Source of the DNA: Macrostomum lignano
Lineage: Eukaryota
Assembly (NCBI GenBank): GCA_002269645.1
Contig: NIVC01002892.1
Location: 1 to 64,000 of the forward strand
Length of the DNA stretch: 64,000 nucleotides
Direction: 5' to 3'
Shown here: one piece after another, positions 1 through 64,000 of the stretch
Numbering within the stretch: position 1 is the stretch's first letter
Layout of the letters: every line of letters begins with the position of its first letter
Notes under the pieces: generated by a model
What the model saw: only the letters and a program-made list of their open reading frames with translations
Told to the model about the DNA's origin: nothing
Databases searched by the model: none
Made by a program: the position numbers and the translations under genes

Positions 1-480
1 ACAGACTTGACAGACTTGACAGACTTACAGACTTACAGACTTGACAGACTTGACAGACTTACAGACTTACAGACTTGACAGACTTACAGACTTGACAGAC
101 TTACAGACTTACAGACTTGACAGACTTACAGACACAGATACAGACTTACAGACTTGACAGACTTACAGACTTGACAGATTTGACAGACTTACAGACTTGA
201 CAGACTTACAGACTGACAGATTGACAGACTTACAGACTTGACAGATTTGACAGACTTACAGACTTGACAGATTTGACAGACTTACAGACTTGACAGACTT
301 ACAGACTTGACAGATTTGACAGACTTACAGACTTACAGACTTGACAGACTTACAGACTTGACAGACTTACAGACTTGACAGACTTACAGACTTACAGACT
401 TGACAGATTTGACAGATTTGACAGACTTACAGAGTTGACAGACTTACAGACTTGACAAACTAGAAATACAGACTTGAGTG
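1..480. repeat. Tandem repeat of 8-9 bp units (ACAGACTT / ACAGACTTG), truncated by the window start
   Basis: Continuous acagactt(g) units, decaying into scattered copies up to ~735. Confidence 0.95.
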
Positions 481-1189
481 ACTTACAGACTAGATACAGT
501 ATACTCGTACAGACTTGACAGACTTCGACTTATTTACATACTGAGAAATTTACAGACTGACAGACTTTTCAAACTTGATTTACAGAGTGACAGGCTTACT
601 AATTTGACTTACAGACTCCACGATCAGAAAAATTGTCCTAACAGCACCAATGAGTCTGTTTCCCACTGCAAGCCTCACAAGCCTCACTCTCTCAAAAATA
701 TCGTTTATAAAAGCGTTTACAGACAGACTTACAGACCTGCAAGCTGCCAGAATATTGCCAGCCGATGGGATGCGGAGCCGATTGGATAGCGGAGGGGGAA
801 GTGGCGATCAAAGCGATCGCAGTTAAAATACGATTGCTGCATCCAGTCGGCAGGAACTCGGAGGCAATTTTTCGCTATCGATAAAAGCCCAAGTCCGGGA
901 TGAGGGGAGAGACAGAACCGCTGTCAGGCCGAGGGCAGCTAAGCCAGCTTTGTTTGAACAAAATGAGAAAAACCGAAAGCCGGGGTAGCTCGCCTCTCAT
1001 AAAGCCACTCGGACTGGCTCTGGGTCACGTATTGGAATTAGATTCTGTTGTATAGTTTGATCTGTTCTGTAAATTTTTTAGATAGGATCCTTGCACTGAG
1101 TAATGCAGGAATTTCAGATCTCACGCTTAGATCTAAGCGTCTTCGTAGAATTATAGATCTGTGCTGCTCAAGGGTGGCTAAGTGGAACA

Positions 1190-1800
1190 CTAGTGTGGCA
1201 ACTGGCACACAGGAATGGCAACTGGCACACTAGAATGACACACAGGAATGGCAGCTGGCACACTAGAATGGCAACTGGCACACTAGAATGGAAAGTGGCA
1301 CACTAGAATGGCACTGGCACACTAGAATGGCACACAGGAATGGCAGCTGGCACACTAGAATGGCACACAGGAATGGCAGCTGGCACACTAGAATGGCACA
1401 CAGGAATGGCAGCTGGCACACTAGAATGGCAACTGGCACACTAGAATGGCAACTGGCACACTAAAATGGAAAGTGGCACACTAGAATGGCACTGGCACAC
1501 TAGAATGGCAACTGACACACTGTAATGGCACACTAGAATGGCAACTGGCACACTAGAATGGCAACTGGCACACTAAAATGGAAAGTGGCACACTAGAATG
1601 GCACTGGCACACTAGAATGGCACTGGCACACTAGAATGGCAACTGACACACTGTAATGGCACACTAGAATGGCAACTAGCACACTAGAATGGCAACTGGC
1701 ACACTAGAATGGAAAGTGGCACACTAGAATGGCATTGGCACACTAGAATGGCACTGGCACACTAGAATGGCACTGGCACACTGTAATGGCAACTGGCACC
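1190..1800. repeat. Minisatellite, ~20 bp unit GAATGGCAACTGGCACACTA with shorter variants; lies in the intron after exon 2 of the Rab-effector gene
   Basis: Units read directly from the sequence. Confidence 0.95.
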
Positions 1801-1823
1801 CAAAAAAGTAATTTGCAACTTAC

Positions 1824-3157
1824 GCCGCTGCCGCTCCCGGGCCAGCGAGGCAAGCAGGATGTCCTGGCCGCTGACAACTCCCTGGCCCCCGGACCGCTGT
1901 CGGGCCTCCTCGGTGAACCAGTCGCCGCTCTTGGCCGCGTTCAGCACCTCCAGGCGGCACAGCCGGCACTGAGGTTCGCTGCCGTGCACAAGGTAGACGC
2001 AGGAGCGGCAGGCCAGGTAGGCGCACCTGTTGCACACGTATCGACGGTGCACCATGTACAGCCGGGAGCCGCACAGCTCGCACAGGCTGTACAGCAGGCC
2101 GGGCTGTTCGTTCTGGTTTTGCACCCGGCTCACCTGGGCCATGGTGCGATGCAGCTCGCGGCGCAGCTTCCTGCGGGTGCGGCCCAGAGAATGCGGTAGA
2201 CAGACAGACACGCAGACAGACACTGAGACAGGCAGCTGCGGACAGACACTGAGACAGGCAGACGGACAGACACTGAGACAGGCAGCTGCGGACAGACACT
2301 GAGACAGGCAGCTGCGGACAGACACTGAGACAGGCAGACGGACAGACACTGAGACAAGCAGCTGCGGACAGACACTGAGACAGGCAGGCGGACAGACACT
2401 AAGACAGGCAGGCGGACAGACACAAAGACAGACAGGCGGGCAGACACTGAGACAGACAGGCGGACACTGAGACAGGCAGACAGGCAGACGGACAGACACA
2501 AAGACAGACAGGCGGGCAGACACTGAGACAGACAGGCGGACACTGAGACAGGCAGACAGGCATACGGACAGACACTGAGACAGGCAGAGGGACAGACACA
2601 AAGACAGGCAGGTGGACAGACACAAAAACAGACAGGCGGACAGACAAAGACAGACAGGCGGATAGACAATGAGACAGGCAGGCGGGCAGCCCGATCACTC
2701 AACTCTCTCCGCCGCTCGTCCTGCCTCCTGGCGGCCAGCAGTCGCTGCAGCAGGTTGTCCAGCTGCACCTTCTCCTCGGTGGTGAAGCAGTCCATGCCGA
2801 TGCTGCGCACCAGCTCCTCGGGGATCGCGAGCTCGAGAGTCTCATCGATGGAGCCCAGCGAGATAGCGGACTCGCCGGCGATGCTCTCATCCCGCCAGGA
2901 GCAGTAGGACTTCGAGTAGGACCGGCCGCCGAAGCTGCTCCCAGCGCCGCGTCGGCCGCCCCGTTGCGACGAGGGCGACCTCGGCGATTTCAATGGCATC
3001 GACGGCGACTGGGATGGCAACGACGGCGACTGAGACTTCGAGGGCGATGCCGACTGGCGCCCCGGTTAGACCCCGCGGCCGTGGAAGCTCCAGCGGCCGA
3101 CCGGCGGCTGCCGAAACCGGCGCTGCCGTTGCTAGCGCCGCTGACCCTGCTGGCCAT
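1824..3157 (-). CDS. Slp/rabphilin/MyRIP-type Rab effector (Slp homology / Rab-binding domain with FYVE-type zinc finger); first two exons, 3' part not located
   Basis: Exon 1 runs from ~3157 (or ATG 2999) to 2704 and encodes FTTEEKVQLDNLLQRLLAARRQDERRRE. Phase-2 intron 2703-2171 (GT...CCGCAG). Exon 2, 2170-1824, encodes KLRRELHR...CELC...CNRC..LACRSC...CRLC...KSGDWF, then a GTAAGT donor. The helix + Cys-rich finger + SG(D/E)WF layout is typical of Rab27/Rab3 effectors. The 5' end needs a 1-nt frameshift (see findings). Confidence 0.8.
2195..2690. repeat. Intronic low-complexity tandem repeat (CAGACAGACACTGAGACAGG-like) filling most of intron 1
   Basis: Units visible directly; source of the CLSV-repeat ORFs. 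Confidence 0.9.
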
Positions 3158-4539
3158 GAGATGCAATCAGAAACTGCTGCAGGGACTCAAATTGAGTTCA
3201 GCTTTAACCTGACAAAAAGTTGCTTTTGCTGTTCTGCTGAATCTTGATGCGCTTTTACTGGGCGTTTTGCTCGTCCCGAAAGCTGAACTTTTTTTACCAA
3301 AAGCGTCAGTTGCCTTGCTGATTAGATAAGGCGTAGCAAGAGCTTGGAAATGGCAGCCAGATAAATTCGCCTCGGCCTGTGCTGATGTTCGCACGCGTTT
3401 TCCGTGTGCTTCTCTCTCGTCTCTGTGTGTGTGCGTGTGTAGTCTCAGCCACGGCGCTTTATAAGACACGCCTAAAATAGAGGTTTGTTTTTCAAGGCCA
3501 ACCCCTCTCTCGGCCCATTTTTGCGTAGGCATGAGAGCTAACTGGTTCTTGTGACGGCAACACGGCGATAGACTGCACAGTGAGCCACCGCGCCTTCGGA
3601 ACTGGGGGGGTGGGGTGGAGTGAGCCGAGAGCTAAAAAATTTGAGAACAAAAGCGATTGTGTACACGCTCGTTACGCGGGCGTGCATTTGTCACTGCAGG
3701 GAGTACAGCGGTGTGTTTGCTGTATTACTATTTTTGAGGTTGGCAGAGTATTGAAGCTGCAACGAGTTTGAGACTGGGGACGGGGGTCAGAGAGAGAGAG
3801 AGAGCATTTATTTATACTCGTGACTTTGGGTGGTGTACAAACACACCTGACACACAATATCAATATGTATCTTAGTCAGCCTTCTCGCGCTATATCCCTG
3901 CAAGATGGTTGTGGTGGCCGTATGTCGCTACAGGGACGTGTGTCATTGTTTCATATCTCCGACACTTGAAATCTCTCCGTTAGGGTTAGAGTTAAACTTG
4001 TCGGACATATGAAAGCGCCGTATTGAATGCATACTCATTGTATAGGGTTACCCATTAAATCTGGGATACAGCCGACTGCAAGCTTGCTGTGGACTGCTTT
4101 TACATCCAGAAACCACGTCCAGGAAATCGACATTTAAAATTTGAAGACGGAACTCCCATCTAGCTGGCATGTTATTTTATCTACTAAACTGTAAATGTAG
4201 ACTCTTAGAGTTTAATCAATTGGTTGATGATAAAGGCAGGTGTATACTCAGCAACATCGACGAAAAGTCGCCACCCTTTGCCCCAGTGAGCAGTGTCTTT
4301 CGACCAGCGTCTATCACCTGGCCAACCAAATTGATATTAAAAATGCTTGAAAAAACAATGAAAACCTGGTGGAAGCTTCAATCCATCCGATCTTCGCCCT
4401 CCGCTCTTCCCAATCCCTCCTCACCCAGCCCAACTCTGCGTTGCGTGGCATCCAAACATCCAAATTTAGCAAACAGTATACTAGCCAACACAACAAAACT
4501 ACATTTATAAACAATACGTCAATGCCAATTAGTTCTTTG

Positions 4540-6052
4540 CAGGGGCGTCGCCATGGATTTAATGGTGGGGGGGGACAAGGCCAAGAATTCAACATGTACA
4601 TGTACATGACTAAATTTTGGTACTCATTTTAGTGCCGCAGGCACTCATTTTAGCGCCACAGGCAGTCATTTTAGCGCCGCAGGCACTCATTTTAGCACCG
4701 CAGGCACTCATTTTAGCGCCGCGGGGACTCATTTTAGCGCCGCAGACAGTCATTTAGGTGCCACAGGCACTCATTTTAGCGCCACAGGCACTCATTTTAG
4801 CGCCACAGGCACTCATTTTAGCGCCACAGGCACTCATTTTAGCGCCACAGGCACTCATTTTAGCGCCACAGGCACTCATTTTAGCGCCGCAGGCACTCAT
4901 TTTAGCGCCGCAGGAACTCATTTTAGCACCGCAGGCACTCATTTTAGCGCCGCGGGGACTCATTTTAGCGCCGCAGACAGTCATTTAGGTGCCACAGGCA
5001 CTCATTTTAGCGCCACAGGCACTCATTTTAGCGCCACAGGCACTCATTTTAGCGCCGCAGGCACTCATTTTACGCAGGCACTCATTTTAGCGCCGCGGGG
5101 ACTCATTTTAGCGCCGCAGACACTCATTTAGGTGCCACAGGCACTCATTTTAGTGCCGCAGGCACTCATTTTAGCGCCGCAGGCACTCATTTTAGCGCCG
5201 CAGGCACTCATTTAGCACCGCAGGCACTCATTTTAGCGCCACAGGCAGTCATTTTAGCGCCGCAGGCACTCATTTTAGCACCGCAGGCACTCATTTTAGC
5301 GCCGCGGGACTCATTTTAGTGCCGCAGACACTCATTTTAGCACCGCAGGCACTCATTTTAGCTCCACAGGCACTCATTTTAGCTCCGCAGGCACTCATTT
5401 CAGCACCGCAGGCACTCATTTTAGCGCCGCAGGCACTCATTTTAGCGCCACAGGCACTCATTTTAGTGCCGCAGGCACTCATTTTAGCGCCGCAGGCACT
5501 CATTTTAGCGCCGCAGGCACTCATTCTAGCGCCACAGGCTCTCATTTTAGTGCCGCAGGCACTCATTTTAGCGCCGCAGGCACTCATTTTAGCGCCGCAG
5601 GCACTCATTTTAGCGCCGCAGGCACTCATTTTAGCGCCACAGGCACTCATTTTACCACCGCAGGCACTCATTTTAGCACCGCAGGCACTCATTTTAGCAC
5701 CGCAGGTACTCATTTTAGCACCGCAGGCACTCATTTTAGCACCGCAGGCACTCATTTTAGCGCCGCAGGCACTCATTTTAGCGCCGCAGGCACTCATTTT
5801 AGCACCGCAGGCACTCATTTTAGCACCGCAGGCACTCATTTTAGCGCCGCAGGCACTCATTTTAGCGCCGCAGGCACTCATTTTAGCACCGCAGGCACTC
5901 ATTTTAGCACCGCAGGCACTCATTTTAGCGCCGCAGACAGTCATTTGGGTGCCGAAGGCGCTATAATTTGGCGCCCTGTAGAAAAATTACTGATTACCAC
6001 AGTGGGGTGGGGAGACAAAGCATTGGCATGTCCCCCGGCGGCAATGCACCTG
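4540..6052. mobile_element. Non-autonomous DNA transposon (MITE) inflated by an internal minisatellite
   Basis: Imperfect TIRs CAGGGGCGTCGCC (4540) and GGCAATGCACCTG (ends 6052). Direct repeat TTCTTTG at 4533-4539 and 6053-6059. Subterminal GGGGGGACA / TGTCCCCC. Confidence 0.7.
4630..5955. repeat. 21-bp minisatellite CAGGCACTCATTTTAGCGCCG
   Basis: Roughly 60 units; the PQALILA and MSACGAK ORFs are read-throughs of it. Confidence 0.97.
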
Positions 6053-6223
6053 TTCTTTGCTTTATCAAAAGCAATAGTGTTTTGATATGTACCACACACG
6101 CTATAGCTTGGCGGGAAGGAATGGTTTTGAAGCCTCTTGTTTTCGTGAATGCCCGCTAGTTTCGTCGATGTATAAAGCTTAGTGGGGCCCTCGAAACGAA
6201 GAGGCAACACCATAGAGGCAACA

Positions 6224-6487
6224 TCTAGACCATAGATCGTATATATTCCCTAGATGGGCCACTGTGTACTTAACCGCGCCCATAGACTCAATGAATTTCT
6301 TGAAAATTTTAGCGAACACCGTCTACTCGTACATATTGTTTAAGTTTCTTACCATGCATCACAAAAAATTGCTATGTCCCTCAGCTACTGAACTCGCTTT
6401 TTCGGGGGATCAAATTTTCAACATACATGTACTCGTAGTTTGAATAGAGTGGCCCATCTAGGAAATATACGATCTACATGGCCTAGA
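6224..6487. mobile_element. Small MITE-like element with ~35-40 bp inverted ends
   Basis: TAGATCGTATATATTCCCTAGATGGGCCACT (ends 6263) is nearly the reverse complement of AGTGGCCCATCTAGGAAATATACGATCTA (starts 6448). Confidence 0.65.
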
Positions 6488-9198
6488 CAGAACCATTAGT
6501 TCCTTAGAGGACTGCAGGTCAATTCTAAGAAAATGGACTGCATTGTCCTTCTACTTCAGTTGTCCATCGATGCACCTCTTTAACTTTGAACTCCGAAACT
6601 GGTCCTGGACCTCCACTATGATGCACTACTGCAATCAATATATTCTTTTAAAAATATCAAAACCCACCCAGGCATTGAAACGTCCTTTCCGAGAGAATGT
6701 GGAGCGCCTCAGCACTCAAAATTGATTTCAGCATTTCAAGTAAAAAACTAAATAGATAGCTTCTACTTTAGCAGACTACTAACACTGAACTAGTAGTATA
6801 AGTCCAAAATAATAATTACTTGTAATAAATAAATGAGTCAATAATGGAATATCCCCAACGGGGCAACAATATTTATGCATTTTATTCAATTTTTGGTTCA
6901 AATGGGAATTTTATTGAAAGTACAGGTTCTTTTAATATAACGCTTCCAAATTAACAAAGCTACTAGTAAAACTTAACATTTAAGTACACTTACAATACAT
7001 ATGCATAACACATATTAGTAGACAGAATCCCGGCACAGATACAAGGCCAGAGTACTACACAAACAATAGCAATTTTAATTATTAATTAGGCATATCAGGA
7101 GATATATAAATATAGATATAATTAGATTTTTTGCTTATAAAAGCGCATCGAATGCAATAGGGATCAGCAACTCCAATAGGATTAGAAATGGGATATTAAT
7201 GCTTGGAATTTTCACAGACAGATAATGACAGACGACACGTAAGAGCTGGGAAGTTGAAAGGCTACAAAGGGTGAGTTAGTAAATAGCAGCAACACTGTAA
7301 ATTGAAACTCGATTGCATCTGATAATTATTAGGAGCAGTAAACTAATTCTTTAGTTGAAATGTATACATATATATATATAATATTTATAGTACACATAGA
7401 AATGGCTAGCAGCAATCAATCAAATTTATATATTATTAATATGTGCATATCAACTCGAAAGCAGGTAGATTTGCATAAGTTTGCAAACAAGAGACAGTTA
7501 ATTAATATGCATATACCATATTGATACGGTTAGCCAAAAAGAACAATAGTAGTATTTTTCTGTTCTAAGGATTCTTATAATATATATTATAAGTATTACT
7601 TAGTATTGAATAGATTCAAGTGGCTCTCTAATTTGTAGTGCAGCGCAGAGTATTCATATTAACTATGCAACAAAACCAAAAGTACATACGAAGGAGAGCA
7701 AACTGTGATGTGCAATATGAGTGCACAGATAGCGAGATCAAGGCAGTCATCAATCCAATCATTTTCAACACAAAATCGATGCAGTAGTTACTTTTGAGTT
7801 TTTTGCAAAAAAAAAATACAGTTATGAATTTAGAACAGAGAACACAAAAAGAGAGCTGAACTTTAGGAGCGCAGGGCAAAGCAGACCCCCCTGCACAACA
7901 CTGCACCGTATGAGATAGTTGCAATGAACAGAATTGTACACATACAGACAGGAAGGGTAACTTTCGAAGGAATTTCATCAAAACCCTCCAAGCCAATGTG
8001 GGTGCAGTTTTGAAGAATAGATACAATTTTCAATGACACTAATAAAAGCAGCGGCAAAGCAGAATAAAGCAGAGCAAAAACATAGTAAGAAGCAGCAAAA
8101 GGGCAATGTGTTGGAAGCAATTACTATTTTTATAAGTTTCTGTTGTAGAGAATTTATTTATATTTTAAAAAGACTCCACTCTCATTGGCTCTGAACTTTT
8201 GTCTATGGTCAAAACTGACAAATGTGACCTGTCATTGCCACACATGGCAGCTATTTGTATTCTATTAAAGAAATTAGACAGGTCATACCACCGAATTCTG
8301 TTTCAGAGATTTTATAAATCTTGTTCAGGTTAAGTTAAAGTTTAAGGGCACGTCAGTAAAACAATACACGGGGCACAAATTCAACTCCCTTACTATTCAC
8401 CTTTTTATAAGAACGAGCGTATATGAATTACGAATTTATTATTCTTATTCTTATCTGTCTGGCACACAATTTTAGAACTGAAAAAGCTTGCTTACAAAAC
8501 ACCACCCTTCTGCTTAGACATTAGACATTAATTAGCAACATGGACATACAAAATCATATTGTCAGAAGGAACTGCCAGGGTTGGATTGTTGGACAACACA
8601 GCGCGTGAAAGCGGGCACAATACGCTATATTATATATATATGCGATATAAAGCAATAAATCGGATTAGCGAACGAATGCGAGAAGAGCGAAGGGAAAGGA
8701 GAATAACACACGATTGCATAGCTGGAGCAAAGCTAAAAACACACACACAGATTTGGGAAAGCAATAGCCAAAGCAAGCAACACGGTGTGCATAGCGGCAG
8801 GACAACATAATCGCGGATATGACAAGTTTATAGACATGATCTGATCTGATGGGTCGCGCGCACAAGTTGACTGTGAATTTGTAGGCCGAAAAATTTGTGG
8901 AAAAATTTTCTTCTCAAGAAATAAAATACGTTTGTAGCTAAACTCTATAATTAAAACTTGTCTTGATAGCTTAAGCCACAGATACTAAAATAACCAGACT
9001 TTTTCTGCTTAATTTTTGCTTTATTAACAATTTTCTGCGCAATGTCACTTAAATTAATGTGGCAGCTAAAATTTCATTTTCTTCATCGGGTTTTGTGGCC
9101 TCGCTCATATGGTTAAGAATGAACAAGCATTAAGATCGGTTTGTACACAATTGAACAAGATGGACGAAACTCAGCCTAGGGGGGTTGGGGACGGGGAC

Positions 9199-9550
9199 CA
9201 GTGGTCGTGGCGGGTCTCCTTCTAAATTTTCGCGCAACCCAAATTTTTTCGCGCCATAGGTATCTATATATACTAATATACAGCTAAGAATACCCAACAA
9301 ATTCAGACATGCACATGTGAATATGAAGGTAAAAATAGTTATGGAGGTGCAGAACATCATGAAATTTAATTATTCAAATGGGTGCCTGGAGTTTAAAGCT
9401 TCTTAATGAAAAAATAGCGCAAAAATGGGGGAATATTTTTCATATTTTCGCGCCATTAGCCATCCGCATTTTTCGCGCCATGGTCACAGAATTCGCGTAT
9501 TCGCGCCATTTTCGCGCAGGCGCGAATTCGCGCCACCGCCACGACCACTG
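9199..9550. mobile_element. hAT-type MITE (352 bp)
   Basis: Perfect 15-bp TIR CAGTGGTCGTGGCGG / CCGCCACGACCACTG; perfect 8-bp TSD ACGGGGAC at 9191-9198 and 9551-9558. Confidence 0.9.
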
Positions 9551-9551
9551 A

Positions 9552-9760
9552 CGGGGACAGGCCCATGGCCCAATCTAGCTCAGCCAATGAGAAAGCAGTA
9601 AGGAGAGAGGTCAAAGTAAAACTCTGCCTAGGGGGACAGGCCCATGGCCCAATCTAGCTCAGCCAATGAGAGAGCAGTAGGGAGAGAAGTCAAAGTTAAA
9701 CTCAGCCTAGGGGAATCTAGCTCAGCCAGTCAGAAAGCAGTAAGCAAAGAGCATAAAGTC
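9552..9760. repeat. About 2.5 tandem copies of a ~60-80 bp unit containing CTAGCTCAGCCAATGAGA
   Basis: AATCTAGCTCAGCCA recurs at ~9572, ~9651 and ~9714. Confidence 0.7.
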
Positions 9761-11433
9761 AGACACTTGAGTCAGGCAAGAGAAAAGCCAAACTGTTTAT
9801 CGGTCTGGCTGGGGCGCAACCCCTTTTTCTCTCTTGCTTTGTTATGTACACACAACTAGATTTGCGTGCAAGATTCAAACAGGATAAAGATGCTAATTTT
9901 ATGGGTCTGCTAGAATGCCAGTGACGATTGTTGTAGCTTTAAGTTTAGGTCTAAAGATGCAGACAAAAAACGCTAATTTTGCTACTAAAATAGGTGAGCG
10001 CAGTTTTTGTGACTGATTTATCTAAGTTAGTTTAGTACCTGCGGTTTTACCTATTAATAAAAGACCACGACAATAAGAACAAAATAATAACTGGAAAGGA
10101 GAACGGGGTAACTAGTAAATATTAATATTAAAATAAGTAAAAAAACATAAATTGGGGCACAATAGATATTTTTACTCAACAACGCAATACAAGCACAAGT
10201 AGGCAAGTTGGTGACAATTTTGTTAAACAAATCCTGTCGAAATTTAAAAAGTCTTCATCTAAAGCCAACAGAAGCAGCGCGATGGGAAAAAAGCTAAAAC
10301 AAACCATTTAAACGAAACCCGTGCCATCTGTCGTCTCTCTAGCTACGTATGAAATGAAATATACTAATAACGAATGATTATGTAACTTGAGCACAGAGCG
10401 GGGGGTTTCTCTACTAAACCAATTCATAGTTAAAAGTCATGGACGCAATCAAATGTACGCACTGATAAATACTTTGCACAACCTGTTAATTGAACGCTAA
10501 AAGTGATAGCTTCACGGCCCCACTAAAAACAGTTAGTTTAGTCTTTAGTTTATAAATATTTACGCAATCAAGTTGAAGGTAAAATGGATCTCTGTTGGTA
10601 AATACTTATCAAAAATGGTGTAATATTTAAAAAATACACTTGTACATATCAAATAGAGTTGATTAACGGAGCTACGGGAAAGGCCTCCGTGTGGAAGACT
10701 GACTGACGGACAAATGTACGCATGTATATAATAGAATATTAACATATTAAAACCAATTACAAACCCGACCCGCCCTATAGTCGCATTACTTACTAATATA
10801 ATCTGGGGGAAATGGGTATAGAAGACAGAATATAGAGCCGCTGGTAGCACTGACGGGAAATTGACATGTAAAAGCCTGCAGGTAAGACCATTATACAGAC
10901 GATTCTCATTCATGTTGATTTTCAAAGTAAATAGTTTAATATAAATTGTTTCAAGAGCAAAAGTGCGGAGACACAAGACATACGAGGGGGAGCACCATAT
11001 TACGTCATAGTTTAAACAAATTAATACAGCGCGATGCATAGATATTGATTGAGAAAGGCCAATAGGATACGACTATCAATGAGCGGTATTAGATAACGGG
11101 GGGCGTTGTCGGAATTCATCAACATTCGTTGCAAAAGAACCGGAAGGAGACTTATGAAGCAATCGATCAGTCATTAAAACGCGGTAGAATTGGATCAGAC
11201 AAGTATTTGCCGAAATTGCCGAAATGAGTTAAATAAATTTTATATGCGAACAGAGATCGGAACCTCAGGACTAGCAATAGGGGAGGGAAAGCGGATTTTT
11301 AAGAATTAAAATGAGACCGAACAACAGGCGAGCCGAAGGAAATGGAAGCTAAAAGAAGAATCGTCCTCAAACAAGAAAGAGCAATTGCCTCGAAACTGTC
11401 CCATAATTAGGAGTTGTGAGAGGGAGAGCGCAG

Positions 11434-13395
11434 TCAAGCTCGTTGCTGAGATTCTACTCCGCCTCCGCCTCCACCGGCACCACCGCCGCTTGCGCCCTGC
11501 TGCTGTTGTTGCTGTTGCTGTTGTTGCTGCTGCTGCTGCAGACGGGCCTGGGCAACTCCGGCTGACTGTTGCGGCTGCTGCGAGTAAAGATGCAGCGACG
11601 GGCCAACAAATCTATTGGCGGCAGCGGCTGCCATCTGATGATAGTGCTGAGGCGCATAGCTGGCAGCGCTAGCTGGCACTCCGGTAAACTGAGCAGCAGC
11701 TTGATAGGCGTACATGGCGGCTACTTGCTGCTGCTGCAGCTGGTGATAGACGCTAGCTGTTGGCTGCTGCGGCTGCTGCTGATGCTGCGGAGGCGAAGTA
11801 AGATGCTGAGCAGCGGCGGCAGCGGCGGCAGCAGCAGCAGCTGACTGGCTAGTAGCAACGCTGGCAGCTGGCTGTTGGCCAAGCTGAGAAGGACTACCAG
11901 TTGAAAAAAAGTATCCGGGTGCACCGCCAGTCGGATAGACGGCTGGCAGATTAGCGGCCGCCATAGCCGTTGGATGATAAGCGAACGGGTGAGCAAAATA
12001 GAGCCCAGCCGTGGCAGCGTGAGCCGGAATACTGGCCGGATAATTGCTAGCCACGTGAACCAAGTCCATCTGTTGCTGCTGCTGTTGATGTTGGTTAGCA
12101 ACAGCGACATTAGCGGCTGCGGTGGCCGCCGCGGCAGTCGGATTGATACGGACAGGCGCAGGAGCCAAGGCGTAGCGCTGATCGGGATCATAGCGGTAGA
12201 CGCTAGTACCTTCCGGGGTCAGCAGCGGACCGCGCAGATCAATAAATACAAAATCGCCGCGGGATAGCTCTGAAACGCGGGCGGGCACTAGGCGATAGAC
12301 GGAGAGATCGTCGCGCAGGTACACCTGGGCGTACTGCGGCTGCGGACTTGGAGAAGAGCCGACGTTAACAACACCGACAGCGGTTTCGTCAGAAACGGCG
12401 TTAGTTGCCGATTGGTCGTTGCGCCTATGGCCGCTATTAATCTTGGCTTGTTGCTGCTGTTGCGATTCGTGGTAGCCGCTGCCTACAATCTCTTTGCGAC
12501 GCTTGTCGTAATCCTGGCGGCGCTCTTCAAATGAGCGCGGCGGCGTGGCCTGCTGCTGCCCGTACGGCGAGCCACCTTTCGGCGTCGAGGGTGGACCTTC
12601 GCGGCGAAGGATTTTCTTTTCGCCATTGAGCACAGTTGGACTGGCTTCTTTGTTACCGCTATTGCCAGGCGTAGCTGGATGGCCGCCATTCTGGCTGCCG
12701 CCGCATAGCTGATCGCGCAGCTCGTAGTATCGCGCCAGATCGCTAATCGAGAAATTCCAATTGCGAAAGTGCTCCTTCTGGCGTTCGATCCGAATAGTGG
12801 AGCTCTGGTATGGCCCCATTATGTTGTGATCTAAGCCATAGAATGCGCAAAGCTTGTGCATTAGCATGCGAATACGCGGCTCCTGGTTACTCCAAAGTGT
12901 CTCGTCACCGTCCTGCGAGCCGTCATCAAGAATTTTGGCCTGATGCTTGAGCCAATAATCCAGCTCAAGCAATATTGCGCGATCCTTTTTCAGATTATCA
13001 TGCGACAATGTCTTCTCTAAAAAGCTAGCAATATCGTCGTTCAATGTGTCCCGTACGCCATGTCCGCTCTCTATCTTTAAATAGGCAGACAGTTTTTTAG
13101 TTAGCGCTTCCAGCTCTTCAAGCTGCTCCGGAGTGCCAGTAGGCGTTATTTTAGCTTTAGCTGGCGACTTATTCTCCGATGTCAGGCTGCCATCAGCAGC
13201 GCCAGTACCAGAGGGCGCATTCGATCCAGCGGCAGCGGAGGACGACGGCGGACTGGCGTTGCCAGAAGAGGCGGCGGGCACAGAAGCTGGCTCAATGGCA
13301 GAGCTGCCGCCGCCATTTGTGGCAGCGCTGGGCATTGCAGCTGAAGCTGCCGACTCGTCTGCCTTTTTAACTTTAGCGCCAGAAGCTGACGACAT
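11434..13395 (-). CDS. R3H and SUZ domain RNA-binding protein (R3HDM1/2, ARPP-21, encore family), 653 aa, single coding exon
   Basis: KDRAILLELDYWL...RIRMLMHKLCAFYGLDHNI (R3H, RxxxH), KKILRRE...SFEERRQDYDKRRKEI (SUZ), followed by a Q/A/P-rich tail. Confidence 0.85.
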   Translation of the reverse strand: MSSASGAKVKKADESAASAAMPSAATNGGGSSAIEPASVPAASSGNASPPSSSAAAGSNAPSGTGAADGSLTSENKSPAKAKITPTGTPEQLEELEALTKKLSAYLKIESGHGVRDTLNDDIASFLEKTLSHDNLKKDRAILLELDYWLKHQAKILDDGSQDGDETLWSNQEPRIRMLMHKLCAFYGLDHNIMGPYQSSTIRIERQKEHFRNWNFSISDLARYYELRDQLCGGSQNGGHPATPGNSGNKEASPTVLNGEKKILRREGPPSTPKGGSPYGQQQATPPRSFEERRQDYDKRRKEIVGSGYHESQQQQQAKINSGHRRNDQSATNAVSDETAVGVVNVGSSPSPQPQYAQVYLRDDLSVYRLVPARVSELSRGDFVFIDLRGPLLTPEGTSVYRYDPDQRYALAPAPVRINPTAAAATAAANVAVANQHQQQQQQMDLVHVASNYPASIPAHAATAGLYFAHPFAYHPTAMAAANLPAVYPTGGAPGYFFSTGSPSQLGQQPAASVATSQSAAAAAAAAAAAQHLTSPPQHQQQPQQPTASVYHQLQQQQVAAMYAYQAAAQFTGVPASAASYAPQHYHQMAAAAANRFVGPSLHLYSQQPQQSAGVAQARLQQQQQQQQQQQQQQGASGGGAGGGGGGVESQQRA

Positions 13396-14085
13396 TATCT
13401 GGCGCTGATGGCTACTGGCTTTCTTAAATAGTAGGATGAGCTAACTTTCAATCAAATGCCAACACAAACACAAACACTTACAGTAACGCTTTTATACACT
13501 TTCTTTAACCTGCGAATTTTAAAGCCAAAAACTCTTGATCAGCTTTCTTTTCTTTATCCTTTAGCAGCTTTTCTAGTGATGGACTATATTCAGAGAAACA
13601 GCAGAACAGCTAGCAACACGAAGACAAAGGACTCATCAATTAAAATTCAAGTCATCACAGTTCCAAGCATCAATTCACATTTAAAACCACATCTTAGCAG
13701 ATTTTTTTGCTCTGCTAGGATGCTAAGTAATATAAAAGTATTCATGCATTATCCAATATTTTTTTCTTAAGTACCAACCCTCAATAAAATTGTTCATCTT
13801 ATTAATATGCCACTATGCTAGGACTAAATACTCAACATAGAAATATTAAGCACTCTAGATGGAATTCAATAGTCATATTGAATCAATATAGTTATACAAA
13901 TTTATAACCACATGTTGTCATAGGCCACAAGCCTTCAAATATGACTTTAATATGTGCTTTATATGCACAAGAAAAAATATATAAATGTAGGATTGTAAAT
14001 ACACATAACTTAGCAGATTCTAAGTGTTACACTTGTCCTTGCATATTAGCACTTACAGTAGATTTAGAATTTAAAATAATTTAAA

Positions 14086-14330
14086 ATGATATGTCATTCA
14101 GCTCACAATGACACTAGGAAGCTGGGTTTGGCAAAAAAGTGGCAAAAATTGGACTTAGGAAAGATGAGAACAAGCAAGGGGATAATTATAGAGACTACTT
14201 TATGAGCTCAAGCCTCAAGTTATCATAATAGTACCTAATTATCCCCATGCTTGTTCTCTAAGTCTAATTTTTGTCGCTTTTTTGTCAAACCATGCTTTCT
14301 GGTGTCACTGTAAGCAGAATGACATATCAT
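14086..14330. mobile_element. Fold-back (palindromic) MITE-like element
   Basis: ATGATATGTCATTC... and ...GAATGACATATCAT begin ~110-bp imperfect inverted arms. Confidence 0.75.
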
Positions 14331-14854
14331 TTGTGTATATAGGTTACTTGGGCTCCACTTTATGAGCTTAAGTTGACATGCCCTTTATTTTGTCTAGATA
14401 TTACATTTTGAAAAAAATATTGGCTTGCATTTTATGACAGTTTATTCTAGAACTTATTATTGTTTAAATGTAAAAAATATAATAGTCTTTATTTTTGTAA
14501 GTTTCACCATTTTTAACAAACCATTTCTATGAAAAAGATAATATACAAGACAATCAAAGTTTTGTCATTGTTTAATTTTTTGCACATTGGGCTTCTTTTA
14601 AATTGATTTTAATTGTTATTATAGACAATGTGATATTATAGACAATCTTTTACTAAAGCATAATTTTTCAGCCACTCTTGCTGGCTTGAGAATCTATAGC
14701 ATTTTTTACTACCCTTGAGTGACTGTCAGTTTCAAGCAAAGCCATATATGCCGTCATAAATTTCTAATACCCATATGACCTATCTGAACCAGATGGGTGA
14801 AATGGCTGCCAGCCAAGGTAAGTTGCAAAATTGAAAATGCAAAAAAATGAAAAT

Positions 14855-14960
14855 TTGGGGGAAGAAAGAAAGGAGATGAAGAGAAAAGGAAAAGAAAGGA
14901 GGAAGAAGAGAGGGGAAAGAGGAGAGAGAAAGAAAAAGAAAAGAAAAGAGGAAAAGGCAA
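14855..14960. repeat. Purine-rich (GA) low-complexity tract
   Basis: Seen directly. Confidence 0.8.
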
Positions 14961-15134
14961 GAAAATTCATATAAAAAGTGAAAATTATTTTGCAATTGGG
15001 GGAACTAAGTTGCAATTGAGAGGAACTAAGTTGCAATTGGGAGGAACTAAGTTGTAATTAGGAGAAACTAAGTTGCAAATCTAGACAAAACTAAGTTGCA
15101 CTGGACGGGTGAAATTTTGAGGTTGGGTATGTAT

Positions 15135-16000
15135 GTATGCCATTATCCATTATGAATGGAGATATGGCACAGCAACAAAAGAAATTGAAGCCTATTTATA
15201 TAAGCAATATGGGGAGTCTATACTATCATAACATACTATCATCTGCTAGATTCATAGTTTTGAAAGAGGCAAAGGTGACTTCAAAGACAAGCCTTGCAAT
15301 AGTAGACCCAAGACTTTTATCAACCAAGAGTATCAATAGTATCTCTTTTATTTATCTTGCAATAGTAGACTCAAGACTTTTATCAACCAAGAGTATTATC
15401 AATAGTATCTAAATATTCTTTGACAAGGATAGGCAAGTGACTATTGTTAGGATAGAAGAGGCCTATGGCATTAGTTATAGTAGTATGCAGTCTATTCTAA
15501 TAGTCTAACTAGGAATATTGAAAGTTTGTACCAGATAGGTGCCAAAACTCCTGACTACAAAAATGCAATGCAATTGGATATAGGAATGCTCGTATTTACT
15601 CCACCTAATGCAACATTGCCAAGAAGAATTCTTTGATTCAATTATGACAAGGGATGAGCCAATGTTTTTTCTATATAAGCCAGAGACTAAAGCTCAAAGC
15701 ATACAATAGAAACACCCAAATAAAACTACTCTACTAAAGGCTAAGATATTTATATCAATGAAAAAAACAGATAGGCACTATTTTCTAAGATGGGCAAGGG
15801 ATATTGCTAATTAAGTGGCTTTTTAAAGAATAAAAAGACTCTATATGAGTGTAAGACTTTAATATTGCCACCTTTGCTAGCTAAAAAAAGCAATCAAAGA
15901 GAAGAGTCTTAAAAAGTTCATTAGAGACATTAAACTGCTCTATGACAATGCATTAATTATATAGGGTTATATATTTATATAGAGTGCTTACACATTTTGA
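15135..16000 (+). pseudogene. Fossil mariner transposase, heavily mutated
   Basis: Conceptual translation gives AIIHYEWRYG...YGES...RPKT, DRQVT...LGILKVCTR*VPKLLT, IMTRDE (VTGDE), YKPETKAQSIQ*KHP, IF*DGQGILLI and LLYDNA (LHDNA), with many stops and frameshifts. Confidence 0.85.
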
Positions 16001-16314
16001 GCAAGTAAAATAAAGGAGACTATTTGACTGATGCCAAAATTAAAGAGATTTAATTTGGTAATATAACAATATAGACCTAAATGTACATCACTTGTTTCTT
16101 ATATTTATATTGCAACAAACTATTATAACCTGCAGATTTTGAACCCACTGAGTTCTAATCCCTAGAACAATATTTTTAAATCTGAAGTCATACTCCAACA
16201 AATATCTATTAATAGTTAGAATAGAGGTAAATAAAAATTGAAGTAAATTAAGATTTGAGGGTACATTGATCATTCTTGGTTAGTGTTGCCATGGAATAAC
16301 AAGCAATGTCTGTC

Positions 16315-17148
16315 TAAGGCCTGTATAAAGAACTCTGGCCTCTTGCCTCTGCATCTCTCTTTGTCCCTTGGGTGTTCTGAAACTTCTATCTCCTCTTTTC
16401 TCTCTTTCCTTTTGTTTCTTCTCTCTTCTTCCCTTTTCCTGTCCTTTCTATTCTCATCTCTCATCTTGCTTATCTCCACTCTTTTTTTACTCTTTCCTCT
16501 TTTCCCTCTGTTCTTTTATCTTTTTCCTCTCTTTTCTCAGCTCTCTTATCTTTTTTCTTTTCTCTTCTTCTTTCTTTCTCTTCTCTTTTCTTCTTCTCTT
16601 AGCTCTCATATTCTCTCATCTCTTTCATCTTTCCTCTTTTCTCTCAGCTTTCTCATCTTTCCTCTTATCTCTTTTTTTCTTATTTTCTCTTTTTTTTCTA
16701 TCCCTTTTATCTCTTCCCTCTTCTTTTCTTTTTCCTTTTCTATCCCCTCTATCTCTTCTCTCTTCTCTTAACTCTTTCTCCTATTATCTCTTCTTTTTAA
16801 TCTCTCCTCTTCTATATGTTCTCTTTTTAACTCTCTTTTTCTTTTTCCTCTACTCTCTCTTCTTTTATCTCATCTTTTTTATATCTCATCTCTCTCTTCT
16901 CTCTTTTTGTCTCTCTTATCTCCTTTTCACCTCTACTGTCTTCTCACTTCTTTTTCCCTTCTCTTTCCTTTTTTCTCTGCCTTTTTTCTCTTTACTTTCT
17001 TGTCTTTTCTTATCTTTTATCTGATCCCCTCTCTCACCTTTCTTCTCTTTTAGTTGTCTATTCATTCTTCTTTCCACCCTCATCTACCCTTGCATCCATT
17101 AGCTAGATTCTTTATCTGGCCTTTGAGATAAAAGTCTGCCAATCTCTG
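16315..17148 (+). mobile_element. Degenerate copy of the hAT/Buster MITE seen at 39023, with a long CT-rich core
   Basis: Right end GGCCTTTGAGATAAAAGTCTGCCAATCTCTG resembles GGCCCTTGAGGTAAAAACGTTTGCCGAACCCTG; AACTCTGGCC near the left end resembles AACTCCGGCC; pyrimidine tract ~16385-17090. Left boundary is approximate. Confidence 0.55.
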
Positions 17149-18130
17149 CTTTAAAAGCCAGTTTGTAGGACATAGTACTCTCATGGTTGTTTTATTCTAG
17201 GGCCTATTCATTGATTGCTTTGATTAGGTCATCCTTCTAGCCAATTGGCAGCCTTAAGAGGAACTTATATATCTCTAACTCCACAATTCCATATATCTAA
17301 TATTGTGGCTAACCTAGGATTGATGCTTTAAAGTTTGTTCAATTAATAAATAATCATTTTTCAAACCATTTTATTGAGACTTACAAACTATTCTTCTATA
17401 TAACTTTGTTTAAGAAAATAATACAAATCAATAAAAGTCTTTTTAAAAAAATGATTATTTAAAAGGACCTTAAACTAATAATATACTAAATATGTATTGT
17501 ATATTAAAAATCCTAGGAACTAAAGTAGCTAAAACAAAGGAGAAAGTCCTAAAAGACTTCCAAATAAATGAGATTGAACTTTTGCTATTTCCAATATTGA
17601 AAAACTTGCTCTAAAGATGAATTCCGGTTGTTTTGCCTCCAAACCATTTTGGCCATGTACATTTCACCCCTAGACCATTTTGCCCATAGTCTGTTTCACC
17701 CATAAACCAGTTTGGCAAAGGGCATTTCGGCCAAAATGATGATTATGCATTTTAGAAATACAGCCATATATATATATCTTTATTTTCTTTTTTCAATGCT
17801 AATTTATAGTTTTAATTTGTAATAATATATGATCTGAATTGTTGCCATAACAATTGTGTTATTGCGTTATTGCGATTTTGTTTATTATGATTGTAAATTA
17901 AATTATGAGTTTTTTTAAAGTCATTCCATCAATTATTTAAACCAATTTGTACATTTAGAAGGTGAGAAAGGATTTCTTGGTCAATTAAAGCACAAAGCAT
18001 AAAATCGTGACAAAGTATAAAAGTAAAAATGCTATATAAAATTAGTCATTTCAATCAAAGCACAAAGTGTAAAACCCTGATCAAGTTATTTAGCAAAATC
18101 TAAGTTGCTCTATTGTGATTTTAGTATACA

Positions 18131-21100
18131 CTAGCAATCTTCGCCCCCCGATGGGGGACATCTGGATAGAATCCTTGTTCTTTACAAATAACAAATAGAC
18201 AGCGAAATAAAGCCTTCATAAAAAGCAACAGACATTCCCGCTAAAAACAAAACATCCCAAGACAGCAAGCATCCTCAGACAGCATTCAAGCATCGATCCC
18301 CAAATAGCGAAATCCTCCAAACTGCAAGCATCCCCCAGATAGCAACATCCCCCCGATAGCAAGCAACCCCAGATAGCAAGCATCCCCCAGATAGCAAGCA
18401 TCCCCCAGATCCCAGATAGTAAGCATCCCCCAGACTGCAAGCAACCCCTGATAGCAATCATCTCCCAGATAGCAAGCAATCCCCCAGACCGCAAGCAACC
18501 CCAGATAGCAAGCATTAACCTGGATACAAAGAGACCTTATAGATATCTAGCAACCCCCTCTTAGATAGCAAGTACCCTCCACCCCCCAAGAGCAAGCATC
18601 TCCCAATAGCAAGTTACCCCAGTAGCAAGCATCCTTCCGATAGCAAGTTTCCATCCTTAAATAGCAAGCATCCACCAGAGAAAGTAGCTAGTGCAACAAT
18701 TTCCTTAGCTTTATAGTGGCTCCATTTTGTTTGGCATGACACTTCTTTTATGTTTGAAACGGTGTCTCTTTTATGTTTAAAAAGGTGGCTCTTTAATGTT
18801 GACATAGTGGCTCTATGTTTACCATGGCAGCCCTTTTACGTTTGAAATGTTGTCTCTATTATGTTTGACATGGTGGCTCTTCTATGTTTGACATGGTGTC
18901 TCTTCATTGTTTGACATGGTGGCTTAGTTGTTTGACATGGTGGCTCTTTTATGTTTGGCATGGTGGCTCTTTTATGTTTAACATGGTGGCTCTTTAATGT
19001 TCGACATGGTGGCTCTTTAATGTTTGACACTGAGTCACGTAAATGTTTGACATGATGGCTCTTTTATATTTTACATGGTAGCTCTTTTAAATTTTACATG
19101 GTGGCTGTTTATGTTTGACATGGTGTCTCTTCTATGTTTGACATGGTGGCTCTTTAATGTTCGCCATGGTGGCTCTTTTATGTTTGACATGGTGGCTCTT
19201 CTATGTTTAACATGCAGTCACATATATGTTTGACATGATGGCGCTTTAATGTTTGACATGGAGTCACGTATATGTTTAAAATGGTGGCTCTTTTATGTTT
19301 GATATGGTGGCTCTTTTATATTTTACATGGTAGCTCTTTTATATTTTACATGGTGGCTCTTTAATGTTCGACATGGAGGCTCCTTAAGGTTTGACATTAA
19401 GTCATGTATATGTGGCTGTTTTATGTTTGACATGATGGCTTTTGTATATTTGACATGGTAGCTCTTTTATGTCTGACATGGTAACTCTTTTATGTTTGAC
19501 ATTGTGGCTCTTTATTGTTTGAGATGGAGTCACGTATATGTTTGACATGGTGGCTCTTTTATGTTTGACATGGTGGCTGTTTAATATTCGACATACAAAA
19601 AAACCTATACAAAGAAAACCGAGAAACTGCTCAAATAAAGTGCAATCCAAAAAGAAATCATCCCAAGACAGCAAGCATCACCCAGAGAGAAAACATCCCC
19701 CAGATAGCAAGTACCCCCCCCCCAGATAGCAAGCATCCCCCAGATAATAAGCACCCCCCAGATAGCAAGCATCCCCCCAGATAGCAAGCATCCCCCAGAT
19801 AGCAAGCATCCCTCAGATAGCAAGCACCCCCAGATAGCAAGCATCCCCCAGATAGCAAGTACCCCCCAGATAGCAAGCATCCCCCAGATAGCAAGCATCC
19901 CCCAGATAGCAAGCATTCCCCAGATAGCAAGCATCCCCCAGATAGCAAGCACCCCCCAGATAGCAAGCATCCCCCAGATAGCAAGCATCCCCCAGATAGC
20001 AAGCACCCTCAGATAGCAAGCATCCCCCAGATAGCAAGCACCCCCCAGATAGCAAGTATCCCCAAATAGCAAGCATCCACCAGACAATAAGTAGCTAGTG
20101 CGAAAATTTCCTTAGCTTTATAGTGGCTCCTTTAAAATTGGCATGACTTAAAATTGGCATTGGCTGGCAATACTTTTACGTTTGAAATTGTGTATATTTT
20201 ATGCTTGACATGGTGGCTCTCTTATGTTTGACATGGTGGCTCTTTAATGTTCGAAATGGTGGCTCTTTAATGTTCGAAATGGTGGCTCTTTAATGTTTGA
20301 CATAAAAACACCTATATGTTTGACATAAAGTCACTGATATGTTTGACATAAAGTCACTTTTACGTTTGACATAGTGGCTCTTTAATGTTTGACATAGTGG
20401 CTCTTTAATATTCTACATGGTGGCTCTTTAATATTCGACATGGTGGCTCTTTTATGTTTGACATGGTGGCTCTTTAATGTTCGAAATAGTGGCTCTTTAG
20501 TGTTTGACACGGTGGCTTTTTAATGTTTGACATAGTGGCTCTTTAATATTCTACATTGTGGCTTTTTTATGTTCGAAATAGTGGCTCTTTTATGTTCGAA
20601 ATGGTGGCTCTTTAATGTTCGACATGGTGGCTCTTTAATGTTAGACATGCTAGCTCTTTAATGTTCGACATAGTGGCTCTTTTATGTTTGCCATGGTGGC
20701 TCTTTAATATTTTACATGGTGGCTCTTTTATGTTTGGCATGGTGGCTCTTTAATGTTCTTCATGGTGGCTCTTTTACGTTTTACATGGTGGCTCTTTTAT
20801 GTTTGACATAGAGTCACGTATATGTTTTACATGGTGACCATGTAATGTTTGACATGGTGCCTCTTTTATGTTTGACATTGTGCTTTTTTATGTTTAGCAG
20901 TTTCGTGTTTTCAAGGTGTTTTAATAAAAAAATTATTTTGCACTACTAAGATGCGAACCCAGGTCACTACGTTGGCAGTCCAATCTGTTCGTATCTAGGC
21001 TATCTCTTTTCTATGAATTGTGGCCCTTATAATTCAATTCTTACAGCAAGTCAATTAAAGTAAAAAGTTATGACATAATCAATTTCTCAGTCAGCCAGTA

Positions 21101-21485
21101 TCAGTCTCAATTTAAGTTAGCAATATTGGTTACGCAATTTAAATCAAGTCGTGTGTGCATTTCTTCGACACTGTTTTCAACTTGTTGTGATGCAATCTTT
21201 ATCAGAATTGAAATTCAGTCAGTCAGGTTTTTCTCTAGCATTCTTACAATGCATTTCAAGTCGAAAATTTGGCTTGACCTTTGCAAAAAAGCATGTTTTT
21301 CAAATATTTAATCCCTTTAGAATTGAGCAATTTCTTAGCCAAGATGTATATACCGTCCCAGGAAAATTTCTGATCGAATGGTGCAAGTTTGAAGAAAATC
21401 GGTTGAGCCAATTTTTCTGAAATCTATCGCATACCCACAGACAAACAAACAAACTCAACTTTAGTATATTAGATTAGTATATAGA
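18131..21485 (-). mobile_element. Non-autonomous Helitron (copy A) carrying satellite arrays
   Basis: Minus strand reads A|TCTATATACTAAT..., (GTTT)n, then ...CCCCCATCGGGGGG hairpin...ATTGCTAG|T. This gives TC and CTAG termini inserted between A and T. Homologous to 24633-27138. Confidence 0.8.
18260..20890. repeat. Alternating satellite arrays inside Helitron A: ~17-18 bp AGATAGCAAGCATCCCCC (18260-18690, 19670-20070) and ~21-22 bp ATGTTTGACATGGTGGCTCTTT (18730-19590, 20200-20890)
   Basis: Units read directly. Confidence 0.9.
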
Positions 21486-21906
21486 TTGTTGGTGTTTTAG
21501 CCCTGGAGTGGGGGTGGTTACTATTGAACCTTGCTTATAATAAATTGTATTGTATTGTTGCATGCATGGTTGTCAGCAGTGCTCTTGGCACTTTCGTCTT
21601 ATCTTACATACTTTTAGCTCATGACTTTGTTCATTTCAACCCTGGTCCAAATTGGAGGCGAAACAGTCCATGGCTAAAACTGTCTGTGGGTGAAACGGTC
21701 TGTGGGCGAAATGGTCTGGGGGCAAAATGTCTATGGCCAAAACAGTTTATGGGCAAAACAACCGATTACCCTAAAGATGCAATTGGGCTTTTGTAACTAC
21801 AGTAATATTATCAATAAACCAATAGTAAAAATATAATCCAAGATAAAAACTAATGCTATAGGCATTTAGAGGCTACCAAAGCACTAGGCCAAGTTAGTAT
21901 CATTGT

Positions 21907-22097
21907 CAGGGGCGTAGCCAGGAATTTTCTACGGGGGGGGGGGATACACCAAGGTGAATTTCCTACGGGGGGGATACACCAAGGTAAAAGTGCTCACATG
22001 GTAGCATGTATAGCGAAAAAGTGCAACAAAAAAGTTTTGGTCAGGCTCTTCGAGGGGGGATACATCCCCCCTGATCCCCCCCCTCCCTACGCCACTG
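21907..22097. mobile_element. hAT-type MITE (191 bp)
   Basis: TIR CAGGGGCGTAG / CTACGCCACTG; perfect 8-bp TSD ATCATTGT at 21899-21906 and 22098-22105. Confidence 0.88.
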
Positions 22098-24632
22098 ATC
22101 ATTGTGTGAGAACTTAATTGAGAAAGTAAAATATTTTTTCATTCACTAGGCCTAGTTAAAAAAATAATAGACCTTTTTGATTTTCCCTTGTTTGCTAGAC
22201 TATAGAGCTAGAAACTTAATATATTAAATAAAAACTAAATATATTATATATACCAAAAAATATTTATTTATGACAAAGTGTTTATCTCTGTGTTTTTGTT
22301 ATATAGGCCCCTATATTATATTGCTAAGTAAAAATAAAATTATAAAGAGGCATAAAAAAGTAAGATAAAAATTTTCAAGGTTTCATTTTCAAGGGTTGGG
22401 CTGATTCCCTCCCCCTTAAAAAGTTAGGGATCAGGAGTATTCATGACCCATGAAAATTATGGCATAGTTTTAATACAAGCCACCTAATTAGGGGCCTATA
22501 TGATTATGAAACATGCAGCAGCTGAACAAAAGCTTTGTTTATTTTTTCAGGCCTTATTAATAATTATATATGACGTCCTTAGGTAAAATTTGAATTCCAA
22601 CTTTATTTTATTTGACATATTAAAAAGAAGGCCCTTGGCACTAGGCTCAAGCTTAGACCCAACAATGCTAGAACTTAAATACACGTTGGCAAATGCGTTC
22701 ATCAATTTTTTATTCAACCAAACGTTCATTTGATAATTGAGAATAATTTTCACTTTTACAAGCCTAAAATACTTTAATTTAAAATCAAATCCTAACACAA
22801 CCTCGACAAAGTCGATCACCTGGCAGCCTGGCTTATTACGAAAAAATCGATCCTTAAACTATGGACTAAAGCCGCAGCATACAAAACGATTTGAGCAATT
22901 TGATGAAATATTAAATTTTTTTTTTTGACTATGCTTTTTTTGCAAGCCAGTGTTTTTTTTTCTAGCAAGATGCGAAAAAACGAGTGTTCCATAACAGAAA
23001 AGGTAATGTTTGCTACTGTGGCTGTGTAGCAATATACATTTTGTTTTGTGCATTGCTAGGCAAAAGACATTTTTAAATCAAGTTAATCGCTGAGAGTTTA
23101 AATAAAAGATGAATTTATTATTTTTATCCATCCACGGTCATGAAAGCCAGAATTTGAGAATTCAGTATAAACAAGTAAAAGCTAAATTTTGTTTACCAAA
23201 TGTAACTTAATGAAAATTTAGCTCGCATATTCAGCTCTACAGTGGGTAGGATGATTCAATGAAAACTTATCATTTTATTAACAGGATTGTAGCAAATATA
23301 ATGTGCAATTGTGCGAATACGAATATTGCACCAGTTGCACCAGTCACCAAACTGATACTCAGATACTGTCTATCCTGATTTCTATATTTCTATATTAGCA
23401 TGTAACCATAAGTCCGAACTTTCCAGCCTCTAGGTGACTTCTAGATGACTTTTAAAGCAGACAAGCCAGTTAGTCAAGGTTATTGAAAATTGAAAATTTT
23501 AACTTTAACTTGCAGATGTGGCAGAAAAAGTAACTAGTTCCTACTAATACTAACTAGTCTATATTTTTCTAAGAAGGCAACTTTCATAATTAAAAAATAT
23601 TAATATAGGCCCCTACTTATGACATTTATGGAATAACTATTTATGCCACTATTATTTTAAGTTTTAATAGCCAGAACAACAAAGTTTCAATTACCAAACC
23701 AATTTTTTTTTAACTATAAGGGTATCCCAAAAGTTCTTAGAATCTTTGCTTTAGCTCCTCAGTACCTTGACCAATATTTATGCTTTATATGTCAAACTAA
23801 AGATAATTTTTCAATAAATAAAGTTTGTCATTTAATTTCCTTTCTATCTGATTTTAGTCAAGAGTTATATTAGGAAATGTGAATAAAGGTCAATACTACT
23901 AGGCCTAGTGTTATACAACCTTAAATGTCTATGGTGTCCTTTTTCTATCATAAATTTTTTGCCACACTTAGAGAAAGACATAGCAACTGTGTCTATAAAT
24001 ATAATGCAAAAACTTATAGACACAGCCGCCGTGTCTCTAAGTTTTTGCATCATAGTGACAATGGTATCAGGGTGATAATAGAATGCTTGAAAGACTAGCT
24101 GAAGATGCCTGGCAGTTGAGGTTTGCCTATTATTGAAGCTTGGTAAGACAAATCTGACATTGCTGCAACATGATCCTCACAGTCAACTGGTACCACCTGT
24201 TGAAGGTGCCAATAGTATCTGGGTGATGATAGAATCCTTGAGAGACTAGCTGAGGATATCTAGCAGTTGAGGCTTGCTTGCTGTCAAGGCTTGATTGATA
24301 AAACTAAAGAATTTTGCAATAGTATATCTATAGTCACTTGGTGCCACTTGTTGAAGCTGAAGTCCAAAAGCTCTGCCTAGATGCAGGCCAATAACCAAAA
24401 AAGTCAGCTAATGCAAACATGTGAGTGATCAATGTGCTGATGAAATTTGGAGGCTAGGCAAGGCTGCACTAAAGTGCAATACTAGTTGGCACACAGGGGT
24501 GTACTGAATACACTAGCACTTATGGGAAAATCTGACCTAGCAGAATTGTTGAATATCTCAACATTCCAGAGGACTGGCAACTTGATTTTTGTTGAAAAAG
24601 CTGCACAACAAAAATTAGCTCATGTTCTTATA

Positions 24633-27138
24633 TCTATATACTAATTTTGCGCTATATGCATGCGTATATGCGTGTAATTGATTTTTTCGAGTATGGCTCA
24701 ACCAATTCTCATCAAACTTGCACCATTCGATCAGAAATTTTCCTGGGATGGCACATGCATCTTGGCTAAGAAATTGATCAATATTAAAGGGATTAAATAT
24801 TCAAAAAACATGATTTTCTGCAAAGGTCAAGCAGCTCTTTCGACCCAAAATGCATTGTAAGAATGCTAGAAAAAAACCTGACTGACTGAATTTCAATTCT
24901 GATAAAGATTGCATCATAGCAAGTTGAAAACAGTGCCAAAGAAATGCACACACGACTTGATTTAAATTGCATAACCATATTGCTAACTTAAATTGAGACT
25001 GATACTGGCTGACTGAGAAATTGATTATGTCATAACTTTTTACTCTAACTGATTTGCTATAAAAATTGAATTATAAGGGCCACAATTCATGTTCTCCAAT
25101 CAACAAGAGATAGCCTAGATGTAAACAGACTGGACTGCTAATTCAGCGACCTAGGTTCGAATCTTAGTAGTGCAAAATAATTTTTTTATTAAAACATCTT
25201 AAAAACAAAATGCTAAACATAAAAGAAGCACAATGTCAAACAAAAGTGGCACCATTTCAAACATTAAAGGCCACCATGTCAAACATATATGTGACTCCAT
25301 GTCTAACATTAAAGAGCCACCTTGTCAAACATTAAAGAGCCACCATGTCAAACATTAAAGAGCCACCATGGAGAACATTAAAAAGCCATCATTACAGACA
25401 TTAAGGTGCCACCAGGTCAAACATTAAAAAGCCATTATGTTAAACATTAAAGAGCCACCATGTCAAACATAAAAGAGCCACTATGTCAAACATCAACAAG
25501 TCACCATGTCAAGCATATATATGACTCCATTTCAGACATTAAAGTGCCACCATGTCAAACATTAAAGAGCCACCATGTCAAACATTAAAGAGCTACCATG
25601 TCTAACATTAAAGAGCCACCATGTCAAATATCAAAGAGCCACCATTTCAAACATTAAAGAGCCACCATGTCAAACATTAATGAGTCACCATGTCAAGCGT
25701 ATAAGTGACTCCATGTCAGATATTAAAGAGCCATCATTGTAGACATTAAAGTGCCACGTCTGTGCCATGTCTAACATTAATAAGTCACCATGTCAAGCAT
25801 ATACATGGCTCCATATCAAACATTAAAGAGCCACCATGTCGAACATAAAAGAGCTACCATGTCTAACATTAAAGAGCCACCATGTCAGACATTAAAGAGC
25901 CATCATTGCAGACATAAAAGTGCCACCAGGTCAAACAATAAAGAGCCACCATGTCAAACATTAAAGAGCCATCATGTCAAACATTAAAGAGCCACCATGT
26001 TGAACATAAAAGAGCCACCATGTCGAACATTAAAGAGCCATCATTATAGACATAAAACTGGCACGATGTCAAACATTAAAGAGCCACCTTATCAAACATT
26101 AAAGAGCCACCATGTCAAGCATAATAGAGACAATTACAAACGTAAAAAGAAGCGTCATGCCAATCATAAAGTAGCCACTATAAAGCTAAGGAAATTGTTG
26201 CACTAGATACTTATTGTCTGGTGGATGCTTGCTATTTAAGATAGATAATTGCTATCAATTGGATGCTTGCTATCTGGGGGTGCTTGCTATCTGGGGATGC
26301 TTGCTATCTGGGGGTGCTTGCTATCTTGGGGGTGCTTGCTATTAGGTGGATGCTTGCTATCTTGGGGTGCTTGCTATTAGGTGGATGCTTGCTATCTTGG
26401 GGTGCTTGCTATTAGGTGGATGCTTGCTATCTGGGGGTGCTTGCTATTAGGTGGATGCTTGCTATCTTGGGGTGCTTGCTATTAGGTGGATGCTTGCTAT
26501 CTGGGGTGCCTGCTATCTAGGGGTGCCTGCTATCTGGAGATGCTTGCTATCTGGAGATGCTTGCTATCTGGAGATGCTTGCTATCTGGGGGTGCTTGCTA
26601 TTAGGTGGATGCTTGCTATCTGGGCATGCTTGCCATCTAAGGGTGCTTGCTATCTTGTGGTGCTTGCTATCTAAGGGTGCTTGCTATTAGGTGGATGCTT
26701 GCTATCTGGGGGTGCTTGATTTCTAAGGGTGCTTGCTATTAGGTGGATGCTTGCTATCTTGGGGTGCTTGCTATTAGGTGGATGCTTGCTATCTGGGGAT
26801 GCTTGCTATCTAAGGGTGCTTGCTATTAGGTGGATGCTTGCTATTAGGTGGATGCTTGCTATCTGGGGGTGCTTGCTATCTAAAGGTGCTTGCTGTTAGG
26901 TGGATGCTTGCTATCTGGGGTGCCTGCTATCTGGGGGTGCTTGCTATCTGGAGATGCTTGCTATCTGGAGGTGCTTGCTATCTGGGAGGTTGCTTGCTAT
27001 CTTGGGATGTTTTCTTTTTGCATTGCACTTCATTTGAGCAGTTTTTCTATTGTCTATGTGAAGGCTTTTTTGGCCGTCTTTTTGATACTTGTAGAGAGCC
27101 AGAGATTCTATCTAGATACCCCCCATCTAGATTGCTAG
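24633..27138 (+). mobile_element. Non-autonomous Helitron (copy B) carrying the same two satellite arrays
   Basis: A|TCTATATACTAAT at 24632-24645 and ATTGCTAG|T ending 27138-27139. The ~550-bp 5' segment aligns with the reverse complement of 20940-21485. Arrays at ~25230-26120 and ~26220-27005. Confidence 0.8.
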
Positions 27139-28663
27139 TTTTGTCTATTCTGATATAGCAAAAAATTGTCAGGGGGAAGTCCCCCCTCTTGGTAGTTCAA
27201 TGAGCAGAAAAATGACTTGGTATTCCTACTGTTAAACAGTATACTTTTTATTGACAATGCCTAATGGATTTGTCAAAACCTAGGAAGAGCATCTGGCATA
27301 TGACTACTAGTTATATATTTAAAACTAGCAAAATATATTTAGTATACAAAATTTGTTGAAAGATCTTTGTAATCTGTGTAGATTTATGCATCCTACTCCT
27401 TAGAATAGAAAGCTACATGCATCCTTTAGATGCACTATGCAATAGCTATGGCTAAGCTGTTGTTTGCACATCTGGCCTAATTTAGGCAGGTATATTAAAT
27501 TATTATTATACTATTATCTATTGGTAACCCATATTACTATTGGCTACAGATAGTTATGATATTGATATTGATAACCATTTAGTCTAATATTGACTTAACA
27601 TATTTATTGCTATTAGAAATAATAAGTTAAATCCAAAAAAATTATTTTAATGACCCAAAAAAGTATACCAAAAGGTAGGTCCATGCTTTAAAAAATCACA
27701 ATGTGATAGTATTTTAAGGTTCTTTCTTATAGGTATTTTTATGAATGTAGCTATTTCCAATTGTATCCTTTTTGCACATATCTGTTCATTAATTATATAT
27801 GCATTAAGATAATAAAATTGATGGATTGCTAGTATGAGTAGTTTTCATTTTGCATTTTTTGCTTAAAGCTATCAATAAAAACATAAGAGTTGGGTAAAAC
27901 TTTGTAAGGTTTTAGGTTTTATAGGTATACAGAATTTAGCATGGTTGGCTAAGGCTTATTGATTATCCCCAGGAGTACACTTTTTTATCTTTGTTATAAA
28001 TAGTATATGTAAGAAAGTAGAATTCTAAATAGTATTAAATTAATTCAGTAAGGTGGTGTTGACTGGATGAACAACAGATCCATAGAGCATTTATAATAAA
28101 TTAGTTAATTACACCAGCATTAGCTGGGGTAGTTGAGGGTGTGTATGGTGAGTGGCGACCCCCCCCCCCCCTAGTCTTTGGACTGAACAGCTGAGCTGTT
28201 GGTTGCACATCTGCCCATTGGCATTAGGATCTGTGTAATAAATTATTGTTATTATTATTATTATTAGTATTAGTTAAATTAAAAGTAAAAAAGCCTATAT
28301 TCAAATTATTATACAAAATGTATATGGCAAACAATCAGGTTCTTAGTACACTTAGCTTCTATATAAGATTAGTACAAACTCCATACCCATAGGGGTCTAT
28401 AGTATAAAATAAAATGAATATGGTATGTTCACCGTAATACAAGGTCAATGTTTGAAGTTAAAAAAGCTATTATGCAATTATTAAGCTAAAAGATAGAGAG
28501 AACATTTACTATTTTATTTACTGAAATTTAAGAAGTACACCCAGCACTATTGTATCTGCTGCATGCTTTCCTGCGCATGCCGCTTCGGCGGTTGTTAATA
28601 GAAACTAAAACAGCCAAGGCTATTTTTTATTGCTTTAATCATAAATTGATTGCGTAGAAAGTA

Positions 28664-29274
28664 ATGCCCAGTAAGCTCCCGATTCGAGTTGTGCACGTGT
28701 CCGGCCAAGACGAGGGCTATCCGGCCATCGAGCTCAACCGGCATTCGCCAACCACGCGCGGCTGGGTTAGCTCCAGATTCTGTCTGTACCCGCAGGATCT
28801 TGTGGTTTACCTGGAGCAGAGATCGCGCATTAGAAAAGTGCAGATTTTATCTCACCAGTACCTAATCGCCTCCAAGATTGAATTCTTTGTTGGCGACGTG
28901 CCAGACGGTGTTTCGCACAATCTGCAGAACGCGCGCTACTCCCGCCTGGGCTACGTGGCCCTGTCAGACAATGAGAAAACCGGATTCCGAGCTCGCGAAC
29001 TCAAATCTGTTCACGTTGACGCTGTTGGCGTCTATCTAAAATTAGTGATTCACAAGAACTACGTGAATAAGCACAACCTGTACAACCAAGTGGGCCTTGT
29101 TGCCGTCAACCTGATTGGCGATCCGCTCTATTCACCAATGGACATTGTCAGCCGGCCGGACAAAGCGCCAGACGATCGGGTATTCGGGCCGGATTATATC
29201 TCGCCGCTCGACGATTTGGCGTTTGATATGTACCAGGTGGGTTGCGGGGTATTTTCTTAGATAGATAGATAGAC

Positions 29275-29308
<34 letters not shown>

Positions 29309-29374
29309 TTAGTAAGATAGATAGATAGATAGACAGACAGATAGATAGATAGATAGACAGATAGATAGACAGAC

Positions 29375-29414
<40 letters not shown>

Positions 29415-29480
29415 TTAGTAAGATAGATAGATAGATAGACAGACAGATAGATAGATAGATAGACAGATAGATAGACAGAC

Positions 29481-29565
<85 letters not shown>

Positions 29566-32500
29566 CAGATAGCAGGTAGGAAGATTGATTCCCATTTCAT
29601 TTCTGCATCCCTCCTTGCCAAATGCCGCCGCCCTCCGCAGGATCGCGAAATCGCCGACGTAATTCGCAAGCTGGAGGCCCGCAAGCACGACGCCGTCCTA
29701 TCCGAACAATTCGAGCTGGCTAAGCGGCTGCGCGATGCAGTGCTGCAGCTGCAACGGGTTGGCGAGAAGCTCGGCAAACTCGAAGTAGAAAAGCGCCAAG
29801 CAGTAGAAAACGAAGACTATGAGCGGGCCAATTTAAAGAAGATTCAAATGGACGAATACCGGCTGCAGATCTATCGCGAACTGGACGTTGCCGGCCTCCT
29901 AGCCGGCCGGGCGCCGTTTGACTCCGCCCCATTGTCGATGCCGCCTGCCGCGGCCGCTCGCCGATCTAGCCCGCCGCCGCCGCCGCTACTTGAGCCGATC
30001 GGCGCCCGACGTTCGCCAAGCCCGCCGCCGCAGAGCTCCTACCGGCCCGCTGTGGCCTATTCGACCGATTATGACGACAGGCCGCTGCCGGCGCTGAAGC
30101 ATCAGCAGACTGGCGGCAGTCACACGCCACTGCCTGAAGACGACGACGGAGCCGGCGGCGCTGGCATCACCGGCGAGCCGGAGAATCTCACAGAGAAGGA
30201 CATGCGAGAAGCCTCGGCTGTTATTGACATGTTCGGCCTGCCGCTGGTGACTAAAGCCTTCTCTAAAACCTGGTCGCACCGGGAGGACGCCCTGCTAGAC
30301 GCTTATAAACAAGTTAATGAGATGAGCGCCCAGGATGAGAGAGATCCGAGACAGGTGTTTAGGGCCGGCGTTTATCTGTGCCAGCGAGGCGTTCAGGTGA
30401 GTTTAATAATCAGCTGCATGCATATGTTATTTGTTCGCATGTTTGTTAGGCTCTGAACATATGTGGCACAGCAGCTCGGCGATAAGCGCGTCTGACTCGA
30501 GAAACGGCCCTTGGTTCGATTCCGTTCGCGGCCGCATTCAGTTGGGGTTGTGTGTACGAACATTGGCCAGTGCGATTCACACCTATAAAGGCCAACCCCC
30601 CAGGCACAGAGTGTACATGTCTAAGTGTACACAATTAGAAAGTCAAGGCCGCTGTTGACCCTGTGTGTATGAGTGCGTGTCTGTGCACAGTATTGGCGCG
30701 CTTGTGTGTGCTCAGTTGCTAGTGTTAGCAATGTCGCCAAAGGCGTTGCGCCAGATTTGCTAATATACCGCCTTTAAAAATAGTTAACAAACAGGTTTGA
30801 AAATCGCATATAAACACTAGTTGATTATCGCAGATAAACATCCGTTGAGAATCGCAGATAAACACTTGTTAAGAATCGCAGATAAACACTTGTTGAGAAT
30901 CGCAGATAAACACTTGTGAGAATCGCAGATAAACACTTGTTGCAGATAAACACTAGTTGAGAATCGCAGATAAACATCCGTTGATTATCGCAGATAAACA
31001 TCCGTTGAGAATCGCAGATAAACATCCGTTGTGAATCGCAGATAAACATCCGTCGATTATCGCAGATAAACATCCGTCGATTATCGCAGATAAACATCCG
31101 TCAAGAATCGCAGATAAACATCCGTTGAGAATCGCAGATAAACATTCGTTGAGAATCGCAGATAAACATCCGTTGAGAATCGCAGATAAACATCCGTTGA
31201 GAATCGCAGATAAACATCCGTTGAGAATTGCAGACAAACATCCGTTGAGAATTGCAGATAAACATCCGTTGAGAATCGCAGATAAACATCCGTTGAGAAT
31301 TGCAGATAAACATCCGTTGAGAATCCCAGATAAACATCCGTTGAGAATCGCAGATAAACATCCGTTGAGAATTGCAGATAAACATCCGTTAAGAATCGCA
31401 GATAAACATCCGTCAAGAATCGCAGATAAACATCCGTTGAGAATCGCAGATAAACAGTCCCTTAGAGCTCATGATTGCATGTTAATATGTGCTATTCAAG
31501 TGGCGCAATTGAATTAGCATAAACATATATTAATTCACCTGTCGCCTCTCCCCCTCTCTCCGCAGGACAAAGTGTTCTCCGTATTCCGCGCCGCCCTATC
31601 CCTCAATAAGCTTCTGCTAACGGACTTCACCCAGCGTCACTCAATCCAGCGCCACGAGATTCAATACGCCTGCGACCGAGTGCTGCCCGGCCTGCTACAG
31701 AAAACTGGCGACACTGCTCCGCGAATGCGCGACACCTCTAAGCAGTACCTGGTTGAAATGTCCCAATGGGCCCATCTGCGCCCGTTGCAGGCCGTGCCGC
31801 ACGAGTGTCTGAAGCCGTTTAAACCGTCAGCTCACGAGCGCCTAGGCGTTGGTAGAGTAGACGTTGCCGCTGCACTGTACAGGCAGCACGGCCTATCGGA
31901 TGGCGTCACCCTTGACGGCCTGATGACATTCGCTGTCAAAGCTCTGGATCATCGCCACGGCGACGTCAGGGAGAGCGCCGAGTCGCTAATAGTTGAATTA
32001 TACAAGCAGCAGGACAAGGCGGTGGTCAGGTCGCATCTGCCGCCAGACGATGAGCGGACTAGGCGGAACACTCTCTATAGGAAACTGTTCGAAGCGTTCG
32101 ACAGAGTTGATGGCAAGCAGCCGCGTGCTGCTCAGCAGCAGCAGCAGGAGGAAGCGCAGCAGCGTCAGATTGAAGAGCTGAAACGTCAACAGAAAGAGCT
32201 GCGCGAGCTCGCCGCCCAGCAGCAGCAGGCCAAGGAGAAGCCCAAACAGGACTCGGCGGCGCCACCTTCTAGCAGGAAGGCCAAGCCGGCTGGAGGCAAA
32301 GCCAAGCCGGCTAATGCGAGTGAGCAGCAGCCGCCGCAGGAGCAGCAGGAGCAGCCCCAGCAGCAGGAGACGCCGCGCAATATTGAGGACGAGCCTGTAC
32401 CCAAGCTGGCTGTTGACGATGACGAGGCTTGCATCTTCTGCGACGAGAAGGTTCAAGGCGGCTCTACTGAACAGGGAATGGAAGTGCACTTCTGGAAGAG

Positions 32501-33470
32501 CTGCCCGATGCTAAAACGATGCACGTCCTGTCGGCAGGTTGTAGAGATCGCCATGCTGTCAGAGCACCTGTTGAACGAGTGCGAGCACAGCGCCGAGTTC
32601 CGCAAATGCCCGTATTGCACCGAGGCCATCCCTGTGGCCGAGCATGAGCAGCATGTTCGGTTTGTGAAAATGACCAATGTTCTTTGACTCTCTGTTTCTG
32701 TGACTAGAATTTGCTTATTAACTCTCAGGTTCGGCCACCGTTCCTTTTCCGCATCCTCAGCTTTAATCACCCGCCACCCGACCTCTCAGCCTGAGCTCCC
32801 AGCCATCCCAGATCCCCACACTGAGCTCCCAGCCATCCCAGATCCCCACACTGAGCTCCCAGCCATCCCAGATCCTCAGACTGAGCTCTCAGCCTTCCCA
32901 GATCCTCAGACTGAGCTCCCAGCCATCCCAGATCCCCACACTGAGCTCCCAGCAATCCCAGATCCCCACACTGAGCTCCCAGCCATCCCAGATCCCCACA
33001 CTGAGCTCCCAGCCATCCCAGATCCCCACACTGAGCTCCCAGCCATCCCAGATCCCCACACTGAGCTCCCAGCCATCCCAGATCCCCACACTGAGCTCCC
33101 AGCCATCCCAGCTATTTTAGCTGCTTTGCTTAAAGAAGTAGAAGAGGCACAGAATATTTTAACAGCTGAAAGACAGGTTGGAAATCAGCGAGTAAGAAAG
33201 TACCCCAATTCTTTTCCAACCCATTAACTGCCTGGCTCCAGTGACAACCTGTGCAACCACGCCGTGGAAGGCCAGAGCCATTGTCCGCTGTGCCACGAGA
33301 ATTTCCCAACCGGAGACGACGGCTGGAAGGAGCATCTGACTGGCTCGGACGGCTGCAAGCAGAATCCTAGGCGCCTCATCGCGCTTAACCGCAAGGCGGA
33401 GGACGCCGGGGGCGGAGGCGGCGGCAATGGACAGTCGAGGAAGTCCAAACTTCCTCAGCCGAGGAAATAA
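28664..33470 (+). CDS. CEP104: Centrosomal protein of 104 kDa; 4 exons 28664-29236, 29641-30396, 31566-32659, 33242-33470 (883 aa)
   Basis: N-terminal jelly-roll region ([22 protein letters not shown]), LAFDMYQ|[15 protein letters not shown] coiled coil, TOG-like region ([12 protein letters not shown]), C-terminal zinc fingers (CIFC...HFWKSCPML...CPLCHENF). All introns GT-AG with consistent phases; total 2652 nt. Confidence 0.95.
29259..29575. repeat. (GATA/GACA)n microsatellite in CEP104 intron 1
   Basis: Seen directly. Confidence 0.98.
30463..30780 (+). mobile_element. tRNA-derived SINE in CEP104 intron 2
   Basis: Head GGCACAGCAGCTCGGCGATAAGCGCGTCTGACTC...CCCTTGGTTCGATTCC with a B-box; body homologous to the minus-strand copy at 42640-43056. 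Confidence 0.75.
30790..31455. repeat. 24-bp minisatellite GAGAATCGCAGATAAACATCCGTT in CEP104 intron 2
   Basis: Seen directly. Confidence 0.95.
32790..33112. repeat. 30-bp minisatellite CTGAGCTCCCAGCCATCCCAGATCCCCACA in CEP104 intron 3
   Basis: About 10-11 units. Confidence 0.95.
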
Positions 33471-35024
33471 TTTTATTGCAAAAATAATTGCAGAATTGAA
33501 GAGTTCTATTATACAGAACCTGTTTTATTTATACTTGATTGTGCGAAGACAAACAGAAAAGCTTTATCTGTGATTTTTAATCATCGTTTGTATAATGCGT
33601 GCTTAAATACTTTCTGCTGTACTAATCCCCGTCTATCGATTTCCAGTTTGTTCAAAAAAATCGGCAATTTTTGTTTTCTTTGATTTCCGTCATTTTTTGC
33701 GAGAGATTTCCAAATTTTTCCGTTTTTCAATAATTTTTGTATAGCATAGCCAAACTGGCCTACTTACTATTAGTTGTGCTAAGTAGTAGTTTTAGCAAAT
33801 TATGTATCTTTTGTTGAAGTAGCTTTTCGTAGTTTTAAACAGTGTAATCATTCCGATTAAAAACTGTACGGTGTTAATTGTGTGATTGTTTCCATTTACC
33901 TGCTGTTCCTATATAAATTTTGCTGTCTGTTTTTTGTTCCTATAACTCCTTATTTTTTTGTAACTGTTTGATAGCTGTGGGCTGACTTTGTAGTAGCGAG
34001 GTATGTTTGGCAATTCAATCAACCAAATCATGTCCGTCCGTCCGTTGGTGTGTGTGTGTGGTGTGTGTTTATATTTTTTCGACGTATTATTTGTTTGTTA
34101 ATGATTTCAGTGGAGAGAGAGAGAAAGAGACTCTTAAGACTCAGAAGACTCTTATAGTATTGTGAAGCTTCAAAGGACCCCGGGGGCCGGATAGAGAGGC
34201 TTCGGTATACAGTTATAGCCAGGGATTAGTGTTTGCATTTTGGATTTGCAAGCCTCATCCATCAATTGTTAATATGCGATTCGAAATGCGGAAAGTTTGA
34301 GACAAAAAATGCTGTCATTCTTTGCGCAGAAGCAGAAGAAAAGAACAAAAAACCAAATTCACACGAGACTTAACTGTCTTCTTTTACACTCCTTGAGTTC
34401 TGATTGCTAAGCCATGCATGCAATTTATTGCTTTGCTAGCCGAGCATAAACTGTTGGACTTGGCTATGGCTAGTAAATGACAAATATGCTAATGCATGCG
34501 AATTGCGGCAGGTGTGCGTGGGCCCGCCTACCAGTTTTGGCTCCGTAAGTGTATAGTAGCCTGACTTTAAAATAGAAACTGAGCATTAATACTAAATCTA
34601 TTCTTACGGATATAATAAAATCTAAGGCCTTTAAAAACAAGTTCAGCTGTCTTCTGACTGAAACGGGCTCGCTGGCACACATTTTGACAGCTGATTTCGC
34701 TTAACTGCGCTCTCACTCTATTTTAATTAGACTAATATGCAAGCTTAATTAAGCCTTTTAATCTGATTGCTAACTAACTTTAATATCCTCGTATATATGT
34801 GTATATGTAAGAATATACTTCAGTGATTTCGAATTTTTATCATCTCTGCTGATAGTGTGTATTTTTTTCCGAGTTCAAATGAGCCAAATTAGCGACTTTT
34901 GATTGGCCTTTAGCAGAATTAGTACCAAACAATGTGCCCGCTTTCCCGGCGACTTCAATAACCCGTTGTTCTTGTTGTTTCTATTTTTAGAACTAATGTA
35001 GGCTAATGTGGAGTATTGGTGTCT

Positions 35025-35915
35025 CTTAGGCATTAGGCTAGAGGAGAATATTTCCGTGTTAGACATTAGGCTAATGGGGAATATTGCCGTGTTTGACGTT
35101 AGGCAAAAGGAGAATATTGCCGTGTTAGACATCATTAGGCTAATGAGGAATATTTCCATGTTAGACATTATTAGGTTAATGGGGAATATTTCCGTGTTTG
35201 TTATTAGGCTAATGGAGAATATTGCCGTGTCAGACATTAGGCTAATGGGAAATATTGCCGTGTTTGTTATAAGGCTAATGGAGAATATTGCCGTGTTAGA
35301 CATTAGGCTAATGGAGAATATTGCCGTGTTTGTTATAAGGCTAATGGAGAATATTGCCGTGTCAGACATTAGGCTAATGGGAAATATTGCCGTGTTTGTT
35401 ATAAGGCTAATGGAGAATATTGCCGTGTTAGACATTAGGCTAATGGAGAATATTGCCGTGTTTGTTATTAGGCTAATGGAGAATATTGCCGTGTCAGACA
35501 TTAGGCTAATGGGAAATATTGCCGTGTTTGTTATAAGGCTAATGGAGAATATTGCCGTGTTAGACATTAGGCTAATGGAGAATATTGCCGTGTTTGTTAT
35601 AAGGCTAATGGAGAATATTGCCGTGTTAGACATTAGGCTAATGGAGAATATTGCCGTGTTAGACATTAGGTTAATGGAGAATATTGCCGTGTTAGACATT
35701 AGGCTAATGGAGAATATTGGCGTGTCAGACATTAGGCTAATGGGGAATATTGCCGTGTTAGACATTAGGCTAATGGAGAATATTGGCGTGTCAGACATTA
35801 GGCTAATGGAGAATATTGGCGTGTCAGACATTAGGCTAATGGGGAATATTGCCGTGTTAGACATTAGGCTAATGGAGAATATTGGCGTGTCAGACATTAG
35901 GGTAATGGGGAATAT
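35025..35915. repeat. 33-bp minisatellite ATTAGGCTAATGGAGAATATTGCCGTGTTAGAC
   Basis: Seen directly; produces the IRLMENIAVLD ORFs. Confidence 0.95.
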
Positions 35916-36589
35916 TGTTATAGTAGATGTATTGGCTAATCAATGCTTGTGTGGCCTTAAAAATAAATAAATATTTTACACTTGGTCTAAAAATCCAAAG
36001 CAACCTTTTGTTATTCACTTGCTGGATGCAGAAGATTGTCGCGCAGATTAAGCTATTTTTCTATTTAATAATTAATTATTAATTTTTTCGCATTAGTAAC
36101 TGTTGCTTTGCTATCTATCAAAATTGGTCAGTTTTTTAATGTTGTATCCAGCCGAGAGCTGCGTTACATTTCTGTATACAGGCTTTCTTGCTGCGCGGGC
36201 GTGGCCTCTGCTGGGAGATAATTATTGCAAATCTATTAATTACGGAAGTTTCCACAGCGCACGGATGGAACCCCATTTTTGCTGACTATTTTTGCGTATT
36301 TTTCAATCTATAGACTAACAGTTTTGTAAAACTCTGTACCCGTATGTATTGTATTCTGTATTGTATTTTCTCCTATATTGTTATGCAAATGTTATTTGTG
36401 CTTTTCTTATCTTAACTTATTAATAATTCCGTCAATCACGCCCAGTTATAATAAATAAAAAATTGTTATTTATTTGACTTAGTTAATTGGCGATTTTGTG
36501 GCAAATTTATGGTTGCATTGCAATTTTCCGGTTAGGTACCTGTCAGCGCATGCAGTGACGCTTTAAATAGCTGGGAGTGTTCCAACCCG

Positions 36590-37915
36590 CTCTGAAGAAT
36601 TAGTGGGATATTGTGGCAGCCCGCTCTGGACAATTAGTTGTGGGGTATTGTGGCAGCCCGCTCTGGAGAATTAGTTGTGGGGTATTGTGGCAGCCCGCTC
36701 TGGACAATTAGTTGTGGGGTATTGTGGCAGCCCGCTCTGAACAATTAGTTGTGGGATATTGTGGCAGCCCGCTCTGGACAATTAGTTGTGAGGTATTGTG
36801 GCAGCCCGCTCTGGAGAATTAGTTGTGTGGTATTGTGGCAGCCCGCTCTGAAGAATTAGTTGTGGGATATTGTGGCAGCCCGCTCTGGACAATTAGTTGT
36901 GGGGTATTGTGGCAGCCCGCTCTGGACAATTAGTTGTGGGGTATTGTGGCAGCCCGCTCTGGACAATTAGTTGTGGGGTATTGTGGCAGCCCGCTCTGAA
37001 GAATTAGTTGTGGGGTATTGTGGCAGCCCGCTCTGGACAATTAGTTGTGGGGTATTGTGGCAGCCCGCTCTGGACAATTAGTTGTGGGGTATTGTGGCAG
37101 CCCGCTCTGGACAATTAGTTGTGGGGTATTATAGCAGCCCGCTCTGAAGAATTAGTTGTGGGGTATTGTGGCAGCCCGCTCTGAAGAATTAGTTGTGGGG
37201 TATTGTGGCAGCCCGCTCTGAAGAATTAGTTGTGGGGTATTGTGGCAACCCGCTCTGAAGAATTAGTTGTGGGGTATTGTGGCAACCCGCTCTGAAGAAT
37301 TAGTTGTGGGGTATTGTGGCAGCCCGCTCTGAAGAATTAGTTGTGGGGTATTGTGGCAGCCCGCTCTGAAGAATTAGTGGGATATTGTGGCAGCCCGCTC
37401 TGAAGAATTAGTGGAATATTGTGGCAGCCCGCTCTGAAGAATTAGTTGTGGGGTATTGTGGCAGCCCGCTCTGGACAATTAGTTGTGGGGTATTATGGCA
37501 ACCCGCTCTGAAGAATTAGTTGTGGGGTATTGTGGCAACCCGCTCTGAAGAATTAGTTGTGGGGTATTGTGGCAGCCCGCTCTGGAGAATTAGTTGTGGG
37601 GTATTGTGGCAGCCCGCTCTGAAGAATTAGTTGTGGGGTATTGTGGCAGCCCGCTCTGAAGAATTAGTTGTGGGGTATTGTGGCAGCCCGCTCTGAAGAA
37701 TTAGTTGTGGGGTATTGTGGCAGCCCGCTCTGGAGAATTAGTTGTGGGGTATTGTGGCAGCCCGCTCTGAAGAATTAGTTGTGGGGTATTGTGGCAGCCC
37801 GCTCTGAAGAATTAGTTGTGGGGTATTGTGGCAGCCCGCTCTGAATAATTAGTTGTGGGGTATTGTGGCAGCCCGCTCTGAAGAATTAGTTGTGGGGTAT
37901 TGTGGCAGCCTGCCC
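36590..37915. repeat. 37-bp minisatellite TTAGTTGTGGGGTATTGTGGCAGCCCGCTCTGAAGAA immediately upstream of RPS6
   Basis: About 35 near-identical units, no spacers. Confidence 0.97.
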
Positions 37916-38013
37916 TGAAGATTTTTTGAGAATGAGTCGGTGTTTGGAAAATTTTTATTACTACAAGATCCTCTTCAAATTCTGCTGCTTTTCCGCCAGC
38001 AAATTCCAACTAA

Positions 38014-38748
38014 ATGAAGATCAACGTCAGTTTCCCGACCGCCGGGTCGCAGAAATGCTTCGAAGTTGACGACATCAAGAAGCTGACGCCATTCTTTGAG
38101 AAGCGCATGTCGGCCGAGGTGCCAGCCGACAGCCTTGGCGAGGAGTGGAAGGGCTACGTTGTCCGTATCAGCGGTGGCAACGACAAGCAGGGCTTCCCCA
38201 TGAAGCAGGGCGTGCTCACCAATGGCCGCGTCCGCCTGCTGCTGTCCGCCGGACACTCCTGCTACAAGCCGCGCCGGACAGGCGAACGGAAGCGCAAGTC
38301 TGTGCGCGGCTGCATCGTGGACTCGAACCTGTCCGTGCTCAGCCTGGTGATCGTGCACAAAGGCCCCGGCGAGATCCCCGGCCTCACTGACACCACCGTG
38401 CCGCGCCGTCTGGGCCCGAAGCGGGCCTCCAACATCCGGCGGATGTTCCAGCTGACTAAGAAAGACGACGTCAGGGCATACGTTATCCGGCAGAAGAAGA
38501 AGACCAAGGAGGGCAAGCCGGAGCGCACCAAGGCGCCGAAGATCCAGCGCCTGGTGACGCCAATAGTGCTGCAGCGCAAGCGCCATCGCGTGGCACTGAA
38601 GCGCCGGCGCGCCACAAAGAAACGCGAAGAGGCGGCCGAGTACGCCAAGCTGATTGGCCAGCGAGCCAAGGAGGCCAGGGAGCGCAAGGCGGAGAGGAAG
38701 CGGTCCCGCTCCCACTCTATGCGGGAGAGCACCAGCGCTGCTAAGTGA
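38014..38748 (+). CDS. RPS6: 40S ribosomal protein S6 (eS6), 244 aa, intronless CDS
   Basis: MKINVSFP...[25 protein letters not shown]...RKSVRGCIV...[10 protein letters not shown]...[11 protein letters not shown]; C-terminal RSRSHS phosphorylation region. Confidence 0.99.
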
Positions 38749-39022
38749 AACTGGAATGAATAATCATCAACACTGGCCAAGCCGCGTGTGTGTTTGCCAG
38801 CTTTTGTGCGTTGAGCCGAGTTTGAAAAAACAAACTAAAGCCTGTTTTGTGAATTTGTTTGGCAAAAATAAATAATACTTCTTGTTGTTGAATCGAACGA
38901 TTGGCAGGTGAAAATGGATTGAAAAAAATGGAATTCATATTTTTAGCAGCCAGTCTTTTCTTTGTTTTTGTTTTCAGTATCCTGCGTTTAATTTCAGAAT
39001 GCCAGCTGGCGTCAGTCTAACC

Positions 39023-39752
39023 CAGGGGTCGGCAAACTCCGGCCCACAGAGCCTCTCCATCCGGCCCTCTGGTCCTTTGAAACCGTACAATAGCCATTCG
39101 GCCCGCTCAATGTTTATATCTCTTCTCAGCACTTTTGTCTCTAATCTTCTCTCTACTCTCTTCCTCTCCTCTCTCCTCTCTTCTCTATCATCTCCCCTCT
39201 CCTCTCCTCTCTTCTCTCCTCTCTTCTCTATCATCTCCTCTCTCCTCTATTCTCTCCTCTCTCCTCTATTCTCTCCTCTCTTCTCTATTATCATCTCCTC
39301 TCTCCTTTCTTCTCTCATCTGTTCTCTATCCTCTCTCCTCTCCTCTCCTCTCTTCTCTATCATCTCCTCTCCTCATCTCTTCTCTCCTCTCTTCTCTATC
39401 ATCTCCTCTATTCTCTCTCCTCTCCTCTCTTCTCTATCATCTCCTCTCTCTCCTCATCTCTTCTCTCCTCTCTTTTCTATCATCTCTCTCCTCATCTCTT
39501 CTCTCCTCTCTTCTCTATCATCTCCTCTCTCCTCATCTCTTTTCTCCTCTCCCCTCTCTTCTCTCCTTTTCTCTCCTCTCTCCTCTCTCCTCTTCTCTCC
39601 CCTCCTTTCTTCTCCTTTATTCTCTCGTCTCTCCTTTCTCTTAGATCCCTTCTCTTTTCGCTATTCCCTCTCCTCTCTTCCCTTCTCCAGCCCGCAGTCA
39701 TTCTCTAGGTTCTCTATTTGGCCCTTGAGGTAAAAACGTTTGCCGAACCCTG
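39023..39752 (+). mobile_element. hAT (Buster/Charlie-like) MITE with a CT-rich core
   Basis: TIR CAGGGGTCGGCAAAC / GTTTGCCGAACCCTG; perfect 8-bp TSD GTCTAACC (central TA) at 39015-39022 and 39753-39760. Confidence 0.92.
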
Positions 39753-40189
39753 GTCTAACCATTCAAAATCGCCGGCATCTCTACCTGGAGCCTCTCTGAC
39801 CCACGGAGGTTTTCAGAAGTCTGCAGACTCCATGTTTACAGATTACTCAGATTTGACAATTGATAGAAGTCTTGAAAGCTAAACAATCCCAATAGTAATA
39901 AACCCAGCCTGCACCCTCCCTCTACAAAGCTCTTTACGAGAATCATTATAAATCACATCGTTAAAATTTCAAAATTTCGAAACTTCGCATCGTCTAAGTC
40001 ACATTTACTCTATAAGAATAAGATCAACACCTTGGATAATGGGATCTAATTAAAGATCATTATTACGTGGATGGTGATAGGAGACTTTCGGGATTGTGAC
40101 AGCCACCTAATGGGAACTTGAAGGGGCAATTTCATAGGCTACAATCCCTATAATTAAGTTAGAAGCCTTAATATTAGTATAACGGAGGA

Positions 40190-40310
40190 AATGGCAGCTA
40201 TGGCGCCCCTTCACACCAGCTGTGGCGCCCCTTTGTCAGCTGATTTTGGCGCCCTTTTCACAGCAGCTGTGGCGCCCCTTGCCAGCTGATTTGGCGCCCG
40301 CTTCACAGCA
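40190..40310. repeat. Short degenerate GGCGCCCC-containing tandem repeat
   Basis: CAGCT...GGCGCCC recurs about five times. Confidence 0.6.
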
Positions 40311-40606
40311 ATTTGATTTTCAACAAATCCAGGTGTAGCAAATAAAGCCATATTTTTATAGTAATTCAAAGCTTGAAAACATCACTATACTCGTAGATTA
40401 CAATACTCGTAGAAGCAATACGTTAAAGTTTCCAGTGGTCAACTTTTCCTGGATCTTCAGCACCAAGTGCATGACGCAATTCGCAACACGCCCGCGGTTT
40501 TCGTCTCAACTGTGGGTGATGCAATTTGCGTCACAAAGCCCTCTAGCTTGGGCCACTCTCAGTCCTCAGTCCTCATGAACTGGCTTCGTGGTGGAAACTA
40601 AAAATA

Positions 40607-41902
40607 CGAGGGTCACTCTGAAAGTTTTTGCGTTCGACCACTTTCAGCTTTCGCCAGAGCTCAACCCCCTCACATCTGTTCAAAGTAGTTGCCCTGCGCG
40701 CACACACACTTTCGCATTCGCTCAAACCACTGCTCAAAGGCCGCAGCCCAGTCCTGTTTTGTCAGTGCATCCACACCGTCCCTGTACGCACGAATCGCGT
40801 CCTCAACCGTGGGAAATCTCTGTCCACGAAGCCCGGCCTTCACCTTCGGAAACAGAAAAAAATCACACGGAGCCAGGTCGGGCGAGTAGGGCGGGTGTCC
40901 GACCACGGAAATATGATTTTCGGCCAAGAACGTGATGGTTCGCTGCGCCGTGTGCGAACTCGCGTTGTCGTGGTGCAGGCGAAGGCCGCGGATTCCGCGT
41001 TTGGGACGCCGCTCCTGCCACGCCTGCAGCACCTGCGGCAGGCAGACTGTGACGTACCACTCCGCCGTCACTGTTCGCTGCCCGTCCAGCACCACAGTCG
41101 CCACGTGGCCTGATCTGCCGAAGAAGCTGGCGACCATGGCTTTGCCGACGCTCCTGGAGCGGCGAACCTTCGTTGGTGACTCCTCGCCAAAGAAGCACCA
41201 CACCGACGACTGGCGCTTCGTCTCGGGGTCGTGCTGGAACACCCAGGTTTCGTCGCCCGTCACGACGTCGAAAAAACCACGTGCGGCGCCGTCCTGGAAG
41301 TCAGCGAGCATCTGGCGGCACCACCGCACGCGTTCATCCTTCTGCTGCTGCGTCAGCAAATGCGGCACCCAACGAGCGCACAGTCGCCGTACGCCAAGGT
41401 GTTCGTGCAAAATCTTCTGCACTTGCCCGGATCCAATGCCCAGCTGCTGCTCCAATTGCACGTGGGTCACACGCCGATCCTCTTCGATCAGGCTGCGTGC
41501 CAGCTCGACGTTTTCTCCAGTCGTTGCTGTCGCAGGACGTCCTTCTCGGTCGTCGTCGTCCAGGCTGCACCGTCCAGCCCGAAGGTCGCGGTACCAGTTC
41601 TGGATGGTGCGGATCGAAGGCGCAGAATCTCCCAGAGCTGCCTGCATCTCCTCGTGGCATTGCTGCGTCGTGAGGCCGCGCTTGAAGTTGTAGAAAATTA
41701 TGGCGCGGATGTCGCGCCTCGACAGTTCGGCGGCCATGGCTGGCAGGCGGCTGAAAACTGAATTTCAATTGCAGATTGCGTTGCTTCTCTTAAAGCTGGG
41801 CACTTGAATTTTTATATGCAAGTTGAAAACTTCTGGAATTAAGGTTTGGTGCAATTTTACGGCGCTGGCTTGCGGGGAAGTGGTCGAACGCAAAAACTTT
41901 CG
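40607..41902 (-). mobile_element. Mariner element (~1.3 kb) flanked by TA dinucleotides
   Basis: TA|CGAGGGTCACTCTGAAAGTTTTTGCGTTCGACCACT at the left end and AGTGGTCGAACGCAAAAACTTTCG|TA at the right end. Confidence 0.93.
40670..41737 (-). CDS. Mariner transposase, DD34D, intact 355-aa ORF
   Basis: GRP, WVPHLL, VTGDETW, HHDNA and HPPYSPDLAPCDF motifs; 34 residues between the second and third catalytic Asp. Confidence 0.97.
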   Translation of the reverse strand: MAAELSRRDIRAIIFYNFKRGLTTQQCHEEMQAALGDSAPSIRTIQNWYRDLRAGRCSLDDDDREGRPATATTGENVELARSLIEEDRRVTHVQLEQQLGIGSGQVQKILHEHLGVRRLCARWVPHLLTQQQKDERVRWCRQMLADFQDGAARGFFDVVTGDETWVFQHDPETKRQSSVWCFFGEESPTKVRRSRSVGKAMVASFFGRSGHVATVVLDGQRTVTAEWYVTVCLPQVLQAWQERRPKRGIRGLRLHHDNASSHTAQRTITFLAENHISVVGHPPYSPDLAPCDFFLFPKVKAGLRGQRFPTVEDAIRAYRDGVDALTKQDWAAAFEQWFERMRKCVCAQGNYFEQM

Positions 41903-42254
41903 TATGTTGCTGAGTGCATTTCCATTGCAGGTGTGTATATTTTTCATAGTTAAATACGGTAAGAATAAAAGGCGGACAATCAAGAGATTGTTTGCCACCC
42001 AGATTTAATCTGAAGCTGAGCTTGTAGATATATCAATATTCAAGCTTTCCTATAAATAATTTGCTTTAAAGATAGAGCTCGAAATTTGCTTCAACTTGAC
42101 CAATACGACTCGTATACGAACTACGCTCATACATAAATTATTTCGTTGATGGTAGTCATAAAAATCTATAGAATCAGCCCTAGAACCATTTTTAAAGAAA
42201 TTTTCCAGACTCCACCCTTAAACAATTTCCTAAAAACTTCCCGTAATCATCCGT

Positions 42255-42560
42255 CCTTTCCTTTAACTATTTCTTAGAAACTTCCCATAATCACCCGTCC
42301 TTAAACTATTTCCTAGAAACTTCCCAGAATCACCCGTCCTTAAACTATTTCCTAGAAACTTCCCATAATCACCCGTCCTCAAACTATTTCCTAGAAACTT
42401 CCCAGAATCACCCGTCCTCAAACTATTTCCTAGAAACTTCCCATAATCACCCGTCCTCAAACTATTTCCTAGAAACTTCCCATAATCACCCGTCCTCAAA
42501 CTATTTCCTAGAAACTTCCCAGAATCACCCGTCCTCAAACTATTTCCTAGAAACTTCCCA
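42255..42560. repeat. 39-bp minisatellite AACTATTTCCTAGAAACTTCCCATAATCACCCGTCCTCA
   Basis: About 7 units. Confidence 0.93.
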
Positions 42561-42639
42561 TGAAACAATTTCCTAGAAATTCCAGGACCGCCTAAAAGCA
42601 ACTACTAATCAGCCACAACAGCTGGCACACAAGAATGTG

Positions 42640-43056
42640 GTTAACAAGAAAACAGAACGACCTTAAAATCGGCCATTCGTCGATCATTGGGCTGTTCTTC
42701 ATCTTGATAATAATACTCGCAGGAGGGCTGTGGGCACCCTGGTGCAGCGCTCTCGGTGACATTGTCCCACAAGCAGCACCGAGGCAATTCTGGCCATTCC
42801 GCTGACTCTTGAGCACACGCAAGCGCGTCAATGCTGTACGCAGGCACAGCACTGAGGGTGTACCGCGGCCCTGACTTTCTAATCGTCAGGCATGTACACT
42901 CTCTGTACCTTGGGGTTGGCCTTCATACGTAGGTGTGCATCGCAGTAGCCAATTTTCGTGCACACAAGCCCAAATAAATGCGGGACCGCGCACGGAATCG
43001 AACCAAGGGCCGTGGCTTGAGAGTCAGACGCGGTTACCGCCGAACTGCTCTGCCCC
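42640..43056 (-). mobile_element. tRNA-derived SINE (second copy)
   Basis: Minus strand reads GGGGCAGAGCAGTTCGGCGGTAACCGCGTCTGACTC...CCCTTGGTTCGATTCCG; collinear with 30463-30780. Confidence 0.75.
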
Positions 43057-43159
43057 AGTTGTGTATTTGGTCAACTATAAATGAGCTCGCATATTTATTT
43101 AACCCATCCAAAATGGACGGATGCGTAATTTTTTAATATAATACTCTTTTGATTCTCAT

Positions 43160-43550
43160 ACCACTGATTCCCACACTCCGATTACCACACCCTAATCCCC
43201 ACATCCTGATCCCCATACCTTGATTCCCACACCCTGATTCCCACACCCTAATTACCACACCTTGATCCCCACACCTTGATTACCACACCCTGATCCCTAC
43301 ACCCTGATCCCCACACCCTGATCCCCACACCCCTACATCATGATTCCTATACCCTGATCACCACACCCTAATTACCACACCCCGATTCCCACACCCCGAT
43401 TACCACACCCTGATCCCCACATCCTAATCCCCACACCCTCATCCCCACACCCTGATCCCCACACCCTTATCCCTACACCCCGATTCCCACACCCCGATTC
43501 CCACACCCTGATTACCACACCCTGATCCCCGATCCCAACATCCTGATCCT
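43160..43550. repeat. ~14-bp tandem repeat CCCACACCCTGAT(T/C)
   Basis: Seen directly. Confidence 0.9.
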
Positions 43551-44247
43551 CACGCCCCGGTGGAAAAATCGAATTCATATTCACTTTTCACTGGTATTGC
43601 AGTGCTCAATTTCTGCAATGTTACATGTGTACCGCTACACTCAGGTTTATTTTGCCAAAACTCTTTCAAACAATCCTTACTTTGTAACAAACAGAATATA
43701 TAATACTAGGGGCCAGTGCAGTCAGCGCTAGCACTGTTTTCTACCTTTTCTCCCATGGCAATATAAAGATCACGCGATTAGGGAAAAATGCTTGCAAGCC
43801 TTCTTTCTTAGTTTCAATATACAGAGAGGGTATACAGAAGCTGTCCATCGATCGCCTTCTTGTCTTGTAATCTTTTCTCCTCTTCTCCCACGCTCCTTCG
43901 CTTGCTTCCCATGCCAGTCTCTCTCTCTCTCCCCTCTCCCCTATCCCACAGTGCATGTGTACATACATTTCACTCCGGCAGTGCTGCAAGTGCTACAGCT
44001 GTGTGCACGTCTCGCCTTCGCCATGCATGCCTGCTTGCTCGCTATAGGAGACAGGGGGGGGGGGGGGGGCTGCGCGTGCCTCCCTGCCCGCCTCTCTTTC
44101 ATGGGTGCAGGTCGTTGAGATGCAAAGCGGGACACGCTATGTTATATTGGAGAGAAATTATCTTCATAGCTATATGCATTATGAGGCCATCGTGTTTTTA
44201 ACTGCGAAGCCTGACCGCCTTTTAAATAACATTTATGTGACGTTTCA

Positions 44248-46060
44248 ATGGGGATTGTGAAGCTTCAGTGTGGGATTGTGAAGAGTTTAATAGGGATTGT
44301 GAAGCTTCAGTGTGGGATTGTGAAGAGTTTAATAGGGATTGTGAAGCTTCAGTGTGGGATTGTGAAGAGTTTAATAGGGATTGTGAAGCTTCAGTGTGGG
44401 ATTGTGAAGAGTTTAATAGGGATTGTGAAGCTTCAGTGTGGGATTGTGAAGAGTTTAATAGGGATTGTGAAGCTTCAGTGTGGGATTGTGAAGAGTTTAA
44501 TAGGGATTGTGAAGCTTCAGTGTGGGATTGTGAAGAGTTTAATAGGGATTGTGAAGCTTCAGTGTGGGATTGTGAAGAGTTTAATAGAATTGTGAAGAGT
44601 TTAATAGGGATTGTGAGGAGTTTAATAGGATTGTGAAGGGTTTAATAGGATTGTGAAGAGTTTAATAGGATTGTGAAGAGTTTAATAGGATTGTGAAGAG
44701 TTTAAAAGGATTGTGAAGAGTTTAATAGGATTGTGAAGAGTTTAATAGGATTGTGAAGAGTTTAATAGGATTGTGAAGAGTTTAATAGGATTGTGAAGAG
44801 TTTAATAGGATTGTGAAAAGTTTAATAGGATTGTGAAGAGTTTAAAAGGATTGTGAAGAGTTTAATAGGGATTGTGAAGCTTCAGTGTGGGATTGTGAAG
44901 AGTTTAATAGAATTGTGAAGAGTTTAATAGGGATTGTGAGGAGTTTAATAGGATTGTGAAGGGTTTAATAGGATTGTGAAGAGTTTAATAGGATTGTGAA
45001 GAGTTTAATAGGATTGTGAAGAGTTTAAAAGGATTGTGAAGAGTTTAATAGGATTGTGAAGAGTTTAATAGGATTGTGAAGAGTTTAATAGGATTGTGAA
45101 GAGTTTAATAGGATTGTGAAGAGTTTAATAGGATTGTGAAGGGTTTAATAGGATTGTGAAGAGTTTAAAAGGATTGTGAAGAGTTTAATAGGGATTGTGA
45201 AGCTTCAGTGTGGGATTGTGAAGAGTTTAATAGAATTGTGAAGAGTTTAATAGGGATTGTGAGGAGTTTAATAGGATTGTGAAGGGTTTAATAGGATTGT
45301 GAAGAGTTTAATAGGATTGTGAAGAGTTTAATAGGGATTGTGAGGAGTTTAATAGGATTGTGAAGGGTTTAATAGGATTGTGAAGAGTTTAATAGGATTG
45401 TGAAGAGTTTAATAGGATTGTGAAGAGTTTAAAAGGATTGTGAAGAGTTTAATAGGATTGTGAAGAGTTTAATAGGATTGTGAAGAGTTTAATAGGATTG
45501 TGAAGAGTTTAATAGGATTGTGAAGAGTTTAATAGGATTGTGAAGGGTTTAATAGGATTGTGAAGAGTTTAAAAGGATTGTGAAGAGTTTAATAGGGATT
45601 GTGAAGCTTCAGTGTGGGATTGTGAAGAGTTTAATAGAATTGTGAAGAGTTTAATAGGGATTGTGAGGAGTTTAATAGGATTGTGAAGGTTTAATAGGAT
45701 TGTGAAGAGTTTAATAGGATTGTGAAGAGTTTAATAGGATTGTGAAGAGTTTAAAAGGATTGTGAAGAGTTTAATAGGATTGTGAAGAGTTTAATAGGAT
45801 TGTGAAGAGTTTAATAGGATTGTGAAGAGTTTAATAGGATTGTGAAGGGTTTAATAGGATTGTGAAGAGTTTAAAAGGATTGTGAAGAGTTTAATAGGAT
45901 TGTGAAGAGTTTAATAGGATTGTGAAGAGTTTAATAGGATTGTGAAGAGTTTAATAGGATTGTGAAGAGTTTAATAGGATTGTGAAGCTTCAGTGTGGGA
46001 TTGTGAAGTTTCAGCGTGAGATTGTGAATAGTTTAATAGGATTATGAAGAGGCTAATGAG
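44248..46060. repeat. Satellite of 20-bp GGATTGTGAAGAGTTTAATA and a 42-bp dimeric unit, with higher-order blocks
   Basis: Seen directly. Confidence 0.97.
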
Positions 46061-46485
46061 GATCGTGAAGCTTTAATGGGTATTGTGAAGCTTTAATGGG
46101 GGCGGTTAAGCTTAACGGGCTTAAAGAGGTTTGTGAAATTTCCTGTTGATAGTGAAGACCGTAAAGTTTGTTTAGTTGCTCTAAAAATTTTGGGGCCCAA
46201 AAGTATAGATAAATTAATTTGGGGGCTTTGAAGAGTCGAAATACGTGCAGGAAAGAGAAGTCAGTGTACAGTGTGGCTATCGAAAAAGAATACAGATTGA
46301 TTGATTGCTGATAGACTGCAACACTCAGTCCATGAAGGCCTACACTACGATTTTTCTTTCAAAGTCTGCATGCATCCTGCACTATAGAAGAAAATTTTGT
46401 AGGTTTCATATATACATATTTCATATTGAAGAGATACATATGATATATATTAATATAATGCATGAATTTTAGAAAATATATACCT

Positions 46486-47415
46486 TAGTACGTCCAAAAG
46501 TTCTTAGACACCCCTTCTCCTATCTCTGCATCTGTTCAACAGATTTTTATACAAATTTACACAAATATGGGCCTATATGTAATGAATTCAATGCTAACGT
46601 TTCAGCTTAATCGGGTTGACAGAGCAAAAGCAATCGATCATTTACTGAGGAACCTACGAAATTAGCAATACGATTTTTGAAGAGCATCGAATCTGGACTC
46701 CAGTGGTGACATTGCAGCGCATTTTCTGAAAATCAATCAGCAAAATATCACTGCTTTCGCTGAGTATTGATAAATACCTTAATTGATTTAATACTAATGC
46801 AAGCTGTGAAGGTTTAGCCATAGATTAAAGAGCAAAAAAGAACGCAGAGTGCGCAGAGATTCAGATTCAGAGTCAGAAGAATCTCCGATACGATGTCTGC
46901 TTGCAACAAAGGGCGGCAATTTCAGCTCTGGGAGACGAGTTCAATCTGAGCAGATTCAGCACGCAGGATGAGTCCAAGAGGCCAGCGGTTCGCCAGCTTC
47001 CCCGAGCTGTAAGCGGCTGCTGAGGAGCTGATCAGAGCGACACCTAGGGATATGTGATCGGCGTGGATTGAGGATGAGGAGTTGCCGATGCGATACGACA
47101 AGTGCATTCGACGGAATGAAGATTCTTCTGATGATTTTCACGATTGGTGATCTGTTTTTGAAGTTCTGGAACTTGTCAGTTAGTTTGAACTGTTTGCTCG
47201 TCAACTTTTATATTTTGTTGAGTTTAAAATAGTATTGCTAATTTCGTTGGTTCCTCGGTAAATGATCGATTGCTTTTGCTCTGTCAACCCCATTAAGCTG
47301 AAACTTTAGCACTGAATTCATTACACATTGGTCCATGTTTGTGTTGATTTTTATAAAAATCGATTGAACAGATGCAGAGATAGGAAGGGTGTCTAAGAAC
47401 TTTTTGGACGCACTA
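46486..47415 (+). mobile_element. Tc1/mariner deletion derivative with ~185-bp TIRs
   Basis: TAGTACGTCCAAAAGTTCTTAGACACC...AAATTAGCAATAC mirrored by GTATTGCTAATTT...GGTGTCTAAGAACTTTTTGGACGCACTA. Internal remnant RGQRFASFPEL*AAAEEL...LPMRYDKCI resembles a transposase C-terminus. Confidence 0.8.
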
Positions 47416-47854
47416 CATTGCATGCAGGATACGCTCGTATTGGGCACAGGGCACTGCTGCACGTGGCCGGGACAGGACGCGACAGGACATACGGATCTTC
47501 GAGTGGATCATAGCCGTACACCCCACGTTCATGCCCGATTCGTTGTGTGGCATATAAAGAGCTATATAGAAATAAATGCGAGAAATTCAATCTTTTCATG
47601 CATGCCAAATGCCAAATAGCACACTTCAAAACCTGTCCATTCTAGTACGGCCTGACACTCATTCCTTCTGATATAATCCGCATATAAATGAGACTAGATT
47701 TTTAGCTGCATGCAGTTGCTATTCAAGATCAAAGAGTCGTCACAGACAAGATATGTATGTGATTGTCAGGCAGAATTTTGGGCACTTTTAATACCTGTCA
47801 GGTTAACACCTCCAATACCTGTCAGGATTGTCAGGAATGAATGACAGAAGTGAG

Positions 47855-48200
47855 TCAGTCATTGTCTGTCAGTACTGACGCCTCGCTTCTGACACTTCCA
47901 CTGTCTGTCAGTACTGACGCCTCGCTTCTGACACTTCCACTGTCTGTCAGTACTGACGCCTCGCTTCTGACACTTCCACTGTCTGTCAGTACTGACGCCT
48001 CGCTTCTGACACTTCCACTGTCTGTCAGTACTGACGCCTCGCTTCTGACACTTCCACTGTCTGTCAGTACTGACGCCTCGCTTCTGACACTTCCACTGTC
48101 TGTCAGTACTGACGCCTCGCTTCTGACACTTCCACTGTCTGTCAGTACTGACGCCTCGCTTCTGATACACACTTCCATTGTCTGTCAGTATGATGCCTTA
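47855..48200. repeat. 39-bp minisatellite CTGTCTGTCAGTACTGACGCCTCGCTTCTGACACTTCCA
   Basis: About 8 near-perfect units. Confidence 0.96.
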
Positions 48201-48999
48201 CTTCTGACAATTCCAATTTCTGTCAGGATTGAAAATTGACTCATCGCTTCTGACAGTTCCATTTTCTGTCAGGATGGACGCCTCTGACAATTTATATTGA
48301 GTACGAGCTATCAGGAATATAACGAATTATCTAATTACTTATTTGATGCATTCTGTTTGATCCAGTGATGTATGATACATTACTTTTTCGAAAGCAATGA
48401 CGCAAATAACAATTAACACTATCAACATTGTTAGCTAAGCCTAATTATAATGGATAAAAACATGCCACGATTGTCATCACACCTGCGGAAACGTATTACG
48501 GAGCGACTCCAATTCATTAAATATTTAGTTAACTTTAGGTACCGCAATGTAACAAAATCCTCACTACTTGAAGTAGATGCTCGTACTTTTCAATGAATAG
48601 ACGAAATCGCCATTCCCCAGCAATAAATCAGTTCGTTAAGTATAGTTCAGGGTTTTTTATGCTCTTCAAAGCAAGGCGGCTTCATTAACAAAAAGAAATT
48701 GTTTAGCTCAATAATGAGAGCTCAATCTTGAATCCTTGAGCACACACTGCAAACTTTGCCAAGCCAGCACAGCCCCATGAGATTTCGCTAGTCAAAAAAA
48801 TTGGCTAAGGGTCTCATGTGCCCCAATTCCCGGATATGGTTACTTTGCAAGCAATTGGATCGCTCTGTTTGAGCATCACAGGACTCTGATGCATTATCTA
48901 TATTTTTTAAACTATTAATTTTATGCTGTAGCAATTCTTCCTACACCATTAAATTGACGACGCCACGTTGCCACTGTCTTTTTAACCTATTTTCGCATA

Positions 49000-50450
49000 T
49001 TCAACTCGCCTTATCAGTATCACACACACGGGGGAGGCCTCCTTTTCCCTCGAATCGTCCTCCTGTCCCAACGCCTTTCCTTCGATTGCTTACTTTGCTT
49101 TAGGTTTAGGTTTAGACCCGTCGACTAAAGCGCAAATTCCGCAGTAGACAGACAGAGCGGGAGGGGTAGAGAAGGAGTCCTGTCTCCCTTACCGAATTCC
49201 CCACTCCGCTCCGTCCCGGGAGGGGGCAGGCGATTGGGGAGGGGGAGCGGGTGGCCTTCGCGCGCGCAGGCCACACGCGCAAGCTCGTTCCTAGCTGCGA
49301 GGGCTCGTCGGTTTGCCTCGTTCAGTCTTTTTTCTATCCAGCCCGGTTTTACCCTTCCTACACAAGCCTTTTCTCTCTCGCTCCGCAGCTGTTTACTTTG
49401 GTTGGCTTGCCAAACCCACCTCCCCAACACACTAAAGCCTTCACACGCAGCCCCCTCCTTTACTTGGCTTCCTTCCTTTTTTCACATATCCATGCCAACC
49501 CGCCTGCGTTCCCTCCCCCCGCCCCGCCCTGCGCTCACTTCCCGGTCTGTCAGGGGAGCCTGCAAGAGGGCTGCAATGTGGGTGGCGTGGTGAGAGAGGG
49601 AGGGCTGACCGTGTGTTTGGATGAAGGCGGAGTGGGGTGGGGCGGAGCGGGCTAGGGGCCTTTGGAACGAAGAATATTTTGGAAAGCTCTTCTGTATTCA
49701 CTAAATTCAAGCCCCGCAGCTTTTTGGCCAACGAGGTTGGGGGTTGGTTGGCCCAGTCCCTCCAAACTAATTGGCAAAAGCCCCCCTCACTCGCATAGCC
49801 ACCCTCTCCTATCTGTCTACCCCTCTCCTGGGTCAACCACCCCATTTCTCTCATTCGCTTGCTCCGGCAAAATCTCGCTAGCGTCCTACACCCACAATTT
49901 TTCTACCCCCGCCCCGCCCCGACAGCGCCAGCCATCGCGTCAATAAACTTGTTTCAAGTCTAAGGGTCTAAATGTGCGTTCAGAGCCCGCCAGGCTCTCG
50001 CGCCACCCACCCCAACCGCCACGACGGCAGAGCAGCCAACCAAAATTCTCCACCGCCTTGAAGGACGAACCGGCCCCCCGCTTTGGCCCGTGGAGCGCCC
50101 GCTGAGACCCAATTGGGCTTGGGTTGAAGGAGAGCCGCAACGAAAATTTGTGGAAAAGGCAGTGGAAGGGGGGTTGACGGTGAAATAAAGGGTTGGACCA
50201 CCCACCCCCACTTTCTCACCCCTCCCCAAGCGGTACCCACCCCTCCCCGGTTCTACCCTTCATATAGGCGTTCACTGGCCCTATTGATTTTATTCAGCCC
50301 GCCAGAGTCTCACCAAAGCACACCGCACACACCGGCCCAGTGTAGGCAGAGAGAGGCACGGCACGCCAAGCCCCCTTTTAGCATTAGGCCTGCTGCCTCG
50401 AAGATTTTAGTTAAGCCTCCTTTCCCCCATTTTTATTCTCCTTGATTTTA
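49000..50450. promoter_or_regulatory. GC/CpG-rich, G-tract-rich region upstream of the CBX gene (possible promoter / 5' UTR)
   Basis: GC-box-like GGGGCGG / CCCCGCCC motifs and position upstream of the ATG at 50561; function inferred only. Confidence 0.3.
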
Positions 50451-50560
50451 GTATTAGGTGATTCGTTTATATTTTTATCTTAAAAGACGACCCTAAATAA
50501 ATTTGTCCAAGTTCTATTTTCTCCGATTCGACTGCTGTAGAGAATATAACAATCAGCATC

Positions 50561-53500
50561 ATGAGCGACGTTTACAGCGCTGACAGACTGCTAGACAAGC
50601 GAGTTCGTTCAGTAAGTTTCATTACGCTCGTATGACTGCGTATACTTTATTATTTTCTGCTTTAATTTGTTTTTGACACTGATTTTGTCTATCGGTTTTA
50701 CGTTTCATTATTATATGAGGTTAAAATGTGATCCAAAAAAGAAGAAAAATTGCAACAAGTTACGCAACACAGTACAGTACAGCATCGGCATTCGGTCGGC
50801 ATCCAAACTCTACTCTAGTCTGCTTTTTAGAAAGGATCTGATCCTATTCCTAATGCGGGACTTTGTCACGTCCCATACATTTTACCGACCTGTCTGTTTC
50901 AAGCCTGCATCTGTAGTGAAAGGGGGCCCCACGTAATGGGAGACTGGAATAGGAACGATGAAGTATGTTGCAGAATGTTCTAGCAGGAGCAGCAAATAGC
51001 GGCCAGAAGAACAAAGAAATTCGTATGGGGTCCTTGTTCTCCTAGACCCGAACTTGTTCCGCTTGGTGCTTCAGTTATATAGGCCTATGTAACCCCCTGC
51101 GGCTTTCCATTTTGTTTATTCAGGCCCACCCTTATAGACAGAACTGTCCGTCCCTCCATGTTCTGGGACTTAGAGCCGCTAGGTCCCCTTGTTCGCATGA
51201 CTATCTATTTATCTCCATCATTCATCAATGTTCGAACCTCCGAGCTCCGATCTGCAGCGAAGTGATTGGAGCGTGGTAAATTCGGAATTCTCAGCAGTCC
51301 TTGTTGAAATCGATATCGATGCATCCAATCTCGTCATAATTATTTATTGTGTTCACGTATTTTTTAATATAGTGTCTGCATTATGGCATACACTCTGCAC
51401 ACTCGTTCACTTCAGGACCAGGTCTAAATCTCGTTCCTTTTTTGAGTTGTTGCCAGTCAGTTGCCACAAACGCACACGAATGAAAGGGAAAGGGGAAGAC
51501 TGAAGGGGGGCGCGGGCAGGGGACGGAGGGGGATAGGGGACTAAGAGAGTAGAGTACATCTCTACCCCTCCCCGATCCCGAACGTGCATTGCATGCCTTC
51601 CCTTCCTCAACTTCGGTTCCGAAGCCTCCCCTCGGCCTCAGCTCACCCCTGCTCAATGCAGCTCACAGACAGACGGGCTGGGAGGCAATGGGAGTTTGAG
51701 CTGTAGTAGGCTTGGGATTTCGAGTATACATTTAGGAGAGAACTGCAGAGGGAATGAAGGAAGTCCCCGTGCTGTGGGGACAGCTTAAAGAGTAAGCTCT
51801 GTATGGACCCTCCATTCGCCTATAATATCCTTCAGTTCCTAGAATTTCACTTTCTCGTATATTTTGTCAACGCATATATAGTATTCATTAGTATAGTATA
51901 GTGTATATAATATAGTATAGTTCTGTTAATTGTCTATTGGAAAGGAATTTTTAAGTGCCAGGTGCCCGGTGCCCGGGGACTGATTGTCACAGGGTGGGGG
52001 TGAATGGATGGGTCCGGTTCGTATATAGTCAGTCTGTTTAGAGTGTAGAAACTCCCTCCTCCATTTTGTGTTGATGTGCGCGCATACCCCTGGTGTGTGG
52101 TGCGGTTACGTCATCGCCACCCAGCCGGAGCTTTTCACGTTGGCTTGCACGCATTGAAATTCATTTTATTGTATTTAGTTCCGAACTTAGTTTCGAACTT
52201 CTGCCCTTGGGTCTCTCCTCTCCCCTCCCCTGCGAACCACCGCAGACCCTATTTAGTGTATAGGAGCCAGAACTGTGTGTGTGGCATAGCCATAGGGATA
52301 GCTTCAGACAGATTGCATCATTCACCAGGCCGCGAACACCCACAGCTGGGCCCAGCCCCCTCTGCCCCCAGTCCATATATGTATAATATCCCTTTTCTAA
52401 TTCCACCCCCTCTCCTCTCCGAATCAAGTTCGACGCCTAACAGCTGGGCAAGTCCTGTCTATGGCCAATATATCTGTGTTTTTTCATATGTAGGTATAGA
52501 TTGAATTGCTGCTCACAGTACACGATTCCCTAGCCTGGGTGATGACGCCTTAAACACAGCTTCTCGGCTGGCCAAAATTTCGCTTTGTTCCCCGCATGCC
52601 GTATCTCACTTTCACCTGTCATGGTTCGACTGGTTCTGTCTGTTCTGTTTCATTTCTGTCTGTTTGCTTAGAAATAATACTTCAGTTTTCTCGTTCACGT
52701 TAAATCGCTTCACTTTTCCCTCTCTTTCTCCCCTCTCTCTTATCCCCCACTGGCTGACTTCTCCCATTGTTTCGTTCACCCAATTTCCGTTCCAACCGTT
52801 AGATTTTCAACACTCATTCTCCCCTGGATATTGTATAAGTAGGAAGGACTCTACCCAATAGGGTGGCTTAGCTTTATGGATTCTACAAGTGAAAAAATTA
52901 AATGAAATGAAAACTGACAAAGAAAGCGGTTTTAAGGAAACGGAAATCGGGGGAAAAATTGGGACTAACCCTATTTCTATTTTCTACAGTCTCGATGATG
53001 CATGCACAGTTTCCTATTTAAAAACAAGCATAGTAATGCTGCTCTGTGTATAGTGGCTTCATGGGAGGCAAAGCGTCACCACGAGGGGGGGGTCAGCTGA
53101 CTACCTCTCAAGATATTTCAAATCTAGCTATAGATTCGTGAGTAGCGGCTAATATCCAATATCCCAAAGAAACATCCCGGGAGGAGCCTCTGTCGCACGA
53201 ATGAAGTACATTTATTTTAGATGCCATTAGAATAAATAACTCCCGTATATATAATCATATACTCATGAGGGATTCGTGCCCACACAGAAGCAGTCGAGTT
53301 CTTCCTATATATTGCTATCTAATGAGACTTCGCCCCGTCCTCGTGGGACGTGGGAGCTGATAGAACAGCCTTACCTCATCAAGCCATTGGGCTCTCTCTG
53401 TTGTCTTCTCATTTACCTCTCAGCTGATGCTGTATAGGCGAGCTTCTCTTCTCCTCTTCGGAAATCTCCCTTGATCCTATCGATCCGCCTTCCGTGCATG

Positions 53501-56500
53501 CCTTCTATAATCTATAGTAGACTTATATAACTGACTGACCAAGTTTGAGTCATCATTCATTATCAATTTAACTGGAACATCGATTCTTTCCTACTTTAGG
53601 CTATGGCTCCATTAATGCTTTTCAAATCTAGTTTATTTACTGATTTATTAAAAATATAATTCCCATTAATAATCAATATCAATGTTTATATTCTCTTTTG
53701 CTCACGCAGGGTCGCACAGAGTACCTGGTAAAATGGAAAGGCTGGTCGGTCAAGTAAGTGAACAATGTTTATTATACCTGTTTAAATGCTGTTGCTATGC
53801 TAATAATAACCAAAATTCATATATTTGTTTGTTTTAATTTTTTTCAACAGGGACAGCACCTGGGAACCGGAGAAAAACATTCTGGACAAACGACTGATTC
53901 AAGAGTTCAATAAGTAAGATTTTTTACAATAAATAGTTCAATATCACGTGTTTATTGCATGCTATGTATGAGTCTGGTGACGTCACTAGCTAGCTCGGGA
54001 CACAGATTGAACGAATAATTGAATCCCATTTGGTGATTGTATAGTTAAACAGTTTCACTGTTTCTTTCGAATTTATAGTTGCTAAGGGAACTTGGTTGCC
54101 TATTTCGCCTCGAGATATATTTCCCTATTTTTAGTCCTCTATTATGCATAGTATAGTATGCATAGCTAAAGATCGATTTCCACCCTCTGCCCGTCTCCCA
54201 GACATCCATCCCCTCGTGGCCCCGACTCCCCTAGATCGGCGGGGTCCAGGTTGAGAGCGAAACTCTAAACTAACAATGGGTGAGGCCGAGTGGCGGCCCT
54301 AAGTCTCGGGTTACCAACCAACCAAGCCAGCCAACCAAACCGTGCAAACCCGCATAACATATAAGAGAGGTGAGCTGAATGAGAATTGTGTCATGGCTAA
54401 TGAGTGCTGTTCTCCGGCTACAGATGCTTTCTCCGGCTCCGGCTACAGATACAGATGCTTTAAAAAGTCATTAAATTAGATGCAGGTAGGCAGATAGGTA
54501 AGGCTAAGTTATAGTACAGATTCCTTATCTAAGCAGTAGGCTCCAACTTCTCAGTGGGTGGTCGGCCAAATCATCCCTTATCCCTTCCCTGTACCCCAAG
54601 ATCCTATAATTCCTATCCCGTGTTCCTTATCTTTCTTAGAATCCTCTCACCAAATCCACCTATTTTTGGACAGCGCTCTGACTTTGCGCAAATATGGGGA
54701 GGGAGGCCTTTGGAGCTTTTTTATCTGCTGTACAACATCTTTTAAAGTCGTCAATTCTTTTGCCTCTTTGAATTTCCTGCAAACACTGAGACAGCTTGTA
54801 AAGCCTTGCTATGCCTTAGAATAGAGTATTCTCTGAGGCTTGGGCGGCTGGTATTCCTCCATTTCATCTATTATTATTATATGTAGATTGCATAGAATTG
54901 GATAGGAATTGTGCTGCGTCCAATTTTTCTATGTATTGGCAGCCATTTTTCTTCTGCTTCTGCTTTTGCTTTTACGCTCAAAGAAAAAAGAAATGAATGC
55001 AGGAGGAGTTGGCAAAAAAGCAAGACGAGGGAACGACTAAGCCTAAGTATCACGAATTCAATTAGCGAGTCAGTCTGGCTGTGGGAGAATAACAAGGATG
55101 GGGATATTATTAGAGCTTTTGGTTCCTTTGCTTAGAGAGGAGCCGGTCCCTATCCCAGCTGAGCTTGCTAATGAAATGTGAGCGCTGACGGTTTTAGGGT
55201 TCGAGCTAGATACAGGATCTAGATAAGGAGCCCAGCCCGGTCCTGAGTTGGGACTCGGGTGGGGAGGATCTGGGATAAATTGGGATTCAGCTAGGAGGAT
55301 CTGGGATAAATTGGGATTCAGATATGAGGATCTGGGATAAATTGGGATTCAGCTAGGAGGATCTGGGATAAATTGGGATTCAGATATGAGGATCTGGGAT
55401 AAATTGGGATTCAGATATGAGAATCTTGGGATAAATTGGTATTCAGCTAGCAGGATTTGGGATAAATTGGGATTCAACTAGGAGGATCTTGGGATAAATT
55501 GGGATTCGACTAGGAAGATCTGAGACTCAGATCTGGATCAAGTGCTAGTTTGGGTAGGTACATTTGAGATGCACTTGAGGTTTAGCTGGAAGATCTTCTG
55601 GAAGAAGTTAGTGCAACATCATCTCCACTATTCCAGGAAGCTGCATCAGAAGCAGCAGGACTCCAGCAGTGCCAGCACTAGCGCCAGCAGTGCTAGCAGC
55701 AGCGCAGAAGACAGCAGCGCTGAAAGCAGCGGCAGCAGCGACAGCAGCAGCGACAGTGTCGATAGCCCCGAAGCTCCACCATCACCAGTACCTCCGCCTC
55801 CGCCGCCGACAGCAGCGACGAAGTCAAAGGCGGCCCTGCAGAAGCAGAAGAGCACCAGATTGCCCTCCAAGCCCTCTCCAGTTGGCAGCGTTGGCAAGCG
55901 CCTGGCCAGCAAGCTGGGCATCCGGGGCAGGAGAGTCTTCCCCACCGGCTGGCCCCGCAAGCTGCACAAGCCATCAAACCTGGCCGCCCCGTCCGCCGCA
56001 AAATCTGGCAAGCTGCAAAAGCAGACAACAGCGGGTGAGGCGGAGAAGCAGCAAAAGCAATCAGTTGCGGCTTCTTCGTCGGCTGCTAAGACTAAGCCGG
56101 CAGCGGCAACTGCCACCAAAACAAAGAATCCGAGCCTTGTTGACCAGGAGCAGCAAACTGTTGCAGCAGCATCAGCCGCGTCTGCTGCTTCTACGTCGGG
56201 TAAAACGACAGAAACTTCAACTGCGCCTAGCAACGATCAGAACGTGAGTGCGAGTCTCTGGCTACATTAGTTAGTCAAAAAGTTTTCGTGTCTAAGGCTG
56301 CTTACTCCGTGACGTAATAAATAAATTTAGTCAGGCACAAGGCGGCCTTTGTGACCACTCGGCTTAGTCCAAGCCTCTCCGCACATGGCATCACAATGCC
56401 CACTTCCTTACTCATTATTCTGCCCAGCGATGGCTCTGTGATCGGCATTGAAATTCAAGAGGAATTTCGCAGGCCGCGTGCTTGCCACTCAATTCTGTCA

Positions 56501-58960
56501 GCTCCTATGGCTCTTATGGACCATTCTCTCTAGGCTGGGCCTTCCACTTGACCAGACCCTCACTGCCCCGGTGCAGAATAATGAGAATTGAGAATCGCTG
56601 GCCAGTATAATTCCATAGCCGCAACCTTTTGCACTTTTATGTTGTAGGAGAGGCCCAAACTGCTGCTCACAATACCAAAAAGCTGCTTGGCCCACGTGTC
56701 CGAGGCCGGCCCAGCTTCCGAGGCAGATGACGAAGACTATGATGAAGAAGCCGAGGAGCCAGACTCCGAGGTAAGCAGCACGCCCAAGCAGCAGCAGCAG
56801 CAGCAAACCCACGTCAGCCGCTTCCTGCGCAAGGAGCGTCTCGGCGTTGGCGACAGCGGCAGCGACCCCGAGGCCAGCAGCTCCGAGTCGCCCGAGCGTG
56901 CCCGATGCGCTACGCCGCGCGGCGCGGACGCCTCAGCCCACTCGCTGAAGGTGTCGCCCCTAGTGGTGAAGCGCGACAGCCACGGCGGCGGCACAATCCG
57001 GCGCAAATCCGAGTTGCTTCGCTCCGCAGTCGAGGTCAACAACAACAGCGACGCCGAGGTTGCAGCCAAAGCCGCCGACAGTGTCGAAGAGGAAGAGAAA
57101 CCGAGAGATTCGTCTGAGAACAGCGGCGTCCGCGGAGATGAAGCTGCCGCCAGCCTCCTGCCGGAGCGGCTGGCCGCACAGTCTGTGCATCACCAACAGG
57201 AGCAGCAGCAGAAGACAGCGACCTGCGCAACTCTAGCATCAGCCTCTAGCAGTGGGAACAAATTCAGCAGCCTGCTGAAACGGAAGCGCGGCAGGCCCAA
57301 GGGCAGCAAAAACCGGTTTAAGAGGCAGCCGCCAACTAGGCCTGATCCGCCCGTCAAGGTGCCGCAGGAGCTCATCGGCGTTGCCACGGTGCTGCCGCCG
57401 CTGGCTAGACGAGATGCATTCGGCCGCATCGTGCTCACCCAGGTGCGTGTCAATGGCCTGGACGTCCTGTTCAGGGAGGCGCCTGAGCCTGCGGGATTCT
57501 TCGGGACCGAAGAGGAGAGTCAGGAGCTGGTTAAGCAGCAGGATGAGAATCTGACGCTGTTAAAGGAGGCTGCAGTTGATGATGAAGCGCCTAGCAACAA
57601 GCCGCAGCAGCAGCAACAGACTGAACAACCTGTAACGGAAACTTTAACGAAAGAAGCCGAGCCAAATGTCCCAGCGGGGCCGACAGTTGAATCTGCAGCG
57701 CCATCACCCGCGCCAACGCCAGTTGAGGCGCCCGAATCGGCAGAGCAGCCAATCACCGTGTCGGTATCGCCGCTGGCCGCTCCGCCGGCCGCCACGGAGG
57801 AGTCGCAACCGGCCAGCCCTAAGAAGAAGCGCAAGCCGGATCACCCGGTCAAAAAGTCGCCGCGCCCACCGCCACCCCCGCCGCCGCCTCCGCAGTGCCA
57901 GCAGCGGCCGCCGCCTGTTGCCAGTCCGCCATCTGCATTGCGTCTGGACGAGCCGCCAACTGATGCTGCTGATGTGGGCAGCGCCTGCGGCTCCCAGGAC
58001 GGCGACCACATCCCCCTACCGACTGGGTCGCTGCCCGCGACCACCACTGCCGGCGAGACTGATACTGTCAGCCCGGCATCCGACGACGCGGTCGCAAGCG
58101 ATGAGGACGACAAGCCGCTACTGATCGACCTGAACCAGCAGCAGGCCGCGCCGGAGCCCCCGGCAATCTGGCCAGCGGCCAAAGCGGAACTCCAGCGGCT
58201 TCCTGCGGCGCCAGCACAGTCGCTGCGGCCTCCGCCTCCACGACCGCCACCGCCGCCGCCACCGCCGCCGCATGTGCAGCAACAGCAGCCCGTGAAGCCA
58301 GCAAAGCAGCCGGCCAAATCGAAGCCTGCAACGAAGCAGCTGCCGTCTCCGCTGCCGCCAATGCCAGCTCAGCACCAGCAGGTCTCCGAACTCAGCAGCA
58401 AGAAGCCGCAGCAGCAGCAGCAGCAACAACAAAAGAAAAGGCCTCACGTGGCTTCTTCCGCTGCGCTTCCTTCCTGCATCCCTCCGTCATCAGCCGCCAG
58501 CAAAATGGCCAGAGTCTACCACAGCCAGCAGCAGGCCAGCTACCACCTGCAACAGCAGCAGCAAGCGGCAGCGGCCGCGGCTGCAGCAGCAGCGGCGGCG
58601 TCTCAGTTCCCTGCCGGACACCTCATCAGTCCGTATCCGCCTCCGCTGACCCCCGCCCACGCCTACTCGCTGTATTATCCCTACGCCTTCCTGCCGCAGC
58701 ACCCGCCTGCCTATCCGTTTGCGCACCACCACCTCGCCGCTCAGCATCATCACCATCACTCTGCTGCCGCCGCTGCCGGCCTGCCGATGGCTGCGGCTGC
58801 TGCTGCCGCCGCGGCCGCGACCTCCGGCTGCGACTCGACTCGGCCGGCTAGCGACGACTTTGTCCGGCCGATGGACCTCAGCCTGGCCCAGCAACAACAA
58901 CAGCAGCAGCTGCATCATCACCACCATCCGCAGGCCAGGTCACAGCACCGGCCCAGGTGA
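50561..58960 (+). CDS. CBX: Polycomb / CBX family chromodomain protein; exons 50561-50611, 53710-53753, 53851-53913, 55637-56243, 56648-58960 (about 1025 aa)
   Basis: Spliced chromodomain MSDVYSADRLLDKRVRS|GRTEYLVKWKGWSV(K)|DSTWEPEKNILDKRLIQEFN; AT-hook KRKRGRPKG; Pc-box-like RIVLTQVRVNGLDVLFREAPEPAGFF. All introns GT-AG and phase-consistent (3078 nt). Exact paralogue not assignable. Confidence 0.88.
55265..55520. repeat. 31-bp minisatellite CTGGGATAAATTGGGATTCAGCTAGGAGGAT in CBX intron 3
   Basis: About 8 units, close to the acceptor site. Confidence 0.9.
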
Positions 58961-59844
58961 CAGTCCTTTACCCCCTGCCGCCTTCCCCTCGCCCAAGCCG
59001 CATTCCATCCTGTGAGGAGGATTGCCCTCCTTAAAAAGCAGCAGATATTGTGTACATAAACTAGAAATGCATCTTTGCATTGATGTAATTCTGCAGTTAG
59101 TATTTGCTCAGCCAGTATTGATTGTATTGATTTTGGCGAGTCTCTATTATCGCAAGTCTAAATTTAATATAGTATGTAAATAGCGCAGGATTATCCATAC
59201 ATAGGGTATATGCATTAAGTATTAATTCCAACATGTGTGCGTCCTCTTATTAATTAATCGATTTGTATTCATTTCTCAACTTTTTTTGGCTTGTCCTGTT
59301 AAATGCAATCAATTCAGACATTTTTAGTAACTGTTGTAATTCCTGTGCGCAGATGAAGAAGTTCTATCAAAATTTAATATCAACTGCACCCAGTGTGAAT
59401 GTATATTTACAACTTTTATCCTTCGATATTTACACATTAGAAATCGCAACCAATCTCTGCCATTGTACGAGCTATGCCGACATTCGCAACTTTCACCTGT
59501 CTGCAGTTATGAATAATTAATAATTAAGGTTCACTTCCGCGTTGCTGTACATTGTACATACAAACTGCATGCCTCAGAGCATGACTTTATGCGTTTAACC
59601 GTGCATACTGATCTATTATAATATAATCTAATATAAATATATAAGTCAGCTAAAATTGCATTCATTCGACAGAATGAAATCGAATTTAATCCCTTCAATG
59701 GCTAGTCAGTTCAGTAATAAATTGATTCCTTTGAAGTCTTTTGTGTGTTATATTATTTTTTATAAACAACTTGCCCGTGTCTATTTTCTCAGGGAGCGCA
59801 ACATCTATGTTTATCCCATTTTTCCTATTCGCCTGGTTGATTTG

Positions 59845-60120
59845 GTCCAGCAAACTCCGGCCCCCAAAGCTCTCTATCACAACCTCGGGTCCTTTAAAAC
59901 TCCAATAGCAATCCGGCCCGCTCAATGTTTCTCTTCTTAGCTCTCTTCTCTCTTCTTTCTTCTCTCCTCTTCTCTCGCCCCTCACTCCCTTCCTCTCTTT
60001 CTCTGTCTTCTTTCCTTGTATCTCTCAACTCCCCTCTCGCCTCTCCTCTCCTCTCATCACATCTCTTTCCTTCCTATTCGCTCTTCTCTCTCCCCTCTTC
60101 TTTGTACTTGGCCTGCAGCC
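59845..60120 (+). mobile_element. Partial copy of the hAT/Buster CT-core MITE family
   Basis: GCAAACTCCGGCCC...GTCCTTTAAAAC...AATAGC...CGGCCCGCTCAATGTTT followed by a CT tract, matching 39030-39130. Confidence 0.7.
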
Positions 60121-60819
60121 ATGAGCTGAATTCTTTATCTTTCTCTATCTATCCAAATTAATAGGGAATCTAGACTATTTTTGACAAGGAGTTTCGAATC
60201 AAATCGAATTCTAAACACCTGGCGACCCGATCCAAGAGAAAAAGTCAAGCCTGTATAGCAAACGGCGGGGTCCCTAGCAACGTCGGAAGTAAAAAAAAAT
60301 AACTTCCAAGGGATCAGAGACAGACGGGCGTGACAAGATTGATGAACACAAAAGGTTCCTATATAGGATAAGGACTTGAGTTTGAGGCTCCCCGCCGATG
60401 CAGGAATGAGCGAGCTCGCTCGGACCTACTCGACTCGAGAGACTGCCTGGCGTGCCGGCCGAAACTGATGGGAGAAGAAGAGATGTGACGAATTGGTGCC
60501 AACGATCCTGCAATTACATCATCTTCAAAGCTGTCTGTCTAAGGGCGTGGTCTGAATCCGTGCGTGTGTCTGTGTGTCTGTTAATGCCATATATATATAT
60601 ATGAACGAGGGAATATATGTACATCATTACATTATTTATAGCGTTGTATTATGTAGTCAGTGGAAAAATACACAACCCTGGCATTTATTTTATGATGATT
60701 CGTAATATTGAAATGAACAATCGGTTTTTGTTTACTTATTTACTTAGTATGATAAAAACTGACAACTATATTACTCGTATATAGCTGCGCATGGCAACTG
60801 GGACAAGGGCATCTCTTCA

Positions 60820-61060
60820 CATCAAGTGGCCTTCTATTCTCATCAAGTGGCGCCTGTATTCACATCAAGTGGCGCCCTCTATTCTCATCAAAGTGGCGCC
60901 TGTATTCACATCAAGTGGCGCCCTCTATTCTCATCAAAGTGGCGCCCTCTATTCTCATCAAGTGGCGCCCTCTATTCACATCAAGTGGCGCCCTCTATTC
61001 ACATCAAGTGGCGCCCTCTATTCTCATCAAGTGGCGCCCTCTATTCACGCCGGTGGCGCC
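60820..61060. repeat. 23-24 bp minisatellite TCAAGTGGCGCCCTCTATTCACA
   Basis: About 9 units. Confidence 0.92.
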
Positions 61061-61954
61061 CCCAGTGCACTCTAAAAAAGGCATTCAATATTGGTCCCTT
61101 GTTCGTCACATGCGATTGTTGTGCTAACATTGCATAACACAGCCAAGAGCCATATTATTTCTCAAATTTAAATACACACTCGGATAAGCCCTATACCTTT
61201 TCAAAGGGAATTATCACTTCGGAATATTTATATACAAGCAAGTGTTAATTGCGCAATCTTTATTGAGCTGTCCTCGCGGAAAATCTCTCAACAAAAATAA
61301 TAGCCTAGATTATTACGCAATCGTGAGTTGCCTAAAATTGATGGTAAATACGAAAATACCGAATGAGCAGCCGCGGTTATCGCATCTGAAAAGTTCGGTT
61401 CTGGTTTAGTTAATGCTGCGGGCCCGGGAGTGGAAAGGTGAGAGAATAGGAGATGAGAGATGAGAGATAAGAGAAAAGAGGAGAGGCAAGAGATAGGATG
61501 ATAAAAAGATAGAGATAGATAGAAAAGATAGCAGTAGCGGATTTGGACGAGCTTGATTTTTTACTTTTTCTTTAGGTAATACAATAGGATATAGGGTAAT
61601 GTTGGGAATGGAATTGGGTATAATGTTGGGAATATAGGATACAGCCAACGTGAGGAATAGAAAATAAATATATTTATAAAATAACTGCTGTGCATATGCT
61701 CGGCTGACCTATAAGAACTGCTTCAAACTTCTTCGTTTATTTGTTTCTTAATAAGGATATTGTCCATCGTCTCTTGTCACTTCGCTTACATTTTACCAGC
61801 CTCTGATTAATCCAATTCGTGTCTATAGCTATACAGGCCTACCTTCGTATCTTCAATCGATCTACTTTTTCAGCACCGGATCCACTTTCTCCACACTCTC
61901 AATTATACTTTCTCCACACTCTTAATCTAACTTACCTACAATCTGAATCTATTT

Positions 61955-64000
61955 CTCCACTCACAGGATCTACTTTCCACTTACAGGATCTACTTTCCAC
62001 TTACATGATCTACTTTCCACTTACATGATCTACTTTCCACTTACATGATCTACTGTCCACTTACAGGATCTACTTTCCACTTACAGGATCTACTTTCCAC
62101 TCACAGGATCTACTTTCCACTTACAGGATCTACTTTCCACTCACAGGATCTACTTTCCACTTACAGGATCTACTTTCCACTCACAGGATCTACTTTCCAC
62201 TCACAGGATCTACTTTCCACTCACAGGATCTACTTTCCACTTACAGGATCTACTTTCCACTCACAGGATCTACTTTCCACTTACAGGATCTACTTTCCAC
62301 TCACAGGATCTACTTTCCACTTACAGGATCTACTTTCCACTTACCTACTTTCCACTTACAGGATCTACTTTCCACTTACAGGATCTACTTTCCACTTACC
62401 TACTTTCCACTCACAGGATCTACTTTCCACTTACAGGATCTACTTTCCACTTACAGGATCTACTTTCCACTTACAGGATCTACTTTCCACTCATCGGTCT
62501 ACTTTTCACTCACCGGATCTACGAGTACTTTCCACTTACAGGATCTACTTTCCACTTACAGGATCTACTTTCCACTTACAGGATCTACTTTCCACTTACC
62601 TACTTTCCACTCACAGGATCTACTTTCCACTTACAGGATCTACTTTCCACTCATGGGTCTACTTTCCACTCATGGGTCTACTTTCCACTTACAGGATCTA
62701 CTTTCCACTTACAGGATCAACTTTCCACTTACAGGATCTACTTTCCACTTACAGGATCTACTTTCCACTCATCGGTCTACTTTTCACTCACCGGATCTAC
62801 GAGTACTTTCCACTCACAGGATCTACTTTCCACTTACAGGATCTACTTTCCACTTACAGGATCTACTTTCCACTCACAGGATCTACTTTCCACTCACAGG
62901 ATCTACTTTCCACTTACAGGATCTACTTTCCACTTACAGGATCTACTTTCCACTTACAGGATCTACTTTCCACTTACCTACTTTCCACTCACAGGATCTA
63001 CTTTCCACTTACAGGATCTACTTTCCACTCATGGGTCTACTTTCCACTCATGGGTCTACTTTCCACTCATGGGTCTACTTTCCACTCATGGGTCTACTTT
63101 CCACTTACAGGATCTACTTTCCACTTACAGGATCAACTTTCCACTTACAGGATCTACTTTCCACTTACAGGATCTACTTTCCACTCATCGGTCTACTTTT
63201 CACTCACCGGATCTACGAGTACTTTCCACTTACAGGATCTACTTTCCACTTACAGGATCTACTTTCCACTTACAGGATCTACTTTCCACTCACAGGATCT
63301 ACTTTCCACTTACAGGATCTACTTTCCACTCATGGGTCTACTTTCCACTCATGGGTCTACTTTCCACTTACAGGATCTACTTTCCACTTACAGGATCTAC
63401 TTTCCACTTACAGGATCTACTTTCCACTTACATGATCTACTTTCCACTTACAGGATCTACTTTCCACTCATGGGTCTACTTTCCACTCATGGGTCTACTT
63501 TCCACTTACAGGATCTACTTTCCACTTACAGGATCAACTTTCCACTTACAGGATCTACTTTCCACTTACAGGATCTACTTTCCACTTACAGGATCTACTT
63601 TCCACTCATGGGTCTACTTTCCACTCATGGGTCTACTTTCCACTTACAGGATCTACTTTCCACTTACAGGATCTACTTTCCACTTACAGGATCAACTTTC
63701 CACTTACAGGATCTACTTTCCACTTACAGGGTCTACTTTTCACTCACCGGATCTACGAGTACTTTCCACTTACAGGATCAACTTTCCACTTACAGGATCT
63801 ACTTTCCACTTACAGGATCAACTTTCCACTTACAGGATCTACTTTCCACTTACAGGATCTACTTTCCACTCATGGGTCTACTTTCCACTCATGGGTCTAC
63901 TTTCCACTTACAGGATCTACTTTCCACTTACAGGATCTACTTTCCACTTACAGGATCTACTTTCCACTTACAGGATCTACTTTCCACTTACAGGATCTAC
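61955..64000. repeat. 20-bp satellite CACTTACAGGATCTACTTTC with recurring variant blocks, truncated by the window end
   Basis: Seen directly. Confidence 0.98.

What the first reader, a model, noticed from the sequence alone, without database searches (positions are those of the whole stretch)
13650..28400. Sharply bounded ~15-kb CpG-free, C>T hypermutated domain with a RIP-like signature in an animal genome
Seen: CpG nearly vanishes between the divergent R3H and CEP104 starts. I count 1 CpG in 13801-14400, against roughly 20 in non-coding 10201-10800. TAG/CTA words are abundant, and repeat copies inside differ from each other or from intact relatives almost only by C>T/G>A. The flanking genes and the young mariner at 40.6 kb are CpG-rich, so gene-body methylation does not explain it. 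Established: CpA>TpA hypermutation of repeats is the hallmark of fungal RIP; animal methylation decay is mainly CpG>TpG. Inference: a repeat-targeted cytosine methylation/deamination system acting on CpG and non-CpG (notably CpA) sites, confined between the two promoters.
Basis: partly seen in the sequence, partly recalled or inferred. Interest (0 to 1): 0.78.

Follow-up and report, generated by a model that had tools for sequence, protein, structure and literature searches.

The report
CpG desert between two flatworm genes

Summary
The CpG desert is real. Window 13,404-28,573 has CpG o/e 0.23. The flanks are at 1.1-1.2 and other non-coding DNA at about 0.82. Each edge falls within 200 bp or less, just upstream of the R3H and CEP104 start codons. 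Tandem arrays whose units lack CpG explain only part of it: the 9.6 kb of non-tandem DNA holds 69 CpG against about 210 expected (P ~1e-29).

The RIP reading fails. TpA/ApT is 0.95, (CpA+TpG)/(ApC+GpT) is 1.41, and the composite index is negative. In paralogous pairs inside the block, transitions hit CpG 2.3 times as often as other C sites. CpA (0.245), CpT (0.240) and CpC (0.229) are equal. Outside the block, CpG is not hypermutable in two independent controls.

The window is Macrostomum lignano contig NIVC01002892.1. Reviews say this flatworm keeps DNMT1 and DNMT3 and has low 5mC. Gene bodies here, RPS6 included, have CpG o/e near 1.

Best reading: germline CpG methylation of a transposon- and satellite-rich intergenic block, stopped by two active promoters, followed by 5mC deamination.

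Unexplained: a context-free surplus of transitions (ts:tv 2.15 inside, 0.9 outside) and a mild TAG/CTA excess.

The parts
13404..28573 (.). CpG-depleted intergenic block, with refined limits. It holds 108 CpG in 15,170 bp, o/e 0.23.
   Evidence: CpG positions, counts, sliding scan and Poisson test.
11434..13395 (-). Left boundary gene: a single 653-aa ORF encoding an R3H/SUZ-type protein. CpG o/e is 1.02. Its ATG lies 9 bp from the last dense CpG.
   Evidence: ORF. R3H domain of human KIAA1002, PDB 1WHR, E 8.6e-4. Weak SUZ match, E 0.016. Called as a gene on the contig.
28664..33470 (+). Right boundary gene: CEP104, 883 aa. My reconstruction has 4 exons: 28664-29236, 29641-30396, 31566-32659 and 33242-33470. 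CpG o/e over the gene span is 1.00. Dense CpG begins 90 bp upstream of the ATG.
   Evidence: Called gene with CEP104_N, TOG and ZnF domains. Pfam. Homologues. Splice model giving 883 aa.
13621..18104 (.). Left, most decayed block; its non-tandem DNA (13650-18150) has CpG o/e about 0.13. It includes a 2,034-bp CpG-free gap at 15591-17625. Contents: AT-rich DNA with no other copy in the window, a 250-bp hairpin at 14084-14332, a mariner relic, and CT-rich low complexity at 16300-17100.
   Evidence: No Pfam domain in six frames.
15137..16000 (+). Degenerate mariner-type transposase relic with in-frame stops.
   Evidence: tblastn with the intact mariner of the window gives 37% identity over 93 aa at 15422-15700, E 1e-12 within the window. 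No Pfam hit on its own.
18105..27161 (.). Foldback-like inverted structure of about 9 kb. Left arm: 18105-19595, repeated at 19596-21415. Right arm: 24690-27161. The arms are built of 17/18-bp (CCCCAGATAGCAAGCATC) and 23-bp (TCTTTTATGTTTGACATGGTGGC) tandem arrays plus a 0.5-kb unique part. The non-coding interior is 21416-24689. CpG o/e is about 0.40 in its non-tandem DNA.
   Evidence: TRF, self-BLAST, inverted repeats, arm alignments. No Pfam domain in six frames.
27162..28573 (.). Right decayed block. There is 1 CpG in 27130-28400 (o/e 0.03). The part from 27826 onward is also present on the second contig, and 28014-28573 is identical there.

Best explanation
The block is old intergenic DNA of Macrostomum lignano, filled with transposon relics and satellite arrays. 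It has been CpG-methylated in the germline while its surroundings have not.

Proposed mechanism:
1. 5-methylcytosine deaminates to thymine.
2. Methylated CpG therefore turns into TpG or CpA much faster than other sites change.
3. The block loses CpG and a little G+C.
4. Methylation stops at the two divergent, active promoters (R3H and CEP104), which gives the sharp edges.

The foldback-like element at 18.1-27.2 kb has kept more CpG than the DNA around it. It may be a later arrival that is less decayed.

Shown here: the regional CpG loss; the CpG-specific excess of transitions inside but not outside the block; the lack of a RIP signature; and the species.

Taken from the literature: M. lignano keeps DNMT1 and DNMT3 and has low 5mC.

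Inferred: that this block is or was methylated, that the methylation is in the germline, and that the promoters set its limits.
For: - CpG o/e is 0.27 in non-tandem block DNA against 0.84 in GC-matched non-tandem DNA outside. All other dinucleotides are alike, and CpA/TpG is slightly raised (1.14 against 1.09).
- 69 CpG are observed against about 210 expected, P 1e-29.
- Inside the block, transitions per C site in paralogous pairs are CpG 10/18 = 0.56, CpA 0.245, CpT 0.240 and CpC 0.229. Fisher's test for CpG against non-CpG gives odds ratio 3.95, P 0.009.
- Outside, the comparison with the second contig (98.8% identical) gives CpG 17/1161 = 1.5%, CpA 1.7%, CpT 1.2% and CpC 1.0%.
- Two old dispersed repeat pairs outside give CpG 4/40 = 0.10 against 0.11-0.18 for other contexts.
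- The two arms of the inverted repeat, taken to be one duplication and so equally old, kept different numbers of CpG: 11 against 5. So decay happened in place after the duplication.
- There is no strand skew.
- The window is M. lignano Mlig_3_7, contig NIVC01002892.1.
- Reviews state that M. lignano keeps DNMT1 and DNMT3 and has low 5mC (PMC11292947, PMC9246332, PMC10658182).
- Gene bodies here have CpG o/e of 0.94-1.17, RPS6 included at 1.03.
- The right edge is identical on the second contig, so it predates that duplication.
Against: - There are no methylation data for this locus. Everything rests on sequence composition and about 125 substitutions.
- The inside and outside spectra come from comparisons of different ages.
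- The TpG/CpA gain (+5%) is smaller than the CpG loss predicts (about +13%).
- Non-CpG transitions are also relatively more frequent inside (76:40 against 54:78 transitions to transversions, P 1e-4). Pure CpG methylation does not explain that.
- TAG/CTA is enriched, also unexplained.
- The intact mariner and the minisatellites outside the block are not depleted, so 'repeats are methylated' is not a general rule in this window. They may simply be young.
- I could not read the primary bisulfite study (Wasik 2015).
Confidence: 0.65

Rival explanations
1. RIP-like repeat-induced point mutation. A machinery recognises duplicated DNA and deaminates cytosines, mostly CpA to TpA, as in Neurospora.
For: TAG/CTA is mildly enriched: o/e 1.15 against 0.81, and window medians of 1.19 against 0.84-0.90, P 0.016-0.043 uncorrected. 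Transitions dominate in unique paralog pairs, 86:40. Single anecdotal CA/TA and TGG/TAG differences occur at the arm termini.
Against: - TpA/ApT is 0.95 and (CpA+TpG)/(ApC+GpT) is 1.41, above the control value of 1.29. The composite index is -0.46.
- TpA o/e is the same inside and outside.
- CpA transitions are no more frequent than those at CpT or CpC (odds ratio 1.05, P 0.89).
- CAG shows no excess (3/17 against CAA 7/33 and CTG 4/19).
- The most depleted parts have no second copy within this window.
- In the 23-bp arrays transversions outnumber transitions.
Confidence: 0.03
2. CpG methylation plus a second, context-free cytosine deamination or transition process in the same block. Possible sources are low-level non-CpG methylation by DNMT3, or a heterochromatin-specific mutation regime.
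For: Non-CpG transitions to transversions are 76:40 inside against 54:78 outside (odds ratio 2.7, P 1e-4). Every inside pair has ts/tv of about 1 or more and most reach 2, while every outside comparison is near 1. G+C is lower inside (0.31-0.33 against 0.36-0.42), by more than the CpG loss accounts for. TAG/CTA is in excess.
Against: The differences are unpolarised, so T>C is not separated from C>T. The comparisons have different time depths. Tandem arrays do not show the effect: C>T relative to transversions is 1.44 inside and 1.47 outside (from the counts). No context preference was found. Lower G+C is also what greater age under the usual AT-biased mutation would give.
Confidence: 0.2
3. 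No regional methylation. The block looks CpG-poor only because it is made of repeat units that never had CpG and of very old AT-rich DNA.
For: About 35% of the block is tandem or low-complexity DNA whose consensus units lack CpG. Two arrays outside the block (44236-46102 and 61859-64000) are also nearly CpG-free for this trivial reason. Arrays inside the block are older (73-86% matches) than most arrays outside (85-96%).
Against: Non-tandem DNA is still at o/e 0.27 against 0.82-0.84. Age cannot remove CpG if CpG is not hypermutable, and outside the block it is not. Two old repeat pairs outside, 77-89% identical, keep their CpG. The edges coincide with the two promoters to within 200 bp.
Confidence: 0.08
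4. Gene-body-type methylation of an unannotated transcription unit that fills the interval, such as a long non-coding RNA or a piRNA cluster.
For: Mosaic invertebrate genomes usually methylate transcribed units (background cited in PMC12460157). The interval is rich in transposon relics, as piRNA clusters are.
Against: No gene is called in 13396-23395 or 28014-28663. No Pfam domain appears in any frame. The genes in the window, RPS6 included, show no sign of gene-body methylation. No RNA data were available.
Confidence: 0.08

Closest known systems
CpG decay of germline-methylated DNA (5mC deamination), as in vertebrate bulk DNA and the methylated compartment of mosaic invertebrate genomes
   Same: CpG is lost selectively and other dinucleotides are unchanged. 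TpG/CpA is slightly raised. CpG transitions are in excess among paralogues. The CpG-replete, presumably unmethylated DNA at active promoters gives sharp borders.
   Different: The depleted compartment here is an intergenic block of transposon and satellite DNA, not gene bodies. Gene bodies, introns and most other intergenic DNA in the window are CpG-replete. Methylation itself has not been observed at this locus.
Transposon-only methylation without gene-body methylation (chaetognath Paraspadella gotoi, early-branching nematodes, ctenophores; PMC12460157)
   Same: Genes are CpG-replete, including a ribosomal protein gene, while a transposon-rich block bears the methylation footprint. The species keeps DNMT1 and DNMT3.
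   Different: This is one locus and only a sequence footprint. In P. gotoi low-complexity repeats are not methylated, whereas here satellite arrays and low-complexity DNA inside the block are depleted too. The young mariner outside the block shows no footprint.
Fungal RIP (Neurospora crassa)
   Same: An AT-rich, repeat-containing block with sharp borders, in which transitions outnumber transversions.
   Different: There is no CpA>TpA bias, the RIP indices are negative, DNA with no second copy in the window is affected, and CpG is the main target.
Foldback (FB-type) transposable elements
   Same: Long inverted arms built of short tandem subrepeats around a non-coding middle.
   Different: No target-site duplication, transposase or other copies were found. 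It may equally be an inverted segmental duplication of satellite DNA.

Membership tests
Fungal-type RIP | TpA/ApT raised well above control DNA, and (CpA+TpG)/(ApC+GpT) below about 1.03, giving a positive composite index | tested here: not met
   Values are 0.95 and 1.41, composite index -0.46. Control values are 0.89, 1.29 and -0.40.
Fungal-type RIP | C>T transitions concentrated at CpA, relative to CpT and CpC | tested here: not met
   CpA 35/143, CpT 29/121 and CpC 11/48. Odds ratio 1.05, P 0.89. Arrays pooled from the counts: CpA 0.077, CpC 0.111, CpT 0.059.
Fungal-type RIP | Acts on duplicated DNA only | tested here: not met
   The blocks without any second copy in the window (13.65-18.1 kb and 27.2-28.4 kb) are the most depleted, o/e 0.13 and 0.03. 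Copies elsewhere in the genome were not searched.
Fungal-type RIP | RID/Dim-2-type cytosine methyltransferase and a premeiotic dikaryotic stage | not testable with these tools
   Only this window and about 35 kb of related contigs could be read.
5mC-driven CpG decay (methylated compartment) | CpG o/e far below that of neighbouring DNA of like G+C, other dinucleotides unchanged | tested here: met
   0.27 against 0.84. TpA is 0.89 against 0.88 and GpC 1.48 against 1.38. P 1e-29.
5mC-driven CpG decay (methylated compartment) | CpG loss balanced by TpG/CpA gain | tested here: inconclusive
   CpA/TpG o/e is 1.14 against 1.09, and (CpA+TpG)/(ApC+GpT) is 1.41 against 1.29. The direction is right but the size is smaller than the loss predicts.
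5mC-driven CpG decay (methylated compartment) | CpG transitions faster than other transitions inside the compartment and not outside | tested here: met
   Inside: 0.56 against 0.23-0.25, P 0.009. Outside: 1.5% against 1.0-1.7%, and 0.10 against 0.11-0.18. Numbers are small and unpolarised.
5mC-driven CpG decay (methylated compartment) | The organism has DNMT1/DNMT3 and 5mC | not tested
   Taken from the literature only (PMC11292947, PMC9246332, PMC10658182). The primary paper is not held.
5mC-driven CpG decay (methylated compartment) | 5mC present at this locus in the germline | not testable with these tools
Transposon-only methylation without gene-body methylation | Gene bodies unmethylated, housekeeping genes included | tested here: inconclusive
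   Footprint only. CpG o/e is 1.02 for R3H, 1.00 for CEP104, 1.03 for RPS6 and 0.94 for the ORF at 56.7-59.0 kb. Five genes only.
Transposon-only methylation without gene-body methylation | Transposable elements generally methylated | tested here: inconclusive
   The block of transposon relics is depleted. The intact mariner at 40670-41737 has o/e 1.17 and may simply be too young to show decay.
Foldback transposon | Long terminal inverted repeats made of tandem subrepeats | tested here: met
Foldback transposon | Target-site duplication and multiple genomic copies | tested here: inconclusive
   The termini are fuzzy and no duplication was seen. The genome could not be searched.

The most novel reading that the evidence does not exclude
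Macrostomum lignano, a free-living flatworm whose methylation pattern a 2022 review describes as unknown, may direct its low-level DNA methylation to heterochromatic transposon and satellite islands and not to gene bodies. That would add another animal lineage to the few with this fungus-like pattern. In those islands a second, context-free cytosine-to-thymine process, possibly non-CpG methylation, may act alongside CpG decay.
Probability: 0.25. Interest if true: 0.55.

Novelty: new member of a known kind. Interest (0 to 1): 0.33.

Why it matters
The headline claim, a RIP-like genome defence in an animal, is not supported. What remains is a clean sequence footprint of regional CpG methylation in a flatworm said to have DNMT1, DNMT3 and little 5mC. 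[quoted passage not shown]

The footprint lies on an intergenic island of transposon and satellite DNA. A ribosomal protein gene and four other genes in the window show none. This hints that methylation in this model organism is aimed at repeats rather than gene bodies. That pattern is reported for only a few animal lineages (PMC12460157). Data types that already exist for M. lignano can test the idea directly. On its own, one locus is a modest finding.

Tried and rejected
- Rfam and tRNA scans of the window found nothing.
- Pfam on six-frame translations of the non-tandem parts of the block found nothing. The mariner relic alone also gave no Pfam hit. A first attempt with raw references failed on stop codons.
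- Exact look-ups of the CEP104 first-exon ORF and of the intact mariner found no record, so I could not sample more of the genome.
- I reconstructed the spliced 883-aa CEP104, which is identical on both contigs, to fetch the second contig's copy of the block.
- The near-identical contig NIVC01004742.1 (L004) has 0 mismatches over 13.4 kb and is uninformative.
- I tested whether the minority CpG variant TTCGAC of the 23-bp unit is ancestral. The CpG>CpA product TTCAAC is nearly absent, so this is inconclusive.
- A CAG/CWG-specific deamination idea, raised by the TAG excess and CAG deficit, found no support in the substitution data.
- The primary bisulfite paper (Wasik 2015) is not held.
- A chaetognath origin was considered from memory and dropped once the contig was identified.


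Full report
**1. The observation**

A 1-kb profile shows CpG o/e of 0.00-0.28 in 14-20 kb and 23-28 kb, and about 0.5 in 20-23 kb. Almost everywhere else it is 0.6-1.35.

The list of CpG positions shows dense CpG up to 13403. Three stragglers follow at 13487, 13513 and 13619. After that there is roughly one CpG per 140 bp until dense CpG resumes at 28574. One gap of 2,034 bp (15591-17625) has no CpG at all.

Among all 14.75-kb windows of the 64 kb, those starting at 13501-13751 have the lowest o/e, 0.22.

The block is therefore real and sharply bounded. Its limits are better given as 13,404-28,573. It is depleted rather than 'CpG-free', and the depletion is uneven.

**2. Trivial causes**

The window is full of minisatellites. 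Arrays whose unit has no CpG are CpG-free for no interesting reason. Two such arrays lie outside the block, at 44236-46102 and 61859-64000.

About 35% of the block is such tandem or low-complexity DNA. With all arrays masked, the remaining 9,590 bp still has o/e 0.27. Non-tandem DNA of similar G+C outside has 0.84. That is 69 CpG against about 210 expected, Poisson P 1e-29. Repeat composition explains part of the effect, not the whole.

**3. What the block contains**

It lies between two divergent genes.
- On the minus strand, a 653-aa single-exon ORF starts at 13395. It has an R3H domain (PDB 1WHR, E 8.6e-4) and a weak SUZ match.
- On the plus strand, CEP104 starts at 28664. It is called as an 883-aa gene with CEP104_N, TOG and ZnF domains. 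I could reconstruct it as four exons.

No Pfam domain is found in any frame of the block, and no gene is called in the parts for which calls were listed.

The contents, from left to right:
- AT-rich DNA with a 250-bp hairpin at 14084-14332.
- A degenerate mariner relic near 15.1-16.0 kb. It is 37% identical over 93 aa to the intact mariner of the window and carries stop codons.
- CT-rich low complexity at 16.3-17.1 kb.
- A foldback-like inverted structure of about 9 kb at 18105-27161. Its arms are 17/18-bp and 23-bp tandem arrays plus a 0.5-kb unique segment.
- A further 1.4 kb of AT-rich DNA.

The two outer blocks are the most depleted, o/e 0.13 and 0.03. The non-tandem DNA of the foldback structure is at about 0.40.

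**4. Species**

The intronless RPS6 gene at 38014-38748 and the R3H ORF are found exactly on GenBank contig NIVC01002892.1 of assembly GCA_002269645.1, at the same coordinates as in the window. From memory, this is the Macrostomum lignano Mlig_3_7 assembly. The CEP104 hits fit that: they are closest to molluscs and flatworms, at only 65-75% identity.

Two related contigs exist.
- NIVC01004742.1 is near-identical (0 mismatches in 13.4 kb). It ends 1,469 bp into the block.
- NIVC01003439.1 is a second copy, about 98.8% identical in unique DNA.

The right edge of the block (28014-28573) is identical on that second copy, with the same CpG positions. The right edge at least is therefore older than the duplication.

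**5. Test of the RIP reading**

RIP converts CpA to TpA. That predicts a TpA excess and a CpA/TpG deficit. None of this is seen.
- TpA o/e is 0.89 inside and 0.88 outside.
- CpA/TpG o/e is 1.14 inside and 1.09 outside.
- TpA/ApT is 0.95.
- (CpA+TpG)/(ApC+GpT) is 1.41, above the control value of 1.29.
- The composite index is -0.46.
- There is no strand skew.

One caveat: CpG decay itself feeds the CpA/TpG pool and could mask a loss. So I also counted substitutions directly.

In paralogous pairs inside the block, transitions per C site are CpG 10/18 (0.56), CpA 35/143 (0.245), CpT 29/121 (0.240) and CpC 11/48 (0.229). The pairs are the unique arms, the hairpin, a tandem duplication at 24.0 kb and the arm termini. 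CpG against non-CpG gives odds ratio 3.95, P 0.009. CpA against CpT plus CpC gives odds ratio 1.05, P 0.89.

No trinucleotide context such as CAG stands out.

In the tandem arrays, changes from the consensus are not 'almost only C>T'. The 23-bp arrays have ts/tv 0.65-0.86, and C>T is 24-25% of their changes.

**6. Is CpG hypermutable only inside the block?**

Outside the block, the comparison with the second contig covers 11.2 kb of aligned non-tandem DNA. Transitions per C site are 1.5% at CpG, 1.7% at CpA, 1.2% at CpT and 1.0% at CpC. With long ORFs excluded, the values are 2.3, 2.1, 1.5 and 1.2%.

Two old dispersed repeat pairs outside the block (77% and 89% identical) give CpG 4/40 against 0.11-0.18 for other contexts.

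So CpG shows no special mutability outside the block and a 2.3-fold excess inside, uncorrected for saturation.

Inside, the two arms of the inverted repeat, taken to come from one duplication and so to be equally old, retain 11 and 5 CpG. The 23-bp array in the less depleted sub-block keeps the CpG-bearing unit variant more often: 11/31 units against 4/37 and 4/40. Decay therefore happened in place and at rates that depend on position.

**7. Explanation**

A CpG-specific, strand-symmetric, regionally confined excess of transitions is the known footprint of germline 5-methylcytosine.

Reviews state that M. lignano, unlike planarians and parasitic flatworms, keeps DNMT1 and DNMT3 and has low 5mC (PMC11292947, PMC9246332, PMC10658182). 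One of them says the genomic pattern is unknown in free-living flatworms. I could not read the primary bisulfite study.

The gene bodies in the window have CpG o/e of 0.94-1.17. This includes RPS6, the type of gene that is methylated in gene-body-methylating invertebrates.

The simplest reading is methylation of an island of transposon relics and satellites, excluded from two active promoters and from genes. It resembles the transposon-directed pattern described for a chaetognath, early nematodes and ctenophores (PMC12460157).

That methylation is or was present here, that it is germline, and that the promoters set the borders are all inferences.

**8. What remains unexplained**

- In the unique paralog pairs inside the block, transitions outnumber transversions 86:40. 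The outside comparisons give 71:78 and 24:27. Without CpG sites the contrast is 76:40 against 54:78, P 1e-4. The surplus has no context preference and is unpolarised. It compares different time depths, and the tandem arrays do not reproduce it.
- TAG/CTA is enriched: o/e 1.15 against 0.81, and window medians of 1.19 against 0.84-0.90, P 0.016-0.043 without correction for 32 trinucleotides. CAG/CTG is somewhat low.
- G+C is lower inside than the CpG loss alone explains.

Together these leave room for a modest context-free C>T component, such as low-level non-CpG methylation or a heterochromatin-specific mutation regime. Greater age under ordinary AT-biased mutation could also account for them.

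The copy of the block on the second contig would settle this.

**9. Verdict**

The RIP-like interpretation is not supported. The block is best explained as a methylation-decay CpG desert on an intergenic transposon and satellite island of M. lignano. That is a known kind of feature in a lineage where its distribution has not, to my knowledge, been described. It is of modest interest and can be tested directly with methylome data.

Noticed in passing
window 1-64000: The window equals GenBank contig NIVC01002892.1:1-64000 (assembly GCA_002269645.1, Macrostomum lignano). Contig NIVC01004742.1 is a near-identical duplicate of 1427-14866 (0 mismatches, 14 gaps) and stops 1,469 bp into the block. 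That may be an assembly break caused by the repeats.
   Followed up: partly
window 4622-5946: This 21-bp minisatellite (ACTCATTTTAGCGCCGCAGGC) lies outside the block. Its CpG positions carry C>T or G>A variants in 39/250 sites, against 0-4% at other C contexts. It may be a methylated array, or a few variant units may have been amplified.
   Followed up: no
window 18105-27161: A foldback-like 9-kb structure with long inverted arms made of 17/18-bp and 23-bp tandem arrays. The left arm is duplicated in tandem (18105-19595 and 19596-21415). The middle is non-coding, and no target-site duplication was seen.
   Followed up: partly
window 40670-41737 (-): An intact 355-aa mariner transposase (HTH_48 and DDE_3/Transposase_1 matches). 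It is 61% G+C with CpG o/e 1.17, very different in composition from the AT-rich relic at 15.1-16.0 kb.
   Followed up: partly
window 38014-38748 (+) and 28664-33470 (+); L005: RPS6 is intronless. RPS6 and the 883-aa CEP104 are each identical in protein sequence on the two contigs, although the surrounding DNA is 1.2% diverged and the minisatellites differ more.
   Followed up: partly
window 28571-28583: CTGCGCATGCCGC, an NRF1-like palindromic motif as recalled from memory, sits exactly where dense CpG resumes, 80-90 bp upstream of the CEP104 ATG.
   Followed up: no
whole window: Twenty-eight tandem or low-complexity arrays with 4-39-bp units (mostly 17-39 bp) cover about 29% of the 64 kb, including CEP104 introns. 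The array at 61947-64000 has neither CpG nor GpC in its unit, which gives GpC o/e of 0.00.
   Followed up: partly
window 13404-28573 against outside: The transition:transversion ratio in unique paralog pairs is 2.15 inside the block. It is about 0.9 in the second-contig comparison and in old repeat pairs outside. TAG/CTA o/e is 1.15 inside and 0.81 outside. Both are unexplained.
   Followed up: partly
window 16300-17100, 39100-39700, 59900-60100: Three CT-rich low-complexity tracts are about 68-75% similar to each other. The one inside the block has no CpG. The one at 39-40 kb lies in a 1-kb bin with o/e 0.63.
   Followed up: no
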